This document shows, piece by piece, positions 1-64,000 of a stretch of DNA of 64,000 nt (position 1 is the stretch's first letter; every line of letters begins with the position of its first letter). Made by a program: the position numbers and the translations under genes. This DNA is from Actinomycetota bacterium (GTDB lineage Bacteria; Actinomycetota; UBA4738; HRBIN12), in NCBI GenBank assembly GCA_040902745.1, contig JBBDWR010000029.1, positions 8,791 through 72,790 on the forward strand, read 5' to 3'. The notes under the pieces are model-generated. The model saw only the letters and a program-made list of their open reading frames with translations, was not told where the DNA came from and made no database searches.

Positions 1-504
1 GGTGCGCCGCAGAGTGGCCGGATCGAGCGCGTCGAGGTCCGGAAGAAAGCCCCGCCCCTCCGACAGCGGGAGCCGCATCACCTGTGCGCCGACGTATTGC
101 GCTCCGCGCTCGGGAACCGTGTACCCCGGAGCCGTGACGACGACGAGATCCCTCCCGCTGGCGGGATCGACGATCGCCGACGCGAGCGAGAACACGATCT
201 CCTTGGAGCCCAATGTCGGAAGCAGCTGCGTGCTCTGATCTACGGACACATCGAACCGGCGGGAGATCCACCCGGCGATCGACCGCCGCAACTCGTGGAG
301 CCCGGCCGCTCGAGGATAGGAAGAGATCGGCTCGATCGCGTCCGTCAGGCCCCGCCGGATGAATGCGGGCGTCACTTCGCGCGGGTCGCCGACGCCGAAA
401 TCGATCACGTCGCGGCCGGCTGCGACCGCCTCCGCCTTCGCGCGATCGAGCGCCTCGAACGGGTAGGGCTCGACCCCGCGCAGACCCGGGGAGAACGTGG
501 TCAT
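1..504 (-). CDS. Class I/II aminotransferase, N-terminal part; gene continues beyond window start. Likely N-succinyl-diaminopimelate aminotransferase given dapE/dapF context.
   Basis: Manual reverse-strand translation from the ATG at 504 gives MTTFSPGLRGVEPYPFEALDRAKAEAVAAGRDVIDFGVGDPREVTPAFIRRGL..., the typical aminotransferase N-terminus. The ATGA overlaps the dapE stop. The frame stays open and GC3-rich to position 1. It is absent from the ORF track because there is no in-window stop. Confidence 0.6.
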   Translation of the reverse strand, partial: MTTFSPGLRGVEPYPFEALDRAKAEAVAAGRDVIDFGVGDPREVTPAFIRRGLTDAIEPISSYPRAAGLHELRRSIAGWISRRFDVSVDQSTQLLPTLGSKEIVFSLASAIVDPASGRDLVVVTAPGYTVPERGAQYVGAQVMRLPLSEGRGFLPDLDALDPATLRRT

Positions 505-1608
505 CGCGCTGCCCCCGTCAGGAACCGGTGCAGTACGTCGTAGGAGCGAACGATGTCGGGGATCTCGACGAGTTCGCCGTCGGTGTGGGCCATCGCAGGG
601 TCGCCGGGGCCGAAGTTCACGGCGTCGACAGCCATGAGACCGAACTCCGCGACCGAGGTCCAGGCCTGCTTGGCTCGGCGATCCAGGTCGCCGGCCGCCC
701 GCAGCGACGCCACGAGGGGATTTCCCTCCGGCACCGGTCCCGCGGGAGCATTCCCGATCACGTCGATCTCGGCGCCGGCCGAGACGATCCAGCGACGCAG
801 CTGTAGTTCGGCTTCCTCCGCGGTTCGGTCGGGCGCGTAGCGGAAGTTCACCGATGCCCGGACCTCGTCGGGCAATACGTTACGGGCCCTTCCTCCGGAG
901 ATCGCCGTCACGTTCACGACCTCGCGGTAGATCAACCCGTCCTGCTCGACGTCTCGCGGCGTGGCGGAGGCGATCTCGCGTAGGCCGTGGATCGCAGCAT
1001 GAGCGGCGTTCTCCCCGTTCCACGGCCGCGCGGAGTGCGCACTGATGCCGCGGAAGATCACGTCCGCGTTGAGGTTGCCGAGACACCCCACCTCGAGTGC
1101 GTTGCCGGTGGGTTCGAGGACCACCGCCAAGTCGATGCGCTCTACCAGCGGGGTGGCACGCAAGAACGGGAGCAAGGCGCTCTGCGTGATCGGCAGTTCC
1201 TCTCGACCGAAGAAGCAGTACCCGACGTCGGCCGGGCGATCCGCGCGCTGCCCACTCCCCAAGTCGGCGGCGAGCTCGAGCATCACGGCGAGACCTGCCT
1301 TCATGTCGGCACTCCCCCGCCCGACGATCGCCTCGCCCCGACGCCCAGGCGACGCGCTGCCCGCGACCGGGACGGTGTCGACATGGCCCGCAAGCACCAC
1401 GAACGGACGATCGGGGTGCGGTTCGTGGGCGTACAGCCGGACCCCGTCGTGTGCCGCGTCCCCGTGACGCGGCAACGCTCCGACCGTGCGATCGATCCGG
1501 TCGAGGATCGCCGCCTCGCTCCCGCTCTCCGAGGCGATGCCGACGAGCTCCTCCGTGCGGTCTGCCAGGCGCCGCGCGAGGTCGAGGTCCGTCTTCACGG
1601 GACCCATC
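501..1608 (-). CDS. dapE: Succinyl-diaminopimelate desuccinylase (M20 peptidase family)
   Basis: The C-terminal ~369 aa of the 643-aa ORF carries M20 motifs (AGHVDTVP, GRGSADMKAG). The internal ATG (MGPVKTDLDLARRLADRTEELVGI...) lies just downstream of the dapF stop. The upstream part of the ORF overlaps dapF and is an Arg-rich artefact. Confidence 0.8.
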
Positions 1609-1627
1609 CTAGGGGGCGCGGTCGCCC

Positions 1628-2542
1628 TCAGGACGGCGGAAGCAGACGCGCGGGGTTCACGATCCCGTCGTAGACGTGCATCGCGGGCCCGGTGAGGGTG
1701 ACCTCGCCATCCTCCAGTCGCTCCACGGTGACCGCCCCTCCGGGGAACCGCACCACGGCCCGCGGGCCACAGAGCCCAGCTTCGTTCGCGGCGACGAGTG
1801 CGGCGGCAGCGCCGGTGCCACACGCCATCGTCTCTCCCACCCCTCGCTCCCACACGCGGACCTTCAGATCGCCGTCCTGGATCGCAACGAACTCCACGTT
1901 GGTGCGCTCGGGGAACAGCTCGTGATGCTCGATCGCGGGGCCGATGTGCGCGACGTGGTAGCGCGCGGGGTCGTCCTCGACGAAGAGCACGAGGTGCGGA
2001 TTGCCCATCGACAACGCGGACGCCTTGAGCGTGAGACCATCGCCCAGCTCGAAGGGCTCGCCCAGGAAGGGCTCCCAGGCAGGCCCGCGCATCGGGATCG
2101 TGGCTCGCGGGAACCGAGCTGGGCCCATCGCGACGCGAACCTGGAGCCCGTCGTCGCTCTCGCGCAGACGGAGCTGTTTGATCCCCGAGCGCGTAAGCAC
2201 GTCGATCTCGTCGCCACCCTCGAGCCCGCGGTCGTGGACGAACGCTGCAAGGCATCTGATCCCGTTGCCGCACATCTCCGAGGTCGTTCCGTCCGCGTTG
2301 CGGTGGTCCATGAAGAACTGTGCGCGCTTCGGATCGACCCCCACGTGCTTCGCAGTCTCCTTGGCCGCTTTCGCGTCCACGCCGGTGACGCGGATCGTGC
2401 CGTCGGCTCCCACACCGAACCGGCGGTCGCACAACAGCGCTGCGTCATCCTCGTGGATCCGGATCTCGTCGAGCAGGTCCTCGACCATGACGAAGTCGTT
2501 GCCGGTTCCCTGGTACTTGGAGAACGAGAGTTCGTCGGTCAT
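1628..2542 (-). CDS. dapF: Diaminopimelate epimerase
   Basis: The 304-aa product contains GNDFV and both catalytic Cys motifs (CGNGIRC, ACGTGAAAA). Confidence 0.9.
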   Translation of the reverse strand: MTDELSFSKYQGTGNDFVMVEDLLDEIRIHEDDAALLCDRRFGVGADGTIRVTGVDAKAAKETAKHVGVDPKRAQFFMDHRNADGTTSEMCGNGIRCLAAFVHDRGLEGGDEIDVLTRSGIKQLRLRESDDGLQVRVAMGPARFPRATIPMRGPAWEPFLGEPFELGDGLTLKASALSMGNPHLVLFVEDDPARYHVAHIGPAIEHHELFPERTNVEFVAIQDGDLKVRVWERGVGETMACGTGAAAALVAANEAGLCGPRAVVRFPGGAVTVERLEDGEVTLTGPAMHVYDGIVNPARLLPPS

Positions 2543-3477
2543 CGATGCTCCTGCGCGGCGGGTTCCAGCTTGCGAGCGAAGGCGGCCACGAGATCCTCCT
2601 CACCCACGCTTGCTGCAGCTACCCACCTGATCCTCGGATCGCGGGCGAACCACGACAGCTGTCGTCGGGCAAGGCTCCGGGTGCGTCGCACCGTGGCCTC
2701 GGAAGCTTCGTCGAGCGTGCCCTCCCCGGCGAGATGCTGCGCGATCTCAGCGTAGCCGATGGCCTTACTCGACGTGAGCCATCGACCGAACCCGCGCGCG
2801 ACGAGTGTCCGCACCTCCTCGATGAGACCTCGGTCGACCATCCGGTGAACGCGGCGCTCGATCCGCGCGGACAGCACTTCTCGCGATAGCTCCACCCCGA
2901 CCGCGCGCACCCTCTCCGGCGCATACGTCTCCCAGGCACCCGCGAAGCTCGAGAACGGCTGCCCGGTGATCGCTGCCACCTCCAGGGCCCGGATCGTGCG
3001 CCGGACGTTGGCGGGCTCGATCTTCGCGGCCGCGATCGGGTCCAGATCGGCGAGCCGCGCATGCAAGAGCTCGGGACCCAGCGCCTGCGCCGCTCGCTCG
3101 AGCTCTTGCCGCGTCTCGGTGTCGGTGCCCGGGAACTCGAGGTCGTCGACCACGGCTCGGAAGTAGAGGCCGGATCCCCCGACGAGCAGGGGTGTGTGGC
3201 CTCGTGCCCGGATCTCGGCCACGGTGGCGCGGGCGAGCCGTTGGAATCGCTGAACGGTGAAAGACTCGCTCGGCTCCACGACGTCGATCAGGTGATGCGG
3301 AACGCGGGCACGCTGCTCGGACGTCGGCTTCGCTGTGCCCACATCCATCCCCCGGTACACGAGCATCGAGTCGACGGAAACGATCTCGGCGTCCAGCCGC
3401 CCGGCGAGTTCGATCCCCGCATCGGTCTTCCCCGACGCCGTCGGCCCCACCAGCGCGAGCAGCGGCGGCGTCATCAC
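2539..3477 (-). CDS. miaA: tRNA dimethylallyltransferase
   Basis: 312 aa with P-loop GPTASGKT and IPT-family motifs. Its stop overlaps the dapF start. Confidence 0.9.
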   Translation of the reverse strand: MMTPPLLALVGPTASGKTDAGIELAGRLDAEIVSVDSMLVYRGMDVGTAKPTSEQRARVPHHLIDVVEPSESFTVQRFQRLARATVAEIRARGHTPLLVGGSGLYFRAVVDDLEFPGTDTETRQELERAAQALGPELLHARLADLDPIAAAKIEPANVRRTIRALEVAAITGQPFSSFAGAWETYAPERVRAVGVELSREVLSARIERRVHRMVDRGLIEEVRTLVARGFGRWLTSSKAIGYAEIAQHLAGEGTLDEASEATVRRTRSLARRQLSWFARDPRIRWVAAASVGEEDLVAAFARKLEPAAQEHR

Positions 3478-3478
3478 C

Positions 3479-4831
3479 TTATCCCGCGACGGCGGCGGGG
3501 GCGGGCGCCGGTTCGCCGAACAGGTGGTGCGGGGCAGCCCGCGTGATCCGGGCCGTGACGAATGTTCCCGGCGCGAGGTCGGCGTCCAGATGCACGATCC
3601 TGTTGGTTCGCGTTCGTCCCTGGATCGAGGGTCCCTTCTTGGCGCCCCCCTCGATCAGCAGCTCGACCGCGGTTCCCACCTGCTCGCTGCTGCGTTCGAG
3701 CGAGGACCGCTCCTGGACCGCGACGAGGCGCTCGAAGCGCTCCTGGACGATCTGCTTGGGCAGTTGGTCCTCCATCGTGGCGGCTACGGTTCCCGGGCGT
3801 GGGGAGTACTGGAACAGGTACGCGGAGTCGAAGCGCGCCTCGCGAACGACGTCGAGCGTTGCCCGGAAGTCCTCCTCTGTCTCTCCCGGGAACCCCACGA
3901 TGACGTCGGTGGACACCGCGATCTCGGGGATCGCCGCGCGGATCCGTTCCAGCCATCCGAGGTAGCGCGCGGAACGGTACGAGCGGTTCATCAGCTTGAG
4001 CACCCGGTCGGACCCGGATTGCAACGGGAAATGAATGTGTTCGCACACGCCCTCGCATTCGGCCATCGCGTCGATCACGTCCGGAGTGAAATCGTGCGGA
4101 TGTGGGCTCGTGAACCGGATGCGCCGTATGCCCTCGATGCCGTCCACCGCTCGCAGCAGTTGGGCGAACAGCGGCTTGCGACTGGAATCCGGCACGGTGA
4201 GGTCGCGACCGAATGTATTCACGTTCTGCCCGAGAAGCGTGATTTCGACGACGCCGCGCGCGGCGAGGCCTTGCACCTCGGCGAGGATGTCGCCGACCGA
4301 GCGAGACAGTTGCGGCCCGCGAACGAGGGGAACGATGCAGAACGTGCATGCGTTGTCGCAGCCGGGAGCGATCGACACCCAGGCCTTGAAGTCGTTGCCT
4401 CGTACAGCCGGTAGCGCCGACGGGAACGTCTCCGTCGCCTCGGTTACGTCCATCTGAGGACCTTCGGTGGCCGAGCGTTCGATCAGCTCGATCAGGCCCG
4501 GGAGGGCGTGGGTCCCCACGACGACGTCGACCCACGGCGCCTTGCGCTGGATCGTGCCTTGGTCTTTCTGCGCTAGGCACCCGGCGACGACGATCCGCAT
4601 CCTCGGGTTCTGCTCCTTCAACGGACGAAGGTGCCCGAGGTTGCCGTACAGGCGATTGTCGGCGTTCTCTCGGATCGCGCACGTGTTGAACACCACGACC
4701 TCGGCCCCGGCGGCGTCCGCGGCGGGAACCATGCCATCAGCCTGGAGCAGACCCGCGATCCGTTCGGAATCGTGCTCGTTCATCTGGCACCCGAAGGTGC
4801 GGAGGAGGTATCGGCGCTGCTCCATGACCAC
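3479..4831 (-). CDS. miaB: tRNA-i6A37 methylthiotransferase (radical SAM)
   Basis: 450 aa with the N-terminal MTTase domain (TFGCQMNEHDSE), the radical-SAM CxxxCxxC (CDNACTFC) and a TRAM domain. Confidence 0.9.
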   Translation of the reverse strand: MVMEQRRYLLRTFGCQMNEHDSERIAGLLQADGMVPAADAAGAEVVVFNTCAIRENADNRLYGNLGHLRPLKEQNPRMRIVVAGCLAQKDQGTIQRKAPWVDVVVGTHALPGLIELIERSATEGPQMDVTEATETFPSALPAVRGNDFKAWVSIAPGCDNACTFCIVPLVRGPQLSRSVGDILAEVQGLAARGVVEITLLGQNVNTFGRDLTVPDSSRKPLFAQLLRAVDGIEGIRRIRFTSPHPHDFTPDVIDAMAECEGVCEHIHFPLQSGSDRVLKLMNRSYRSARYLGWLERIRAAIPEIAVSTDVIVGFPGETEEDFRATLDVVREARFDSAYLFQYSPRPGTVAATMEDQLPKQIVQERFERLVAVQERSSLERSSEQVGTAVELLIEGGAKKGPSIQGRTRTNRIVHLDADLAPGTFVTARITRAAPHHLFGEPAPAPAAVAG

Positions 4832-4836
4832 CGAGC

Positions 4837-6390
4837 CTACCGGGCGTACTCGATCGAACGGCTCTCGCGCACCACCGTGATCTTGATCTGGCCGGGGTAC
4901 TGGAGCTCCTCCTCGACCTGCTTGGCGATGTCGCGCGCCATCACGCCCGCGGCCAGATCGTCGACGCCGTCGGGTTGGACCATCACGCGGACCTCGCGCC
5001 CTGCCTGCATCGCGAAGACCTTTTCGACCCCTTCGAACGCCTCACAGATCTCCTCGAGCCGTTCCAGGCGCTTCACGTAGGTTTCGAGGCTCTCGCGACG
5101 CGCGCCGGGCCGGCCGCCGCTGATCCCGTCGGCGATCTGCGCCAGGACGGCGTCGACCGTTCGCTGCTCCACCTCCCCGTGGTGCGCCTCGATGCAGTGG
5201 ACGACCTCCGGGGACTCGCCCAGCCTGCGGGCGATCTCGGCTCCGATCAGCGCGTGGGAGCCCTCCACCTCGTGGGTCACGGCCTTCCCGATGTCGTGCA
5301 GGAACGCTCCACGCTTGGGGATCGTCGGATCCATCCCGAGTTCGGCGGCCAACGTCGTCGCGATGTGCGCCGACTCCAGCAGGTGCTTGAGAACGTTCTG
5401 CCCGTAGGAGGTCCGGAACTGCAGTGCGCCCAGAAGCTTGACCAGCTCGGGGTGGATGTCGGGGATGCCGACTTCGAGGATCGCCTCCTCACCGGCTCTG
5501 CGGATCTGCTCGGCGAGCTCCTCGAGCGAGCGCGCGTGCATCTCCTCGATGCGCGCCGGCTGGATCCGGCCGTCGCCGACGAGCTTCTCCAGGGTCATCC
5601 GGGCGGCCTCCCGGCGGACCGGATCGAAGCTCGACAGCACCACCGTGTCCGGCGTGTCGTCGATGATCAGGTTGACCCCGGTCGCGCCTTCGAACGCCCG
5701 GATGTTGCGGCCCTCCCGGCCGATGATGCGCCCCTTCATGTCGTCGCTCGGCAAGGTGAACACGGACACGGTCGATTCCGCGGTCTGCTCCGACGCCACG
5801 CGCTGGATCGCGATCGTGACGATCTTGCGAGCACGCTGCTCGCCTTCCTCCCGCGCCTGTTCCTCGATCTCCCGTACCGTCGACATCGCCCTTCGTTTGG
5901 CGTCCTCTACGACCTGCGAAGCGAGCGCGTCGCGGGCTTCACTGGCCGTGAGCCCGGCGATCTGCTCCAGCTTGGCGGTCTGCACATCCATCTGCTGCTC
6001 CAACGCGACGCGCACGTCTGCCAGGGCACGGTCGCGGTCGTTCAACTCCTGACGACGCTCCTCGTGCTCGACGAGCTTGCGCTCGAGGAGCTCCTCCTTC
6101 TCGTGCAGCCGTTCCTCCTGCTGCGCCGCGCGCTGTTCCTGGCGCTGGATCTCGTCGCGACGGATCCGCAGTTCCCCCTCGGCCTCACGCCGGATCGTGG
6201 CTACCTCCTGGGTGGCCTCCACCAAGGACTGCTGCGTGGTGGTTTCGGCCTGGACCTTCGCGTCCAGGACAAGCTTCCGGGCCTGGGCCTCCGCGCTGTG
6301 CGCACGAGAGGCGCCGATCGCGGTGCGGATCGCGAACCCGATCGCTACACCGAGGGCCAGGGCTGCGATGCCGATCAACGCCTCCGTCAT
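4837..6390 (-). CDS. rny: Ribonuclease Y
   Basis: 517 aa with an N-terminal TM helix, a coiled-coil region, a KH domain (IIGREGRNIRAFE) and an HD domain (HDIGK...HH). Confidence 0.9.
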   Translation of the reverse strand: MTEALIGIAALALGVAIGFAIRTAIGASRAHSAEAQARKLVLDAKVQAETTTQQSLVEATQEVATIRREAEGELRIRRDEIQRQEQRAAQQEERLHEKEELLERKLVEHEERRQELNDRDRALADVRVALEQQMDVQTAKLEQIAGLTASEARDALASQVVEDAKRRAMSTVREIEEQAREEGEQRARKIVTIAIQRVASEQTAESTVSVFTLPSDDMKGRIIGREGRNIRAFEGATGVNLIIDDTPDTVVLSSFDPVRREAARMTLEKLVGDGRIQPARIEEMHARSLEELAEQIRRAGEEAILEVGIPDIHPELVKLLGALQFRTSYGQNVLKHLLESAHIATTLAAELGMDPTIPKRGAFLHDIGKAVTHEVEGSHALIGAEIARRLGESPEVVHCIEAHHGEVEQRTVDAVLAQIADGISGGRPGARRESLETYVKRLERLEEICEAFEGVEKVFAMQAGREVRVMVQPDGVDDLAAGVMARDIAKQVEEELQYPGQIKITVVRESRSIEYAR

Positions 6391-6671
6391 CGTTGCCTCC
6401 TGCCGAACATCGGCCGAACGTAAGAACGCCGAGGAGAGGGCCCATCGGCCTTCCTCGGCGTACGCGCGGTCGAGCAGAAGAGCTAGGACGTCAGACGGGG
6501 ATCTGCCGTCTCACACCCTTCGGTCGGGACTGTCTCGATGCTGTCGTTTGGCTGGTCACCGTAGGTCTTTCGTGCGCGTGTCGGGTCGAGTCGTAGGGCG
6601 TTCTCTCCGTTTTCCCCAACATACGCCCGACCCTCGGAACGGGCAAGGGATCAGCGCAATACGCAGGCCTG

Positions 6672-7184
6672 CTAGTCCTCGTCGTCCGGAACCGAGAGGG
6701 CTCGCCGGGCCGCCTCCCGCGCCGTGTCGGGGGTGTACCCCCTACGCATCAAGGCGTCGACGATGCGCTTATGCGCTTTGGGGGGAGCGACCCCGCTCAT
6801 CCGACGGACGCGACCCTCGGCGAACTCCAGCGCCCGCTCGAACTCGCCATCGGTGGATCCGGCGACGACGCGGTCGATCGTGGCCCGATCGACACCCTTG
6901 GCGTACAGGCCGCTCGCGATCGCCCGCCCGCCCTTTCGACCGTTGACGGCCTGCTCGGCGAACGCCTCGGCGAACGCGTCGTCGTCGATGAGGTTCACCG
7001 CCTCGAGCCGCTGCAGCTCTTCGGCAACTTCACCTGCTTCGAAGCCCGCTCGAAGGAGTCGCTGTTCGAGCTCCCGCCTACTCCGCATACGAACGGCAAG
7101 GAGTCCGAGCGCGCGATCGTGTAATCCGAGTTTGCGCCCCCCTTTGGGTCCGCGCTCGGCATCGCCCTTGACTCGAGTATTCAT
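6672..7184 (-). CDS. recX: RecA regulatory protein RecX
   Basis: An internal ATG at 7184 (MNTRVKGD...) yields a ~170-aa RecX-like three-helix-repeat protein. The 19-nt gap after the recA stop fits the conserved recA-recX pair. The upstream ORF extension is Pro/Arg-rich artefact. Confidence 0.8.
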   Translation of the reverse strand: MNTRVKGDAERGPKGGRKLGLHDRALGLLAVRMRSRRELEQRLLRAGFEAGEVAEELQRLEAVNLIDDDAFAEAFAEQAVNGRKGGRAIASGLYAKGVDRATIDRVVAGSTDGEFERALEFAEGRVRRMSGVAPPKAHKRIVDALMRRGYTPDTAREAARRALSVPDDED

Positions 7185-7203
7185 GGACACGCTCGACGGG
7201 CGG

Positions 7204-9402
7204 TCAGTTGGCGGACGCGTCGGCCGGCTGCTTGGACTTGGTCTTAGGTTCCGACGGGGTCGCGTCCGGGGTCGCGTCGGGGGTCGCGGCCGGCGTGTCG
7301 GGCAGCTCGATCGGCTTATCGTCGGCTTCGTCGAAGCGATCGAGACCAACGGCCTCCCGGACCCGACGCTCGATCTCCTGCCGAACGTCTTCGTGCTCCA
7401 CGAGGAACTGACGCGCGTTCTCCCGGCCCTGACCCAGCTGTTCGCCCTCGTAGGTGAACCAGGCGCCACTCTTCTTGACGATCTCCAAGTCGACACCGAC
7501 GTCGAGCAGACTGCCTTCGGCGGAGATGCCTTTGCCGTACATGATGTCGAACTCGCACTGCCGGAAGGGCGGGGCGACCTTGTTTTTCACGACCTTGACG
7601 CGGGTGCGCGAACCGACGACCTCGGTGGCGTCCTTGAGGTTCTCGATCTTGCGCACGTCGAGGCGAACGGAGGAGTAGAACTTGAGCGCGCGCCCCCCGG
7701 GGGTTGTCTCCGGCGAGTTGTGCACGACGGTTCCATCGACGAGGTAGTTGTGCGTTCCTTCGACTTCGAGATCGAAGCGATGGGTCGCCCGCGACTTCGC
7801 ACTGCTCCCGATCTCGAGGACGGGCATCGGCATCAGGTCGTATCGCATCGGCACGAAAATCGGCTCGACGCCGAATCGCCCCCGATAGATCGGGAGGAGC
7901 TTGTACTGCATCGACGGGTGTACGAATGGAGCGATGAGCGCGTGCAACTTCGCGGTCTCATCCTTCGGGAACTGCAGTACGGCTTTTTCTGTTCTCGAGA
8001 TGAGCTTGGGCCGGATACCCCACGTGTCGGCAAGCCAATCGGTCAGTCGCTGGCGGCTCGTGGGCTCGATGGATTCGATGCAGATCTCAGAACGCCCACT
8101 GCCTTCCCGGGTGCGTTGCTGCAGGCCCTTGGCACGGAGCTGGAAGCTGCCGTCGTCCATGTACCAAACGGCCAGGGAAAGCGGTGTGAGCTGCTTGAGG
8201 TACTCCTCGCTGACAACCTTCTTGCCACCCACGTACACCGCTCGCCTGAGCTCGGCGAGCTCGGGGAGAGGCGTCATGTCGTGGAAGACAGCCCCTTTGG
8301 CGTTGGTGGACCGGCTGGAGCCGATGTTGGCGAACAAGCTCGCCTTCCAATCACCGTACTCAACCTGCCGAGCGCCGTGGCCCCATCGGAACCGGCCTGC
8401 ATGTCCACTCTTGCTCGGGGACAAAGCCCCGTCGCCGAGCAAGCCGCCGAGAAGCACTTGCCACTGGAAGTCGGAGAGCCGATGTGGGACGGCTTGGAGC
8501 ACACGGTCGCCGACGTGGAGCTCTTGTGCTTCGCGCCATCCTCCGGGAGTCCGGATCTGGTGGTTGGGGGTGCACGCGAATTGCGAGCGGCCGTTGCCGC
8601 TGGGCTTGGCGACCACGAACTTCGTGAACGATTCGGTGCGACCGTTGTCGAACCAGTTCACGACCTTCTTGGGAACGACCTCGCCCCGCTCGGCGTCGTA
8701 GGAGAGCACCTCCACGGGCATCCGTTGGTTGACGATCTTGCCGATCTTCTCTTGTGTTCCGTCGGCGAGCGTCACTCGTGTCCCATAAGTAAAGCATCCG
8801 AACATCACACCGATCTTCTCGCGCAGCTGGTTGATGAAGATCGCGGTGGTGTCGAATCGGGAAAGGGAGCCGGACAGCTTGCGCATCGCCTGAGACATCA
8901 GACGCGCCTGCAACCCGACGTGTGTGTCGCCCATCTCGCCCTCGATCTCGGCCCGTGGGACAAGTGCGGCGACCGAGTCGATCACGACGAGATCGAGCGC
9001 ACCCGAGCGAACCAGCATGTCGGCGATCTCGAGCGCTTGCTCGCCGGAGTCGGGCTGGGAGACGAGGAGCTCGTCGATGTTGACCCCGAGCTCTTGCGCG
9101 TAGGTGGGATCGAGGGCATGTTCGGCGTCGATGAACGCGGCGATGCCACCCTTCTTCTGCGCCTCGGCGATGATGTGCAGACACACGGTGGTCTTGCCCG
9201 AGCCTTCGGGACCGAAGACCTCGACCACACGGCCCTTCGGGATGCCGCCGACACCGAGTGCGATGTCGAGGGCCATCGATCCCGTCGGGATGATGGACAG
9301 GCCATCGCTCATCGAGTGCTCGCCCAGCTTCATCACCGCGCCCTTGCCGAACTGCTTCTCGATCTGCGAGAGCGTGACGTCGAGCATCTTGTCGCGATCC
9401 AT
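7204..9402 (-). CDS. recA: RecA recombinase precursor containing an intein (732-aa precursor; 372-aa spliced RecA)
   Basis: The N-extein is MDRDKMLDV...GPEGSGKTT...[12 protein letters not shown] (202 aa) and the C-extein is [20 protein letters not shown]... (170 aa). Joined, they read as a canonical RecA core (P-loop, L1/L2 loops). A 360-aa insert lies between them. Confidence 0.95.
7717..8796 (-). mobile_element. RecA intein (360 aa) with LAGLIDADG homing-endonuclease domain
   Basis: Block A is [13 protein letters not shown] (Cys1, TGC at 8794-8796), block B is TPNH, and block F/G is [22 protein letters not shown] with terminal Asn and +1 Ser. Two LAGLIDADG motifs are present ([11 protein letters not shown]; VWYMDDGSF). 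The insert interrupts the conserved KIGVMFG|SPETT RecA segment. Confidence 0.9.
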
Positions 9403-9544
9403 GCGCGGTTCCTCCCTTATGGCCCCCTCGACCGCGCGGTGTTCGCGCCGACGAGCCCTTCCCCATCGATGCCGAGCACCCTAGTGAGGGGGTCCGACAC
9501 AGGTTACATCGGTGTGATTCGGTGGACGATGTGGCCGACGCTAG

Positions 9545-9559
9545 TCGAACGTATGTTCG
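9545..9559. promoter_or_regulatory. Putative LexA operator (Cheo/SOS box TCGAAC-N4-GTTCG) about 145 bp upstream of recA
   Basis: tcgaacgtatgttcg matches the Gram-positive/actinobacterial LexA consensus CGAAC-N4-GTTCG. It sits in the recA upstream intergenic region. Confidence 0.6.
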
Positions 9560-9666
9560 GGGTCAAGCATCGACCGATGGACGATTGTGCAACGCCGCCG
9601 TGGTGGGTAGCCTGCGCCGGTCCCGGCGATGCCTCGTCGCCCCCGAAGACATGAGGAGAGAGCGCG

Positions 9667-9936
9667 ATGCGTCGCCTTTTACGGCTCGTCCACATCGCCC
9701 TACTGGCCGTATTCGTCACGTCGCTGCAGACGATCGGCACCACATCGAGCGACGCCGCGGTCGCTGAGCACCCTTCTTCGGACTTCGACGGCGACGGGCG
9801 CGACGATCTCGCCGTTGGTGTTCCCGGGCAGATGGTGGCCGGGATGGCGCGCGCCGGCGCGGTGATCGTGCTCCCGGGGTCGGCCGACGGCGTTGTAACC
9901 GCCGAGAGCGGCCAGGGCATCGGGGCTCGGCGTTAG
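9667..9936 (+). CDS. Small secreted protein with a single FG-GAP repeat; possibly a truncated gene remnant
   Basis: The 89-aa product has a signal peptide (MRRLLRLVHIALLAVFVTSLQTIG) and one integrin-alpha-type FG-GAP repeat (DFDGDGRDDLAVGVPG...AGAVIVLPGSADG). It terminates after ~1.3 repeats. Several GC3-poor codons (tta, cta, gta, tct) are atypical for this genome. Confidence 0.4.
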   Translation: MRRLLRLVHIALLAVFVTSLQTIGTTSSDAAVAEHPSSDFDGDGRDDLAVGVPGQMVAGMARAGAVIVLPGSADGVVTAESGQGIGARR

Positions 9937-9999
9937 GATGCGGAGGGCACCGGCCCTAGGGCGCAGGCCCATTGTCTACATCGCCCCCAGTAGCGCACT

Positions 10000-11721
10000 A
10001 TGGGTCGGACCTCGCGGCGGCGCGAGGCGAGGAGACCCAACGTGACACTGCCCGATACCGATCGACGATCCTTCCTACGCGCCGTGATCGTGTCGTGCCT
10101 GTTGACGGGACTGCTCGCCTCTCCTTCGGCAGCGTTCGTCCAAGGCGCCGCGGATCCCACCTGGCAGACGAACGGACGCGTGAACGCGATCGTCGAGGTC
10201 GGCAACATCGTGTATCTGGGAGGACTGTTCACCGAGATCCACGACGGACTCGGGGTCTCCCTGCCTCGGGAGCATCTCGCGGCGATCGATCTCACCACCG
10301 GCGAACCGACGCCGTGGAACCCGGGCACCGACGGCGAAGTCTCCGCGCTCGCGGCATCCGCGGACGGCACCACGATCTACGCGGGGGGGTTGTTCAAGAA
10401 CTCCGGCGGTCAGAGCGTCGTGAACCTCGCCGCGCTCGACGCCACGACCGGTCTCGGGGTTCCCGGATGGCGGCCCAAGGTCAGTTCGGCCGTCCGTGCC
10501 CTCGCGGTGTGGGGAACGCGGCTGTACCTGGGCGGCACGTTCGGCTCGATCTCGGGGACGACACGACGCGGCATCGCGGCCTTGACCGCCGCCACCGGCA
10601 AGGTGATGAAGAAGTGGTACCCGGGTGACGTCGATCGCAGCGTGCGCGCGCTCGCCGTCACGGACGAGCGGCTCCTCGTCGGAGGCACGTTTACCGCGAT
10701 CGGCGACAACCCTCGGAACTACGTCACAACCGTCACCCATGCGGGTGCGAAGGTGAAGCCGTGGGCGACGCCGCCCCTCGACCAGGTGCTCGCGCTCTCC
10801 GTACTGGACGGATTCGCCTACGTCGGTTCGCGTTCCAACGAGGTCACCAAACACGTCTTGACCACCGGGGAGCAGCTGTGGGCGGTCGGTGGAGACGGCG
10901 ACGTCCAGGCGGTGCACGCACAGGAGGGCATCGTCTACATCGGCGGGCACTTCGAGAACTTCACCGGTCAGCCGGAGAACAAGGTCGCGGCGGTCAGCAC
11001 CGAGGGGTTCCGCGTCGAGTGGGGAGCATCGGCGAACAGCGTTCACGGTGTCTTCTCGATGGCCGGAGGCACACACCTGTTCATCGGCGGGGACTTCACC
11101 CTTGTGTCTGGGCAGCCGCGCCGTGGCTTCGCCGCGTTCGCTGAGGGCGCGGTACCTCCAGACCCGGGTCAGGCGCTTCCGTTCTCCGACGATTTCACCG
11201 ACGGGTTCGTTCATTGGACGTTCGTCAAGGGTTTCGTGACCGACGAGGTGGAGTTCGGTGACGCCGCGCCGAGTGCCGGCAGCGCCTTGATCCTCGACAA
11301 AGCCTTCGCTTTCAAGGACCTCGGTTCGCCGGTGCCCGACGCCTGCGTACGCGCCGACGTTCGGGTGGCGTCGCACGACGGATCGGTGACGTTGCTCCGC
11401 CTGCGAGAACAGGATGGAAGCGGCCTCGTTCGGGTGTTCATCGACTCGACGGATCACCTGAAACTGCGGGCCGACCTGTCGGACCTGACCTACTCCTCGG
11501 TCGGCCGCACGAAGATTCCGGCCGGCTGGAGCACCCTGGAACTGTGCGGACGGACCTCCAACGGCACCGTCTCCGCGTCCTTGAACGGCACCGATCTCGG
11601 CTCGTTTCCCGCCGCTTTCGGTCTGCTCGGCATCGGCCGCCTGCAGATCGGCGACGACAACGAGAAAACCGTGACCTACAACTTCGACGACATCACCGCC
11701 GAAGTTCCTGCGACTCCCTAG
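10000..11721 (+). CDS. Secreted (Tat-type signal) seven-bladed beta-propeller repeat protein with a C-terminal lectin/LamG-like domain
   Basis: The N-terminus has a Tat motif (DRRSFLRAVIV...ASPSAAFVQG). Seven ~50-60-aa repeats follow, each ending hydrophobic-Y/L-x-GG-x-F (IVYLGGLF, TIYAGGLF, RLYLGGTF, RLLVGGTF, FAYVGSRS, IVYIGGHF, HLFIGGDF). A ~200-aa beta-rich C-terminal domain completes the protein. Confidence 0.7.
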   Translation: MGRTSRRREARRPNVTLPDTDRRSFLRAVIVSCLLTGLLASPSAAFVQGAADPTWQTNGRVNAIVEVGNIVYLGGLFTEIHDGLGVSLPREHLAAIDLTTGEPTPWNPGTDGEVSALAASADGTTIYAGGLFKNSGGQSVVNLAALDATTGLGVPGWRPKVSSAVRALAVWGTRLYLGGTFGSISGTTRRGIAALTAATGKVMKKWYPGDVDRSVRALAVTDERLLVGGTFTAIGDNPRNYVTTVTHAGAKVKPWATPPLDQVLALSVLDGFAYVGSRSNEVTKHVLTTGEQLWAVGGDGDVQAVHAQEGIVYIGGHFENFTGQPENKVAAVSTEGFRVEWGASANSVHGVFSMAGGTHLFIGGDFTLVSGQPRRGFAAFAEGAVPPDPGQALPFSDDFTDGFVHWTFVKGFVTDEVEFGDAAPSAGSALILDKAFAFKDLGSPVPDACVRADVRVASHDGSVTLLRLREQDGSGLVRVFIDSTDHLKLRADLSDLTYSSVGRTKIPAGWSTLELCGRTSNGTVSASLNGTDLGSFPAAFGLLGIGRLQIGDDNEKTVTYNFDDITAEVPATP

Positions 11722-11734
11722 CCCGGCGCGCAAC

Positions 11735-11754
11735 CTTCGAGTCGTCACCGCGGC
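11735..11754. terminator. Putative bidirectional hairpin between convergent genes
   Basis: gtcgtcaccgcggcgacgac forms a stem GUCGUC/GACGAC with a CCGCGG-containing loop. It lies between the stop of the propeller gene (11721) and the stop of cinA (11770). Confidence 0.35.
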
Positions 11755-11769
11755 GACGACACCGTCGCC

Positions 11770-13032
11770 TCAGACGATGCGATCGCTGTCTGGCAGTGGA
11801 CGCCCTTCGAGGTGGCGCCGGACGAGGTCGAGCGCCGCCTGTTCGGACCACCGACGCACCTGATCGCGCTCCCCCGGCGCCAGGAACCCACGCGCGTGCA
11901 CGGTGCGATCGGACACGAGGGCGATCCACACCGTGCCCGGCTCGGCCGCCCCATGTGGTTCCGGACCCGCGACACCCGTCAAGGAGATCCCCAGGTCGCC
12001 TCCGAACAAGCTCCGCACGCCTGCCGCCATCTCGAGCGCACACACACGACTCACTACTCCGTGGGTTTCCAACGTGAGACGCGACACACCCAGGACCTTC
12101 ATCTTCGCGTCCTCGTCGTAGGTGACCGCGCCACCGGCGAACGTCTTCGAGCTCCCCGGCGCTGCCGACAAGCGCTCGCAGACCCCGCCGCCCGTGAGCG
12201 ACTCCGCGACCGAGATGCGCTGGCCGACCTGGCGCAACAGCCGCGCAACCGCCTCCTCGAGCGATTCGTCGTCGGCGGTGAACACCACGTCGCCGAGACA
12301 CCCGACGACATCTTCGAGCATCGGCGCGATCAGCTCCTCTGCCTCTTGCGAGGTCCGGGCTTTCGCGGTGATCCGCACCTTCACCTCACCGGCGCTCGCC
12401 AGGTAGGCGATCGTTGGGTTGGTGGCCCCGGCGAATCGGTCGGCCAGCAGTTCGGCGACCTTCGATTCTCCGATCCCGGTGCACCGCACGATCCTCGACA
12501 CGATCGTGGCGCCTGTGCGCTCCGCGAGCTCGGGAAGGATCGTGCCTTCCATCATGTCCCGCATCTCACCGGGTACCCCCGGAACCGTGTAGAAGTGCGT
12601 TCCATCAGCGAGCGTTCCGATCAAGCCGGGAGCGGAGCCACGTTCGTTGGGGATCGAGCGAGCCCCTGCCGGGACATCGGCTTGCCGCAGGTTGGAGGCG
12701 GGCATCTCCCGGCCGAATCCCGAAAAGCGATCGCGCAGCCACTGCTCCAGTCCCGGATCTCGCACGAGTTGGGCGCCGAGCACCTCCGCGAGGGCGTCCC
12801 GGGTGATGTCGTCCTCCGTGGGCCCGAGTCCCCCCGTCACCAACACCACATCCGCTCGGTCCGCGGCCTCGCGCAGTGCTTCCACGATCCGATCGAAGTT
12901 GTCGCCAACCACCTGACTGCGGAGGACGTCGACCCCGATCGCCGCGAGTCGCTGCGAGATCCATTGCGCGTTCGTGTTCGAGATCTGCCCGAGCAGCAGC
13001 TCGGTCCCGACGCACACGATCTCGGCGTTCAT
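11770..13032 (-). CDS. cinA: Competence/damage-inducible protein CinA (two-domain nicotinamide-nucleotide amidohydrolase family)
   Basis: The N-terminal MoCF-binding-like domain begins MNAEIVCVGTELLLGQI.. (Met11 of the ORF). The C-terminal CinA domain carries ESLTGGGV...LTGVAGP. Confidence 0.85.
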   Translation of the reverse strand: MNAEIVCVGTELLLGQISNTNAQWISQRLAAIGVDVLRSQVVGDNFDRIVEALREAADRADVVLVTGGLGPTEDDITRDALAEVLGAQLVRDPGLEQWLRDRFSGFGREMPASNLRQADVPAGARSIPNERGSAPGLIGTLADGTHFYTVPGVPGEMRDMMEGTILPELAERTGATIVSRIVRCTGIGESKVAELLADRFAGATNPTIAYLASAGEVKVRITAKARTSQEAEELIAPMLEDVVGCLGDVVFTADDESLEEAVARLLRQVGQRISVAESLTGGGVCERLSAAPGSSKTFAGGAVTYDEDAKMKVLGVSRLTLETHGVVSRVCALEMAAGVRSLFGGDLGISLTGVAGPEPHGAAEPGTVWIALVSDRTVHARGFLAPGERDQVRRWSEQAALDLVRRHLEGRPLPDSDRIV

Positions 13033-13048
13033 GCCGCGTTCCTTCCGG

Positions 13049-13858
13049 TCAAGGTGTTGCACTCGCGACGGCGTCCTCTCGGGCGGCCTCGAGCGCTTGC
13101 AGCGCCCGCAGCTGTTGCTGTGCCGACTCGTCCGATCCCGCGATCACACTCGTGTCGCTGAAGGAGTCGTTCCAGGGCTTGCCCGCCTTCGAGATCTCCA
13201 AGGGGCCGGTGCCATTGACCGAGATCGTTGCCGGACCACCCTCCGTCAGCTCAAGGGAGAGGATGTCGTCGGCCTCGAAGATGCGTTCCTCTCCGCGCCT
13301 GACTTCGACGGCCTGCTCCACACCGTCGGATTCCACCCGGAGGCTGAGATCGGTCCTGGACGTGACGCCGACGACGACGTTGGAGGTCTCCGGGTCGACG
13401 ACGACCGGAGAACCGGGCAGCGTTGCGGGTGCGGGTGTCGAACCGGAACGAGACAACACGCCGAACCCGGCCGCCGCGATAACGACGATCGCGACAACTC
13501 CCCATGCGAGTCGATGGTTGTCGCGGCGTCGCTCGTGCCCGGCCCTCCTACGGAGCTCCGTCGGAGGTTCGGGTGTGGCGGGAGCCGACACGCCCGCCCC
13601 CCGGGCGTAGATCTGCAACACCTTCTCGGGGTCGAGCCCCAGATAGTTCGCGTACGTCCGCAGGGTGCCCCGGACGTAGACTTCACCCAGGAGCGCCTCG
13701 AACTCCTCGTGCTCGAGCGCCTCGAGAGCGTCCTGCCGGATCCTGGTTCCCCGGCTCGCCTCGTCGATCGTGACGCCGCGGCGCATACGCGCCTTGCGCA
13801 GCGCGGCACCGACACCGATCTGAGATCCCTGCAACGCGACAACACGCCCTTCAGACAT
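13049..13858 (-). CDS. Membrane protein with N-terminal XRE-type HTH domain (RodZ-like architecture)
   Basis: The internal ATG at 13858 gives MSEGRVVALQGSQIGVGAALRKARMRRGVTIDEASRGTRIRQDALEALE (HTH_XRE), one TM helix (LAWGVVAIVVIAAAGFGVL) and a C-terminal DUF4115-like beta domain. The 450-aa ORF-track extension overlaps ppa and is an artefact. Confidence 0.7.
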   Translation of the reverse strand: MSEGRVVALQGSQIGVGAALRKARMRRGVTIDEASRGTRIRQDALEALEHEEFEALLGEVYVRGTLRTYANYLGLDPEKVLQIYARGAGVSAPATPEPPTELRRRAGHERRRDNHRLAWGVVAIVVIAAAGFGVLSRSGSTPAPATLPGSPVVVDPETSNVVVGVTSRTDLSLRVESDGVEQAVEVRRGEERIFEADDILSLELTEGGPATISVNGTGPLEISKAGKPWNDSFSDTSVIAGSDESAQQQLRALQALEAAREDAVASATP

Positions 13859-13912
13859 GGGTGTGCCGATGATACGCGCCGGGCGCCGGCCGAAGGCCGG
13901 TAGACTCGCGCG

Positions 13913-14419
13913 ATGGACGACGACGCCCTGGTCACCGTGGTGGTGGAGATCCCCAAGGGATCGCGGAACAAGTACGAGTACGACGCCGGCGGCGGCGTCA
14001 TCTGGCTGGATCGGATGCTCTTCACCTCGATGCAGTACCCGGCCGACTACGGCTACATCGAGGGGACGCTCGGCGGCGACGGAGACACGCTGGACGCCCT
14101 GGTCTTCGTCGGGGAACCCACGTTCCCCGGCTGCCACATCAGAGCCAGAGCCGTCGGGATGTTCCGGATGACCGACGAGAAGGGCCCGGACGAGAAGATC
14201 CTGTGCGTGCCACTGAAGGATCCGGTCTGGTCCTCGGTGGAGCGCATCGAGGACATCCCGCCGAGCCTGCTCAACGAGATCGAGCACTTCTTCCAGGTCT
14301 ACAAGGACCTCGAGGACAAGAAGGTCGACACCAAAGGATTCGAAGGCCGCGAGGCAGCGTTGCAGGTCATCGCAGAGGCTCGCACCCGGCTGACCGACCA
14401 ACGACCCGCCGGGCCCTAA
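13913..14419 (+). CDS. ppa: Inorganic pyrophosphatase
   Basis: 168 aa. EIPKGSRNKYEY and DGDTLDALVFVGEPTFPGC are family I PPase signature residues. Confidence 0.95.
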   Translation: MDDDALVTVVVEIPKGSRNKYEYDAGGGVIWLDRMLFTSMQYPADYGYIEGTLGGDGDTLDALVFVGEPTFPGCHIRARAVGMFRMTDEKGPDEKILCVPLKDPVWSSVERIEDIPPSLLNEIEHFFQVYKDLEDKKVDTKGFEGREAALQVIAEARTRLTDQRPAGP

Positions 14420-14537
14420 ACGAACACTCTCCGTGGCCCCGTGACCTGCTGCGGGACAGTGCGTATCGCGGCGCGATGCACGCCTCGCGGCTGACTGCTA
14501 GGCTCCGCGCACGTACATACGAAGACTCCACGTGACT

Positions 14538-14712
14538 GCAGGCGAAGTCCGGTCAAAATCCGGCGCTGTCCCGCAACGGTAGGTCCACCCTCGGGTGGGC
14601 GAGCCCGGTCGCCCTGACGGTCACGAGGGCTGAACGAACCTCCGCGGAGAAGTCGCAGCCACCGGGACACCGTTCCCGCGCCACGACCCTCCCTGAAGTG
14701 GAGGGTCGTTCC
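14538..14712 (+). promoter_or_regulatory. Cobalamin (B12) riboswitch
   Basis: gaaGTCCGGTCAAAATCCGGCGCTGTCCCGCAACGGTAggtcc matches the most conserved core of the cobalamin aptamer. A B12-box-like GCAGCCACCGGGAC lies downstream. It sits in a 330-bp intergenic region immediately 5' of a transporter operon. Confidence 0.8.
14683..14709 (+). terminator. Riboswitch expression-platform hairpin (10-bp perfect stem acgaccctcc/ggagggtcgt, 7-nt loop)
   Basis: A perfect inverted repeat sits directly after the aptamer, followed by tcccgtt. The downstream RBS ggaagga and ATG are at 14749. Confidence 0.5.
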
Positions 14713-14748
14713 CGTTGGGCGCGAGGCACGCCCGGGAAGGAGCTCCAC

Positions 14749-15777
14749 ATGTGTCACACCCTCCGCAGGTCGTTCGGCTTGCTCGTCGCGGCAGCACTCA
14801 CGTTGGCCGTCGTGTCCCCCGCATCCGCCGCACCGACGGACTCGGTGGTCCGTGCCAGGTCGGCTGCCGGGTTCATCGCCACACAGCAGAAGAACAACGG
14901 CTCGATCCCCGCCTTCTCTCCGGTCGGATCCACCGCCGACGCGGTCATGTCGCTGGTCGCCGTGAAACGCGGCCCGATCACGATCAAGAAGGCTCTTGCG
15001 TACCTGGCACGCCAGACCCAGAACGGCAATGTGGTCGGTATCGGGCTGCAGGCCAAGGTCGCGATGGCCGCCGTCGCCGGCGGTCGCGATCCGTCCAGCT
15101 TCGGCGGCGAGGATCTGATCGACGCGATCGCCTCAACGGAACTGCCCAACGGCCGGTTCGGGAGCGGCACCGCCGTGTTCGATCAGTCGCTGGCGATCCT
15201 GGCGCTCTCCGCTGCAGGCGAGACCGTGTCCGACGACGCGGAGGGCTGGCTGGCCGAGGCGCAGTGTCCCGACGGCGGATGGGAGTACCTGGCCAGGTGG
15301 TCGCCGTCGAGCGACGACCACTGCGTGAGCGAGGTCGATCCGGGCAATGACTTCTTCGGATCGGACACCAACACCACGTCATACGCGGTGCAAGCGCTCG
15401 CCTCCGTCGGCGGCGACGCGCTCGCGAACGCGCCGTTCGACTTCTTCACCGCGATCCGCGATCCGCAGTTCGGCGGCTGGGGCTACTCGTGGGGGTACGC
15501 GACCGACGCGAACTCCACGAGCCTCGTGGTGCAGGCGTTTGCCGCCGACGCGCGCACGGTCCCGGCGGGGGCGCTCGCCGCGCTCAAGAAACTGCAGTAC
15601 AAGGATTGCGGCGCGTTCGCCTTTACCTGGATCCCGGACGGCGGGGACTTCGTCAAGAGCGCGCCGGATCCCGGCGCGACGATCTCGGCGATCGTCGGGT
15701 TGCTGGTACGCCCGTATCCCGTCCCGCCGTCACCGGTGACCAAGCCGGCGCCGTCAACACCGGCGTGCCCGTCGTAG
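14749..15777 (+). CDS. Secreted prenyltransferase/squalene-oxidase-repeat protein (alpha/alpha-toroid fold); candidate corrinoid-binding alpha-domain-like protein
   Basis: Signal peptide MCHTLRRSFGLLVAAALTLAVVSPASA. Six or more Q-x-x-[DN]-G-[GS]-[WF]-type repeats are present (QQKNNGSI, QTQNGNVVG, ELPNGRFG, QCPDGGWEY, DPQFGGWGY, KDCGAFAF). Start taken at Met18 of the ORF on RBS grounds. It is the first gene after the B12 riboswitch. Confidence 0.75.
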   Translation: MCHTLRRSFGLLVAAALTLAVVSPASAAPTDSVVRARSAAGFIATQQKNNGSIPAFSPVGSTADAVMSLVAVKRGPITIKKALAYLARQTQNGNVVGIGLQAKVAMAAVAGGRDPSSFGGEDLIDAIASTELPNGRFGSGTAVFDQSLAILALSAAGETVSDDAEGWLAEAQCPDGGWEYLARWSPSSDDHCVSEVDPGNDFFGSDTNTTSYAVQALASVGGDALANAPFDFFTAIRDPQFGGWGYSWGYATDANSTSLVVQAFAADARTVPAGALAALKKLQYKDCGAFAFTWIPDGGDFVKSAPDPGATISAIVGLLVRPYPVPPSPVTKPAPSTPACPS

Positions 15778-15786
15778 GAGGACAAG

Positions 15787-16731
15787 ATGCGAGCGCATAG
15801 TGGCATCACCGTGGGGACCCGGCGATGGAGCCGGATCCTGGCGGCAGCCGTCTTCCTCGCGATCGCGGCACCGGCACCGGCATTGCTGTCGACCACGGTG
15901 GCATGCGCGAGCACCCCCCGCCACGCGGCACTCGTGATCGACACCGGAACTCGGGAGTTGGCGTATTGCGTCGCCATCCCGGGGACGGTCGACGGGATCG
16001 AGCTGATCCGCCTCGCCAACCGCCAATACGGCCTGCAGTACTCCTTGGGGTTCGGCGGCGAGGCCGTCTGCCAGCTCGCGGGAGTGGGCGTCACCGGCGG
16101 CGATTGCTTCGCGGACTTCCCCCGCTTCTGGGGGTACTGGCGAGGAGCACCGGCCGGTGGCTGGTCGTGGTCGAGCGTCGGGGCGGGGTCGATCTCGGTC
16201 GGCCCCGGCGACGTCCAAGGATGGAGCTGGGGCACCGGGCAGGACGGCGCATCACATCCGGCTCCTCCGGTCACTCCGCTCACGTCCGTGTGCGATCCAC
16301 CCGCGACGCCGCCCCCGGACGACGACGGCGGCCCGGGCGCGGGCGCAGGCGGGGACGGCAACGACCGCGGGAACAACGGTGGAGGCGGCGGCGGCGCTCC
16401 CTCCGGTTCCGCGAGCGATCAAAGCAGCGGCGACACCCAAGCGGGCGCGCAATCGTCCGGCGCTTCCGACGCAGGCGGGCAACGATCCGATCAGGAGAAC
16501 GGCAGCGAAAGGGAAGCCAGCGGAAGCCACCCGGACACTTCGGATATGAACCCCGTCCCCGATGAGGTCGCGTCGCCTGGATCGAACGCGGCGCCGGTGC
16601 GAGCCGCGGCGCTCGCGAACAACGAGGCAGGGGCCGACCTGCTCCCGGTAGGGCCCATCGTGAGCCTGCTCGCGCTCGGGATGCTACTGGCGGGCGGCGC
16701 GTTCCTCGCCTGGAAGCGGCGTTCGGGCTAG
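15787..16731 (+). CDS. Secreted, C-terminally membrane-anchored protein with a DUF4430-like (transcobalamin beta-domain-like) module and a G/S/D-rich linker
   Basis: Signal peptide, then a ~140-aa domain with DUF4430-like motifs (LAYCVAIPGTVDGIELI, GGEAVCQLAGVGV, FWGYWRG, GPGDVQGWSWG). A ~120-aa G/S/D/N-rich linker follows, then a C-terminal TM helix IVSLLALGMLLAGGAFLAW-KRRSG. The gap to the upstream gene is 9 nt. Confidence 0.6.
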   Translation: MRAHSGITVGTRRWSRILAAAVFLAIAAPAPALLSTTVACASTPRHAALVIDTGTRELAYCVAIPGTVDGIELIRLANRQYGLQYSLGFGGEAVCQLAGVGVTGGDCFADFPRFWGYWRGAPAGGWSWSSVGAGSISVGPGDVQGWSWGTGQDGASHPAPPVTPLTSVCDPPATPPPDDDGGPGAGAGGDGNDRGNNGGGGGGAPSGSASDQSSGDTQAGAQSSGASDAGGQRSDQENGSEREASGSHPDTSDMNPVPDEVASPGSNAAPVRAAALANNEAGADLLPVGPIVSLLALGMLLAGGAFLAWKRRSG

Positions 16732-16734
16732 CCG

Positions 16735-17514
16735 ATGCATCCACTCGCTTGGATCGCGTGGGCCACCGGTGCGGGGCTCGTGGCGTTCAGCACCACGAAC
16801 CCGTGGTACCTGCTCCCGCTCGTCGGCGTCGCATGGTTCGTCCATGCTGCCCATCGACGAGACGGGCCGTGGGCGAGATCGTTCCGCATCTTCCTGGTGT
16901 TCGGCCTTCTCGCGATGGCGATCCGCACCGCACTGGTGTTCTTCGGCACGGTCGATGCCTCCAACGTGACCTACGCCGCGCTCGAGGGGCTGCGCCTAGG
17001 GGTTCTTCTCGTCGTGTTCGGCACCTTCAACTCGGTCACCGATCCGTTCGGCGTGCTTCGATTGGCGCCGCGACGCTTCCACGAGCCTGCGCTTGCCGCG
17101 GCGCTCGCCTTGTCGATCGCGCCCAGGACGATCTCCGCCGCCGCAACGGTGCGGGAGGCGCAAGAACTCCGCGGCTTCCGTTTACGCCGGTGGCGCTCGC
17201 TCCCCGCGCTCGCGATCCCGGTCCTCGAGACCGGGATGGAAGAGGCGATGACGCTCGCGGAGAGCATGGACGCGCGCGGGCACGGTAGTGGCACGCGGTC
17301 GCGCTATCGGCCCCATCGCTGGACACCTGGTTCCGTCGCGACCGCCGGCGTGGGGATCACGGCCGGGAGCGTCTTCCTCGCCGAGGCGATCGCGCACCGT
17401 CCCGATCTGCTCCCGATCACCGATCCCCTGACGTGGCCTCAGGCGGCACCCTGGCTCGTGGGGGTCGTCGTCCTGCTCGCGCTCCCAGGGCTCGTAGCCC
17501 GGAGTGACCTGTGA
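16735..17514 (+). CDS. ECF transporter transmembrane (T) component (CbiQ/EcfT family)
   Basis: 259-aa polytopic membrane protein with the CbiQ-like conserved Arg-rich cytoplasmic coupling segment (AREAQELRGFR...R). Its stop overlaps the ATPase start (GTGA). Confidence 0.85.
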   Translation: MHPLAWIAWATGAGLVAFSTTNPWYLLPLVGVAWFVHAAHRRDGPWARSFRIFLVFGLLAMAIRTALVFFGTVDASNVTYAALEGLRLGVLLVVFGTFNSVTDPFGVLRLAPRRFHEPALAAALALSIAPRTISAAATVREAQELRGFRLRRWRSLPALAIPVLETGMEEAMTLAESMDARGHGSGTRSRYRPHRWTPGSVATAGVGITAGSVFLAEAIAHRPDLLPITDPLTWPQAAPWLVGVVVLLALPGLVARSDL

Positions 17515-19082
17515 GTCCGGCGCTGCGCTATCGAGACGTCACCTTTCGCTACCCCGACGTCGACGAAGCGGCGCTGACGGATGTGACGGTGGATGTCTCC
17601 GAGGGCTCGTTCGCCCTCGTGGTGGGCCCGACCGGCGCGGGGAAATCCACGCTGTTGCGAGCCGCGAACGGGTTGGTCCCGCACTTTTCCGGCGGCACGT
17701 TCGCCGGGGAGGTCACCGTGGCGGGTCGAAGTACGACGACCACGCGACCCCGGGAACTCGCCGATGCGGTCGCGTTCGTCCCCCAAGACCCGGGAGCGTC
17801 GTTCGTGCTCGATCGTGTAGAAGACGAACTCGCGTACGGGATGGAGAACCTCCGCGTTCCCGCCGACCGGATGCGGCGCCGGGTCGAGGAGACACTGGAC
17901 CTGCTCGACATCGAGCGCCTCCGCAAGCGGAGCGTGCGGACGCTGTCGGGCGGAGAACGCCAGCGCGTCGCGATCGCGGCCGCCCTCGCGGCCGGGCCGA
18001 GGCTGCTCGTGCTCGACGAACCGACCAGTCAGCTCGACCCCCAGGGAGCCGAAGACGTGCTCGCCGGCCTCCAGCGGCTCGTTCACGATCACGGGATGAC
18101 GGTGCTGCTCGCGGAACATCGGCTCGAGCGCGTTGCCGGATTCGCGGACGTCGTCCTCGCGGTCCGGAACGGCTCCGTGGTGGCCGGTGCCCCAGCAGAA
18201 CTCCTCGGCAACGCCGTCGGAGGGCCACCGGTCACGCGGGTCGGACGGCTGCTCGGCTGGGACCCGGCGCCGATCACGGTCCGCGAGGCACGCGGCCTCG
18301 CGCGCTCGGTCGCCCTCGCCGATGCCCCCGCTCCCCCGGTCACCGCGCGAGGGGAGGCCCTCGTGCGCGCTCGTGGGGTCGTTGCCGGGTACCCCGGATC
18401 GCCGGTGCTGCGCGACGTCGATCTCGAGATCGCCGAGGGCGAGGTCGTGGCGCTGATGGGACGAAACGGTGCAGGCAAGACGACGCTGCTGCGGTGCTTG
18501 ACCGGCGTCCACGCCCTCGAGCGCGGAACCGTCGAGGTCCCGAGCCGCCCGCCACGGCCGGGCATCGACGTCGCGCTCTGTCCGCAGGAGCCGGAGTCGG
18601 TGCTGTTCGCCGAGACGGTGCGGGAGGAGGTGCAGGCGACGTTGACGGCGCGCGGGGACCAACGTCCCGCCGCGCCGATACTCGAGCGATTCGATCTCTC
18701 CTCGTTCGCCCGACGGCATCCCCGGGATCTCTCCTCGGGACAGCGCCTGCTCGTTGCTGCGGCCGCGGTGTCCGCCGCCGGGGCACCCGTCCTGCTGTTG
18801 GACGAACCGACGCGGGGGCTGGATCCGGAAGCGAAACATCGTCTCGGGCAGTTCCTTCGCGCGCACGGCGACGATGGAGGCGGCGCGATGTTCGCGACAC
18901 ACGATGTCGAGCTGGCCGCGGACGTCGCCACGCGCGTCGTGGTGTTGGCCGGCGGTGAGGTTATCGCGGACGGCAGGCCAGGCGAGGTCCTCGGCGACTC
19001 CCACGTTTTCGCGCCGCAGATGACCCGCGTCTTCGGCCCGGGATGGCTGACCCCCGAGCAGGTTGCGGCGGCGGTGCGATGA
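17511..19082 (+). CDS. Fused duplicated ECF/ABC ATPase (A-A' components)
   Basis: Two complete NBDs: Walker A GPTGAGKST / GRNGAGKTT, signature LSGGERQR / LSSGQRLL, Walker B LLVLDEPT / VLLLDEPT. Confidence 0.9.
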   Translation: MSPALRYRDVTFRYPDVDEAALTDVTVDVSEGSFALVVGPTGAGKSTLLRAANGLVPHFSGGTFAGEVTVAGRSTTTTRPRELADAVAFVPQDPGASFVLDRVEDELAYGMENLRVPADRMRRRVEETLDLLDIERLRKRSVRTLSGGERQRVAIAAALAAGPRLLVLDEPTSQLDPQGAEDVLAGLQRLVHDHGMTVLLAEHRLERVAGFADVVLAVRNGSVVAGAPAELLGNAVGGPPVTRVGRLLGWDPAPITVREARGLARSVALADAPAPPVTARGEALVRARGVVAGYPGSPVLRDVDLEIAEGEVVALMGRNGAGKTTLLRCLTGVHALERGTVEVPSRPPRPGIDVALCPQEPESVLFAETVREEVQATLTARGDQRPAAPILERFDLSSFARRHPRDLSSGQRLLVAAAAVSAAGAPVLLLDEPTRGLDPEAKHRLGQFLRAHGDDGGGAMFATHDVELAADVATRVVVLAGGEVIADGRPGEVLGDSHVFAPQMTRVFGPGWLTPEQVAAAVR

Positions 19083-19954
19083 GCACAGACGGCGGCAACG
19101 GGTGGATGAGGATCGCGGCAACTCCCGAGCGCGTTCGGATCGGCGTGTTGGTCTTCGCGAACGCCGTAGCCGCGTTCGCGTTCGTCTGGCCGTTCCTCGT
19201 TCCAAGTGTGCTCGGCGCGAACGGACCGCATCAGCGCGACGCGCCACTGATCCTACTCGGCGTGCTCGTGTGTCTCAGCGCGGTGCTGTTCGTCGACCTC
19301 GGCCGGGGCGGCATGGGCCCCAAGGCCGTGGCGCTGATCGGCGTGCTCGGAGCCGCGATGGTCGCGCTGCGGCTGCCGGGGTTCGTCGCGGGATTCTCCG
19401 CGATGTTCATCATCGTGCTCGTCGCCGGGAACGCGTTCGGGCCCGGGTTCGGGTTCGTGCTGGGAGCTATCGGAACCTTCGCGAGCGGACTGTTCGTGGG
19501 CGGGCTCGGCCCGTGGCTCCCGTTCCAGATGGCGGCGATCGGATGGGTCGGCCTCGGCGCCGGGCTACTTCCTGGAGCGGGCACCTCGTGGCGGGTTCGC
19601 CTCGCGGCGCTCGCCGCCTACGGGTTCGTCGTCGGATACGCCTTCGGGATCGTGATGAACCTCTGGTCCTGGCCGTTCACCGCGGCCGGATCCGAGCTGA
19701 GCTGGGTCCCGCAGCAGAGCCTCGCCGACAACGTCGAACACTACGTCGCCTACTACGCCGCGACGTCGGCGACGTGGGACACCTTCCGCGCGATCGGCAA
19801 CGCGGCGATGGTCGTGCTCCTCGGCCGGCCGCTGCTCGGCTCCTTGGATCGCGCCGCTCGGCGCATGCGCCTGGACATCCACACGCCCGAGTTCGTCGAA
19901 CCGCTCCCGGTGCAGGACGCTGCAAGCGACGACGGCGCGGTTGCGCTGCGCTGA
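19079..19954 (+). CDS. Polytopic membrane protein in S-component position (putative substrate-capture component of the ECF importer)
   Basis: ~292 aa with ~7-8 predicted TM helices. The start (ATGA) overlaps the ATPase stop and it is the last gene of the riboswitch operon. It is larger than typical S components. Confidence 0.5.
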   Translation: MSTDGGNGWMRIAATPERVRIGVLVFANAVAAFAFVWPFLVPSVLGANGPHQRDAPLILLGVLVCLSAVLFVDLGRGGMGPKAVALIGVLGAAMVALRLPGFVAGFSAMFIIVLVAGNAFGPGFGFVLGAIGTFASGLFVGGLGPWLPFQMAAIGWVGLGAGLLPGAGTSWRVRLAALAAYGFVVGYAFGIVMNLWSWPFTAAGSELSWVPQQSLADNVEHYVAYYAATSATWDTFRAIGNAAMVVLLGRPLLGSLDRAARRMRLDIHTPEFVEPLPVQDAASDDGAVALR

Positions 19955-19960
19955 GAGCGG

Positions 19961-22354
19961 TCAGGCGCTTCGGGTTGAGGAGCGGGACTCTTCCCACTCT
20001 TCTGCAGTGAGCAACACGTCGCGCGCCTTGGACCCCTGGGATGGACCGACCACGCCGCGCTCCTCCAGCAGATCCATCAAGCGTCCGGCGCGGGAGAAGC
20101 CGACCTTGAGCTTGCGCTGCAACATCGAGGTGGAGCCCAGCTGGGAGCGGATCACGAGGTCTGCAGCCTGTTCCAGCAGGTCGTCGTCGTCCGAGGATCC
20201 GGCGCTCACCGCGGCCTCCTCTTCCGCGCTCGGCGGGCGACCGAGTCCCTCCACGGTTGTCTCGTAGACGACCTCTCGCTGACCACGGATCCATTCGGCG
20301 ACCGCGTGGATCTCCTTCTCCGTCACCCAGGCGGCTTGCAGGCGGATCGGCTTGTTGGCGTTGGCGGGGGCATACAGCATGTCGCCGTGCCCGACGAGCT
20401 TCTCGGCGCCGTTCGAGTCGAGGATCACGCGGGAGTCGGCCTGACTCGACGTCATCAACGCGATCCGGCTCGGGATGTTGGCCTTGATCAGCCCGGTGAC
20501 GACATCGACCGAGGGTCGTTGCGTGGCGACCACGAGGTGGATCCCCACGGCGCGCGCCATCTGGGCCACGCGGCAGATCGCGTCCTCCACGGCGCGCGGG
20601 GCGACCATCATCAGGTCTGCGAGCTCGTCGATCACGACAACGAGATATGGGAACTCCACGAACTTCGACTCCTGGCCCGGTGGGATCCGCAGTGTGCCGT
20701 CGGCGAGGCCTTCCCGGTACCCGTCGATGTCGCGGACGCCGCACATCGCGAGGAGTTCGTACCGGTTCTCCATCTCGCGGACGACCCACCCCAGCGCCTC
20801 GGCGGCGCGCTTCGGATGCACGATCACCGGGGAGAGCAGGTGCGGGAGGTCGGCGAAGTGCGACAGCTCCACACGCTTGGGGTCGATCAGGACGAGCTTG
20901 ACCCGATCCGGGTCGGTGCGCATCAGGATCGACGTCACGAACGAGTTGATCAGGCTCGACTTTCCGGCACCGGTCGCGCCGGCGATCAGGACATGCGGCA
21001 TCTTCGCGAGGTCGACCATCTGCGCGCGCCCGTGGACATCCTTGCCGAGCGCGACCGAGAGCTGCAGCGTCTCATCGCGCGCCGCCTTGCTCCGGAGGAT
21101 GTCGCCCAGCGTTACGAAGTCGCGGACCCTGTTCGGGACCTCGACGCCGATCGCGGACCTGCCGGGGATCGGCGCGATGATCCGCACGTCGGGTGTGGCC
21201 AATGCATAGGCGATGTCGTCGGCGAGGTTGAGCACCTTGTTGACCTTGGTGCCCGCGCCGACCTCCACCTCGTAGAGCGTGACCGTGGGCCCGCGGTGGG
21301 CCGTGGGTACCGTCGCCTCCACCCCGAACGTCTGGAACGTGCGCTCGAGGGCGTCCATCGTGTGCTCCTCATCGCTCGTATCGGCTTCCTTCGCCGGAGC
21401 CGTGCGCAACAGATCGAGGGGCGGCAGCTTGTACTCCCCCTGTGCGGCGCGCTTGGAGGCTGCCGCCGCGACCGTCGGAGCGACCGGGGCCGGCGCCAGG
21501 TCGTCCAGTTCCTCCGCGGCCAACGGGATCTTCGCGGGCGCAAACGCCGCGGAGGCAGACGAAGTGGCGTCGTCGGCATCGGGGACCACGATCGTCTGTT
21601 CCGTCGCTGCATCCTCGTCGTCGCTTCGCAGCACCCGTCGACCGCGCACGGGATCCTGCGCAGGCCCCGGAGCGCGATCGCTCCGCTCGTCATCGGCCTC
21701 AACCTCGCTCAGACCGAACGCCCGCGAGAGGGCTCCATCCGAGAACAGCTCCTTGAGCCGAACCCATACGTTCGACAGAGGGGTTCCCGAGAAGATCAGG
21801 ACGCCGAGCAGAACGAGACCGGTACAGACGATCCCGCCGCCGAGCGGTGACAGCGCGGTGCCGAGCGGCCAGCCGAACAAGGAACCGACGGATCCGCCGG
21901 CCTCGGCGATCCCTTGCGCGCGACCGCCGTCCCATCCGTCGAGTGGCGAGGGATTGCCGTTCGTGATCGAGAGGATGCCGAGTACCCCGGCGAACGCGAT
22001 CGCGAACCCGATGAACATCCGCACCCGGTCCTCGTCCGCCGTTTTCCGCAAAAGGAGAACGCCCCAGTACACGGCGATCACCGGGAAGGCGATCGCCGCG
22101 AGCCCGAACGCCCCCTTGAGCAACCATTCGATCGCCCGGCCCGCGCTCCCCGCCGCGTCGAACCAGAGGGCGAGGATCGCAAGGAGCGCGAACACGACGA
22201 GGAAGATCCCGAACGCGTCGCGGGCCCACGGTGCGAGATGGGTACGAACGGGCGTGCGCTCGGATGCGGACGACCTCGCGCCGGAACCTTTCTTGGACGC
22301 ACCGCGACGGCCAGACGACCGGGACGCGGAGCCCCGCTTCGTCTTCGTGGTCAC
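19961..22354 (-). CDS. ftsK: DNA translocase FtsK
   Basis: 797 aa with N-terminal TM helices, a Pro/Ala-rich linker, the FtsK alpha/beta motor (GATGAGKS Walker A) and a C-terminal gamma wHTH domain. Confidence 0.9.
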   Translation of the reverse strand: MTTKTKRGSASRSSGRRGASKKGSGARSSASERTPVRTHLAPWARDAFGIFLVVFALLAILALWFDAAGSAGRAIEWLLKGAFGLAAIAFPVIAVYWGVLLLRKTADEDRVRMFIGFAIAFAGVLGILSITNGNPSPLDGWDGGRAQGIAEAGGSVGSLFGWPLGTALSPLGGGIVCTGLVLLGVLIFSGTPLSNVWVRLKELFSDGALSRAFGLSEVEADDERSDRAPGPAQDPVRGRRVLRSDDEDAATEQTIVVPDADDATSSASAAFAPAKIPLAAEELDDLAPAPVAPTVAAAASKRAAQGEYKLPPLDLLRTAPAKEADTSDEEHTMDALERTFQTFGVEATVPTAHRGPTVTLYEVEVGAGTKVNKVLNLADDIAYALATPDVRIIAPIPGRSAIGVEVPNRVRDFVTLGDILRSKAARDETLQLSVALGKDVHGRAQMVDLAKMPHVLIAGATGAGKSSLINSFVTSILMRTDPDRVKLVLIDPKRVELSHFADLPHLLSPVIVHPKRAAEALGWVVREMENRYELLAMCGVRDIDGYREGLADGTLRIPPGQESKFVEFPYLVVVIDELADLMMVAPRAVEDAICRVAQMARAVGIHLVVATQRPSVDVVTGLIKANIPSRIALMTSSQADSRVILDSNGAEKLVGHGDMLYAPANANKPIRLQAAWVTEKEIHAVAEWIRGQREVVYETTVEGLGRPPSAEEEAAVSAGSSDDDDLLEQAADLVIRSQLGSTSMLQRKLKVGFSRAGRLMDLLEERGVVGPSQGSKARDVLLTAEEWEESRSSTRSA

Positions 22355-24043
22355 CTACACCTCCAGGACGATGGGAAGGATCACGGGCTTGCGCTTGGTG
22401 ACCTCCCAGAAGTACTTCGCGAGCACGCGCCGGACGTTCTGCTGCAGGACCGTGCGGTCCGTGACTTCATCCTTGGCGCTGCCTTCCAACGACAGCATGA
22501 CGCGATTCCGGGCCTCTTCAAGGATGTCGGCGGAGGTTTCATCGTAGACGAACCCCCGGTTCACGAGCTCGACCTCGCCCAGAAGTTCCCCGTGGTGGGC
22601 ATCGATCGTCACGACAGCGACCACGACGCCGTCGGCGGACAGTTTGCGACGATCCCGAAGGACCTCACCGCCCACATCCCCGATCCCGAGCCCGTCGACG
22701 AATGTCATGCCGGCCGGGGCACGGCCGGTGATCGCCACCTTCTCGCCCACTTCCACGATGTCGCCGTCCTCGGCGATCAGCACGTGATCGGACTCCACGC
22801 CGGTTTCGCGCGCGATCCGCGCATGATGCGACAGGTGCCGGCGCTCACCGTGGATCGGGATGAACCAACGTGGCCGAACCATGTTCAACATGAGGCGCAG
22901 TTCTTCCGCGCTCGCGTGGCCCGAGGCGTGGACCTGGGCAGCTGGGACGTGAAACACGTTCGCGCCCGTTCGGTACAGACCGTCGACCACCCGATGGATC
23001 GCCGGCTCGTTGCCGGGGATCAATGAGGACGACAGCACGACGCTGTCGCCCTCCTTCAGCTTGATCCACTTGTGTTCGCGGGCGGCCATCAGCGACAGCG
23101 CCGAGAACGGCTCGCCTTGCGATCCGGTGGACACGACGACGACCCGAGAGGGATCGAGCTTGTCGACGTCTTCGATCAGGATCACGTCGGACTCCGGCAC
23201 GTCGAGGACCCCCAGCTCTCGCGCGGCTCGCACGGTTTGGTGCATCGACCGACCGAGGAAGGCGACGACCCGTTCATTGGCTCGGGCGGCCTCGATCACC
23301 TGCTGCACGCGGTGGATGTGGCTGGAGAAACACGCCACCACGACGAGCTGCTCCGCCTCCTCGACGATGTCGTGCAGCACCGGGCCGACGCTGCGCTCAC
23401 TCTGCGTGTAGCCGGGTTCCTCAGCGTTGGTGGAGTCCGACAGCAGCAGGTGCACACCGCGCTCGGCCTCCCGAGCGACCCCGTGAAGATCGGTCGGGCG
23501 GCCGTCCAGGGGCGTCTGGTCGATCTTGAAGTCGCCCGTGTGCAGGATCGACCCGAACGGGGTGTCCACCGCCACGGCCATGCCGTCGGGGATCGAGTGC
23601 GTCACATGCAAGAAGCGCATCGAGAACGGACCGACCGTCGCCCCACCGCCCACCTCCGCCTCACGGAAGTCGGCATAGTCCCGCACCTCGTGCTCTTCGA
23701 GCTTGCCGTGGAGCAGGGCAAGCGTGAACGGGGTCGCGTACACGGGCAAAACGTCATCGATCTCGCGAAGGAGGTAGGGAAACGCCCCGATGTGGTCTTC
23801 GTGGCCGTGGGTGAGGACGACGGCCTCGATGTCGTCGGCACGATCCCGCACATAGGTGAAGTCCGGGAGTACGAGGTCGACGCCCGGCATATCGGCGTTC
23901 GGGAACGACAGACCGACGTCGATCAGCAGCAGCCGGCCGTCGAGTTCCAGGCAGGCCATGTTGCGCCCGATCTCGCCGAGGCCGCCGAGGAAGACCAGGC
24001 GAACCGGGTCGGCAGAGCCGCCTTTAGGGGGACGATCGCTCAT
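22355..24043 (-). CDS. rnj: Ribonuclease J
   Basis: 562 aa with the metallo-beta-lactamase motif THGHEDHIG plus beta-CASP and C-terminal domains. Confidence 0.9.
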   Translation of the reverse strand: MSDRPPKGGSADPVRLVFLGGLGEIGRNMACLELDGRLLLIDVGLSFPNADMPGVDLVLPDFTYVRDRADDIEAVVLTHGHEDHIGAFPYLLREIDDVLPVYATPFTLALLHGKLEEHEVRDYADFREAEVGGGATVGPFSMRFLHVTHSIPDGMAVAVDTPFGSILHTGDFKIDQTPLDGRPTDLHGVAREAERGVHLLLSDSTNAEEPGYTQSERSVGPVLHDIVEEAEQLVVVACFSSHIHRVQQVIEAARANERVVAFLGRSMHQTVRAARELGVLDVPESDVILIEDVDKLDPSRVVVVSTGSQGEPFSALSLMAAREHKWIKLKEGDSVVLSSSLIPGNEPAIHRVVDGLYRTGANVFHVPAAQVHASGHASAEELRLMLNMVRPRWFIPIHGERRHLSHHARIARETGVESDHVLIAEDGDIVEVGEKVAITGRAPAGMTFVDGLGIGDVGGEVLRDRRKLSADGVVVAVVTIDAHHGELLGEVELVNRGFVYDETSADILEEARNRVMLSLEGSAKDEVTDRTVLQQNVRRVLAKYFWEVTKRKPVILPIVLEV

Positions 24044-24154
24044 CGAAGGCCCATCCTAGCCTGCGGACGGACCCTCGTTGCCGTCCCGCGACGCGGGCAG
24101 GAGACGATCAGGCGAAGATCGCGAAGCTGGTCCAAGGCAAGTTGGAGCGTCCGG

Positions 24155-25039
24155 CTAGAGCAGGCCCGCGTCCTCGAGTGCGGCTCGAACGCGGGAACTC
24201 TCCTGGTCGGTGGCGGGAACCAAAGGCAGACGCGGCGGACCTGCGGGGCGACCGAGGATCTCGAGGGCCGCCTTGATAGGGATCGGGTTCGAGGTGATGA
24301 ACAGCGTGTTGTACAGCGGCGAGAGTTCCTGATGGATCTTGCGGGCGGCCGGCACGTCCCCGGTTTCGATCAGGTCGATCATCTGACCGATCCGCGAGCC
24401 GACGAGGTGGCTCGCGACGCTGACGACGCCCTTGGCTCCCAGGCACATGTAGCCGAACGTTGCCCAGTCGTCGCCGCAGTAGACCTCGAAGTCTGCGGGC
24501 GCTTGGTCGATCAGTCTCGAGATCCCCTGGAAATCGCCCGTGGAGTCCTTCACCGCGACGATGTTGGGGATCTCCGCGAGCGCGAGCAGGGTGTCGTGTT
24601 CGATCCGCGTGGCAGTGCGTCCGGGGACGTTGTACGCGATGATCGGCAGCCGCGTTTGCTCGGCGACCGCCTTGAAGTGCGCGACCAGACCTCGCTGCGG
24701 TGGCTTGTTGTAGTACGGGGTGACGACGAGCAGTCCGTCCGCCCCCGCGTCCTCGGCCGCGCTGGTGAATTCCAGGGTTTCGGCCGTCGAGTACGTCCCA
24801 GCGCCGCAGATCACCTTGCCCCTGCCCCCCGCGGCTTCGACAACGGCGCGGTACAGATCGCCCTTCTCGCGGACGGTGAGCGTCGGGGCCTCACCCGTGG
24901 AACCGGCGACCACGAGCGCGTCCGATCCGGAGTCCAGGAGAGAGGCCGCCAATCGTTGAGCGCCGTCAAGGTCGAGCGTGTGGTCCTGCCTGAATGGGGT
25001 CACCATCGCGGTGACCACGGCTCCGAACCTGCCCGGCAT
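24155..25039 (-). CDS. dapA: 4-hydroxy-tetrahydrodipicolinate synthase
   Basis: 294-aa DapA/NAL-family TIM barrel (MVTPF..., GSTGE, the Schiff-base Lys region IVAVKDSTGD). Confidence 0.9.
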   Translation of the reverse strand: MPGRFGAVVTAMVTPFRQDHTLDLDGAQRLAASLLDSGSDALVVAGSTGEAPTLTVREKGDLYRAVVEAAGGRGKVICGAGTYSTAETLEFTSAAEDAGADGLLVVTPYYNKPPQRGLVAHFKAVAEQTRLPIIAYNVPGRTATRIEHDTLLALAEIPNIVAVKDSTGDFQGISRLIDQAPADFEVYCGDDWATFGYMCLGAKGVVSVASHLVGSRIGQMIDLIETGDVPAARKIHQELSPLYNTLFITSNPIPIKAALEILGRPAGPPRLPLVPATDQESSRVRAALEDAGLL

Positions 25040-25133
25040 GGCCTCTCCTCCTCACCCATCACGTGCGTTCGGAGGACTCAGGGTCCGATCTCGGGCCTGC
25101 GATGGCTCCGAGTGCACCGTGAGCCCCACGAGA

Positions 25134-25159
25134 CTCGTGTGACACCCGAGTCACACGAG
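25134..25159. promoter_or_regulatory. Perfect 10-bp inverted repeat CTCGTGTGAC-N6-GTCACACGAG (putative operator) in the dapA / adenosyltransferase divergent intergenic region
   Basis: Seen directly in the sequence. It lies ~70 bp upstream of the PduO-type adenosyltransferase start. Confidence 0.3.
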
Positions 25160-25230
25160 TAACAATTGGCACAGGAAACGCGGTTCCGACGACGGAGGTT
25201 CGCGGTCCCTTGCGGCTATCCTAGCGGCCG

Positions 25231-25788
25231 ATGCCCCGCATCTACACCAAGACCGGTGACGACGGAACCACGGGCCTGCTCTACGGGGGCCGGGTATCGA
25301 AGGCCGATCCCGCGACGGAGGCGTACGGCACGGTCGACGAGGCGGTTGCGGCGATCGGACTCGCCCGGGCTTCGAGCGACGAACCGGCCCTCGCCAAGGA
25401 TCTCTTGATGCTCCAGCGCGAACTCTTCGTCGTTGCCGCCGACCTCGCCACGAACCCCCGGGAGCGCGCCAAGCTCGAGGAGGATATCTCCCTGGTGTCC
25501 GAGGGCATGACCCGTCGGCTCGAACGACGGATCGACGAGCTGGTCGCGCAAGCTCCTCTCCCCCAGATGTTCATCGTACCCGGCGCGAACCCGACCAGCG
25601 CCGCGACCGACCTCGCGCGCAGCATCGTGCGGCGTGCCGAGCGGCTCGTGGTTGCCCTGCTAGACGAACCCGCGCGCGAAGCCAATCCGGAGGTGCAGCG
25701 GTACCTGAACCGGCTCAGTGATCTGCTCTTCGTACTCGCGCGTTGGGCCGCGGGGGAGTCCGAACCGGCGAGCCGGAAGGACGCCTAG
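25231..25788 (+). CDS. PduO-type ATP:cob(I)alamin adenosyltransferase
   Basis: 185 aa. The N-terminus MPRIYTKTGDDGTTGL and the helical bundle are diagnostic of the PduO/MMAB family. Confidence 0.85.
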   Translation: MPRIYTKTGDDGTTGLLYGGRVSKADPATEAYGTVDEAVAAIGLARASSDEPALAKDLLMLQRELFVVAADLATNPRERAKLEEDISLVSEGMTRRLERRIDELVAQAPLPQMFIVPGANPTSAATDLARSIVRRAERLVVALLDEPAREANPEVQRYLNRLSDLLFVLARWAAGESEPASRKDA

Positions 25789-26243
25789 CCCGAGGCTGCG
25801 GGAGGGATGAACGCGCCGTAGTCGTCCTCGCCGAGGACGAGGAACAGCAGCCCAATCGTGCTCGGATCGACCTCGGGGGGGAATTCGAAGCGGAAGCTCT
25901 CGTTCTTGCCGTCGGGAATCGGCTTGGCGCCGACCACCTTGCCGTCGACCTGCGCGCCGTCGTCTGCGGCGCGAACGTAGAGGAACGGCTCGGGGAGCTC
26001 GCGCCCGGTCTTGTTGGAGATGTCGAGCTGCCCGGCGTTGCCGTCGAACTCCACAGTGGCTCGCAACCCCGCGTTCGCATAGAGGTACTTGCCGGCGATC
26101 GGCCCCGAGGGGTCTTCCGTTGCCGACGGATCCGGTGTCGTCGGGTCCGGCGTCGGCTCGGCATCGGAATCGCACCCGGTAGCCAGCACGGCAACCACGC
26201 CCACGGCGGCGAAGAGCGCGAGGAACCTGCGTAGAGTGCTCAC
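25785..26243 (-). CDS. Lipoprotein of unknown function
   Basis: GTG start, signal peptide with lipobox (VAVLATGC), then an acidic Pro/Thr-rich linker and a beta-rich domain. Confidence 0.6.
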   Translation of the reverse strand: MSTLRRFLALFAAVGVVAVLATGCDSDAEPTPDPTTPDPSATEDPSGPIAGKYLYANAGLRATVEFDGNAGQLDISNKTGRELPEPFLYVRAADDGAQVDGKVVGAKPIPDGKNESFRFEFPPEVDPSTIGLLFLVLGEDDYGAFIPPAASG

Positions 26244-26252
26244 GGCGCGGGC

Positions 26253-26753
26253 ATGCTACACGAACTCCCGGCCGCAGAACCTGCGAGGAGCCCGACCACG
26301 ACGAAAACGCTAGAACTCCGGCGACATGCCAGGCGCGACCCTCAGGCCGATCGCCTGTCGCCCGAGGGGCGGATCCAGGCCGAGGACACCGGCCGAGGCA
26401 TGACGGGCGGCTACGCGCTCGTGTTCGTCTCTCCCGCCACCCGCGCGGCCGAGACCGCCGCCTGGTTCCTGCGTGGCATGGGAGCACAGCTGCCAGAGCA
26501 CGCGATCGTGCCGGGTCTGGCGGGTATCGAGCCCGGAAAACCCACTCCGGACGGCATGGCACGCACGGTTCGCGACCTCCTGGTGCAGATCCCGGCCGGC
26601 GGCCGGGGGCTCGCCATCGGCCATACCCCGTTGATCGAACATGCGGCCAAGGGCCTCACCGGATCGCCGATCGAGGCGCTCGCTGAATGTGAGGGCATCT
26701 TGGTGACCCAGGACGGTGACGAACTCCGCGTCGATGAACTCCGCCGCAGCTAG
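26253..26753 (+). CDS. Histidine phosphatase family protein (SixA-like phosphohistidine phosphatase)
   Basis: RHG-type motif LELRRHARRD near the N-terminus, a small ~165-aa size and a second His motif (IGHTPL). Confidence 0.7.
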   Translation: MLHELPAAEPARSPTTTKTLELRRHARRDPQADRLSPEGRIQAEDTGRGMTGGYALVFVSPATRAAETAAWFLRGMGAQLPEHAIVPGLAGIEPGKPTPDGMARTVRDLLVQIPAGGRGLAIGHTPLIEHAAKGLTGSPIEALAECEGILVTQDGDELRVDELRRS

Positions 26754-26776
26754 GCGTGATCCGCGGGAACCGACGG

Positions 26777-27592
26777 CTAGATCGCCTCGAACACGTCGGC
26801 AAGCAGTGGCGCATGGGGCTCTCGTTGCGGCCATGCCATCACGTACCGCTCCCAGCCAAGCACCTCTGGCCACACTTCGTCGGGAAACGCTTGCCCATCC
26901 GCCTGCGTTCGATGCTCGCGCAGGGCTTCCAACTTTCGCCGCCATACCTCCGAGGTGTCTGCGAGCACACCCAGCGTGTCGTCGGGAACACCTCTCGGTT
27001 GGAACGGCTGGGTCGAGTCGATCGGGTCCTGGCCGGCCGTGACCAGCCATTCGTTCATCTTGTCGATCTCGCTCCGCGTAACCACGCTGTAGAGCAGTCG
27101 GCGCAGTCCGTCTCGGTCCGCGCCTTCCGAACGGACACGGTGGAACGCCTCGGTGGCGACAAGGCCGATCGTGACGTGATCTTCGTGGCCGGTGATGCCG
27201 TCGGGGCCGAACGTCACGACGACATCGGGTCGCGCCTCCCGCAGCACCTGCGCCACCCGCTCGATCAGCTCCTCGCGGTCGGCCGACAGCAGCTCCCCGT
27301 CCTTGTAGCGCAGGAACTCGAGACGATCGGGTTCTCGACCCAGCGTCCGCCACGACGCCCGGTCTTCTTCCTCCCGGACCTCCGCGAGGTTCTCCGGCGT
27401 CGCGAGACTCGGATCTGCGATCTCGCCGGCATCGCCGCTGGTCGCGAGGACGAGAGTGAACTCGAAACCGGGATCGTCGGCATGCAACGCGACCGTGCCA
27501 CTGGTCCCCCACGTATCGTCGTCGGGGTGGGCGAGCACGATCGCCAGGCGCTTGCTCACTCGGTGCCTCCAGTCGAGGTCGTGGACGGACAT
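26777..27592 (-). CDS. PIG-L/LmbE family N-acetylglucosaminyl deacetylase (MshB/Mca-like)
   Basis: The internal ATG at 27592 gives MSVHDLDWRH...AIVLAHPDDDTWG (AHPDD(D/E) zinc motif) and HxDH. The upstream ORF extension is artefact. Confidence 0.75.
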   Translation of the reverse strand: MSVHDLDWRHRVSKRLAIVLAHPDDDTWGTSGTVALHADDPGFEFTLVLATSGDAGEIADPSLATPENLAEVREEEDRASWRTLGREPDRLEFLRYKDGELLSADREELIERVAQVLREARPDVVVTFGPDGITGHEDHVTIGLVATEAFHRVRSEGADRDGLRRLLYSVVTRSEIDKMNEWLVTAGQDPIDSTQPFQPRGVPDDTLGVLADTSEVWRRKLEALREHRTQADGQAFPDEVWPEVLGWERYVMAWPQREPHAPLLADVFEAI

Positions 27593-27621
27593 GCTTCGAA
27601 CGTCACCGGTTCGCGCCGATC

Positions 27622-28428
27622 TCAGGGATCCAGATCGAGATCGAGCAGCGGCTCGAGCCCGATCGTCAGCCCGCGACGGGTCGACACTGCCTTGATCGCA
27701 AGCAACACCCCGGGCATGAAGCTGTTGCGATCCATCGCATCGTGTCGGATCGTCAGGGTCTGTCCCTGGCCTCCGAAGATGATCTCCTGGTGCGCCACGA
27801 GCCCAGGGAGCCGTACGGAGTGCACGCGAACCCCGTCGAAGTCGGCGCCGCGCGCGCCCGGGACCGACTCGCCCGTCGGTCCTCGATAGTCGGCCGTGCG
27901 CTCGGCGAGCAGTCGCCGAGCCGAAGCGAGCGCCGTACCCGACGGGGCGTCGACCTTGCCGTCGTGGTGCAGTTCGATGATCTCCGCGGAGGGGAACACA
28001 TGGGCCGCGATCGCTGCGAAACGATCCATCAGCACCGCGCCCAGCGCGAAGTTCGGCGCAACGATCACGTTGGACTCGTTGCCCTCCGCCTCGAGCTGCG
28101 CCGTGATGCCTTCCAATTCCCCAGTCGTGAGGCCAGTGGTTCCCACGACCAGATTGACTCCGTGTGCGATGCACCACTGCAGGTCGTCCCGCACCGCGTC
28201 TGGGGTGGTGAAGTCGACGGCCACCTCGACCTCCGCCTGCAGCAGCGCGTCGAGATCGTCGGTGATCGGGACGTCGGCCTCGGGGTGTCCGATCAGCTTG
28301 CCGATCGACTGTCCGGTGCGCGATCGATCGATCGCGGCAACCAGTCTCGCGTCCGGATCCTCGACGACGGCGCGGCACACCAACTGGCCCATGCGTCCGC
28401 TGGCACCGATCACGCCCACCCGGATCAC
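27622..28428 (-). CDS. dapB: 4-hydroxy-tetrahydrodipicolinate reductase
   Basis: GTG start gives VIRVGVIGASGRMG (Rossmann fold) and the DapB C-terminal domain (EIIELHH). The start overlaps the stop of the upstream peptidase gene. Confidence 0.85.
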   Translation of the reverse strand: MIRVGVIGASGRMGQLVCRAVVEDPDARLVAAIDRSRTGQSIGKLIGHPEADVPITDDLDALLQAEVEVAVDFTTPDAVRDDLQWCIAHGVNLVVGTTGLTTGELEGITAQLEAEGNESNVIVAPNFALGAVLMDRFAAIAAHVFPSAEIIELHHDGKVDAPSGTALASARRLLAERTADYRGPTGESVPGARGADFDGVRVHSVRLPGLVAHQEIIFGGQGQTLTIRHDAMDRNSFMPGVLLAIKAVSTRRGLTIGLEPLLDLDLDP

Positions 28429-29795
28429 CTCACGTTCCTCCCCCCGCCGCGCTTCGCGGCACGGACGGCCGCCGCACCCACCTCGAACGCCCTCTCGCCG
28501 AACGGTCCAAGCACGGTCAGCGTCATCGGTCTGGACAGTACCCGGAGCGCGACCCGGTGCGCATCGGCCAAGGTCACCGACTCTATCCGGCGTAGCATCT
28601 GGTCGACCGTGAGGGTCTCGCCGTTCGCGATCTCCGACTTGCCGATGCGCGACATCCTGCTGCTTGGGTCTTCCAACGACAGGACGATCGACCCCTTGAC
28701 GTGTCCTTTGGCCCGCTCGAACTCGTCCTCGCGCAATCCCCCCTGGGCGACGGCTTCGATCTCGGCACGCAGCAGATCGACAACCTCCTGCGCCCGGACC
28801 GGCGTGGTGCCCGCGTAGGCGGCCCACTCGCCCGTCTCCGTGTACTGCGTGTGATAGCTGTAGACCGAATACGCGAGACCCCGTTGCTCTCGGATCTGCT
28901 GGAACAGCCGAGAGCTCATGCCCCCTCCGAGCGCGGTGTTCACGATCAAGAACGCGAACCGGTCCGGATCGTTGCGCGCGAGGCCATTCGTTCCGATGCA
29001 GATGTTGGCCTGCTCGGTCTTGCGCTTGCGGATGACCGACACCCCGGACGGGGTAGGCTCGACACCGGCGGTTCGCAGGTTCCAGGGCCGCCTCGCGCCT
29101 GCACGCAGTGCTCGCCCCGTTTCGATGTGCCGCCGCAAGTGCTGCAACAGGTCCTCATGCCGGACGTTTCCCGCGGCCGCGACGACCACGTTCCCGGGCA
29201 CGTAGTGCTTCTGGTAGAAGCGACGGACGCGGTCCCTCGTGGCCACCTCGATCGTCTCGCGGGTCCCCAGGACCGGTCGTCCCAGCGGGTGCCCCGGCCA
29301 CAGAGACTCGGTGAACAGATCGTGCACGACTTCGTCGGGAGAGTCTTCGTGCATGTTGATCTCTTCGAGGATCACCTGGCGCTCTGCATCGAGGTCGGCC
29401 GTCCGGATCACGCTGTGCTGCAGCATGTCCGCGAGGTAGTCGACAGCCATCGGGAGATCGTGGTCGCGCACCCGCGCGTAGTAGCAGGTCGTCTCCTTGG
29501 CTGTGAACGCGTTGAGGTCACCCCCGACGGCGTCGAACGCCTCGGCGATGTCGAGAGCGCTCCGGCTCTGCGTACCTTTGAAGAGCAGGTGCTCGAGGAA
29601 ATGTGAGGAGCCGCTGATCTTCGTGTGTTCGTCACGGGATCCTGCGAGAACCCAGAACCCGAGCGCCACCGACCGCACGCCGGGCATGCGGTCGGTGACC
29701 ACCCGAAGGCCGGAGGCGAACTCCGTGCGTTGGATCGCCACGGGATCCCGGCAGTCAGCCGGAGGTGGGAGCTTCGCCGGATCCGGAGCCGCCAT
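28425..29795 (-). CDS. M16 family zinc peptidase (insulinase/PepR-like)
   Basis: HxxEH zinc motif (HFLEHLLFKGT) plus inactive-half M16 domains. The start is uncertain between the ATG at 29795 (overlapping pnp end) and a GTG at ~29741. Confidence 0.8.
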   Translation of the reverse strand: MAAPDPAKLPPPADCRDPVAIQRTEFASGLRVVTDRMPGVRSVALGFWVLAGSRDEHTKISGSSHFLEHLLFKGTQSRSALDIAEAFDAVGGDLNAFTAKETTCYYARVRDHDLPMAVDYLADMLQHSVIRTADLDAERQVILEEINMHEDSPDEVVHDLFTESLWPGHPLGRPVLGTRETIEVATRDRVRRFYQKHYVPGNVVVAAAGNVRHEDLLQHLRRHIETGRALRAGARRPWNLRTAGVEPTPSGVSVIRKRKTEQANICIGTNGLARNDPDRFAFLIVNTALGGGMSSRLFQQIREQRGLAYSVYSYHTQYTETGEWAAYAGTTPVRAQEVVDLLRAEIEAVAQGGLREDEFERAKGHVKGSIVLSLEDPSSRMSRIGKSEIANGETLTVDQMLRRIESVTLADAHRVALRVLSRPMTLTVLGPFGERAFEVGAAAVRAAKRGGGRNVR

Positions 29796-32184
29796 CGGTG
29801 GGCGTGTCCCCACCGGAACCCTCGCCGCCGGAGCGACGGCGTCGACGGCGGTTACGTCGCTCGGGATCGCGGTCGCGTTCACGGTCACCGCCGGTGTCGG
29901 CGGTCCGATCTCCACCCCCGGTCGAGCTATTCCCGCCTCGGTCACCGCCTCGGTCACCGCCTCGGTCACCGCCTCGAGGGCGTCGATCGCGGTCTCCCCC
30001 GCCGCCACCGCCGCCGCCTTGGCCTTCCGGAGCGTCCCATTCTGGGCCGACGGGCTTGAGGCTGACCTTGCCCATCGCGTCGATGTCCTCGATGCGGACG
30101 CGGATCGTGTCGCCTTCCTTGACGGCTTCTTCGACGCTACTCAGTCGCTTTCCCTTGCCGAGCTTGGAGATGTGCACGAGTCCGTCGCGCCCGGGGACGA
30201 GGTTCACGAAGGCACCGAAGGTTGTCGTCTTGACGACATGGCCGTCGAACTCCTCACCGATCGACAACGGTCGCGGGTTCGCGATCTCGTCGATCATCTT
30301 CGCTGCTTCGTCGGCACCCGCACCTTCCCGAGAACCGATGAACACCGTGCCGTCGTCCTGGATGTCGACGTCCGCACCCGTCATCGCGATGATCTGGTTG
30401 ATCCGCTTGCCCTTTGGCCCGATGACCTCGCCGATCTTCTCCACGGGGATCGAGATCGTGAGGATCCGTGGCGCCTTGGAGTTCACCTCGGTGCGGGGAC
30501 CCGGGATCGTGTCGTGCATGACCTGCAGGATCTTTGTCCTCGCTTCTTTCGCTTGACCCAGCGCCTTCACGAGTTCCTCCGACGGCAGCCCGGTGACCTT
30601 CATGTCGAGCTGGATCGCGGTGACAAACTCGTCGGTGCCGGCGACCTTGAAGTCCATGTCCCCCAGCGCGTCCTCCGCGCCGAGGATGTCGGTGAGGGTC
30701 ACGTACGTGTCGCCTTCGGCGATCATGCCCATCGCGATGCCCGCGACGGGGGCTTTGATCGGCACCCCGGCGTCCATCAACGACAGCGCCGAGGAGCACA
30801 CGCTTGCCATCGACGTGGACCCGTTCGAGCTGAGGATCTCCGACACGAGGCGCAGGGTGTAGGGGAACTCCTCCTCGGAGGGGATCACCGGGATCAACGC
30901 GCGCTCCGCGAGCGCCCCATGGCCGATCTCTCGCCGGCGTGGGGTTCCGATCCTTCCGGTCTCTCCGTTCGCGAACGGCGGCATGTTGTAGTGATGCATG
31001 TACCGCTTGGTTTCTTCGAGGTCGAGCGTGTCGATCATCTGCGTCATGCGCAGCATGCCGAGCGTCGTGATGTTGAGCGCCTGGGTGTCGCCGCGCTGGA
31101 AGACCGCGGACCCGTGCGCCCGGGGCAGCAGTCCGACGATCGCCGAGAGCGGCCGCAGCTCCGTGGGAGTGCGTCCGTCGAGTCGGATCCCTTCGGAGAT
31201 CACCTTCTTACGCATGACCCGCTTCTGCAGGTCCTTGAAGGCTGGGGACACCTGCGAAGCGACCTCGGCGAACTTGTCCTCGCCCCAGGTCTGGCGCAGA
31301 TGCTCTTTGAGCTCGTCTTTGAGTCCCGACAGCTTCGCCTCGCGCTCCTTCTTCTGCGGCACGAGCGCGCCGGTGAGCCGCTCTTTCGCGAACGCCTCCA
31401 CGGCGGTCGCGACCTCATCCGAGTAGGGCTTCTTCGCCTCGAACGGCTGCGGTTGCACCTCGAGCATCCCGAGGAACTCGCTCTGGAAATCGATCACCTC
31501 GCCGATCGCGCGCTTCGCGGCCTCGAGGCCCTCCGCCACAACCTCCTCGGTCGGAGCGGAAGAGCCGTCGGCGATCAGCTTCCAGGTATTCTCGGGCGCT
31601 TCGCCCTCGATCATCAGCACGTCGATCTTGCCGGCGTCGTTGCGGCGACCGGCGACGACGATGTCGAACGTGGCTTCCTCGGCGTCCTGGAAGGTCGGGT
31701 TCACGACCCACTCGTCACCGATCAAGCCCATCCGCACGGCACCGATCGGACCCTCGAACGGCAAGCCCGCCTGCATCGTCGCGGCGCTGGCCCCGTTCAT
31801 TCCGACGATGTCGTAGGGGTTCACCATGTCGACCGACAGGACCGTGATCACGACCTGCACGTCGTCGTTGTAGCCCTCCTTGAAGCTCGGACGCAGTGGA
31901 CGGTCGGTCAGGCGAGCTGTGAGGATCGCGGTCTCGCCGGGTCGGCCTTCGCGTCGGAAGAAGCTGCCGGGGATCTTGCCGGCCGCATACATCTTCTCCT
32001 CGACGTCGACCGTCAACGGGAAGAAGTCGAGGCCCTCGCGGGGCTTGGCTGAGTTGGTGGTGCACAAGACCTGCGTCTCGCCGTAGGTAACGACGACAGC
32101 GCCTTGGGACTGCGGAGCCAGGAGCCCCGTCTCGAGCGTCATCGTCTGGTTCCCGATCTGTCGGGAAAGTTTGGTGGTGGCCAT
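29755..32184 (-). CDS. pnp: Polyribonucleotide nucleotidyltransferase (PNPase) with ~120-aa Gly/Arg/Asp-rich C-terminal tail
   Basis: Two RNase PH domains, KH (GPKGKRINQII) and S1 domains. The start MATTKL.. has the RBS aaggagg 8 nt upstream. The tail reads GGGGGGGGDRDRRPRGGDRGGDRGGDRGG...RRNRRRRRR. Confidence 0.9.
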   Translation of the reverse strand: MATTKLSRQIGNQTMTLETGLLAPQSQGAVVVTYGETQVLCTTNSAKPREGLDFFPLTVDVEEKMYAAGKIPGSFFRREGRPGETAILTARLTDRPLRPSFKEGYNDDVQVVITVLSVDMVNPYDIVGMNGASAATMQAGLPFEGPIGAVRMGLIGDEWVVNPTFQDAEEATFDIVVAGRRNDAGKIDVLMIEGEAPENTWKLIADGSSAPTEEVVAEGLEAAKRAIGEVIDFQSEFLGMLEVQPQPFEAKKPYSDEVATAVEAFAKERLTGALVPQKKEREAKLSGLKDELKEHLRQTWGEDKFAEVASQVSPAFKDLQKRVMRKKVISEGIRLDGRTPTELRPLSAIVGLLPRAHGSAVFQRGDTQALNITTLGMLRMTQMIDTLDLEETKRYMHHYNMPPFANGETGRIGTPRRREIGHGALAERALIPVIPSEEEFPYTLRLVSEILSSNGSTSMASVCSSALSLMDAGVPIKAPVAGIAMGMIAEGDTYVTLTDILGAEDALGDMDFKVAGTDEFVTAIQLDMKVTGLPSEELVKALGQAKEARTKILQVMHDTIPGPRTEVNSKAPRILTISIPVEKIGEVIGPKGKRINQIIAMTGADVDIQDDGTVFIGSREGAGADEAAKMIDEIANPRPLSIGEEFDGHVVKTTTFGAFVNLVPGRDGLVHISKLGKGKRLSSVEEAVKEGDTIRVRIEDIDAMGKVSLKPVGPEWDAPEGQGGGGGGGGDRDRRPRGGDRGGDRGGDRGGNSSTGGGDRTADTGGDRERDRDPERRNRRRRRRSGGEGSGGDTPTDGGSGSGEAPTSG
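29933..29976. repeat. 12-nt tandem repeat (cgcctcggtcac x ~3.5) encoding the GGDR repeats of the PNPase tail
   Basis: Seen directly in the sequence. It is in-frame and coding. Confidence 0.7.
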
Positions 32185-32428
32185 AGGCCTGTTCCTCCTT
32201 GGAAACGGGCGCACCTTGGGTGCGCGTGGTGTGGTGGGACGACTGCGGGAGGGAGCCGGCGTGGCCAGTTGTCAGTGGTGAATCTCCGAGCGCCTCACGG
32301 ACGCGTTCGGGGACTCGCTACTGAGAACCGACCCGATGCCGCTCGCCCCTCCGTGGTTCAAGGGCTGGTCGTTCGACTTCCCCCTCTCCGAGCGGATGCA
32401 GCGCGACCGAGCCGCTGCTCGGATCGCT

Positions 32429-32698
32429 TCAGCGCCGCAGACCCAAGCGGGCAATCAGTTCGCGATACCGCTGGATGTCCTCGCGCTTGAGGTAGTCGAG
32501 CATCCGTCGGCGACGACCGACCATCTGGAGCAGCCCACGCCGGGACGCGTGGTCCTTGGAGTGGGTCTTGAGGTGCTCCGTGAGATCGGAGATCCGCTTG
32601 CTGAGGATCGCGACCTGCACTTCGGCCGAGCCCGTATCCCCATCAGAACGCCGGTGCTCACCGACCAGCTGGGTCTTGTCTTCTTTCGTAAGCGCCAT
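32429..32698 (-). CDS. rpsO: 30S ribosomal protein S15
   Basis: [12 protein letters not shown]... (89 aa from the internal ATG) is full-length S15. Confidence 0.9.
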
Positions 32699-32954
32699 AT
32701 GCAGCAGGAAGGCTACCACAGGCACATTCACGTCTTGCCGGGCACCACATGCGGCGGATCACCCCCGAAGCGTGACCGAAAGACCCCCACGGACCCGACT
32801 TCCGACCGAGGCCGGGCACGGTACCAGCGGACTACGATCGGGGGACAGAACTCCCTGCGTCCACATCTCAGGGGGAGCTGCCGACGAGCCGGTGACCGGG
32901 GAGGGTTGCCGGCTCGTCCCGTAGAGGGGTCGACCCGGCCCCGTCGGGCAGGGC

Positions 32955-34049
32955 TCACCGCAAGACAGGGTGGCCCGTCGCCTCGATCGTGGCGGGAAGC
33001 AGCCGGGCTCTCAGGGCACCGTTCGGCCGGATCGCCACCCGGCCAACACCCGTGGCGGATCCGGCGACCGAGAAGTCCGGCCAGACGAAGTTCCCCAGGC
33101 TCCAGAAGATCGGCTTGCCCCGGTACAGATCGAGAGGTTGCAAGCGGTGCGAGTGGTGGCCGAACACGATGTCTGCCCCGGCGTCGACGAACCGGTGCCC
33201 CAGGACCACCTGTTCGGGGCGGGGCTCAGTGTCGAGCTCGACCCCCCAATGGATAGTGACGACCACGATGTCGGACCGGCGGGCAGCCGAGCGGATCGCC
33301 CGAAGCATCAGCTGAGTATCGTGACCCGCCGCCGTTCCGGGCTTCGAAGCGGTGGCGATCGCGTCCGGGTATGGATCGACCACCTGGTCGAAACCGAGGA
33401 CCGCGACCTTCCAACCGTCGAGCTCGAATCTCGCGGGATCCAGGGCGTCGTCTTGAGTGGCGCCCGCGCCGACCGGGGCGATCCGTGCCCGGCGCACGTT
33501 GCGAACGGTGTCCAGGAGCGCGGCCGGGCCGAAATCGTACGCGTGATTGTTGCCGAGGTTCGCGACCTCTACACCCGCACGACGCATCGACCCAAGGGCG
33601 GCGGGATCGCCGCGGAAGTTGAACTCCTTCTCGACCGCGGCACCTCTGTCGGAGACCGCGCACTCGAGATTGATCACCGTCAGGTCGTCGCGACGGAACG
33701 AGCCATCGAGACCCGACCACGCGTAGTCCCACCCGTGGGAAACGAACGTGGGGACGTAGGACGGGTCGATGTTCACATCACCCGTTCCTTGGATCACGAT
33801 CGCCCCCTTCGGCTCCTCCTCGACGTTCTCGTGCGCCGCGCCCTCACGAGCGCGAGGCGATGGCGAGGGATCCAGGCTGTCGGATGGGGCGAGAGCGGTG
33901 ACCGTCGGTGCGCCGACCCCCTCCGACCCAGCCCGGTGCATCCATGCGATCGAACCGAGTCCGACAGCCGTCGACGCGATCGCGGCGAGCGCGATCAGCA
34001 CCCACGGCGAACCACCGCGTCGGCGGTGGGTGCCGTGGCCTGCTGGCAT
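32955..34049 (-). CDS. CapA/PGA_cap family metallophosphatase-like membrane-anchored protein
   Basis: N-terminal TM helix, then the CapA motifs (NLECAVS..., GNNHAYDFG, HWGVE, VVLGHHSH). Confidence 0.8.
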   Translation of the reverse strand: MPAGHGTHRRRGGSPWVLIALAAIASTAVGLGSIAWMHRAGSEGVGAPTVTALAPSDSLDPSPSPRAREGAAHENVEEEPKGAIVIQGTGDVNIDPSYVPTFVSHGWDYAWSGLDGSFRRDDLTVINLECAVSDRGAAVEKEFNFRGDPAALGSMRRAGVEVANLGNNHAYDFGPAALLDTVRNVRRARIAPVGAGATQDDALDPARFELDGWKVAVLGFDQVVDPYPDAIATASKPGTAAGHDTQLMLRAIRSAARRSDIVVVTIHWGVELDTEPRPEQVVLGHRFVDAGADIVFGHHSHRLQPLDLYRGKPIFWSLGNFVWPDFSVAGSATGVGRVAIRPNGALRARLLPATIEATGHPVLR

Positions 34050-34052
34050 CGG

Positions 34053-35009
34053 CTAGTCCCCCGCGGACAGATCGACCAGGGCGCGGGTGCGCTCGACGTC
34101 TTGTGCGATCGCGTCGGTGAGTGCCTCGGGTCCGTCGAACCGCTCCTCGTCGCGCAGTCGGGCATGGAACGAGACGGCGATCGGGTCGCCTCGAAGCTCG
34201 GCAGCAGCGAAATCCAAGAGATAGGCCTCCACGTGTAACGGTTCGGATCCGAAGGTCGGGTTGGTCCCACAGCTGATCGCCGCAACGAAGCGGCCGTCTG
34301 CGACCCGGGCGGATCCCGCGTAGATCCCCGATCCGGGAAGCAACAACCGGGGCCATGTCCGCAGGTTCGCCGTGGGGTAGCCGAGACCCTTACCCCTGCC
34401 GGCGCCGGCTACCACTTCGCCATCCAGCACGAAACGCCGTCCGAGCGCTGCCGTCGGCCACATCAGATCTCCGGCTGCCAGCGCCTCTCGGATCGATGAC
34501 GACGACACGCGTCGGCCGTCGATGTCCACGAGCTCGACGGCTTCCGCCGTGAACCCGCATCGGTCCGCATGCGCTCGAAGGGTCCCGATCGTTCCGGCCG
34601 CCTTGTGACCGAACGTGAAGTTCGCTCCGATCACCACGTGCGCGGCTCGCAGGCCCGTTGCCAAGACCTGGTCCATGAACTTCTCCGGCGTCCAACGCGA
34701 AACCGACTCCGTGAACTCCAACACCACCAGATGATCGATCCCGGCTGAGGCGATCAGCTCTGCCTTCCGCTCGACCGATGTGAGCAGGCGAGGTTCGCGC
34801 CCCGGAGTGAGGATCTCGCGCGGATGCTTGTCGAACGTCACGGCCACCGACGGGATGCCTCGGCTGCGGGCCACCTCCACCGCCCGACCCAGCACCGCCC
34901 GATGACCGCGGTGGACCCCGTCGAAGAACCCGACGGTGACGGTCGAGGCCGCAAGCTGCAGCGGCAGCGCCTCGAGCCCGCGGTGCACGATCATGTCGCC
35001 GGACGCCAT
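34053..35009 (-). CDS. ribF: Bifunctional riboflavin kinase / FMN adenylyltransferase
   Basis: FAD-synthetase motifs (GFFDGVHRGH) and the RFK domain (GxGxGxxLGYPTAN...PTFG). Confidence 0.9.
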   Translation of the reverse strand: MASGDMIVHRGLEALPLQLAASTVTVGFFDGVHRGHRAVLGRAVEVARSRGIPSVAVTFDKHPREILTPGREPRLLTSVERKAELIASAGIDHLVVLEFTESVSRWTPEKFMDQVLATGLRAAHVVIGANFTFGHKAAGTIGTLRAHADRCGFTAEAVELVDIDGRRVSSSSIREALAAGDLMWPTAALGRRFVLDGEVVAGAGRGKGLGYPTANLRTWPRLLLPGSGIYAGSARVADGRFVAAISCGTNPTFGSEPLHVEAYLLDFAAAELRGDPIAVSFHARLRDEERFDGPEALTDAIAQDVERTRALVDLSAGD

Positions 35010-35071
35010 CGCACGGCAGGGTACCCGAGGGCGCCACGGGCCTCTGTGGTTCCGGTCGGAGAACCCCTACG

Positions 35072-35911
35072 ATGCGGCCCATGAGCGCCCCCCGCACCTG
35101 CAACGGCGCCGGATCGCGATGGATCCGAGGTGGGATCTTCCTGCTCGTGCTTCTGACCCTCATGAGTTGCTCGGTCACGCTGGGAACCGAGGAAGACGTG
35201 TCGCCCGCGCTCGAACTCGGGATCCTCGAACTCGTCCCCGAGTACTCAGGTGCAGCGCTCGACTACTACACGCCCGGATCGCTCACCGGCGCTGATGCCG
35301 GCGACCTTCCGCAGCAACTCGATGCGGCGCTTGAGACCGCAGGGCTGCGAGCCTTGGCCTTCTCCCGCGCTCAGGATCGTGACAAGGTCGCCGTCACGCG
35401 GGCGACCGCAGAGCGGCACGATCTGGAGTCGGTCAGCGATCTGGACCGCGTGGCTCCGGAGTTGCTCTTCGGCGGGCCACCCGAGTGCCCGCAGCGTCCG
35501 ACGTGTCTTCCCGGCCTCGAGCGCGTCTACGGCCTGCGGTTCGCCGGATTCATCTCATTGGACGTCGGCGGTCCGATCACGAGCGCCGCGTTGGCGGACG
35601 GCGTCGTCGACGCGGCGTTGTTGTTCACGACCGACGCGGACGTCCGGGTCGAGGATTTCGTGCTCCTCGACGACGACCGACATCTACAACCCCGCCAGAA
35701 CATCGTGCCGGTGGTCCGTCCCGAGGTGGTTCAGCGGTTCGGTTCGGAGGCCGTCGACATCATCGACGCCGTGTCCCGTAGGCTCACCACCCGAGATCTC
35801 TCGCTGATGGACGAATCGGCGGAGCAGGGTCGCGCCCCGGAGCAGATCACGCTCGACTGGCTCGAGCGCAACGGGCTGATCCCGCAGGTCGAAAGCCGAG
35901 AGGAGGGATGA
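35072..35911 (+). CDS. Glycine-betaine/compatible-solute ABC-type substrate-binding lipoprotein (OpuAC/ProX-like), orphan
   Basis: Lipobox LTLMSCS and an OpuAC-fold SBP with aromatic-box residues. No cognate permease or ATPase is adjacent. Confidence 0.65.
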   Translation: MRPMSAPRTCNGAGSRWIRGGIFLLVLLTLMSCSVTLGTEEDVSPALELGILELVPEYSGAALDYYTPGSLTGADAGDLPQQLDAALETAGLRALAFSRAQDRDKVAVTRATAERHDLESVSDLDRVAPELLFGGPPECPQRPTCLPGLERVYGLRFAGFISLDVGGPITSAALADGVVDAALLFTTDADVRVEDFVLLDDDRHLQPRQNIVPVVRPEVVQRFGSEAVDIIDAVSRRLTTRDLSLMDESAEQGRAPEQITLDWLERNGLIPQVESREEG

Positions 35912-37599
35912 GCATGGACGCGACCGAGATCGGGGAAGGACCGGCGGACGAACACAAGCGATCGATCCGCTCCGGCCAGGTTCGGCGCCGACCCTCGGGC
36001 GAACCGCCGCCGCTGCCCCGCGGCAAGCTCGGCGCATCCGGACGCCTGTTGGTCGGGCTGTTGCTCGCGTCGGTCGTTGCGGGAGTGATCCTGGCCTATG
36101 CCGCCGGCGAAGTCGGCGCGACGGAGCGATTCGAGTCGAGCGTGATCCGGGCGATCGCGAAGCTGCGGACACCGTGGCTCACCAGCATCGCCGACGGGCT
36201 GCACGATCTCACCGACCTCTGGTTCATCCGTTTGCTGGGCTGGTCGACGATGCTCGTGCTGATCGTCTTCCGCCGCTGGCGACACCTAGCGGTGTTCGTG
36301 ATCTCGATCCTGTTGTTGGAGCTGGCGACCTTCCAGCTGCAAGCATTGCTGGAACGACCACGACCGCTCGGCGTGACGATCCTGTCAGGATGGGAAGGAC
36401 CATCGTTCCCCGCCCGAGGCGTCGCGACGATCAGTGTGATCGCGATCGGCGCGATCTACGCACTTGTCCCCCACGGGCGCTGGCGGTTCCGCGCCAAGAG
36501 CATCGCGGGTGCGTTCATCGTTCTCGTGAGCCTCGCGGAGATCTACCTCGCGGTGAACCATCCGTCCGACGTGCTCACCGGGGCGCTCCTGGGCTTCGTG
36601 TTCGCGGTTGGGGGGTTCCGTATCTTCGCCCCGAGCGACATCTTCCCGGTGAGCTACGGCCGTGGCACGAGCGCTCATCTCGATCTCGGTGGCGAACGTG
36701 GCGAGGCGATCCGGATGGCCGTGGCCGACGGGCTCGGTCTGCAGGTCGTCGAAGTCAAACCCTTCGGACTCGCTGGGTCGGGCGGCTCGAGCCCCATGCG
36801 CCTCAGGGTCGAGGGCGGCTCCCAGCCGTACCTGTTCGCCAAGCTGTACGCGACGCAGCACGTGCGGGCGGACCGCTGGTACAAGACCGGTCGCACGATC
36901 CGCTACGGCGCACTCGAGGACGAGAAGCCGTTCAAGTCGGTGCGCCAACTCGTGGAGTACGAGGACTACGCCTTGCGATTGATGCGGGACTCCGGCATCC
37001 CCGTCGCCACGCCCTACGGCGTCGTCGAGATCACCCCGGAGCGCGAATACATGATCGTCACCGAACTGTTCGAGGGAGCCGTCGAGATCTCCGAAGCCGA
37101 GGTCGACGATCGCGTGATCGACGACGGCCTGCTCCTCGTTCGCAAGCTCTGGGAGGCTGGACTGGCCCACCGTGACATCAAGCCGGCGAACCTGCTCGTG
37201 CGGGACTGCCGCTTGCAAGTGATCGACGTCGCGTTCGGCCAGGTGCGCCCGTCGCCGTGGCGTCAGGCCGTGGACCTTGCGAACATGATGCTGGTTCTCG
37301 CCCTCTACAGCGATCCCGATCGCGTGTACGAGCGGGCGCTGCAGTTCTTCCAGCCGGATGAGATCGCGGAGGCATTCGCGGCGACGTACGGGATGGCGAG
37401 TCCCTCGCAGCTCCGCACGGAGATGAAGCGTGACGACCGCGACCTCGTGGCCAGATTCCGAGAGCTCGCTCCGACGCGCCCGAGGATCTCGATCCAACGG
37501 TGGAGCCTGCGGCGCGTGGGACTCACCGGGATCGTGGTCGTCTCGGGTCTGATCCTGCTCGCAATGGCGTTGGCGATGGTCCAACGGGGGGTCCTGTGA
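35908..37599 (+). CDS. Membrane protein fusing an N-terminal PAP2 lipid phosphatase domain to a C-terminal eukaryotic-like (HRD) kinase domain
   Basis: PAP2 motifs (KxxxxxxRP, PSFPARG, SxxxxxHxxxD: SLAEIYLAVNHPSDV) sit within 6 TM helices. The kinase-like part carries a Lys region (YLFAKLY), the catalytic loop HRDIKPANLLV, the DFG-like IDVAFG and a terminal TM helix. Confidence 0.7.
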   Translation: MSMDATEIGEGPADEHKRSIRSGQVRRRPSGEPPPLPRGKLGASGRLLVGLLLASVVAGVILAYAAGEVGATERFESSVIRAIAKLRTPWLTSIADGLHDLTDLWFIRLLGWSTMLVLIVFRRWRHLAVFVISILLLELATFQLQALLERPRPLGVTILSGWEGPSFPARGVATISVIAIGAIYALVPHGRWRFRAKSIAGAFIVLVSLAEIYLAVNHPSDVLTGALLGFVFAVGGFRIFAPSDIFPVSYGRGTSAHLDLGGERGEAIRMAVADGLGLQVVEVKPFGLAGSGGSSPMRLRVEGGSQPYLFAKLYATQHVRADRWYKTGRTIRYGALEDEKPFKSVRQLVEYEDYALRLMRDSGIPVATPYGVVEITPEREYMIVTELFEGAVEISEAEVDDRVIDDGLLLVRKLWEAGLAHRDIKPANLLVRDCRLQVIDVAFGQVRPSPWRQAVDLANMMLVLALYSDPDRVYERALQFFQPDEIAEAFAATYGMASPSQLRTEMKRDDRDLVARFRELAPTRPRISIQRWSLRRVGLTGIVVVSGLILLAMALAMVQRGVL

Positions 37600-38210
37600 C
37601 CGGGCGAGCGAACGGCCGTGGGTCCCGTGGCGCGCGGCGTGCGGCGGCCGTGGTCGCGCTCACCGTGCTCGTCCCGTTGCTCGCCGGATGCGCCGCGAAC
37701 AACGTGGCGGCTCCCATGTGCACGCCTGAGAGCAGCCTGCCGGAGCGGCTCCTGGTAGCGCAGTCGATACCGGACGCCTCGCTCGTCCCGTGCATCGAGG
37801 TCTTTCCTGCGGGATGGAACTTCGGAGGCATGACGGTGGCGGCGGGCGAGACCGTCTTCACGCTCGACAACGATCGCGGCGGGTTCGACGCGATGAAGGT
37901 GACGATGACCCCGGTCTGTGCGATCGGAGATGCCCGCCCACAGCAGGTGCAGGGAGACGAGATCGGCACGACGAAGTACGTTCGGCCGATCGAGACCGGC
38001 GGCCGGATCCTTCCCGCAACCGCCTTCTATCGTTATCCGGGCGCGTGCGTGACCGTCGAGTATCGCCTGGCGGCGGACGCACCCTCCAGCCTGTTCGCGG
38101 AAGCCGGCACCGCGCTGTCGTTCCTGCCTCGCAGCGAGATCGTCGCCGAGACGTCCGAGCGGATCGGCGAGATCCTGTGCGGAGCGGAGGCACCCCCCTG
38201 TCCGGGATAG
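37596..38210 (+). CDS. Lipoprotein of unknown function
   Basis: The GTG start overlaps the upstream stop. It has a lipobox (LLAGCAAN) and 6 Cys (possible disulfides). Confidence 0.55.
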   Translation: MTGRANGRGSRGARRAAAVVALTVLVPLLAGCAANNVAAPMCTPESSLPERLLVAQSIPDASLVPCIEVFPAGWNFGGMTVAAGETVFTLDNDRGGFDAMKVTMTPVCAIGDARPQQVQGDEIGTTKYVRPIETGGRILPATAFYRYPGACVTVEYRLAADAPSSLFAEAGTALSFLPRSEIVAETSERIGEILCGAEAPPCPG

Positions 38211-38230
38211 TCCCCCGTCGGCGACAGGAG

Positions 38231-38914
38231 TTGCTGCACAACCATCGTCGAGCCCTCGCATGGGCGGTCGTCCTCGGTGTCGCACTGACCACGCTGTTCC
38301 TGTTGATGTGGAACGCGGGATCTCGCGCGGGCATCGACCGGATCGACCAAGCGGTGTTCGACGCTGCGAACCGTATCCGGGTCGGGTTCGTGGACGAGAT
38401 CGCGAAGGTGCTCGACGTTCTCGGGGGAGCCTACGTCACGACACCCCTGCGGATCCTCGTCGCGGGATGGCTGATCTATCGGCGGCGGTGGGCGGCGCTG
38501 TCCACGTGGCTGCTCACGTGGGTGCTCGTCGAGGTCCTCACGACCATCGCCAAGGCCGTCTACGACCGCCCCCGGCCCCCCAACCCGCTCGTCGCGACCA
38601 CCGGCGGCTCGTTCCCATCCGGTCACGCCTCGGCCACTGCCGCGACCGCAGTCGCACTCGTGATCGTGTTGCTCAAACCCGGCCGGCGCCGTCTCAGGTG
38701 GGAACTCACGGCGGTCGCCGTGTCGCTGCTGATGGCGCTCTCGCGCGTGATGCTGAACGCGCACTGGTTCTTCGACACGCTGGGCGGCGTGCTGCTCGGT
38801 GCCGGGATCGCCGTCGGATGCGCTGCGATCATCTCGGAGGTCCGCGAGTTCTGGTGGCGTCACGAGGTCGAGGAGCATCCCGAAGAGGCGCCTCCCGAAC
38901 CCGGACCTCTCTAG
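38231..38914 (+). CDS. PAP2 family membrane phosphatase
   Basis: PAP2 signature KxxxxxxRP (KAVYDRPRP), PSGH, and SRVMLNAHWFFD. TTG start chosen to include the first TM helix; the alternative ATG is at 38306. Confidence 0.7.
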   Translation: MLHNHRRALAWAVVLGVALTTLFLLMWNAGSRAGIDRIDQAVFDAANRIRVGFVDEIAKVLDVLGGAYVTTPLRILVAGWLIYRRRWAALSTWLLTWVLVEVLTTIAKAVYDRPRPPNPLVATTGGSFPSGHASATAATAVALVIVLLKPGRRRLRWELTAVAVSLLMALSRVMLNAHWFFDTLGGVLLGAGIAVGCAAIISEVREFWWRHEVEEHPEEAPPEPGPL

Positions 38915-39825
38915 GCGATTGGCGTCGGGGCCCCCGGAGGGGCCGCCGGCGCCAGGATGACCTCGGGCTGTGCCCTCGAAGCCGCATCGCGGTACACACC
39001 CACGAGGTGCCCGTCGGGTGCGAACACGCCGTAGGGACCTTGGATCCCGGCCGGCGCCAGGATCCGCCCGTGCGACGCCGCGATGGCCTCTTCGGGATGT
39101 AGATCGATCCGCGGCAGGTGCGCCACTGCAGCTTCGAGGGGCAACGGATCTCCCAGATCGGTCGGCGTCACCGCCGCCGTCAAGCCGAACGGCCCGATCC
39201 GCGTGCGGACGAGTCGCGTCAGGTGCGCGCCGCAGCCGAGCGCCGTCCCCACGTCGGCGAGCAGCACACGCACATACGTGCCACTCGAGCAGGTGACGCG
39301 GAAGTCCACCTCCGGGGATGCGAACCGCTCGATCTCGAACTCTTCGACCCGGATCGGTCGAGCCTTCGCTTCGAGCCGCTCACCCGCCCGCGCCGCCTCG
39401 TAGAGTTTGCGCCCCCCGACCTTGACCGCCGAATATGCCGGTGGACGCTGATCGGAGTCCCCGACCAGCGCGCCGACCGCCGCATCCAGCGATGCCCGCT
39501 CGACCGCGACCTCGACCGTGCGCACAACCGCGCCTTGAGCGTCAAGCGTGTCGGTTTGGACCCCGAGCCGTGCGGTTCCCTGGTAGGCCTTCGGGAGATC
39601 GGCCAGGAACCGGAGCAGCCGGGTGGCGCGGCCGACGCCGACGAGCAACACACCCGTGGCCATCGGGTCGAGGGTGCCCGCGTGTCCCACCTTCCGCGTG
39701 CTGAGCGCGCGTCGAACCGCGTCCACGACGTCGTGCGAAGTCATGGCGGGCGGCTTGTCGATCACCAGCAGCCCGTCGGGGCCCGGGCCGTCGCCGTGAG
39801 CACGACCGCGGCGAGCAGCACTCAC
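38911..39825 (-). CDS. truB: tRNA pseudouridine(55) synthase
   Basis: The GTG start (GTGA overlap with nrnA) gives ...GLLVIDKPPAMTSHDVV...GHAGTLDP (catalytic Asp). Confidence 0.9.
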   Translation of the reverse strand: MSAARRGRAHGDGPGPDGLLVIDKPPAMTSHDVVDAVRRALSTRKVGHAGTLDPMATGVLLVGVGRATRLLRFLADLPKAYQGTARLGVQTDTLDAQGAVVRTVEVAVERASLDAAVGALVGDSDQRPPAYSAVKVGGRKLYEAARAGERLEAKARPIRVEEFEIERFASPEVDFRVTCSSGTYVRVLLADVGTALGCGAHLTRLVRTRIGPFGLTAAVTPTDLGDPLPLEAAVAHLPRIDLHPEEAIAASHGRILAPAGIQGPYGVFAPDGHLVGVYRDAASRAQPEVILAPAAPPGAPTPIA

Positions 39826-40820
39826 GGCGCGACGGCTTCGCCGCGCAGGGCGGCGCGCATCCGTGTGACGCTCTCGGCGAGCCCGTGCTTGGAGGTGTAG
39901 CCAGACGCGAGCCGGTGCCCGCCGCCGCCGAAGACCTCCGCGACGGCGGCAACGTCGTGATCGCCGCGGCTGCGCATCGACACCTTGAATCGGCCGTCCT
40001 TCTGCTGCTTGAGTACCGCGGCCACATCGGCCTCCCGTGCCGTTCGGATCCCGTCGATCAGATCGTCGGTCTCCTGCGCGTGTACACCTGCGCCGACCAG
40101 GTCGGCCTGAGTCAGATACGTCCACACGAGGCGGTCTTCAGCCTCCAGCGTGGCCCGTTCGAGCGCGGTGCCGAGCAGACGGATGTAGTCGAACCGATTG
40201 TCTTCGTAGAGCGCCTGGACGAGACGTGCGTGATCGAACGGGGCTTCCCGCAGCTCCGCTGCCACACGCAGCGTCTCCGGCGTCGTCGCTTGGTACTGGA
40301 AGCGACCCGTGTCGGTCACGATCCCGGCGTAGAGGCAGGCGGCGGTCTCCGCCGGGATCGCACCGCCGATCCGCCTGAGGAGTCGGAACACGATCTCCGC
40401 CGTCGAGGACGCGGACGGCTCGATCAGCGGCACGGTACCCAGGCCATCGTTGCTGACGTGATGGTCGATCCAGATCAACTCCTCGGCCTTCGACGCAGCA
40501 CCGAGCAACGGGCCGAGACGGTCCGCGGACGCGCAATCGCAGGTCACCATCAGGGAAGGACGCTTGGGAAACTCCTTCACCTGCACGAGTCGATCGCTGC
40601 CCGGCAGCAGGGCGGCCCAGCGAGGCGGTTCGAGCGGCTCGTTCGGGAATGAGCAGATCGTCTCGACCCCCCGAGTGCGCAGGAAATTGGCCAGACCGAG
40701 CATCGAACCCAAAGCGTCCGCGTCTGGGTTCACGTGGCAGGCGATCGCCACGCTGGTGGCGGCACTCAGCAGTTCGGCGGCACGATCCAGCTGCGTCCGA
40801 TCAGCGTCATCTCCGCTCAT
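39822..40820 (-). CDS. nrnA: DHH/DHHA1 phosphoesterase (NrnA-type nanoRNase / pAp phosphatase)
   Basis: DHH motifs (CHVNPDADALGS, DHH), the DHHA1 motif GGGH and the conserved position between rbfA and truB. Confidence 0.85.
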   Translation of the reverse strand: MSGDDADRTQLDRAAELLSAATSVAIACHVNPDADALGSMLGLANFLRTRGVETICSFPNEPLEPPRWAALLPGSDRLVQVKEFPKRPSLMVTCDCASADRLGPLLGAASKAEELIWIDHHVSNDGLGTVPLIEPSASSTAEIVFRLLRRIGGAIPAETAACLYAGIVTDTGRFQYQATTPETLRVAAELREAPFDHARLVQALYEDNRFDYIRLLGTALERATLEAEDRLVWTYLTQADLVGAGVHAQETDDLIDGIRTAREADVAAVLKQQKDGRFKVSMRSRGDHDVAAVAEVFGGGGHRLASGYTSKHGLAESVTRMRAALRGEAVAP

Positions 40821-41185
40821 GGTCCGTCCTTTCGCTCGTGGAGCTGTTGCAGCAGGCGATCGATCCGCTCACCCTCCTCGGAGGTGTGGTCTTGTTCGAA
40901 GTGCAGTTCGGGAAGGAACTTCAACCGTACCTGGCGCCCGACCACCGACCGAAGGTGCGTCGTCGCCGAGCGGAGCCCTGCGGAGGTCGCGCGCCGCTGG
41001 GAGCCGTCTCCGAGCGTCGTGTAGTAGATCCATGCGTGGCGAAGATCCGGAGACGCCTTCGTCGCAGTAATGGTCACGAATCCGATCCGCGGATCCTTGA
41101 GCTTGGGCAACTCGAGCGCGAGCACCTCACGGATCTCTTCGGCCACACGGCTGGGCCGGGCACTCGGGAAGCCGGCAGCCGGCAT
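40817..41185 (-). CDS. rbfA: Ribosome-binding factor A
   Basis: Internal ATG MPAAGFPSARPSRVAEEIREVLA...; 122-aa KH-like RbfA. Confidence 0.85.
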   Translation of the reverse strand: MPAAGFPSARPSRVAEEIREVLALELPKLKDPRIGFVTITATKASPDLRHAWIYYTTLGDGSQRRATSAGLRSATTHLRSVVGRQVRLKFLPELHFEQDHTSEEGERIDRLLQQLHERKDGP

Positions 41186-41493
41186 CACTCTTCCTCCGGG
41201 TCGTGGAATGTCACGTCGCGGTCCAGTACCTCGACCCCCGGGTGGATCTCGACGAAGCGCTCCACCTCGTGCAGCACCTTGCGAAGGTGGTACCCCTCGG
41301 CACCCACGGCGGCGACCCCGATCGCGCTTCGCTGCCACAGCTGCTGATGATCGACTTCGGCCACCGCCACGGGAAAGCGGCCGCGCAGCCCTGCGGTAAG
41401 GGTCTTGACCACATGGCGCTTCTCCTTGAGCGAACCGCATCCTCGGATGCGAAGGTCGAACCGTTCCACCGCGACGAGCATGTGCAACCCCAT
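41185..41493 (-). CDS. DUF503 (YlxP-like) protein
   Basis: MGLHMLVAVERFDLRIRGCGSLKEKR... matches the DUF503 family typically located between infB and rbfA. Confidence 0.7.
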   Translation of the reverse strand: MGLHMLVAVERFDLRIRGCGSLKEKRHVVKTLTAGLRGRFPVAVAEVDHQQLWQRSAIGVAAVGAEGYHLRKVLHEVERFVEIHPGVEVLDRDVTFHDPEEE

Positions 41494-41504
41494 GCGGTCC
41501 GCGC

Positions 41505-43814
41505 CTACAGCGAGCGGGCGACCTCGCGGACCTCGTAGGCCTCGATCACGTCGCCGTCTTTGATGTCCTGGAAGTTCTCGATCCCGATCCCGCACTCGTA
41601 TCCCTGCGCGACCTCTCGGACGTCGTCCTTGAACCGGCGCAGCGAGCCGACCCTGCCGTCGTAGACCACCACGCCATCGCGCACCAGGCGCACCCTCGAG
41701 TCCCGCCGGATGTTGCCACCGGTGACGTAACAACCGGCGATGACCCCGAGCTTGGGGACACGGAACGTCGCACGCACCTCCGCCTGTCCGAGCTCCACGT
41801 CTTCTTGCCCAGGCGTCAGCAAGCCCGTGAGCGCTGCGCGAACATCCGCGATCGCGTCGTAGATCACGCGGTAGGTTCGGATGTCGACGCCCTCGGTCTC
41901 GGCGAGACCCCGTGCGCCGGCGTCCGGTCGCACGTTGAACCCGATGATGATCGCGTTGGACGCCATGGCGAGCTGGACGTCGTTCTCGGTGATACCGCCC
42001 GCGCCCGACCGGACGATCCGGATCCGCACTTCGTCCTGCGGGATCTTCAGGAACGAATCCGTCAGCGCCCCGAGGGACCCCTGGACGTCGGCCTTCAGCA
42101 CGAGGTTGAGCTCGGCGACCTCGTCGTCGCGCGCCTGTGCGAGCAGGTCCTGCAGTGTGGTGGCTCGCGTCGTGACCAGATCGGCGGCGCGGGTGCGGGA
42201 CTCACGATCCTGCGCGAGGTGTCGAGCGGCGCGCTCGTCCGCGACCTCGCGGAAGTCGTCACCGGCGGTCGGGACCGCCGACCACCCGAGGATCAAGACC
42301 GGCTTGGAGGGACCCGCGAGCTCGACGGGGCGTCCATGCTCGTCCCGCATCGCCCGGATCTTCGCGAAAGCCGTACCTGCGACCAGTGCGTCCCCGACCT
42401 CCAGCGTTCCGCGCTGGACCAATACGGTCGCGACGGGACCGCGGCCCTTGTCCAGGTGCGCCTCGATCACCGCTCCTCGAGCGCGGCCCCCGGGGTCAGC
42501 CTTGAGCTCCGCGAGATCGGCGACGATCAGGATCGTGTCGAGCAGCGCATCCAGGTTGGTATGCGCCTTCGCCGAAACGTCCACGAACTCATAGTCGCCG
42601 CCCCATTCGACGGGAACGATCCCCCGCTCCACCATCTGCTGGCGCACGCGGGTGGGGTCGGCCTCTTCCTTGTCGACCTTGTTGACCGCCACGATGATCG
42701 GGACACCGGCGGCCTTCGCGTGATCGAGCGCCTCGACCGTCTGCGGCATCACGCCGTCGTCGGCCGCAACCACGAGCACCGCGATGTCGGTGACCTGCGC
42801 TCCTCGCGCACGCATCGCGGTGAAGGCCTCGTGACCCGGTGTGTCGATGAACGTGATCTCGCGCTCTCCGACGTGTGCCTGATAGGCCCCGATGTGCTGT
42901 GTGATGCCCCCGAACTCACCCTCGACGACGTTCGCCTCCCGGATCGCATCGAGCAGCTTCGTCTTTCCGTGGTCGACGTGCCCCATGATCGTCACGACCG
43001 GCGGGCGGGGCCGCAGGGCCGCTTCGTCCACTTCTTCGTCGTCGTCGTCCGCGAGATCTTCATCGACGCCGACGATCTCTGCCTCATAGCCAAGTTCGTG
43101 CGTAACGAGTGTGAGCGCGTCGTCGGACAGCGAGGTCGTCGCCGATGCCATCTCGCCGAGGTCGAAGAGCGTCTTCACGACCTCGGCAGGGCTCTTCGAA
43201 AGCAGGTCCGCCAGCTCCTGCGCCGTGGTACCTCGAGCGATCTTTAGCTGCGAGAGGGACGGCGTTGTCGGCTCGGGAGCCGGGATCGACGTCGCATCGG
43301 GGGACGGCGCCTCGGCTTGGAGCACACCGGCCGAGCTTTCGGCGGCAGGAGGAGCAGTCTCCAGCTCCGCAGGCTCGGCGGCCGGCGCCGGTGCCTTTGC
43401 CGGTTTGGACGCGGACTTCGCGGAGGTCTTCGCCCTCGTCGTCTTGGTGGCCGGAGCGGCAGCCGCAGATCTCGCTGCGGTCTTGGCGGCGGGCTTGGGC
43501 TTGGCCTCGACTTCGGGCTTGGACTTGGGCTTGGACTTGGGCTTGGACTTGGGCTTGGACTCGGGCTTGGCCTCCGGTTTGGCCGCGGTCTTCTTGGCAG
43601 CCGGCTTGCGTCGCTTCGGCGGGGTGGGCGCCTCTAGGACCTCCTTCGGCTTGCCCCCCTTGACGGCCTTGCCGCCGGAAGCCCGGAGCCGTGGGACCGC
43701 CTCGTCGGGCACGCTCGAAGAAGCGGTCCCGCCGCCGATCCCCATCTCTTCGAGGACCCCCAGCAACTCCTTGCTGGAGACCCCCAGTTCCTTCGCCAGT
43801 TCGTGAACCCTCAA
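41505..43814 (-). CDS. infB: Translation initiation factor IF-2
   Basis: The G-domain carries GHVDHGKT and DTPGHEAF. The Lys/Pro/Ala-rich N-terminal region has (SKPK)n repeats. Confidence 0.95.
43515..43572. repeat. 12-nt tandem repeat (cttggacttggg x ~4.5) encoding the [15 protein letters not shown] segment of IF-2
   Basis: Seen directly in the sequence; coding. Confidence 0.7.
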
Positions 43815-44092
43815 GCCAGCCTCACAACCTCGTCGATGTCCCTGCGTAGCCTAGCGTCTGCGTCGTCGGACGGGCCCGCGCGGAGCGCCCGGCGCAGCGC
43901 TTCAGTGCTGATGGGGGCGCCGGAACACGCTGCCTCCCTGTGCAGGTAGGCGCCTCGCCCCGGCGCCGCTCCCGTGCGATCCACCCGTAGCGTACCGTCC
44001 GGCAACCTAGCCACCCGAAGCAGGGCTGCCTTCGGCCCTCGAACGCGGCACACGACACAGATCCGTTCGGGCACACGCCCGCGCCGGGCCAC
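43811..44092 (-). CDS. YlxR-like (DUF448) putative RNA-binding protein
   Basis: ERICVVCRVRGPKAALLRV...GRGAY matches DUF448. A GTG 2 nt after the nusA stop was chosen as the start. Confidence 0.65.
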   Translation of the reverse strand: MARRGRVPERICVVCRVRGPKAALLRVARLPDGTLRVDRTGAAPGRGAYLHREAACSGAPISTEALRRALRAGPSDDADARLRRDIDEVVRLA

Positions 44093-44093
44093 C

Positions 44094-45383
44094 TCAGCCC
44101 TCCGCGGGAGTCCCCTCCTCGGTCGGCGCCGCGTCGGGCACCGAGACCGCATCCTCGACGGGAACCGGGGCGCCGTCCTCGGGCTCCGGCACCGGTGCAG
44201 GCTCTTGCGCAACGGGAGCGGTCGCCTCGGCGGTCGCCTCGGCGGTCGCCTCCGCAGCGGCTGCCGCGGCGCCGCGAGTCTCCTCTTGCTGTTGGGTCTC
44301 GGACTTGATGTCGATCCGCCAACCGGTGAGCCTGGCCGCGAGACGGGCGTTCTGGCCCTCCTTGCCGATCGCGAGCGACAGTTGGTAGTCGGGAACGATC
44401 ACGAGCGCGTTCTGCGTTGAGTCATCAGTCTCCACGCGATTCACCTTCGCCGGCTGCAACGCATTCGCCACGAACTCCGCCGGGTTCGCACTCCACGGGA
44501 CCACATCGATCTTCTCGCCCCGAAGTTCGTTAACGACCATGCGAACGCGGGAGCCCTTTGGACCGACACACGCGCCGACAGGGTCGACGGCCGGCTCGTT
44601 CGAGGACACCGCGATCTTGGAGCGATGCCCGGGCTCCCGGGCGACGTTCCTGATCTCGACGATCCCCTCGTCGATCTCGGGCACCTCCATCGCGAAGAGG
44701 GACTTCAACAGGCCGGGGTGGGACCGCGACACCACGATCTGCGGACCCTTGGTGCCCTTGCGGACCTCCGTGATGTAGGCCTTGAGGCGCTCGCCGTTGC
44801 GGTACGGCTCGCTGGGAACCTGCTCCCCCTGCGGCAACAATGCTTCGACCTTGCCCAGGTCGAGCAGGGTGTATCGCCGCTCGGACTGCTGCACGATGCC
44901 CGTGACGATGTCGCCCTCGCGTCCGGCGAACTCCTCGTAGGTCATCTCGCGCTCGGCGTCGCGGAGCTTCTGGAAGATCACCTGCTTGGCGGTCTGCGCG
45001 CCGATCCTGCCTTTGAAGTCGTCGGTAACTGCGACCTCCTGCTCGGAAACCACGCGGATCTCCGGCTCCACCGGCTCGGGGGCCTCCGTGGGCTCGAAGG
45101 ACTGCGCCTGCTCTTCTGTCGCCTCCTCCACAACGGCCTCGGCCGCCGGCTCGTCGGGATAGATCTCCTCGAGCTCTTGGAGCCAGATGCGAAGGTCGCC
45201 GGTCTCGGGATCGATCGACGCGCGGACGCCGAGCGTGTCCTCGTCGATCTCCGGGTGCTCCTGCTTGTACCAGGACTTGTACGCCGAGGCCATGGCCTCC
45301 TCGAGGCCGGCGAGGATCGTCTCGAACGCGATGCCCTTCTCACGCTCCAACTCACGGAGCGCAGCGATCATCTCTGCGTTCAT
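44094..45383 (-). CDS. nusA: Transcription termination/antitermination factor NusA
   Basis: Start MNAEMIAALRELEREKGI... is followed by S1 and KH domains and an acidic C-terminal tail with (EATA)3. Confidence 0.9.
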   Translation of the reverse strand: MNAEMIAALRELEREKGIAFETILAGLEEAMASAYKSWYKQEHPEIDEDTLGVRASIDPETGDLRIWLQELEEIYPDEPAAEAVVEEATEEQAQSFEPTEAPEPVEPEIRVVSEQEVAVTDDFKGRIGAQTAKQVIFQKLRDAEREMTYEEFAGREGDIVTGIVQQSERRYTLLDLGKVEALLPQGEQVPSEPYRNGERLKAYITEVRKGTKGPQIVVSRSHPGLLKSLFAMEVPEIDEGIVEIRNVAREPGHRSKIAVSSNEPAVDPVGACVGPKGSRVRMVVNELRGEKIDVVPWSANPAEFVANALQPAKVNRVETDDSTQNALVIVPDYQLSLAIGKEGQNARLAARLTGWRIDIKSETQQQEETRGAAAAAAEATAEATAEATAPVAQEPAPVPEPEDGAPVPVEDAVSVPDAAPTEEGTPAEG

Positions 45384-45859
45384 CTCGTACCTCTCTTCTG
45401 CTCGGCTCCCCACTCGAACACGGTGCGAGCCGACGCGATGTCGTCGTACCGGACGCGTACCTCTCCGCCGTCGGCGGCCACCACGATGGCCTCCGCATCG
45501 GCCGAGACGAGCGCGCCCGCGTGTGTCCACGAGCCGTCGATCGGCTCCGTCGTCTTCACCTTCACCCGGTCACCGATCCGGCGCTTGAAGTGCTCCGGCC
45601 TCCTGAGCGGACGCTCGATGCCCGGTGAGGACACCTCGAGCCGGTAGGACCCGGGGCCGGGGTCGAACCCCTCGAGATCGAGCCGTCGCGAGATACGCTC
45701 CGAGGTCTGCGCGATCGTGCCGAGATCCAGGGCACCGGCCGGGCGTTCGATGGTGACCCGGAGCACGCGCTCACCGTGTTCACGGGTGACCGACGCCTCC
45801 ACGAGCTCGAGCCCATCGGATGCCACCACCGGTGCGATCAGCGTCTCCAGATCCTTCAC
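45380..45859 (-). CDS. rimP: Ribosome maturation factor RimP
   Basis: 159 aa, GTG start, conserved position immediately upstream of nusA. Confidence 0.85.
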   Translation of the reverse strand: MKDLETLIAPVVASDGLELVEASVTREHGERVLRVTIERPAGALDLGTIAQTSERISRRLDLEGFDPGPGSYRLEVSSPGIERPLRRPEHFKRRIGDRVKVKTTEPIDGSWTHAGALVSADAEAIVVAADGGEVRVRYDDIASARTVFEWGAEQKRGTR

Positions 45860-45902
45860 CCCCCTCGCCCCTTTCCCGTTCGTGCTGCGGGAACAAGCCC
45901 TG

Positions 45903-45929
45903 AGAAACAGAAAGTGGGCCGCGGCCCAC
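45903..45929 (-). terminator. Intrinsic terminator after proS (perfect 16-nt palindrome GTGGGCCGCGGCCCAC followed by a U-rich tract on the minus strand)
   Basis: The hairpin with a downstream UUUCUGUUUCUC tract on the proS-sense strand lies ~100 nt after the proS stop. Confidence 0.6.
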
Positions 45930-46033
45930 TCCGGTACGCACGAGTTCCAGTCCGAGAAAGAGTATAGCGGCGCCGGTTCGAACGCCTGCTTCGCCGCAGG
46001 TCAGCGAACCTCCGATGCCCCGTGGCGGAACGA

Positions 46034-47743
46034 TCAGGGGGCTGCTTGCAGTGCCCTGGAGGCGGCGTCGACCGCTGCGGCAAGGGGGGCGGTCGTCCGT
46101 TCTCCGGATCGACGCGCTTTCACATCGATGGTGCCGGCCTCGATGCCGCGCTTGCCCACCACGACCTGCACCGGGTACCCGATCAGGTCGGCATCTTTGA
46201 ACTTCACACCTGCGGACTCCGCTCGGTCGTCCAGCACGACCTCGACCCCGCGTTCGGACAGTCCCTCGTAGATCGCTTCCGCCTGCGCGACGGACGGTTC
46301 GTGGTCCCGCGTCGCGAGCACCACACAGACCTCGAAAGGGGCCAGCGCCTTGGGCCACGTCAGTCCGTCATCGTCGTGGAACTGTTCCGCCGCCGCCGCT
46401 ACGATCCGCGAGATGCCGATCCCGTAGCACGCCATCTGGTACGGGTGCTCGATCCCGTCCTCGTCGGCGAAGGTGGCTTTGAGCGGTTCGGAGTAGAGCG
46501 TCCCGAGCTGGTAGATGTGGCCGACAACGATCGAGGACCCGATCCGCAATGCCCCGCCGTCGTTCGGACAACGGTCGCCTTCTGAGATCTGGACGAGATC
46601 CTCGTACCGGTCGACACGGAAGTCTCGCGTGACGTTCACCCCGACCGTGTGGTGGTCGGGTCTGTTCGCTCCGGCCACCCAGTTCCCCGCGCCGGACACG
46701 AGCCGGTCCGCGAGGATCGCGATCTCCTGGCCCAACCCCTGAGGCCCGACGAAGCCCCGTACGAGCCCATGGGCCTCGAAGGCGTCCTCGTCGAATGCCC
46801 GAACCTGCGATGGGGAATACAGCCGAGCGAGCTTCTTCTCGTTGACCTCCCGATCGCCGGGAACGAGCACCGCGACAGCCTGCCCCCCCGCGTCGAACAA
46901 CATGGTCTTGAGGATCTGGGACTCGGGCACCTCGAGGAGCCGCGCGACCGCCGCAACGGAGGTGGCTCCCGGTGTCGCAACATCCTCGGACTTCGCGGGC
47001 TCGTCGACCGACGCGGCTTCGGGGAGATGCTGGGAGGCCGCCTCGAGGTCCGCCAGATAGTCCCCGTTCTCGCACGTCACGTACAGGTCCTCGCCGATCT
47101 CCGCCGGCGCCATGAACTCGTGGTTGACGTCACCGCCGATCGAACCGGGATCGGCCTCTACGACGAGGTAGTCCAAGCCGCATCTGGCGAAGACGCGATG
47201 GTAGGCCTGCAGCATCACGTCGTAGGACCGACGCATCGCGTCCTCGTCGACGTCGAAGGAGTAGGCATCCTTCATCAGGAACTCCCGGCCCCGCAGCAGT
47301 CCGTAGCGCGGACGCCGCTCGTCCCGGTACTTCCACTCGATCTGATACAGGTTCACGGGAAGATCGCGGTACGAAGGCAGCTCGCCCGCGACGAGCGGCG
47401 CAACGACTTCCTCCTGGGTGGGACCGAGTCCCACCTCACGGCCGTGCCGGTCCGTGAGCTTGAACATCTCGTCGCCGTAGGCCTCCCACCGGCCGGTGGC
47501 CTTCCAGGGATCGGACGGAAGCAGGATCGGCATCCGCAGTTCCTGCGCGCCGCACGCGTCCATCTCCTCCCGAACGATCGCCTCGATCTTGCGTACGGTT
47601 CGCAACCCGAGCGGCAGGGTCGTGTAAACACCCGCCATAACCTGCCGGATGAACGCGGCGCGCATCAACAACCGATGCGATGCGGCGTCCGCCTCGGCGG
47701 GATCCTCTCGCAGGGTGCGCGCGAACAGATGCGACAGACGCAT
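46034..47743 (-). CDS. proS: Proline--tRNA ligase
   Basis: Internal start MRLSHLFARTLRE..., class II aaRS motifs, and the editing-domain-containing bacterial type. Confidence 0.9.
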   Translation of the reverse strand: MRLSHLFARTLREDPAEADAASHRLLMRAAFIRQVMAGVYTTLPLGLRTVRKIEAIVREEMDACGAQELRMPILLPSDPWKATGRWEAYGDEMFKLTDRHGREVGLGPTQEEVVAPLVAGELPSYRDLPVNLYQIEWKYRDERRPRYGLLRGREFLMKDAYSFDVDEDAMRRSYDVMLQAYHRVFARCGLDYLVVEADPGSIGGDVNHEFMAPAEIGEDLYVTCENGDYLADLEAASQHLPEAASVDEPAKSEDVATPGATSVAAVARLLEVPESQILKTMLFDAGGQAVAVLVPGDREVNEKKLARLYSPSQVRAFDEDAFEAHGLVRGFVGPQGLGQEIAILADRLVSGAGNWVAGANRPDHHTVGVNVTRDFRVDRYEDLVQISEGDRCPNDGGALRIGSSIVVGHIYQLGTLYSEPLKATFADEDGIEHPYQMACYGIGISRIVAAAAEQFHDDDGLTWPKALAPFEVCVVLATRDHEPSVAQAEAIYEGLSERGVEVVLDDRAESAGVKFKDADLIGYPVQVVVGKRGIEAGTIDVKARRSGERTTAPLAAAVDAASRALQAAP

Positions 47744-47774
47744 CAGCGAAGGATACCCGTCCGGGTCGGCGCTC

Positions 47775-49340
47775 TCAGGTGGGCGCGAGCACGTCGAGCC
47801 ACTGGCGCCACAGATCGGTGGCACCGGAGCCGTCCGACTCCGCGAACTGACTCGTCACCGCCACGCGCTCGGCGTCTCCCGGATCCCGGTTCGCGGCGCT
47901 GGTGCCGCCCCAGGGGTCGACTCCCGGCCCGGCTTGGTAGCGCGCCTGGCCGGCACGCAGTCGCACGGTACCGTCGATGGTTCCCCCGACGATGTCGGTC
48001 GCGTAGGCGGACAAATACTCCCCGCCCCCCAGCAGCCCCGCGCGAACGTACGTGGCGACGATCGTGCCCCCCGCGGTGGTGGCCACTGCCGGCCAGGCGA
48101 GATCGCGGTCCTCGATGGCGATGGTGCCGTGGGCGGTGACCACGGAGGCACCGAGGTCCGCGTCCGGACGCACTTGGTACCAGCGGACCGCCGATTCCAC
48201 GTATCCCGCCCCGCCCACATCACGTCGGATCGTGTGCGCAGCCGTTATCCGATCGGCGTCGACGTCGTACACGGATGGTCCGAACCGAAGATCGCCCGTA
48301 TCCCAGAACGTATCGGGGTCGCCGAGGCCCCCGTCGGCTTGTGTCCCGTAGGGAGCGACCGCCACCGGAGCGACCCTCTTGGCGGCGCGCGCGAGCTTGA
48401 GTCCCCCGCCCCCACGCTTGAGGCGCCACAGCACGACCCGTTCCCCTCGGATCGACCCCTGGAAGGAGACGAGGTACTGCACCTGCGGCGACGACCCGCC
48501 GTAGGTCTGCATCGGCTGCAGGCCGACGCCCCGCTCGTTGTGGGGATCACGCGTCCGGTCGCCTGCGAAGACCTTCCGCTGGAGTTCACCGCAACCTCCG
48601 TACAGGCTCCCCTTCGGGAACGCCAGGACCTGCGCGTAGTGGAACTTCGCCCCCTTGATCCCCCGCTGATCGGTCGCGATCGTCACGCGATCGCCCGTGA
48701 ACCCCAGCGCCGGCTGCGTGGCGCGCTGCTTCGCGTCGCGGGGTGTCTGATCGCCGTTGATCTTGCGAACGCACCAGGCGCTCGGGTCGTCCGCCGTTTC
48801 GTCTCGCGCGGTCGCGACCACGATCCACGAGCGGGTCGGGTTCGAGGCGCGGTCTTGGGCGACGTAGACGAGGACGAACCGTTTGGCGTAGTGGTCGAAG
48901 ACCACCCGCGGCGCGGACTCCACGGCGCCGTTGGGCAGCGCGTTGCGCAGCGATCGCAACCGGATCGGCCATCCGGCGCGCAGCGCCCCCGAAACGGGAC
49001 CGAACACGCCGACATGCGGTGTCACGGCGGAGACGAACCAGGAGTCGCCGAGCGCCCCGGTGCTCGAAGCCGGAACCGCTCCCACCCGGTCGTCGATGCC
49101 GAGGAACCCTCCATCGGACACGGGCGTTCGCCCCACGATGGCGGTCTGGGACGGCGGGAGGAGGCGACCGGGATCAACGATCCTCGTCCGGAGCTTGCGA
49201 CCCGCGACCTCAGCCGGCGTCGCAACGACATCGGCTGCGGCTACCGGAGAAGACACTGCAACGATGAGCGCGACCAACACGGCGATGTGGATGTGGCATC
49301 GGGTGGGACGGATCGCGAAGACCTTCCTGCGAGCGGCGTT
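47775..49340 (-). CDS. Secreted hypothetical protein (~500 aa, no recognised domain)
   Basis: A hydrophobic signal-like segment (HIHIAVLVALIVAVSSPVAAA) is followed by a GC3-rich frame. The true start codon is unresolved, so the 5' end is approximate. Confidence 0.45.
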   Translation of the reverse strand, partial: NAARRKVFAIRPTRCHIHIAVLVALIVAVSSPVAAADVVATPAEVAGRKLRTRIVDPGRLLPPSQTAIVGRTPVSDGGFLGIDDRVGAVPASSTGALGDSWFVSAVTPHVGVFGPVSGALRAGWPIRLRSLRNALPNGAVESAPRVVFDHYAKRFVLVYVAQDRASNPTRSWIVVATARDETADDPSAWCVRKINGDQTPRDAKQRATQPALGFTGDRVTIATDQRGIKGAKFHYAQVLAFPKGSLYGGCGELQRKVFAGDRTRDPHNERGVGLQPMQTYGGSSPQVQYLVSFQGSIRGERVVLWRLKRGGGGLKLARAAKRVAPVAVAPYGTQADGGLGDPDTFWDTGDLRFGPSVYDVDADRITAAHTIRRDVGGAGYVESAVRWYQVRPDADLGASVVTAHGTIAIEDRDLAWPAVATTAGGTIVATYVRAGLLGGGEYLSAYATDIVGGTIDGTVRLRAGQARYQAGPGVDPWGGTSAANRDPGDAERVAVTSQFAESDGSGATDLWRQWLDVLAPT

Positions 49341-49448
49341 CGGGGGAACTCCGCGGAACTCCCCCGACCCTACCGCACGGGCGCCGGAGACCGTCCACGT
49401 CAACGACCTCTCGCCCAATGTTTGACGGAACCCGAGCGAGCTGGCACG

Positions 49449-49526
49449 ATGCCCCGGATGAGCGTTCTGGCGGAAGGCTGGGTGTGGCGCTTGGGCTCGA
49501 TGAGCCCGGTGCCGACACGCGCCTGA
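49449..49526 (+). CDS. Candidate trp leader peptide (MPRMSVLAEGWVWRLGSMSPVPTRA) with two Trp codons
   Basis: A small ORF ~95 nt upstream of trpE contains tgg-gtg-tgg. It is followed by overlapping alternative hairpins and an intrinsic terminator. Confidence 0.5.
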   Translation: MPRMSVLAEGWVWRLGSMSPVPTRA

Positions 49527-49555
49527 TCCTCCACCAGCAACGACGACGCGGCCGG

Positions 49556-49581
49556 CCCCGGGCGATAAGCCCGGGGTTTTT
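49556..49581 (+). terminator. Attenuator terminator upstream of trpE (stem ccccgggc/gcccgggg, loop gataa, then TTTTT)
   Basis: An 8-bp perfect GC stem plus a U5 tract lies 40 nt before the trpE RBS (gaaggagga) and its GTG start. Confidence 0.6.
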
Positions 49582-49620
49582 CCGTTCCGGACCCGCCGAC
49601 GAACCACAGAAGGAGGACCG

Positions 49621-51177
49621 GTGCAACCGCATCAGCAGATCCGGCCCGATCGAGACGAGTTCGACGCCCTCGCTTCGCAGTGGCCGCTCGTCCCGGTTTG
49701 GACCGAGCTGCTCGCCGACGTCTCCACCCCTGTCGGGCTGTTCCACGCGCTCGCGGGGGACGGACCCGGGATCCTGCTCGAGAGCGTTGAACGGTCGGAG
49801 CGCTGGGGTCGCTTCTCCTTCGTGGCGGGCGACCCCGCCGCCTTGATCGTCGCCGACGAGCGCGGCGTGCGGATCGAGGCGCAGGCACGAGATCTCCCCA
49901 TAGCGGTGCCCGAATCCCCATCGCAGCCGCGCGAGGCCCTCCGCTCCGTGGCACAGGCGCTGCTCGGACCCCGGGTCGAGGCCCTCCCCGCCTTGACGGG
50001 CGGGCTGATGGGGGTCCTGAGCTACGAAGCCGCACACCTGCTGGACGGACATCCGTATCCGAGCGGCGACGGACCGGGCGGTCTGCCGCCGTGCCCTCCC
50101 ATCACCCTGCAGGTGATCGACCGCGCCGTCGTGTTCGATCACTGGAGGCAGCGTCTGCTTCTCGTCGCGCACGTGCCCGCCGGCGGCTACGACGAGGGGG
50201 TTGCAGCGCTGGAGGATCTCGCCGAACGGGTCGGCGGAGCGGTCGCTCCTGCCCCCGCGCCGCTCCCCTCCTCAAGCGCGATCGACATCGGGCTCGGAGA
50301 AACGAACATGACCGACGAACGATTCGTGCAGATCGTCCGAGACTTCAAGGAGCACATCCTCGCCGGCGACATCTTCCAGGGAGTCCCCTCGCGACGCGTC
50401 GCGTTCCCTGCGCCGGACGGAGGATTCCCGATCTACCGCCGACTGCGGGTGAGCAACCCGTCGCCGTACATGTTCTACGTCCGCCAGCCCGGCATGGAGC
50501 TCGCAGGCTCCTCCCCGGAGCCACTGGTGCGCGTCGAAGGACGACGTGTATCGACCCGCCCGATCGCCGGGACGTACGCTCGCGGCGCCGACGAACAGGA
50601 GGACCTCGCGCTCGAGCGCAAACTCCTCGCCGATCCGAAGGAGCTCGCCGAACACGCGATGCTCGTCGATCTCGCCCGCAACGACATCGGCCGTGTGTGC
50701 ACGGCGGGGACCGTCGAACCCACGGAACTCATGGTGGTCGAACGATTCTCCCGGGTGATGCACATCGTGAGTACCGTCGAGGGCGATCTCGCCGACGGAC
50801 TCGATCCACTCGACGCGCTCGCGGTCACGTTCCCTGCCGGGACCGTGAGCGGTGCTCCCAAACGCAGGGCCATGGAGTTGATCGCCGAAGCAGAGCCGAC
50901 CGCGCGCGGCCCCTACGCTGGGGCGGTGGGATATCTCACCTTCGCCGGAGATCTCGACTTCTGCATCACGATCCGTACCGCGGTGATCGCCGATGGCATC
51001 GCCACGGTGCAATCCGGCGGCGGCATCGTGGCCGATTCCGATCCCGAGACCGAGCTGCGCGAGAGCAAGGCGAAGGCATCGGGTCTCATGCCTGCGGTCG
51101 CCGGACCGGCGAGCACCCCGAGGGCCTCAGCGTCCGGCGAGAACGATCCGGCCGCGGATACGGGAGCGCTGCGATGA
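49621..51177 (+). CDS. trpE: Anthranilate synthase component I
   Basis: Chorismate-binding enzyme with the Trp-feedback motif LLESVERSERWGRFSFVAG and catalytic-region motifs (PYMFYV, GAVGY). A Trp attenuator precedes it. Confidence 0.8.
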   Translation: MQPHQQIRPDRDEFDALASQWPLVPVWTELLADVSTPVGLFHALAGDGPGILLESVERSERWGRFSFVAGDPAALIVADERGVRIEAQARDLPIAVPESPSQPREALRSVAQALLGPRVEALPALTGGLMGVLSYEAAHLLDGHPYPSGDGPGGLPPCPPITLQVIDRAVVFDHWRQRLLLVAHVPAGGYDEGVAALEDLAERVGGAVAPAPAPLPSSSAIDIGLGETNMTDERFVQIVRDFKEHILAGDIFQGVPSRRVAFPAPDGGFPIYRRLRVSNPSPYMFYVRQPGMELAGSSPEPLVRVEGRRVSTRPIAGTYARGADEQEDLALERKLLADPKELAEHAMLVDLARNDIGRVCTAGTVEPTELMVVERFSRVMHIVSTVEGDLADGLDPLDALAVTFPAGTVSGAPKRRAMELIAEAEPTARGPYAGAVGYLTFAGDLDFCITIRTAVIADGIATVQSGGGIVADSDPETELRESKAKASGLMPAVAGPASTPRASASGENDPAADTGALR

Positions 51178-51740
51178 TCCTCGTGATCGACCACTACGAC
51201 TCGTTCGTCTACAACCTCGTCCAGTTGATCGAGAAGCTCGGCGCAAGCACCGACGTCGTCCGCAGCGATGCGGAATCCGCCGAGGCACTGGTTGCTCGCA
51301 GGCCCGACGCCGTGGTGCTGTCTCCCGGTCCCGGTCGACCGGAGGACGCCGGATGTATGACCGACCTGCTCGCGATCCTCCCGTCCGAGACCCCAGTCCT
51401 CGGCGTGTGCCTCGGTCATCAGGCCCTCGGCATCGCCGCGGGAGGACGGGTCGAGCGCGCCGCCCCCGTCCATGGGAAGGCGTCCAAGGTCTTCCACGAA
51501 GGAGCGGGGATCCTCGCCGGCGTCTCGAACCCGTTCGAGGCCGCCCGGTACCACTCGCTCGTAGTGTTGCGCGACGACCTCCCCGACCAGCTCGAGCTCA
51601 CCGCATGGACCGACGACGGACTCGTGATGGCGACCCAGCACCGGGAGCTTCCTCGATTCGGCGTCCAGTTCCACCCGGAGAGCATCCTGACACCAGAGGG
51701 GCCGACGATCGTCGAGAGCTTCTTGCGCCTCACGAGGTAG
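51174..51740 (+). CDS. trpG: Anthranilate synthase component II (class I glutamine amidotransferase)
   Basis: The start (ATGA) overlaps the trpE stop. The catalytic triad lies in LGVCLGHQ ... HPE. Confidence 0.8.
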   Translation: MILVIDHYDSFVYNLVQLIEKLGASTDVVRSDAESAEALVARRPDAVVLSPGPGRPEDAGCMTDLLAILPSETPVLGVCLGHQALGIAAGGRVERAAPVHGKASKVFHEGAGILAGVSNPFEAARYHSLVVLRDDLPDQLELTAWTDDGLVMATQHRELPRFGVQFHPESILTPEGPTIVESFLRLTR

Positions 51741-51817
51741 CCAGCCGTGAGTTTGCACTCGTGACGAGCTCGGACCAAGCTGAACGCCCGCATCCGGCCC
51801 CAACGAGGAGACTCGCG

Positions 51818-52384
51818 ATGAGTGACCTTGCCAGCCTGTTCCAGACTGCGAGCAGCCGATTCGGAGAGCTCGTGCATCTCGTGCGAGATGATCAGTGGAC
51901 ATCGTCGACGCCATGTACCGAGTGGGACGTCCGCGCGCTCGTGAATCACCTGGTCGTCGAGGATCTCTGGGTACCTCCACTGCTCGCCGGCAAGACCATC
52001 GAGGACGTGGGAGACGCCTTCGACGGTGACGTGTTGGGGGACGATCCGATCGCAGCTTGGGATCGCGCGGTCGGATCCGCGCAAGCGGGATTCTCCGCGG
52101 CTGACGCGATGACTCGCAAGGTCCACCTATCGTTCGGCGAGTCACCCGCTGAGGAGTACGCGTTCCAGTTGACAGCTGACCATACGATCCACGCGTGGGA
52201 TCTTGCTCGTGGGATCGGCGCCGACGACACACTGGATCCCGAACTCGTCACGTTCGTCAGCGAGCGACTGCTCCCTCAGATCGAGGATTGGCGGTCGGGT
52301 GGCGCGTTCGTCAACCCGGTGCCGGTGCCGGAGGGTGCAGACACACAGACTCGGCTTCTCGCCGAAACCGGCCGCACGGTCTGA
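51818..52384 (+). CDS. DinB/YfiT-like (mycothiol-dependent maleylpyruvate isomerase N-terminal domain-like, TIGR03086-type) protein
   Basis: 189 aa; DinB-fold four-helix bundle with a conserved His triad (HLVVED...HTIHAWD). Confidence 0.6.
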   Translation: MSDLASLFQTASSRFGELVHLVRDDQWTSSTPCTEWDVRALVNHLVVEDLWVPPLLAGKTIEDVGDAFDGDVLGDDPIAAWDRAVGSAQAGFSAADAMTRKVHLSFGESPAEEYAFQLTADHTIHAWDLARGIGADDTLDPELVTFVSERLLPQIEDWRSGGAFVNPVPVPEGADTQTRLLAETGRTV

Positions 52385-52418
52385 GCCGAGCAGGCCGCTG
52401 CCCTTCGGACCCGATCTA

Positions 52419-53513
52419 TCAGGCGGGCTCGGAGGCGCGGTCGGCCTCGATCTTCTTGGCCTCGGCGATCAATCGCGAGACGAACTCCGATTCAGGGATC
52501 TTATCGACGACCTCGCCGCCGACGATCAGGAATCCCTGCCCTTTGCCCGCCGCGATGCCGAGGTCGGCCTCGCGAGCCTCGCCGGGTCCGTTCACGACGC
52601 AGCCCATGACGGCGACGCGGATCGGAACCTTGAGCCCTTCACGCTCGAGTGCCTCGTTGACCTGCTTCGTGAGACCCAGCACGTCGACCTCGGCGCGACC
52701 ACAGCTGGGGCAGGCAACCAGGTCGAGTCCGCGTTTGCGCAACCCGAGGGATTGCAGGATCGCGGCGCCGACCTTGACCTCCTCGACAGGGTCGTCGGTC
52801 AGCGAGACGCGGATCGTGTCACCGATCCCTTCGGCGAGCAGCGTGCCGATCCCCACGGCGCTCTTGACCCCTCCGATCGGCATCGGGCCCGCTTCCGTGA
52901 CGCCGAGGTGGAGCGGATAGTCGCACTTCTCGGCGAGCATCCGGTAGGACTCGATCATCACGCGGGGATTGGAGTGCTTCACCGAGATCTTGATGTCGAA
53001 GAAGTCTTCGTCCTCGAGGATGTGGGCTTCGTTCAAGGCCGATTCGGTCAACGCTTCGGGCGTGGGCGCCCCGTACTTGTCGAGAAGGTCCTTCTCCAGC
53101 GATCCGGCGTTGACCCCGATCCGGATCGGGACGCCGCGGTCCTTGGCCTCGCGCGCGATCAAGCGGACCTTGTCCTGGTACTTGATGTTGCCGGGGTTGA
53201 TGCGGAGTCCCTGGATCCCCGCTTCCAGCGCTGCCATCGCGTACTTCCACTGGAAGTGGATATCGGCCACGACCGGGATCGTGGACTTGGCTGCGATCGC
53301 GGTGAGCGCCTCGGCGTCCTCCCAATGCGGGACGGCGACCCGGACGATCTCGCAGCCCGTGGCGACGAGCGAGGCGATCTGTTGCAGAGTCGCGTTGATG
53401 TCGGCGGTCTTGGTCGTCGTCATCGACTGGATCCGCACCGGAGCGCCTCCGCCGATGTCGACGTCGCCGAGCCGGATCTTCCGCGTCTGTCGTCGTTCGG
53501 TCAGCATGGGCAC
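52419..53513 (-). CDS. ispG: 4-hydroxy-3-methylbut-2-enyl diphosphate synthase (flavodoxin)
   Basis: The GcpE family [4Fe-4S] Cys (ACPSCGR) is present. Confidence 0.95.
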
Positions 53514-53529
53514 ACCCGGCTCGAGCGAC

Positions 53530-53982
53530 TCATTCCCCGAAGACGTGGAAGGTGATCTGGCGCTCCTTCGGTTCGTCCATCTCGAACAGGATCAGTCGCT
53601 GCCAGCGGCCGAATCCGGGCTCGCCCGCGACCACGGGGATCGCGTGGGAGGTGGCCGACAGCAGCATGGCCTTCACGTGGGAATGGCCGTTGGCTCGCTC
53701 ATGCGGCTCCTGGAGGTTCTGTGTGCGCAGCTCGAGATCGTCGTGCGCGTAGTACAGATCCTCGTCGGGCACGAGGTCGCGCACCCGGGTGCGGAAGTCG
53801 GCCATCGCGCCGTCCTCCCATTCGTTGATGAGCAGGGCGCACGTCGTGTGGGCGCAGAAGACGATCGCCGCCCCCTCGGTCACTCCCGAGTCCTTGACGG
53901 CTCGGTCCAGCTCCTCGGTGAGATCGCGATAGGCGTAGCGCTCGGGTGCGGTCACTTCGATCGTCGTCGTGCGAGCGGTCAC
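53530..53982 (-). CDS. YjbQ/UPF0047 family (secondary thiamine-phosphate synthase-like) protein
   Basis: 150-aa whole-length YjbQ fold. It overlaps the kinase gene stop. Confidence 0.8.
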
Positions 53983-55382
53983 AGATGCCTCCTTGTACCG
54001 ACGTTCGTTTTCGGGTCGGGCCCGGACTGCTCCTCGTCACCGCGAGATGCCGCGGCCGGCAACTCGAAGGCGAAGATGCTGCCCTGGCCCGGCCGGCTCT
54101 CTGCCCAGATCCGACCACCATGTGCCTCGATCACCGAGCGGGCGATCGCGAGGCCGATCCCGGTGCCCCCGTCGTCTCGGGAGCGCGCTGAGTCTACGCG
54201 GTAGAACCGCTCGAAGAGACGAGGAAGGTGCTCGGGGGGGATGCCCACCCCGGTGTCCGCCACGCGCACCTGGACCGCGCCTTCGTGCGGCTGCGCGGTC
54301 ACGGTCACGCTCCCTCCGGCCGGCGTGAATCGAACCGCGTTGTCGAGCAGGTTGAACAGCACCTGGTGCACGCGCTCCGCATCCGCAAGCGCCGCGGGAA
54401 CGCCGTCGGGGATCTCGCTCTCGACGCGTACCTGCCTCGCAGCGCGAGCGACCTCGATCTCCGATACCACCCGGTCGACGAGTGGTGCGATCGGCACCCG
54501 GCCCCGGTGCAGCGGGACATCGCCCGACTCCAGCCGGGACAGGTCCAGGAGTTGATCGACGAGCCGGCCGAGGCGTTCGGCTTGCCCGAGCATGACCTGC
54601 AGCGTCTCGGGATCAGGTTGTTCGACCCCGTCGAGGAGGTTCTCCAGGTGCGCGTGCATCGCCGTGATCGGGGTCTTGAGTTCGTGGGCCGCGTTCGCGA
54701 CGAGATCCCGACGCTGTCGCTCGACGCTCTCGAGTTCGGAAGCCATGCGATTGAATGCCTCGGCGAGCTGGCCGACCTCGTCTCGAGAGGTCGTAGTCAC
54801 GCGATGGCCGTACTCGCCCATCGCCATCGACCCCGCGGCGGCAGCCATATCCCGCAACGGCTGGGTCATGCCTCGCGCGAGCCACCGTGCGAACAACAGC
54901 GCGGTGCCACCGGCGATCGCTCCCGCCAGCAGGAGCTGCCATCGGTAATCGCGGAGGAAGCGTGCGGATTTCGCGAAACCGCCGACCAGCCCACGGGGCG
55001 GGGCGTTGCGGTAGGCGTAGATCGTTGCGACCTGTTTGCCGTCCACGACCATCGGTACCGCAGCCCAGATCACCTCCGCGTTGACTCCCCAATGGCTCCG
55101 ACCGTCGAAATACTGCGGGGGCAGCTCATCGGGAGCCCTGCCCTCGAAGTATCTGGCGTGGTTCAGGTAGAGGATCTCGACGCCCGGTGGCGTCTTGCGC
55201 AGATCGGCCGACGCCGCGCGGTTCGCGACGACCATGAGCCGGAGGAAGTCCGCTTCCGCTTGCGAATTTCGCAGCGCGTACGCGAAGAGAACGTAGATCA
55301 CCACCAGGGTCACCATGACCGCGAGGACGATAGTGGATCCGAGCTTGGCCCGGATCGACGGCAGCCGCTGCAGGACCCGCAT
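53979..55382 (-). CDS. Two-component sensor histidine kinase
   Basis: Two TM helices plus a periplasmic loop, a HAMP domain, a HisKA domain (AAHELKTP) and HATPase_c (N, G1 DTGVGI, G2 GTGIGL). Confidence 0.85.
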   Translation of the reverse strand: MRVLQRLPSIRAKLGSTIVLAVMVTLVVIYVLFAYALRNSQAEADFLRLMVVANRAASADLRKTPPGVEILYLNHARYFEGRAPDELPPQYFDGRSHWGVNAEVIWAAVPMVVDGKQVATIYAYRNAPPRGLVGGFAKSARFLRDYRWQLLLAGAIAGGTALLFARWLARGMTQPLRDMAAAAGSMAMGEYGHRVTTTSRDEVGQLAEAFNRMASELESVERQRRDLVANAAHELKTPITAMHAHLENLLDGVEQPDPETLQVMLGQAERLGRLVDQLLDLSRLESGDVPLHRGRVPIAPLVDRVVSEIEVARAARQVRVESEIPDGVPAALADAERVHQVLFNLLDNAVRFTPAGGSVTVTAQPHEGAVQVRVADTGVGIPPEHLPRLFERFYRVDSARSRDDGGTGIGLAIARSVIEAHGGRIWAESRPGQGSIFAFELPAAASRGDEEQSGPDPKTNVGTRRHL

Positions 55383-56081
55383 CTATCCGCCGTCCTGGAA
55401 GGCGTACCCCACGCCGTGGACCGTGCGGATGAAGCGCGGTTCGTTGCCGTCCTCCTCGAGCTTGCGACGGATCCGTGCGACGTGTGAATCGACGACCCGC
55501 CCGCCCGCGTAGTCTCGGTAACCCCACACGCTGTCCATCAGCTGCTCGCGGGAGAGCACGACGCCGGGCTCCGCAGCGAGAGTCGCTAGGATCTCGAACT
55601 CCAGCGGGGTCAGCGGGACTTCTTCACCGTCGAGAACCGTGCGCCGCCGCTGCGGGTCGATGACCAATCCGTCGTGCTCCACGGGACCGCTCGGCTTAGC
55701 CGTGCGGATGTTGTCCATACGCCGGATGATCGCGCGAACGCGAACCGCGAGCTCACGCAGGCTGAAGGGCTTGGTGAGGTAGTCGTCGGCACCGGCGGCG
55801 AAGCCGGCCACCTTGTCCGTTTCCTCGGTGCGCGCCGTGAGCATCAGCACCGGGGTCCAGCCGTCGCGCTGGATCTCCCGGCACACTTCGAGGCCGTCCA
55901 TCCCGGGAAGCATCAGGTCCAGTACGACCAGATCGGGGGATACCTGGCCGTGCAAGCGGATCGCCTCGGGACCGTCGTAGGCCACTTCCACGCGGTAGCC
56001 CTCGCTCTCGAGGCGCTTGCGGACTGCCTCCGCGATCGCCTCCTCGTCGTCGACGACCAGGACGGTTCTCTGCTCACTCAC
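55383..56081 (-). CDS. OmpR-family response regulator
   Basis: A receiver domain (DDE...D...K) plus a winged-helix Trans_reg_C domain. Confidence 0.9.
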   Translation of the reverse strand: MSEQRTVLVVDDEEAIAEAVRKRLESEGYRVEVAYDGPEAIRLHGQVSPDLVVLDLMLPGMDGLEVCREIQRDGWTPVLMLTARTEETDKVAGFAAGADDYLTKPFSLRELAVRVRAIIRRMDNIRTAKPSGPVEHDGLVIDPQRRRTVLDGEEVPLTPLEFEILATLAAEPGVVLSREQLMDSVWGYRDYAGGRVVDSHVARIRRKLEEDGNEPRFIRTVHGVGYAFQDGG

Positions 56082-56219
56082 GGCACCATCGTAGCCCGCG
56101 TCGCGTGATGGACCATCAGCGAGGGTGTGGAGATATCGTGGTTCGGACTTGCTGAACAGCGAGGATGTTCATCCCTGCGCTGTTGGGTTCGGAGGCTCCC
56201 GCGGCGGAGCGGACGTGCG

Positions 56220-57581
56220 TCAGGGCCCGAGCTGCAGGGGCTTGGTGATGTCGACGAGCACCGCAGCAGAAGTGAACAGCACGAAGAAGGTCAGGACCAC
56301 CGCGGCCACCGGAACGAGCCGCCGGACATCCACGCGCTTGCCTCGGATCTTCTCGATCACCAGGACCGCCAGGTGTCCTCCGTCGAACGGCGGCAAGGGC
56401 AAGAGGTTGAGCAGTCCGACGAAGACGTTGATCGCCCCGAACAAAAACAGCAGCTGGAAGAACCTCCCACCTTCGGACAGGGTGCCCGCCGCGCCCGCCA
56501 GGCCGATCGCGCTCGCCGGATCGGTGACCTCCCGCTCCGCGTCGGTGAACAGGAGATCGCGCATCCGCCCGATCCCTTCGGGGCCGAAGATCCGAGCCGC
56601 CTCGCGTACCGAGTCCTGCGTTGCCAACCAGACCATCTGCGCGCCGTCAGACAGAGACTGCGGGAACCCGCTCTTCTCGACGACAGACTCGCTCAGCTCC
56701 ACGCCGATCCGCCATTGCATCTGGACTTCATCGACGCCTGGAGACGGCACGAGGACCGGTTGGAGCGTCGTTTCGATGACCTCGCCGTCACGCTCGATCA
56801 CTAGTTCGAGCGCGTCGCGCTGATGCTCGCCGACGAACTCGACGAAGACGTTCGCCGAGGGTTCGCTCACGCGATCCGGCCCGCTGGCGACCTCGACGAC
56901 GCGATCCCCGCGGCGCAGGCCGGCGACATCGGACGGCGTGGCCAGAACGCTCGCGGCGACGACCGTTTCCACCCGCTCGGTTGTTTCCCCCTGTTGCCGT
57001 TCGAGTACCAACAGCAGCTCTTCACCCTGGTGTTCGCGGACGAATCGTTGGAACCCCGCCTCGCTCGGGTGCGCAACGCTGGCAGACCCCGCCACCACGA
57101 GCACGACGCGGTCTCCGGCCATCGCGGACAAATCCCCGGGCGGAAGCGGTGCCGCGAACGTCTGCTCGACCGTGGGAAACGTCACGGACTCGGATGGGAA
57201 GAGCCCTCCGGCGAACGTCAACGCGATGGAGAAGAAGATGAAGGCGATAACGAAGTGCGTGAGCGGCCCCGCGGCGATCACGATCGCGCGCTGCCAGGCC
57301 GGCTTCTCGTAGTAGGTGCGTGGGAAGTCGGGGTCGGAGGGCGCCACGGGACGGAACGGGTCCATCCCGGCGATCTTCACGTAGCCGCCCGCCGGGATCG
57401 CCTTGAGGCCGTACTCGGTCTCGCCGCGACGGACCGACCAGAGCCGCTTGCCGAAGCCGACGAAATACTCCTCAACCTTGAACCCGAAGAGTTTCGCGAA
57501 CCCGAAGTGTGCGGCCTCGTGGATCAGGACCACGAGCAGGAGCATCACGATGAACGCCGCCACGCCCAGGGCGGTGCTCAC
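56220..57581 (-). CDS. rseP: Site-2 (RIP) zinc metalloprotease RseP/Rip1 with PDZ domains
   Basis: HEAAH motif in TM1, PDZ domains and the LDG motif (LPLPPFDGGH). Confidence 0.85.
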   Translation of the reverse strand: MSTALGVAAFIVMLLLVVLIHEAAHFGFAKLFGFKVEEYFVGFGKRLWSVRRGETEYGLKAIPAGGYVKIAGMDPFRPVAPSDPDFPRTYYEKPAWQRAIVIAAGPLTHFVIAFIFFSIALTFAGGLFPSESVTFPTVEQTFAAPLPPGDLSAMAGDRVVLVVAGSASVAHPSEAGFQRFVREHQGEELLLVLERQQGETTERVETVVAASVLATPSDVAGLRRGDRVVEVASGPDRVSEPSANVFVEFVGEHQRDALELVIERDGEVIETTLQPVLVPSPGVDEVQMQWRIGVELSESVVEKSGFPQSLSDGAQMVWLATQDSVREAARIFGPEGIGRMRDLLFTDAEREVTDPASAIGLAGAAGTLSEGGRFFQLLFLFGAINVFVGLLNLLPLPPFDGGHLAVLVIEKIRGKRVDVRRLVPVAAVVLTFFVLFTSAAVLVDITKPLQLGP

Positions 57582-57584
57582 GGG

Positions 57585-58739
57585 CTAGTCCTCCTCGAGC
57601 AGTTCGGCCGCGCGCTTGCGGGCCCAGGTGTCGGCCCGCTCGAGGTTGACCACGGAAACAACCGAGGGAGCCTCGTGCTCGTCCACGGTGGTCTGCACCA
57701 CCTCGACGATGCGTGTGAGCTGGATCTTGCCCTCAAGGAAGGCCATCACCGCGACTTCGTTGGCGGCATTCATCACCGCAGGGAAGGTCTGGCCGAGCTG
57801 CCCCACGCGGTACGCGAGATCGACGGCGGGGAACGCCTCGCGATCGACGGGTTCGAAGGAGAAGGAGGAGTCGACGAGCGGCACCGACTCGATGCCGGTC
57901 GGCAGCCGGTCGGGCCAGCCGAGCGCGAGCTGGATCGGGAGCCTCATGTCCGGCGCCGCGATCTGTGCGGTGATGCCGCCGTCGCGGAACTCCGCCATCG
58001 CATGCACCAGTCCTTCCGGGTGCACCACGACGTGGATCGACGAGTACTCCAGGTCGAAAAGGTAGTGCGCCTCGATCACCTCGAGCCCCTTGTTCATGAG
58101 CGTCGCCGAGTCGATCGTGATCTTGGGTCCCATCTGCCACACTGGGTGCGCCAGCGCCTCCTTGACCGAGGCGCGGGCGAGTTCGTTTCGGGTCCAGCCC
58201 CGGAACGGCCCGCCGGAGCCGGTAAGGATCACGCGCTTGAGGTCCTCGCGTTGCTCCCCACGCAGGCACAGCGCCAGGGCTGCGTGTTCGGAGTCGACGG
58301 GGATCAGTCGCTCGGGCTCACCCTTGATCAGATCCTTCACGAGCTCGCCTCCGACCACGAGACTTTCCTTGTTGGCCAGGGCGAGCGTCTTGCCGCTCTG
58401 CAGCGTGGCCATCGTGGGTCCCAGTCCGGCCGAACCGACGAGTGCGTTGAGCACCATGTCGGCTTCTGCATCGCGGGCGAGTCGCTCGGCGGCGTCGGGG
58501 CCGACGAGCAGCTCGACGCCCTTGAGACCCTCGAGCTTCTCCTTGAGGTCGATCGACGCGGTCTCGTCGGCGATCGCGACGAACGGCGGCAGGAACTCGC
58601 GGATCTGGCCGATCAGCAGCTCGTGGTTGGTGCCCGCGGACAGCCCGACAACCCGGAACCGGTCCGGGTTGCGGCGCACGACGTCGAGCGCTTGGGTTCC
58701 GACGGAACCCGTCGAGCCGAGAACGATCAATGAACGCAT
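57585..58739 (-). CDS. dxr: 1-deoxy-D-xylulose 5-phosphate reductoisomerase
   Basis: MRSLIVLGSTGSVG NADPH-binding motif. The ORF begins two codons upstream at an alternative ATG (58745). Confidence 0.9.
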   Translation of the reverse strand: MRSLIVLGSTGSVGTQALDVVRRNPDRFRVVGLSAGTNHELLIGQIREFLPPFVAIADETASIDLKEKLEGLKGVELLVGPDAAERLARDAEADMVLNALVGSAGLGPTMATLQSGKTLALANKESLVVGGELVKDLIKGEPERLIPVDSEHAALALCLRGEQREDLKRVILTGSGGPFRGWTRNELARASVKEALAHPVWQMGPKITIDSATLMNKGLEVIEAHYLFDLEYSSIHVVVHPEGLVHAMAEFRDGGITAQIAAPDMRLPIQLALGWPDRLPTGIESVPLVDSSFSFEPVDREAFPAVDLAYRVGQLGQTFPAVMNAANEVAVMAFLEGKIQLTRIVEVVQTTVDEHEAPSVVSVVNLERADTWARKRAAELLEED

Positions 58740-58915
58740 CGTCATCTAGGGTACCCCGGGTCTCCCACAAGTCGAGGAATCCCTGGTCGCGTCACCGGCA
58801 GGCACGTCTCCGACGTCAGCGACCCTTCCCCACCAGTATCGGATCGAGCGCCGACGACCGCGATACCTTGCGTTCGGTAGCTGACAGGGCCGTGGTGCGC
58901 GCAGGCGCGGAAGGT

Positions 58916-60625
58916 CTACAGGAAGATGCGGAAATACAGGAACGCGGCGGGGGCCACGAAGAGGAGCGAGTCGATCCTGTCCAGCACGCCTCCGTGCCCC
59001 GGGAGGATGCTTCCCATGTCCTTCACGTCGAGATCGCGCTTGATCAACGACTCGGCGAGGTCTCCGATCGGGGCGAAGATCGCCACGACGATCGCGAGGC
59101 CGATCGAACGACCGACCGTCTCGAGCGGGTCGACCAAGGGCGAGAGCACCGCGACCGCCACGATGATCACGATCAGGGTGGCCCCGATCGCTCCCTCCCA
59201 GGACTTCTTCGGGCTGATCGATTGTGCGAGCGGGCGACTTCCCCACACGGAACCGATCGCGAATGCAGCTGTGTCGTAGACGAAAGTGAGGCCGATCACG
59301 GAGATCATCAGCGCGCGCCCGTCGAGAGCCTCCGGCAGGGCAAGGGTGATCAGCGCGTATCCCGCAAGCCCGGCGACGTAGATCACCGGCAGAAGCGTCG
59401 ATGCGATCCCGACGACGATGTGCTTGCGATGGGCGGCGGGGACGGTCATGTACCACAGGAACGTCGCGAACGTGCCGAGCGCGATCATCGCGAGCATCGC
59501 GGCCTCACCGTGGTAGTACCCGGCAGCAAGCACCAGCGCGCCCGTCGCCAGTCCCACGATCGTGGCGGGCTGCAGGTGGCGCTTCTGCACAACCCAGTAC
59601 AACTCTCCTTGCGCCAGCAGAACGAGCGCCGACGCGACGATCGCGAACACCCCGGAGCCGATCGCGAGACTCCCGAGCGCGACCGCCGCGAGGACGACTC
59701 CGGTCAGGAACGCCGCCGGGACGTCGCGGCCTCCGCCACGACCCTCCTCCGCGCCCCCGACCTCCACCGAGGTCGGTTCCTGCCAGCTGGGTCCGTCGTC
59801 CGGGCCGCCGACCATGACCGGATCGTCGGCTCCTCCCTCGTCGAGATCGGCAAGGAGCGTCTCTTCGACCTCGGTCGCGGGTGCGAACGGCTGCGAGACG
59901 TCGTAGGGCTCCCCGACCACCGTCTCGGTTGCGTACACCTCGACCTGCTCGGTCTCGGGCGCGTTCTGCGGGTCCAGCTCCTCCGTCGGGTACGACGCAG
60001 GCGGCTCGTCGACCGGCGGCATGTGATCGTCACCCGAAGCGCTCGGCGCCTCCTGCCCGGTTTCGGCGCGCACCGACGCGGCGAAGTGTTCGGCGGCGGC
60101 AGCGATGTCGGGCTCGTCCTGCGGCTCTGAACCGAGTACCTGCGCCTCGACCGGCTCGACGACTTCGACCACGTCGGTCACATCGACCACTTCCACCTCG
60201 GCCTCGGCCGAAAATGGCCACTCCCCCTCGTCGACCGGATCCGCGGTGTCGAACAGGTCTGCCTGTGGCTCCTGAGTCGGCTGTCCTGCAGGGCGGACCC
60301 GGATGCCTTCGATCATGTCCCCGGCGGGCTCGTCCGGCTCCTCGTCCGAGAGCTCCGCCGACCCGGATCCGGGCGGCTGGGTTTCGGCGTAGATGTCGAC
60401 ACGTCGCTCGGGGCGACCGGAGGCAGCGTCGCCTGGCAGGTCGTACGCGGGCTCGTCGGCCGTCGGCTCCTCGTACGACGTGGGTTCGGCCGGCGTGGGG
60501 CGAACGGGTTCGGACGGCTCGGTCGCAGGGGCCTCGGGCTCGGGCCAGTCGACGTCCTGGATCGGTGCGAAGAACTTGTCCAGGTCCTCGAACAGCTCGT
60601 CCTTGTCCCGGTCGCGATCCGTCAC
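58916..60625 (-). CDS. cdsA: Phosphatidate cytidylyltransferase with ~290-aa acidic, Pro-rich N-terminal extension
   Basis: The C-terminal ~280 aa carry the CTP_transf_1 signature (SxxKRxxxxKDxxxxxPGHGGxxDRxDS). The N-terminus (D/E/P/A/V-rich, pI very low) is continuous, with no stop between the frr stop and the CdsA core. Confidence 0.8.
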   Translation of the reverse strand: MTDRDRDKDELFEDLDKFFAPIQDVDWPEPEAPATEPSEPVRPTPAEPTSYEEPTADEPAYDLPGDAASGRPERRVDIYAETQPPGSGSAELSDEEPDEPAGDMIEGIRVRPAGQPTQEPQADLFDTADPVDEGEWPFSAEAEVEVVDVTDVVEVVEPVEAQVLGSEPQDEPDIAAAAEHFAASVRAETGQEAPSASGDDHMPPVDEPPASYPTEELDPQNAPETEQVEVYATETVVGEPYDVSQPFAPATEVEETLLADLDEGGADDPVMVGGPDDGPSWQEPTSVEVGGAEEGRGGGRDVPAAFLTGVVLAAVALGSLAIGSGVFAIVASALVLLAQGELYWVVQKRHLQPATIVGLATGALVLAAGYYHGEAAMLAMIALGTFATFLWYMTVPAAHRKHIVVGIASTLLPVIYVAGLAGYALITLALPEALDGRALMISVIGLTFVYDTAAFAIGSVWGSRPLAQSISPKKSWEGAIGATLIVIIVAVAVLSPLVDPLETVGRSIGLAIVVAIFAPIGDLAESLIKRDLDVKDMGSILPGHGGVLDRIDSLLFVAPAAFLYFRIFL

Positions 60626-61185
60626 GCGATCTCCTTGAGTTCCTGCTCCTTGTGGGCGAGGATCTCATCGATCTCCGCGACGTGCTGGTCCGTGAGCTTC
60701 TGCAGCTCCTTCTCGGCACGCTTCAAGTCATCCTCGGAGATGGTGCCCTCTCGTTCAAGTCTTTCGAGCTTCTCCTTGTCGTGCCTACGCACGTTCCGCA
60801 CCGCCACCCGGCCGTCCTCCGCCAGACCGTGGACCACCTTCACGAGCTCGTTGCGGCGCTCCTGCGTCAGTTGCGGGATCGTCAGCCGTATCAGGGCGCC
60901 GTCGCTCTGCGGCGTGATCCCCAGATCGCTGGTCTGGATGGCCTTCTCGATGGCGCCGACAGAATTGCGATCGAACGGCTGGATCACGAGGGTCCGGCCC
61001 TCTTGCACCGAGATACCGGCCAGCTGCTGCAGCGGCGTCTGGGCCCCGTAGTAGTCGACGGTCACACGGTTGAGCAGGCTGGTGTTGGCTCGCCCGGTGC
61101 GCACACCACCCATCTCGTCCTTGAGATGGGTGACGGCCTTCGCCATCTTCTCCTTCGCCTCCGAGAGCGCCGCCGGCACGGTCAC
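60622..61185 (-). CDS. frr: Ribosome recycling factor
   Basis: The GTG start (GTGA overlap with pyrH stop) gives [33 protein letters not shown]... Confidence 0.85.
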
Positions 61186-61949
61186 GAGGCCGCCCCATGA
61201 ACCAACGTGCCGATCGGTTCCCCGGACAGGGCGCGCCGGATGTTGCCCTCCTGGCGGAAGTCGAACACGATGATCGGCAGATCGTTCTCCATGCACAACG
61301 AGATCGCGGTGGCGTCCATCACCTGATACCCCTCGCGCAGCACGTCGAGATACTCGATCGTCTCGAACTTGCGCGCGTTCGCGTCCTTGTGCGGGTCGGC
61401 CGTGTACACACCGTCGACCTTGGTCCCCTTCAAGATCGCCTGCGCCTTGATCTCGAGCGCGCGCTGAGCGGCCGTCGTGTCCGTCGAGAAAAATGGAGCA
61501 CCGAGTCCCGCCGCGAAGATCACGATGCGGCCCTTCTCCAGGTGCCGTGTCGCGCGCAGCGGAACGTACGGCTCTGCGATCTGTGCCATCTGGATCGCCG
61601 TCTGGACCCGCGTGGTGACGTGGATCTTCTCGAGAGCATCCTGCAACGCCAGGGCGTTCATCACGGTTCCCAGCATGCCCATGTAGTCGGCGCGGCCGCG
61701 GTCGATACCCTCGGCGTCGCGTCCGCGGAAGATATTGCCGCCGCCCACGACCACCGCGGTCTGCACGCCGAGATCGACGACTTCGGCGAGCTGACGGGCA
61801 AGCAGCGTCGTGGCCTCGGTGGAGATGCCGTGTTCGTCGTCGGGCGGAGAGAACGCCTCGCCGGAGAGCTTGAGCAGAACCCGGTGGTAGATCGGCCGTT
61901 CGGCGCGCGGCGTCGCCGGCGGCTCGATCTGCGGCGCCCCATCGCTCAT
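61182..61949 (-). CDS. pyrH: UMP kinase
   Basis: Internal [14 protein letters not shown]...[13 protein letters not shown]...[11 protein letters not shown]. Confidence 0.9.
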
Positions 61950-61962
61950 CTCGCCGGCCCCT

Positions 61963-62568
61963 TCAGTCGAGTTCCTCGCCAAGCTTGTACCGGACGAACC
62001 GGCGCACGGCAACTTTCTCTCCCAGCTTGGCCGCCGTCTCGTCAACGAGCTGCCCGATCGTGAGGGAGTCGTCCTTGACGAACACCTGGTCGAGCAGGAC
62101 GACATCTCTGTAGAACGCCTCAAGCTTGCCGTCGACGATCTTGGGGATCACGTTGTCGGGCTTGCCCAGCTCAGCGGCTTGCGCAGAATAGATCTCGCGC
62201 TCCTTGGCCAAGACGTCCTCGGGAACGTCTTCGCGAGAGCGGTATCGCGGAGCCATGCTCGCGATGTGGACCGCGAGGTCCTTGGCGAGCTGCTGGAACT
62301 GCTCGGTGTTGGCGACGAAGTCCGTCTCGGTGTTCACCTCGACGAGGACGCCGACGGTACCGTTGAAGTGCTGGTAGTTCGCGATCACTCCCTGCTCGGC
62401 GGCGCGGTCCGCGCGCTTGGCGACGCCGGCCAAGCCCTTCTCGCGTAGCAGTTGGGTCGCCTTCTCGGCATCGCCGCCCGCCGCGACGAGGGCCTTCTTC
62501 GCGTCCATCATCCCGGCGCCGGTGGCATCGCGAAGCGTCTTGACCTGTGTGGCGGTGACGTCGCTCAT
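61963..62568 (-). CDS. tsf: Elongation factor Ts (short, ~200-aa form)
   Basis: UBA-like N-terminus ([19 protein letters not shown]) and a single dimerisation core. Confidence 0.9.
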
Positions 62569-63578
62569 ACCGTCGGCTCCTCCGTGCCCGAGGGCGCAGC
62601 CACCGCGGGCTCCTCGGGAGTAGTCGCGGGTTTTGGAGCGGACTTCGCGGCTGGCTTCGCGACCGAAGGTTTCGCGGCCGGCTTGGCGGCCGGCTTGGCT
62701 GCCGGCTTCGCCGTGGACTTGCCCGGGGCAGGCGGCTTCGCGGGTGCCGCCCTGACCTTCGCAGGCGCGGGCGTTGCTGATGGAGCCGCGTCCGTGGCGC
62801 TGGTCTCGGAGCCGGCCGGCTTCGCCGCGTCGGGCGTCGCTGCGGCCTCGGGTTCGATCTCGGGGCCGGTGGCCTTCGTGATCGCGCGCTCACGACCCTC
62901 CTGGCGTCCCTCGACGATCGCGTCGGCGATCACCCTGGTCACGAGGTTCACGGCACGGATCGCGTCGTCGTTGCCCGGGATCGCGTAGTCGACCTCGTCC
63001 GGGTCGCAGTTAGTGTCCACGATCGCGATCACCGGCAGACCGAGCTTTCGAGCTTCGGTGATCGCGATGTGCTCCTTCTTCGTATCGATGATGAACACCG
63101 CGTCAGGGAGTCGCTCGAGATCCTGGATCCCGCCGAGGTTGCGCTCCAGCTTGGCCATCTCGTGGCGCAGGCGGATCACTTCCTTCTTCGGCAGCGAGTC
63201 GAACGCGTCGGTGCGATCCATCTCACGGAGTTCCCGAAGGCGGATCAACCGCTTCGACACCGTCTGGAAGTTGGTGAGCATGCCCCCGAGCCAGCGCATC
63301 GTGACGAACGGCATGCCGGAGCGCCCAGCGTGCTCGTGGATCGGCTCGTGCGCCTGCTTCTTGGTTCCGATGAACAGCACGACGCCGTTGCGTGCGGCGA
63401 GGTCGCGGACGAACGCATGTGCCTGCTCGAGGCCTTCGAGACTCTTCTCGAGGTCGATGATGTAGATGCCGGAGCGTTCCCCGTAGAGGAAGCGCTGCAT
63501 CTTCGGGTTCCAGCGCCTGGTCTGGTGCCCGAAGTGCACGCCCGCCTCGAGGAGCTCCCGCCTCGTGACGACGGGCAT
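62565..63578 (-). CDS. rpsB: 30S ribosomal protein S2 with ~100-aa Ala/Pro/Lys-rich C-terminal tail
   Basis: The S2 core ([15 protein letters not shown]...) is followed by a tail with (AKPA)n repeats. The RBS aaggagg lies upstream. Confidence 0.9.
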
Positions 63579-63749
63579 GATGCCTCCTTCGTGGTTTTTC
63601 GTGATGCCCTCGGCCCGGATCTTCCCGTCCCGGCCCGGCGTCTCCGCCGGGACCCCGGGATACGGTCCCCGGGCCTGTGGTGTACGCCGAAGCGCCGCGA
63701 GGGAGTCTAGCAGCGGGTTCGGGCTCTCCCCAGCCGCTCGCTCAAGGGG

Positions 63750-64000
63750 TCAGCCCCGGGAGCGGCGCTGCCCGACGTCCGGAACCGGCAACCCCGGTTC
63801 GGCGAAGAGATAGCGATAGCAATAGACGGCGAGGAACCCGACGTGCACGACGTTGACGCCGAGCACACCGATCCACGTGGCGACTCCGGGATTTGCGTCC
63901 ACCCGGCCGAGGCCGGGCACGAGCAGCGGGGAGATGAACGCGAAGAGGGAGTATGCGAACGCCAGCACGAGGTTCTGGGACCCGGGAACGCGAGCCGCGG
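63750..64000 (-). CDS. C-terminal part of a hydrophobic membrane protein (start lies beyond window end)
   Basis: The frame stays open to position 64000 with strong GC3 bias. The product is hydrophobic (...LAFAYSLFAFISPLLVPGLG...GVLGVNVVHVGFLAVY...). Confidence 0.4.
   Translation of the reverse strand, partial: AARVPGSQNLVLAFAYSLFAFISPLLVPGLGRVDANPGVATWIGVLGVNVVHVGFLAVYCYRYLFAEPGLPVPDVGQRRSRG

Follow-up and report, generated by a model that had tools for sequence, protein, structure and literature searches.

The catalytic loop HRDxKxxN (Hanks subdomain VIb) is the Ser/Thr protein-kinase form and is unlike the loops of RIO (HxDLSEYN), Bud32, KdoK and APH proteins, and characterised small-molecule, sugar and lipid kinases of the kinase fold carry the loop HxDxxxxN. 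RIO and Bud32 proteins are mainly ATPases; KdoK/WaaP and APH proteins phosphorylate sugars or small molecules. Rio, Bud32 and KdoK form a loose neighbourhood that includes LPS sugar kinases (PMC1821047), and in MviN of Mycobacterium tuberculosis a polytopic lipid-handling domain is followed by an intracellular kinase-fold domain, a transmembrane (TM) helix and an ectodomain (PMC12599244). MviN is an architectural precedent for g2, the central protein of the locus described here, and the kinase-TM-ectodomain layout of g2 and its neighbour g3 resembles that of PknB-type receptor kinases. It appears that the g2-centred system is a so far undescribed signalling receptor of the cell envelope and not a lipid kinase/phosphatase cycle.

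The window, which is the whole 64,000-nucleotide stretch of DNA that was analysed, contains four co-directional plus-strand open reading frames (g1 to g4) between ribF and truB, exactly where the first-pass annotation had placed them, and all four are also called independently in another assembly of this locus (L081). They form an operon conserved in uncultured Acidimicrobiia, with the following features and flanks:

ribF, 34053 to 35009, minus strand: left flank, outside the system (Pfam FAD_syn and Flavokinase).
g1, 35072 to 35911, plus strand: OpuAC-type substrate-binding lipoprotein, 279 aa (Pfam OpuAC, 1.1e-27).
g2, 35908 to 37599, plus strand: seven-TM pseudo-PAP2/minimal kinase fusion, 563 aa (561 aa from 35914).
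N-tail motif RRRP(S/T)GxPPPLP of g2, 35983 to 36021, plus strand: aa 26-38, predicted cytoplasmic.
Pseudo-PAP2 domain of g2, 36034 to 36627, plus strand: aa 43-240, six TM helices (Pfam PAP2, 6.9e-7, over aa 129-240).
TM6-to-kinase linker of g2, 36628 to 36693, plus strand: aa 241-262, conserved.
Minimal protein-kinase-like domain of g2, 36694 to 37482, plus strand: aa 263-525, predicted cytoplasmic (conservation among 270 members; AF2 model).
TM helix 7 of g2, 37507 to 37587, plus strand: aa 534-560, C-terminal, with an invariant juxtamembrane QRWSxRR just before it.
g3, 37596 to 38210, plus strand: extracytoplasmic Cys-rich lipoprotein, 204 aa, of an unannotated domain family.
g4, 38177 to 38914, plus strand: six-TM PAP2 lipid-phosphate phosphatase, predicted intact (Pfam PAP2, 7.8e-18).
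truB, 38911 to 39825, minus strand: right flank, convergent with g4, outside the system (Pfam TruB_N/TruB_C, 304-aa gene call).

The operon genes abut or overlap: g1 ends at the g2 start or just short of it, GTGA is common to g2 and g3, and a g4 start at GTG 38177, as in the gene call, gives a 34-nt overlap with g3 (TTG 38231 is the alternative). The true start of g2 is likely ATG 35914, with GAGGAGG just before it; residue numbers in g2 are counted from 35908. The neighbours are minus-strand: pnp, rpsO, a PGA_cap gene and ribF to the left; truB, a DHH-family gene, rbfA and infB to the right. The block has its place between ribF and truB in 31 of the 46 related genomes with enough flank. The block had been called an island, which holds for its strand but not for its composition (GC 0.66-0.69 inside, 0.65-0.72 outside).

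The fusion of PAP2 and kinase-like domains in g2 is real and conserved, with more than 120 full-length homologues (54-100% identity, from different sources) and relatives encoded in 558 species-level genome hits; there is no named relative. Every string quoted for g2 at first pass was found (PSFPARG at 165-171, SLAEIYLAVNHPSD at 208-221, HRDIKPANLLV at 421-431 and IDVAFG at 439-444), as was the terminal TM helix, at about aa 534-560. Weak matches to Pkinase, RIO1 and Bud32 cover aa 330-465. Measured against a relative, L086, dN/dS was 0.08 for g2, 0.09 for g4, 0.16 for g3 and 0.20 for g1, values comparable with that of ribF (0.09). Within g2, omega was 0.079 for the pseudo-PAP2 domain and 0.065 for the kinase, purifying selection thus acting on both halves.

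The N-terminal half matches Bacillus subtilis PgpB in Foldseek (5jki, TM-score 0.75) and is a paralogue of g4 (29% identical, E 3e-18). The PAP2 strings quoted from it are degenerate forms of the catalytic sequences and not intact motifs: the catalytic Lys of C1 is Gln; in C2, SGH has become ARG (PSRP in the family), with Gly at the His position here and Pro in the family; and in C3, SR..H has become AE..N (AR..D in the family), the nucleophile His being Asn here and Asp in the family. Among 270 family members, the C2 His is kept in three and the C3 nucleophile in one. Judged by the family's own criteria, this half is a predicted pseudo-phosphatase whose catalytic residues are gone, so the sequence gives no sign of the phosphatase/kinase cycle within a single protein that had been proposed. 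The domain is under purifying selection (omega 0.08-0.28). Ligand binding by it stays putative, because only R150, R152, P168 and S169 of the pocket are retained, and R211 and D217 vary together, as partners in the structure and not as ligand contacts. PAP2 motifs are most degenerate in the window's own sub-lineage (R211E, D217N).

Hydropathy and the positive-inside rule give g2 seven TM helices with short K/R-rich loops inside, which puts the PAP2 pocket outward and the kinase in the cytoplasm, on predicted opposite faces. This topology is independently fixed by relatives with cytoplasmic REC or STAND domains fused at the N-terminus and the g3 lipoprotein domain fused at the C-terminus. In the N-tail, R27, R28, P29 and G31 are 99-100% conserved among about 175 members spanning the tail, and position 30 is Ser or Thr in 168 of 175 (146 Ser, 22 Thr); the RRRP(S/T)GxPPPLP tail may be a phospho-acceptor or docking motif. 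The linker between TM6 and the kinase is as conserved as the kinase (mean frequency of the commonest residue 0.86) despite low model confidence, with P247, V248, Y250, A256, H257, L258, D259 and G262 invariant in alignment A1. TM7 in relatives runs straight into the fused g3 domain.

The kinase half is apparently active, to judge from the catalytic residues it keeps. Across 270 members the Gly-rich loop (G287/S291/G293), K312, E352, H421-R-D423-x-K425-x-x-N428, D440 and D456 are 96-99% conserved. The catalytic residues whose loss would have told against the first-pass assignment are all kept, Lys312, Asp423, Asn428 and Asp440 each being at least 96% conserved. The loop is of the protein-kinase form, from which those of RIO, Bud32, KdoK and APH differ. 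The domain constitutes a minimal family of its own, nearest to Bud32/PRPK and RIO in shape: its best-fitting solved structure is PRPK/Bud32 (7sza_C, TM-score 0.59), many ePKs and RIO also match, and the AF2 model has an N-terminal helix and a conserved beta3-alphaC insert, rich in invariant Arg/Lys, with no activation loop and none of the substrate-binding C-lobe elements of Hanks kinases. A cytoplasmic RP(S/T)PW segment has Ser or Thr in 233 of 236 members. HMM matches to Pkinase, RIO1, APH and Kdo all fall below threshold, with equally weak scores for the first three; among 84 members, affinities were found to Pkinase in 78, RIO1 in 73 and Kdo in 33 (best Kdo E 6e-4), which leaves the earlier analogy with Kdo/WaaP kinases resting on the weakest affinity.

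Two kinds of association argue for signalling. The first is with g3, which was recognised as a Cys-rich lipoprotein from the outset and has a lipobox (LLAGC), six further conserved Cys and a C-terminal motif, LCGAEAPPCPG. It has no Pfam or NCBIfam match and no matching PDB sequence; a profile search returned 704 homologues, all unnamed or 'hypothetical', and the best Foldseek match of its AF2 model (pLDDT 85) against PDB had E 3e-3 and TM-score ≤0.31. In 72 of 74 loci it is the next gene after g2; it is fused to the g2 C-terminus after the last TM helix in 32 family members, and it is also found behind the variants with STAND and REC fusions (hmmsearch E 2e-26 and 2e-16, respectively); g3 is an obligate partner of g2. 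The second is a set of N-terminal fusions to g2 in relatives, namely REC, REC with GerE-HTH, and STAND (AAA_16/nSTAND1) with HTH_77 and TPR, found as independent cluster representatives on several contigs. Receiver, LuxR-type HTH and STAND NTPase-TPR partners, together with the kinase-TM-ectodomain layout, point to signalling, not lipid metabolism. The cluster has no linked FHA, PP2C or obvious substrate gene.

We tentatively favour, at a likelihood a little short of even, a receptor-type transmembrane kinase complex, encoded by g1-g4, that senses envelope or membrane lipids. In such a complex g2 would be the transducer. Its PAP2-derived six-helix domain, unable to hydrolyse phosphate, would act as a membrane-embedded sensing or docking module with a pocket opening outside, and the minimal kinase would be tethered at both ends, from N-lobe through the linker to TM6 and from C-lobe through QRWSxRR to TM7, itself joined to the extracytoplasmic g3 domain or, in the window's genome, lying beside g3. 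External inputs would alter TM6/TM7 packing and switch ATP-dependent phosphotransfer; such inputs could come from g3, from the SBP-type lipoprotein g1 in genomes where it is intact, and from the state of a lipid phosphate handled by g4. The conserved cytoplasmic Ser/Thr positions, the purifying selection on both halves of g2 and the lipid-related neighbours that recur in several genomic contexts (a g4-type PAP2 and an LPG_synthase_TM gene) also speak for this reading. The substrate would most likely be protein Ser/Thr, and the kinase might act on its own RRRP(S/T)G tail or RP(S/T)PW segment too; a protein target is putative, given that the domain lacks an activation loop and the Hanks C-lobe elements and scores equally weakly against Pkinase, RIO1 and APH, and that RIO and Bud32 are mainly ATPases and KdoK/WaaP and APH act on sugars or small molecules. 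We infer the signalling role, the signal and the phosphorylation target of g2 alike, and the inputs proposed from relatives may not apply in the window's genome, since the core of g1 is deleted and an LPG_synthase_TM neighbour is absent there.

The first-pass annotation's lipid-carrier phosphate cycle, in amended form, is unlikely. The kinase would phosphorylate a membrane lipid or lipid-linked head group (such as polyprenol, diacylglycerol or a glycolipid) at the inner leaflet, a flippase-like LPG_synthase_TM protein would move the lipid across and g4 would dephosphorylate it outside, the dead PAP2 domain anchoring the kinase or holding the lipid. The second stand-alone PAP2 reported earlier is indeed intact by its motifs (KAVYDRPRP, SFPSGH and SRVMLNAHWFFD, for K..RP / SGH / SR..H..D); its best NCBIfam matches, below threshold, are undecaprenyl-diphosphatase SepP (6.5e-9), PgpB and LpxE. 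In 47 of 67 loci it belongs to the operon, as a downstream gene; some loci have further PAP2 genes close by; and about 58 of 80 loci have an LPG_synthase_TM (MprF-flippase-like) gene no more than 6 kb away, recurring in several genomic contexts, including beside the STAND-fused form. Helices on both sides hold the kinase at the membrane, its Arg/Lys-rich insert could face lipid head groups, the domain belongs to the loose Rio-Bud32-KdoK neighbourhood with its LPS sugar kinases, and relatives show weak Kdo, WaaY and APH matches. However, the g2 pocket, on the opposite face, cannot present substrate to the kinase; the loop is HRDxKxxN and not HxDxxxxN; Kdo is the weakest affinity; the repeated REC, LuxR-type HTH and STAND-TPR fusions are typical of signalling proteins and not of biosynthetic enzymes; and about 30% of loci lack g4, whereas g3 is nearly constant. 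A cycle between the g2 kinase and the separate, active g4 is possible.

It is rather improbable that g2 is a RIO/Bud32-like ATP-driven conformational switch or scaffold, acting without phosphotransfer to an external substrate and regulating g4 and/or the flippase-like partner by binding and gating, its dead PAP2 being a pseudo-subunit paired with the active paralogue. The fold resemblance to PRPK/Bud32 and RIO, the frequent RIO1 matches and the paralogy with g4 are consistent with this, as is one relative (P0157) in which an intact PAP2 is fused N-terminally to the pseudo-PAP2-kinase core. Yet an ATPase switch would not need the Arg of HRD, the Lys of the catalytic loop and both S/T motifs to be so fully conserved, and g4 is not in all loci. 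Triple fusions with g3 and g4 in databases look like frameshift artefacts and are at odds with PAP2 topology.

Still harder to credit is a quaternary-amine chemosensor, in which g1 would bind an osmolyte or choline-type head group and dock on g2/g3, the kinase reporting external osmoprotectant or head-group availability. The g1 N-terminus has a signal peptide and lipobox (...LTLMSC), and in the PDB its nearest sequences are proteins that bind betaine, choline and ergothioneine, which orthologues (305-326 aa) match at 1e-12 to 1e-16. Orthologues keep three aromatic cage positions and a Glu (Y58, F106, F185 and E209, beside N104), in 61 of 70 related loci the gene immediately before g2 is g1, and no ABC-transporter genes adjoin it here or in relatives, so that its description as an orphan holds locally. 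Against this, g1 is dispensable for the module, being absent from STAND- and REC-fused contexts. In the window it has an in-frame internal deletion relative to L086 (whose g2 is 91% identical) of about 47 residues by length, or as many as about 56 when the alignment is judged by eye, removing the first strand-helix-strand of lobe I; cage positions read D104, V106 and Q209, and an independent Logan assembly carries the same 279-aa g1. With core residues and two cage residues lost while strong purifying selection still acts on g2, g3 and g4, g1 is at best one optional input.

The g1 deletion, the degenerate PAP2 motifs and missing flippase-like neighbour of the window's sub-lineage, and the frameshifted 'triple fusions' might suggest a mis-assembled or mis-called fusion or a cluster eroding in this genome, a scarcely credible reading that is effectively refuted for g2, g3 and g4 by the many homologues, the identical gene structure in an independent assembly and the low dN/dS.

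Within an otherwise minus-strand run of genes, four plus-strand genes (g1 to g4) occupy positions 35072–38914 of the window, in the following arrangement:

Left flank, minus strand: pnp, rpsO, a PGA_cap gene and ribF (Pfam)
35072–35911, plus strand: g1, an OpuAC-like lipoprotein (Pfam OpuAC, 1.1e-27)
35908 (ORF)–37599, plus strand: g2, the PAP2-like/kinase-like fusion; likely start ATG 35914, preceded by a GAGGAGG Shine-Dalgarno sequence
37596–38210, plus strand: g3, a Cys-rich lipoprotein with no family match
38177 or 38231–38914, plus strand: g4, a stand-alone PAP2 protein (Pfam PAP2, 7.8e-18)
Right flank, minus strand: truB, a DHH-family gene, rbfA, a DUF503 gene and infB (Pfam)

The stop of g1 adjoins the start of g2, g2 overlaps g3 at a GTGA and g4, with a start at 38177, would overlap g3 by 34 nt; as their ends abut or overlap in this way, g1–g4 look like one translationally coupled operon. 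No Rfam family was matched in the window, no sigma-70-like promoter was found and terminator-like matches fell only inside genes, none of them credible. A horizontally acquired or foreign island was ruled out, because GC content is flat over this region and its surroundings and because synteny is conserved. In the left flank, the PNPase ORF (29755–32214, minus strand) ends in a low-complexity, Gly-, Arg- and Asp-rich tail of ~100 residues (GGGGGGGDRDRRPRGGDRGGDRGGDRGG...RRNRRRRRRSGGEGSGG), unusual for a PNPase, while the PGA_cap gene (CapA-like, from the poly-gamma-glutamate capsule synthesis family; 32955–34049, minus strand; Pfam 7.8e-63) sits between rpsO and ribF, a position at which it is found in some relatives only.

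The fusion of PAP2 and kinase domains that the first-pass annotation had read in g2 proved to be real and conserved. Searches of NCBI, ENA, JGI and Logan returned, among the matches listed, >120 full-length homologues of ~560 aa with 54–100% identity and query coverage of 88–100% (≥90% in all but one), scanning a single genome for each GTDB species gave 558 stretches that encode g2 relatives, and a second, separate assembly of the window locus showed an identical gene structure. The best 80 of these 558 stretches all came from metagenome-assembled genomes, and those classified below phylum were labelled Acidimicrobiia, Acidimicrobiales or Ilumatobacteraceae; the 558 species-level matches are apparently almost all from Acidimicrobiia. 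A library clustered at 50% identity gave 2830 g2 matches below 1e-3, with 471 representatives below 1e-30. Compared with the relative L086 (a related locus with a g2 91% identical to that of the window), dN/dS was 0.08 for g2, 0.09 for g4, 0.16 for g3 and 0.20 for g1, next to 0.09 for ribF, ratios that are approximate because dS was 0.7–1.0.

The N-terminal domain of g2 belongs to the PAP2 family by Pfam (PF01569, 6.9e-7, 29.5 bits against a cut-off of 27.2) and adopts a six-helix PAP2 fold in an AlphaFold 2 model (AF2 mean pLDDT 78.8), which Foldseek matched to Bacillus subtilis PgpB (5jki, TM-score 0.75). At 29% identity to g4 (E 3e-18), it is, as judged from this similarity, a paralogue of g4. 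When its catalytic residues were aligned to those of g4 and two other intact PAP2 domains, the three motifs (C1, C2 and C3) compared as follows:

C1: g4 KAVYDRPRP; g2 of the window QALLERPRP
C2: g4 SFPSGH; g2 of the window SFPARG
C3: g4 SRVMLNAHWFFD; g2 of the window AEIYLAVNHPSD

In C1 (KxxxxxxRP), the Lys is replaced by Gln in the window and by Q, N, G or E in the family, with the RP retained (R152 in 185 of 191 members). C2 (PSGH) has become PARG in the window and PSRP in the family, the His position being occupied by Pro in 145 of 270 aligned members and by His in only three. In C3 (SRxxxxxHxxxD), the nucleophilic His is Asn in the window, and this position holds Asp in 165 of the 270 members and His in one. 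With the C1 Lys, C2 His and C3 His all replaced, the earlier view of this domain as a phosphatase fails. The pseudo-PAP2 domain nonetheless retains R150, R152, P168 and S169; R211 and D217 vary together (R-D to E/Q-Y/F/N), as would a structural pair. Since the domain is under purifying selection (omega 0.08–0.28), it has evidently kept a function, one that on this evidence is not hydrolysis by the PAP2 mechanism. It thus shares its six-TM fold and descent with PgpB, BcrC, LpxE and UPP phosphatases but, unlike them, lacks the C1 Lys, C2 His and C3 His. Catalytically inactive PAP2 relatives similar to the g2 pseudo-PAP2 occur in eukaryotes, for example the PLPPR/PRG proteins.

The kinase half presents the opposite picture with respect to its motifs. 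G287, S291 and G293 of the Gly-rich loop, K312 (beta3), E352 (alphaC), the catalytic loop H421-R-D-x-K-x-x-N428 (H421-R-D-I-K-P-A-N428 in the window), D440 (the DFG-type, metal-binding Asp) and D456 are each 96–99% conserved among the 270 members, so that the expected catalytic Lys and Asp residues are indeed in place. HRDxKxxN is the Ser/Thr protein-kinase form of the catalytic loop (Hanks subdomain VIb). The modelled domain has an N-terminal helix, a five-stranded N-lobe and a near-invariant beta3-alphaC insert (H318, R320, D322, R323, K326, R329, Y333, G334, E337, D338, E339), and in the model only ~10 residues separate D440 from an alphaF-like helix. An activation loop and APE motif are absent from this model, a full C-lobe is likewise lacking, and the predicted anatomy is that of the RIO/Bud32 minimal fold. 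Curated models nevertheless left the window protein below cut-off: 17.9 bits against 31.7 for Pkinase (PF00069, with only profile positions 94–142 covered), 16 against 22 for RIO1 and 25 against 125 for Bud32 (TIGR03724); its HRDIKPAN loop is also distinct from the HxDLSEYN or HGDLTTSN of the RIO and Bud32 families.

Weak HMM matches among 84 members were spread over Pkinase (78), RIO1 (73), APH (66) and Kdo (33). The affinity with Kdo/WaaP kinases (PF06293) on which the first-pass annotation had drawn was not borne out, the window protein having no match at E ≤ 0.01 and the 33 relatives only weak ones (best 6e-4). In PDB searches, the single g2 sequence best matched a Bud32-type kinase (8k20_B, 6e-5), whereas the family profile matched MSK1 (6e-7), Rio2 (2e-6), a Bud32-type kinase and PknB (1e-5 to 6e-7), all limited to the catalytic-loop region. 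The best structural fit by Foldseek was PRPK/Bud32 (7sza_C, TM-score 0.59), with many eukaryotic-type protein kinases (ePKs) at 0.37–0.48 and RIOK (6zxg_z) also matched. Judged by its residues, the kinase half looks catalytically competent; it forms a family apart. PADLOC models gave only generic kinase-loop matches in g2 (PD-T4-6 at 4e-5 or weaker, PglW at 4.5e-3), over 25–60 residues, and none in g1, g3 or g4; with generic kinase similarity only, a defence system was rejected.

Hydropathy divides g2 into seven TM helices with the C-terminus outside. The K/R-rich short loops at 122–125 and 188–193 and a K/R-rich N-tail mark the inside, placing the C1/C2 and C3 loops outside and the kinase (238–539) inside. 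In some relatives the N-terminus is extended by cytoplasmic modules—REC, REC plus GerE HTH, or STAND NTPase plus HTH_77 and TPR, on 3–5 independent contigs—and in 32 relatives a g3 domain is fused after TM7. These fusions fix the topology independently of hydropathy, and the two lines together place the kinase active site on one face of the membrane and the dead PAP2 pocket on the other. Of the phosphorylation/dephosphorylation cycle within one protein that had been suggested for g2, the kinase motifs stand, PAP2 catalysis does not, and the predicted topology separates the two. The architecture is of the receptor type, with a cytoplasmic catalytic domain, a TM helix, an ectodomain and links to signalling modules; the kinase–TM–ectodomain layout and the recurrent receiver, HTH and STAND/TPR modules together amount to the signature of a transmembrane signalling kinase. 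The linker at TM6 matches the kinase in conservation (0.86 versus 0.83), and on the TM7 side there is an invariant QRWSxRR. A further nearly invariant motif, RRRP(S/T)GxPPPLP (g2 aa 26–38, counted from the 35908 start; 35983–36021), lies in the cytoplasmic N-tail directly before TM1 and looks like a basophilic phospho-acceptor or proline-rich docking site.

The partner g3 is a lipoprotein in which six Cys are conserved and the C-terminal LCGAEAPPCPG is invariant. It had no sequence match in Pfam, NCBIfam or PDB, and its 704 homologues are all unnamed or ‘hypothetical’; a confident model (pLDDT 85) predicts an antiparallel sheet with flanking helices, for which Foldseek found nothing significant in PDB (best E 3e-3, TM-score ≤0.31). 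As g3 also lies downstream of g2 variants carrying STAND or REC fusions (hmmsearch E 2e-26 and 2e-16), g2 and g3 form the invariant core of the module.

Orthologues of g1 are complete OpuAC-type lipoproteins of 305–326 aa with cage residues Y58, N104, F106, F185 and E209, similar to solved betaine, choline and ergothioneine binders. Judged against L086 (326 aa) and all other orthologues, the 279-aa g1 of the window is shortened by an in-frame deletion, put at ~47 residues from the length and at up to ~56 from the alignment by eye, which removes beta1-alpha1-beta2, the first strand-helix-strand of lobe I, with a junction near 35170–35200. Its OpuAC match (1.1e-27) begins only at profile position 35, its cage positions are altered to D104, V106 and Q209, and the same 279-aa form occurs in an independent Logan assembly; the window g1 is probably impaired. 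The STAND and REC contexts have no g1, which makes it an optional input to the module. A ligand shared by g1 and the pseudo-PAP2 domain was considered and rejected: the g1 cage residues do not co-vary with the pocket residues, and correlated changes are limited to one lineage.

The reading of g4 as a regular stand-alone PAP2 protein held up: KAVYDRPRP, SFPSGH and SRVMLNAHWFFD are all present, with six TM helices and the N-terminus inside, and on these features it is intact. Its best NCBIfam matches, all below threshold, were to undecaprenyl-diphosphatase, PgpB and LpxE models.

Synteny was counted over 80 related loci, restricted for each gene to loci with sufficient flanking sequence. Neighbouring genes were assigned from precomputed gene calls and targeted tblastn searches, since high-GC shadow ORFs overwhelmed an all-against-all clustering of the neighbouring ORFs. 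We found g3 directly downstream of g2 in 72 of 74 loci, g1 directly upstream in 61 of 70 and g4 downstream in 47 of 67. The block lies between ribF and truB in 31 of 46 loci and elsewhere in the other 15, so the module coheres independently of these housekeeping neighbours. An LPG_synthase_TM gene (PF03706, MprF-flippase-like) lies just past g4, in convergent orientation, in ~47 loci, and a second type occurs within ~5 kb in 11 more, non-ribF contexts included. In total, such a gene adjoins the cluster in ~58 of the 80 related loci and in at least four different genomic contexts (for example L003, L018 and L082 12981–14102; L084 7622–8875; L089 10940–12085); none occurs in the whole 64-kb window.

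These observations suggest a mechanism that we put forward tentatively as the likeliest of the readings considered, though at somewhat less than even odds. The sensing part would comprise the pseudo-PAP2 bundle and TM7/g3, with the kinase clamped between TM6 and TM7 and switched by their rearrangement. The Ser/Thr positions of RRRP[S/T]G (S or T in 168 of 175 members) and RP[S/T]PW (233 of 236) are candidate phospho-sites. Membrane lipid phosphate is proposed as the monitored quantity because PAP2 and flippase-like neighbours recur, and this is the least secure step. In a bolder version, which we consider unlikely, the dead PAP2 domain would provide an outward-facing binding site for a lipid phosphate or diphosphate, such as the polyprenyl-diphosphate that remains once cell-wall polymer has been made. 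The active PAP2 and the flippase-like partner would set how far this site is occupied, and its occupancy, read together with g3, would switch a minimal Ser/Thr kinase of a new class. If this version is right, the cell would gauge carrier-lipid turnover directly and tune envelope synthesis.

An amended form of the first-pass proposal, in which a lipid carrier cycles between the g2 kinase and the g4 phosphatase, is doubtful: a kinase clamped at the membrane, lipid-themed neighbours and a place in the Rio-Bud32-KdoK neighbourhood (PMC1821047) speak for it, but it must contend with the opposite-face geometry, the protein-kinase type of catalytic loop, the fusions to signalling modules and the lack of g4 at 30% of loci. 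That g2 is instead a RIO/Bud32-like ATPase switch regulating g4 seems improbable. A quaternary-amine sensor in g1 can be only an optional input, and artefact or decay is excluded for g2, g3 and g4 by their conservation and purifying selection.

Set beside known systems, our proposed sensor kinase shares with PknB-type (Hanks) receptor Ser/Thr kinases of Actinomycetota a cytoplasmic kinase, a single TM helix, an extracellular sensor domain and the HRDxKxxN, beta3 Lys, alphaC Glu and Mg-binding Asp, and PknB is among its Foldseek and profile matches. It differs in lacking the activation loop, APE motif and alphaG region (Pkinase 17.9 versus 31.7 bits), in the additional six-TM domain that precedes the kinase and in an ectodomain that is not PASTA. 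With Bud32/PRPK and RIO kinases it has in common the minimal fold, the N-terminal helix, the beta3-alphaC insert and a metal-binding Asp linked straight to an alphaF-like helix. Unlike the g2 family, which is membrane-embedded, bacterial and below the cut-offs of their models, Bud32 and RIO kinases are soluble proteins of KEOPS and of ribosome biogenesis, with HGDL(T/S)xxN loops.

In Mycobacterium tuberculosis, MviN (Rv3910) joins a MurJ flippase to an intracellular pseudokinase, a TM helix and an extracellular domain; its membrane domain is an active enzyme, whereas its kinase fold, which does not bind ATP and has VALT/degenerate HRD/DFG motifs, is dead (PMC12599244). Both MviN and g2(-g3) run from a polytopic lipid-handling domain through a kinase fold and TM helix to an ectodomain, in Actinomycetota and in an envelope context. 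However, the polarity is inverted (in g2 it is the membrane domain that is dead, and the kinase retains its motifs), the membrane folds are MurJ and PAP2, the kinase subfamilies differ and the ectodomains are unrelated. MviN offers an architectural precedent of opposite polarity, of which g2, if the bolder version of our proposal is true, would be the mirror image.

The nearest published concept is the SEAE1 ‘PAP2-PIK-like module’ of Bacteroidota, a lineage-specific operon with a cytosolic, unfused kinase-like protein for which a lipid role has been proposed (preprint 10.64898/2026.09.18.752743). As in our locus, a PAP2 phosphatase and a secreted protein of no assigned function are genomically linked to a kinase-like protein whose catalytic residues are intact, but the kinase family is another and a pseudo-PAP2 domain is absent. 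A literature search for the pseudo-PAP2/kinase architecture, microbial-kinome paper included, found no description of it.

We rate g2 as a putative membrane kinase with a pseudo-enzyme sensor domain. Bacterial signalling pseudoenzymes known so far are mostly pseudokinases; a conserved pseudo-phosphatase joined to a live-looking kinase would, if so, represent a new route to a membrane sensor. The family is large and conserved, its anatomy is clear and surprising, its hosts are mostly uncultured and none of its members among the 471 representatives and 558 genome matches has been named or studied. The names that g2 proteins bear in databases (‘phosphatase PAP2 family protein’, ‘Bud32’, ‘RIO1 family’) mislead. 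Two unannotated families are defined: a minimal kinase equidistant from ePK and RIO/Bud32, and the Cys-rich ectodomain of g3. Should the lipid-sensing reading be right, it would give a handle on envelope monitoring in an abundant, barely cultured soil and water lineage.

Related loci showed several further arrangements. Apparent triple fusions of g2, g3 and PAP2 (proteins P0039, P0085 and P0022, 966–974 aa; L084 10001–12925) contain out-of-frame stretches in the g3 region and probably arose from frameshifts or faulty gene calling in high-GC DNA; they were rejected as Rosetta-stone evidence on account of such stretches in P0039 and P0085 and of a join that would invert the PAP2 topology. About a dozen related loci have a PPK2 (polyphosphate kinase 2) gene between ribF and g1 (for example L002, L005, L008, L013 and L067, at about 4100–4900, and L082 8154–8960), a position at which the window has none. 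In L011 (about 3400–5200), a second, more degenerate g2 paralogue (g2') lies directly upstream of g1, giving the order g2'-g1-g2-g3-g4, and its ORF continues into g1 in frame. The L082 cluster, in a non-ribF context, is immediately preceded (6777–8142) by a HisKA_3 histidine kinase and two additional divergent PAP2 genes, and homologues of these extra PAP2 genes lie near the cluster in about 20 loci.
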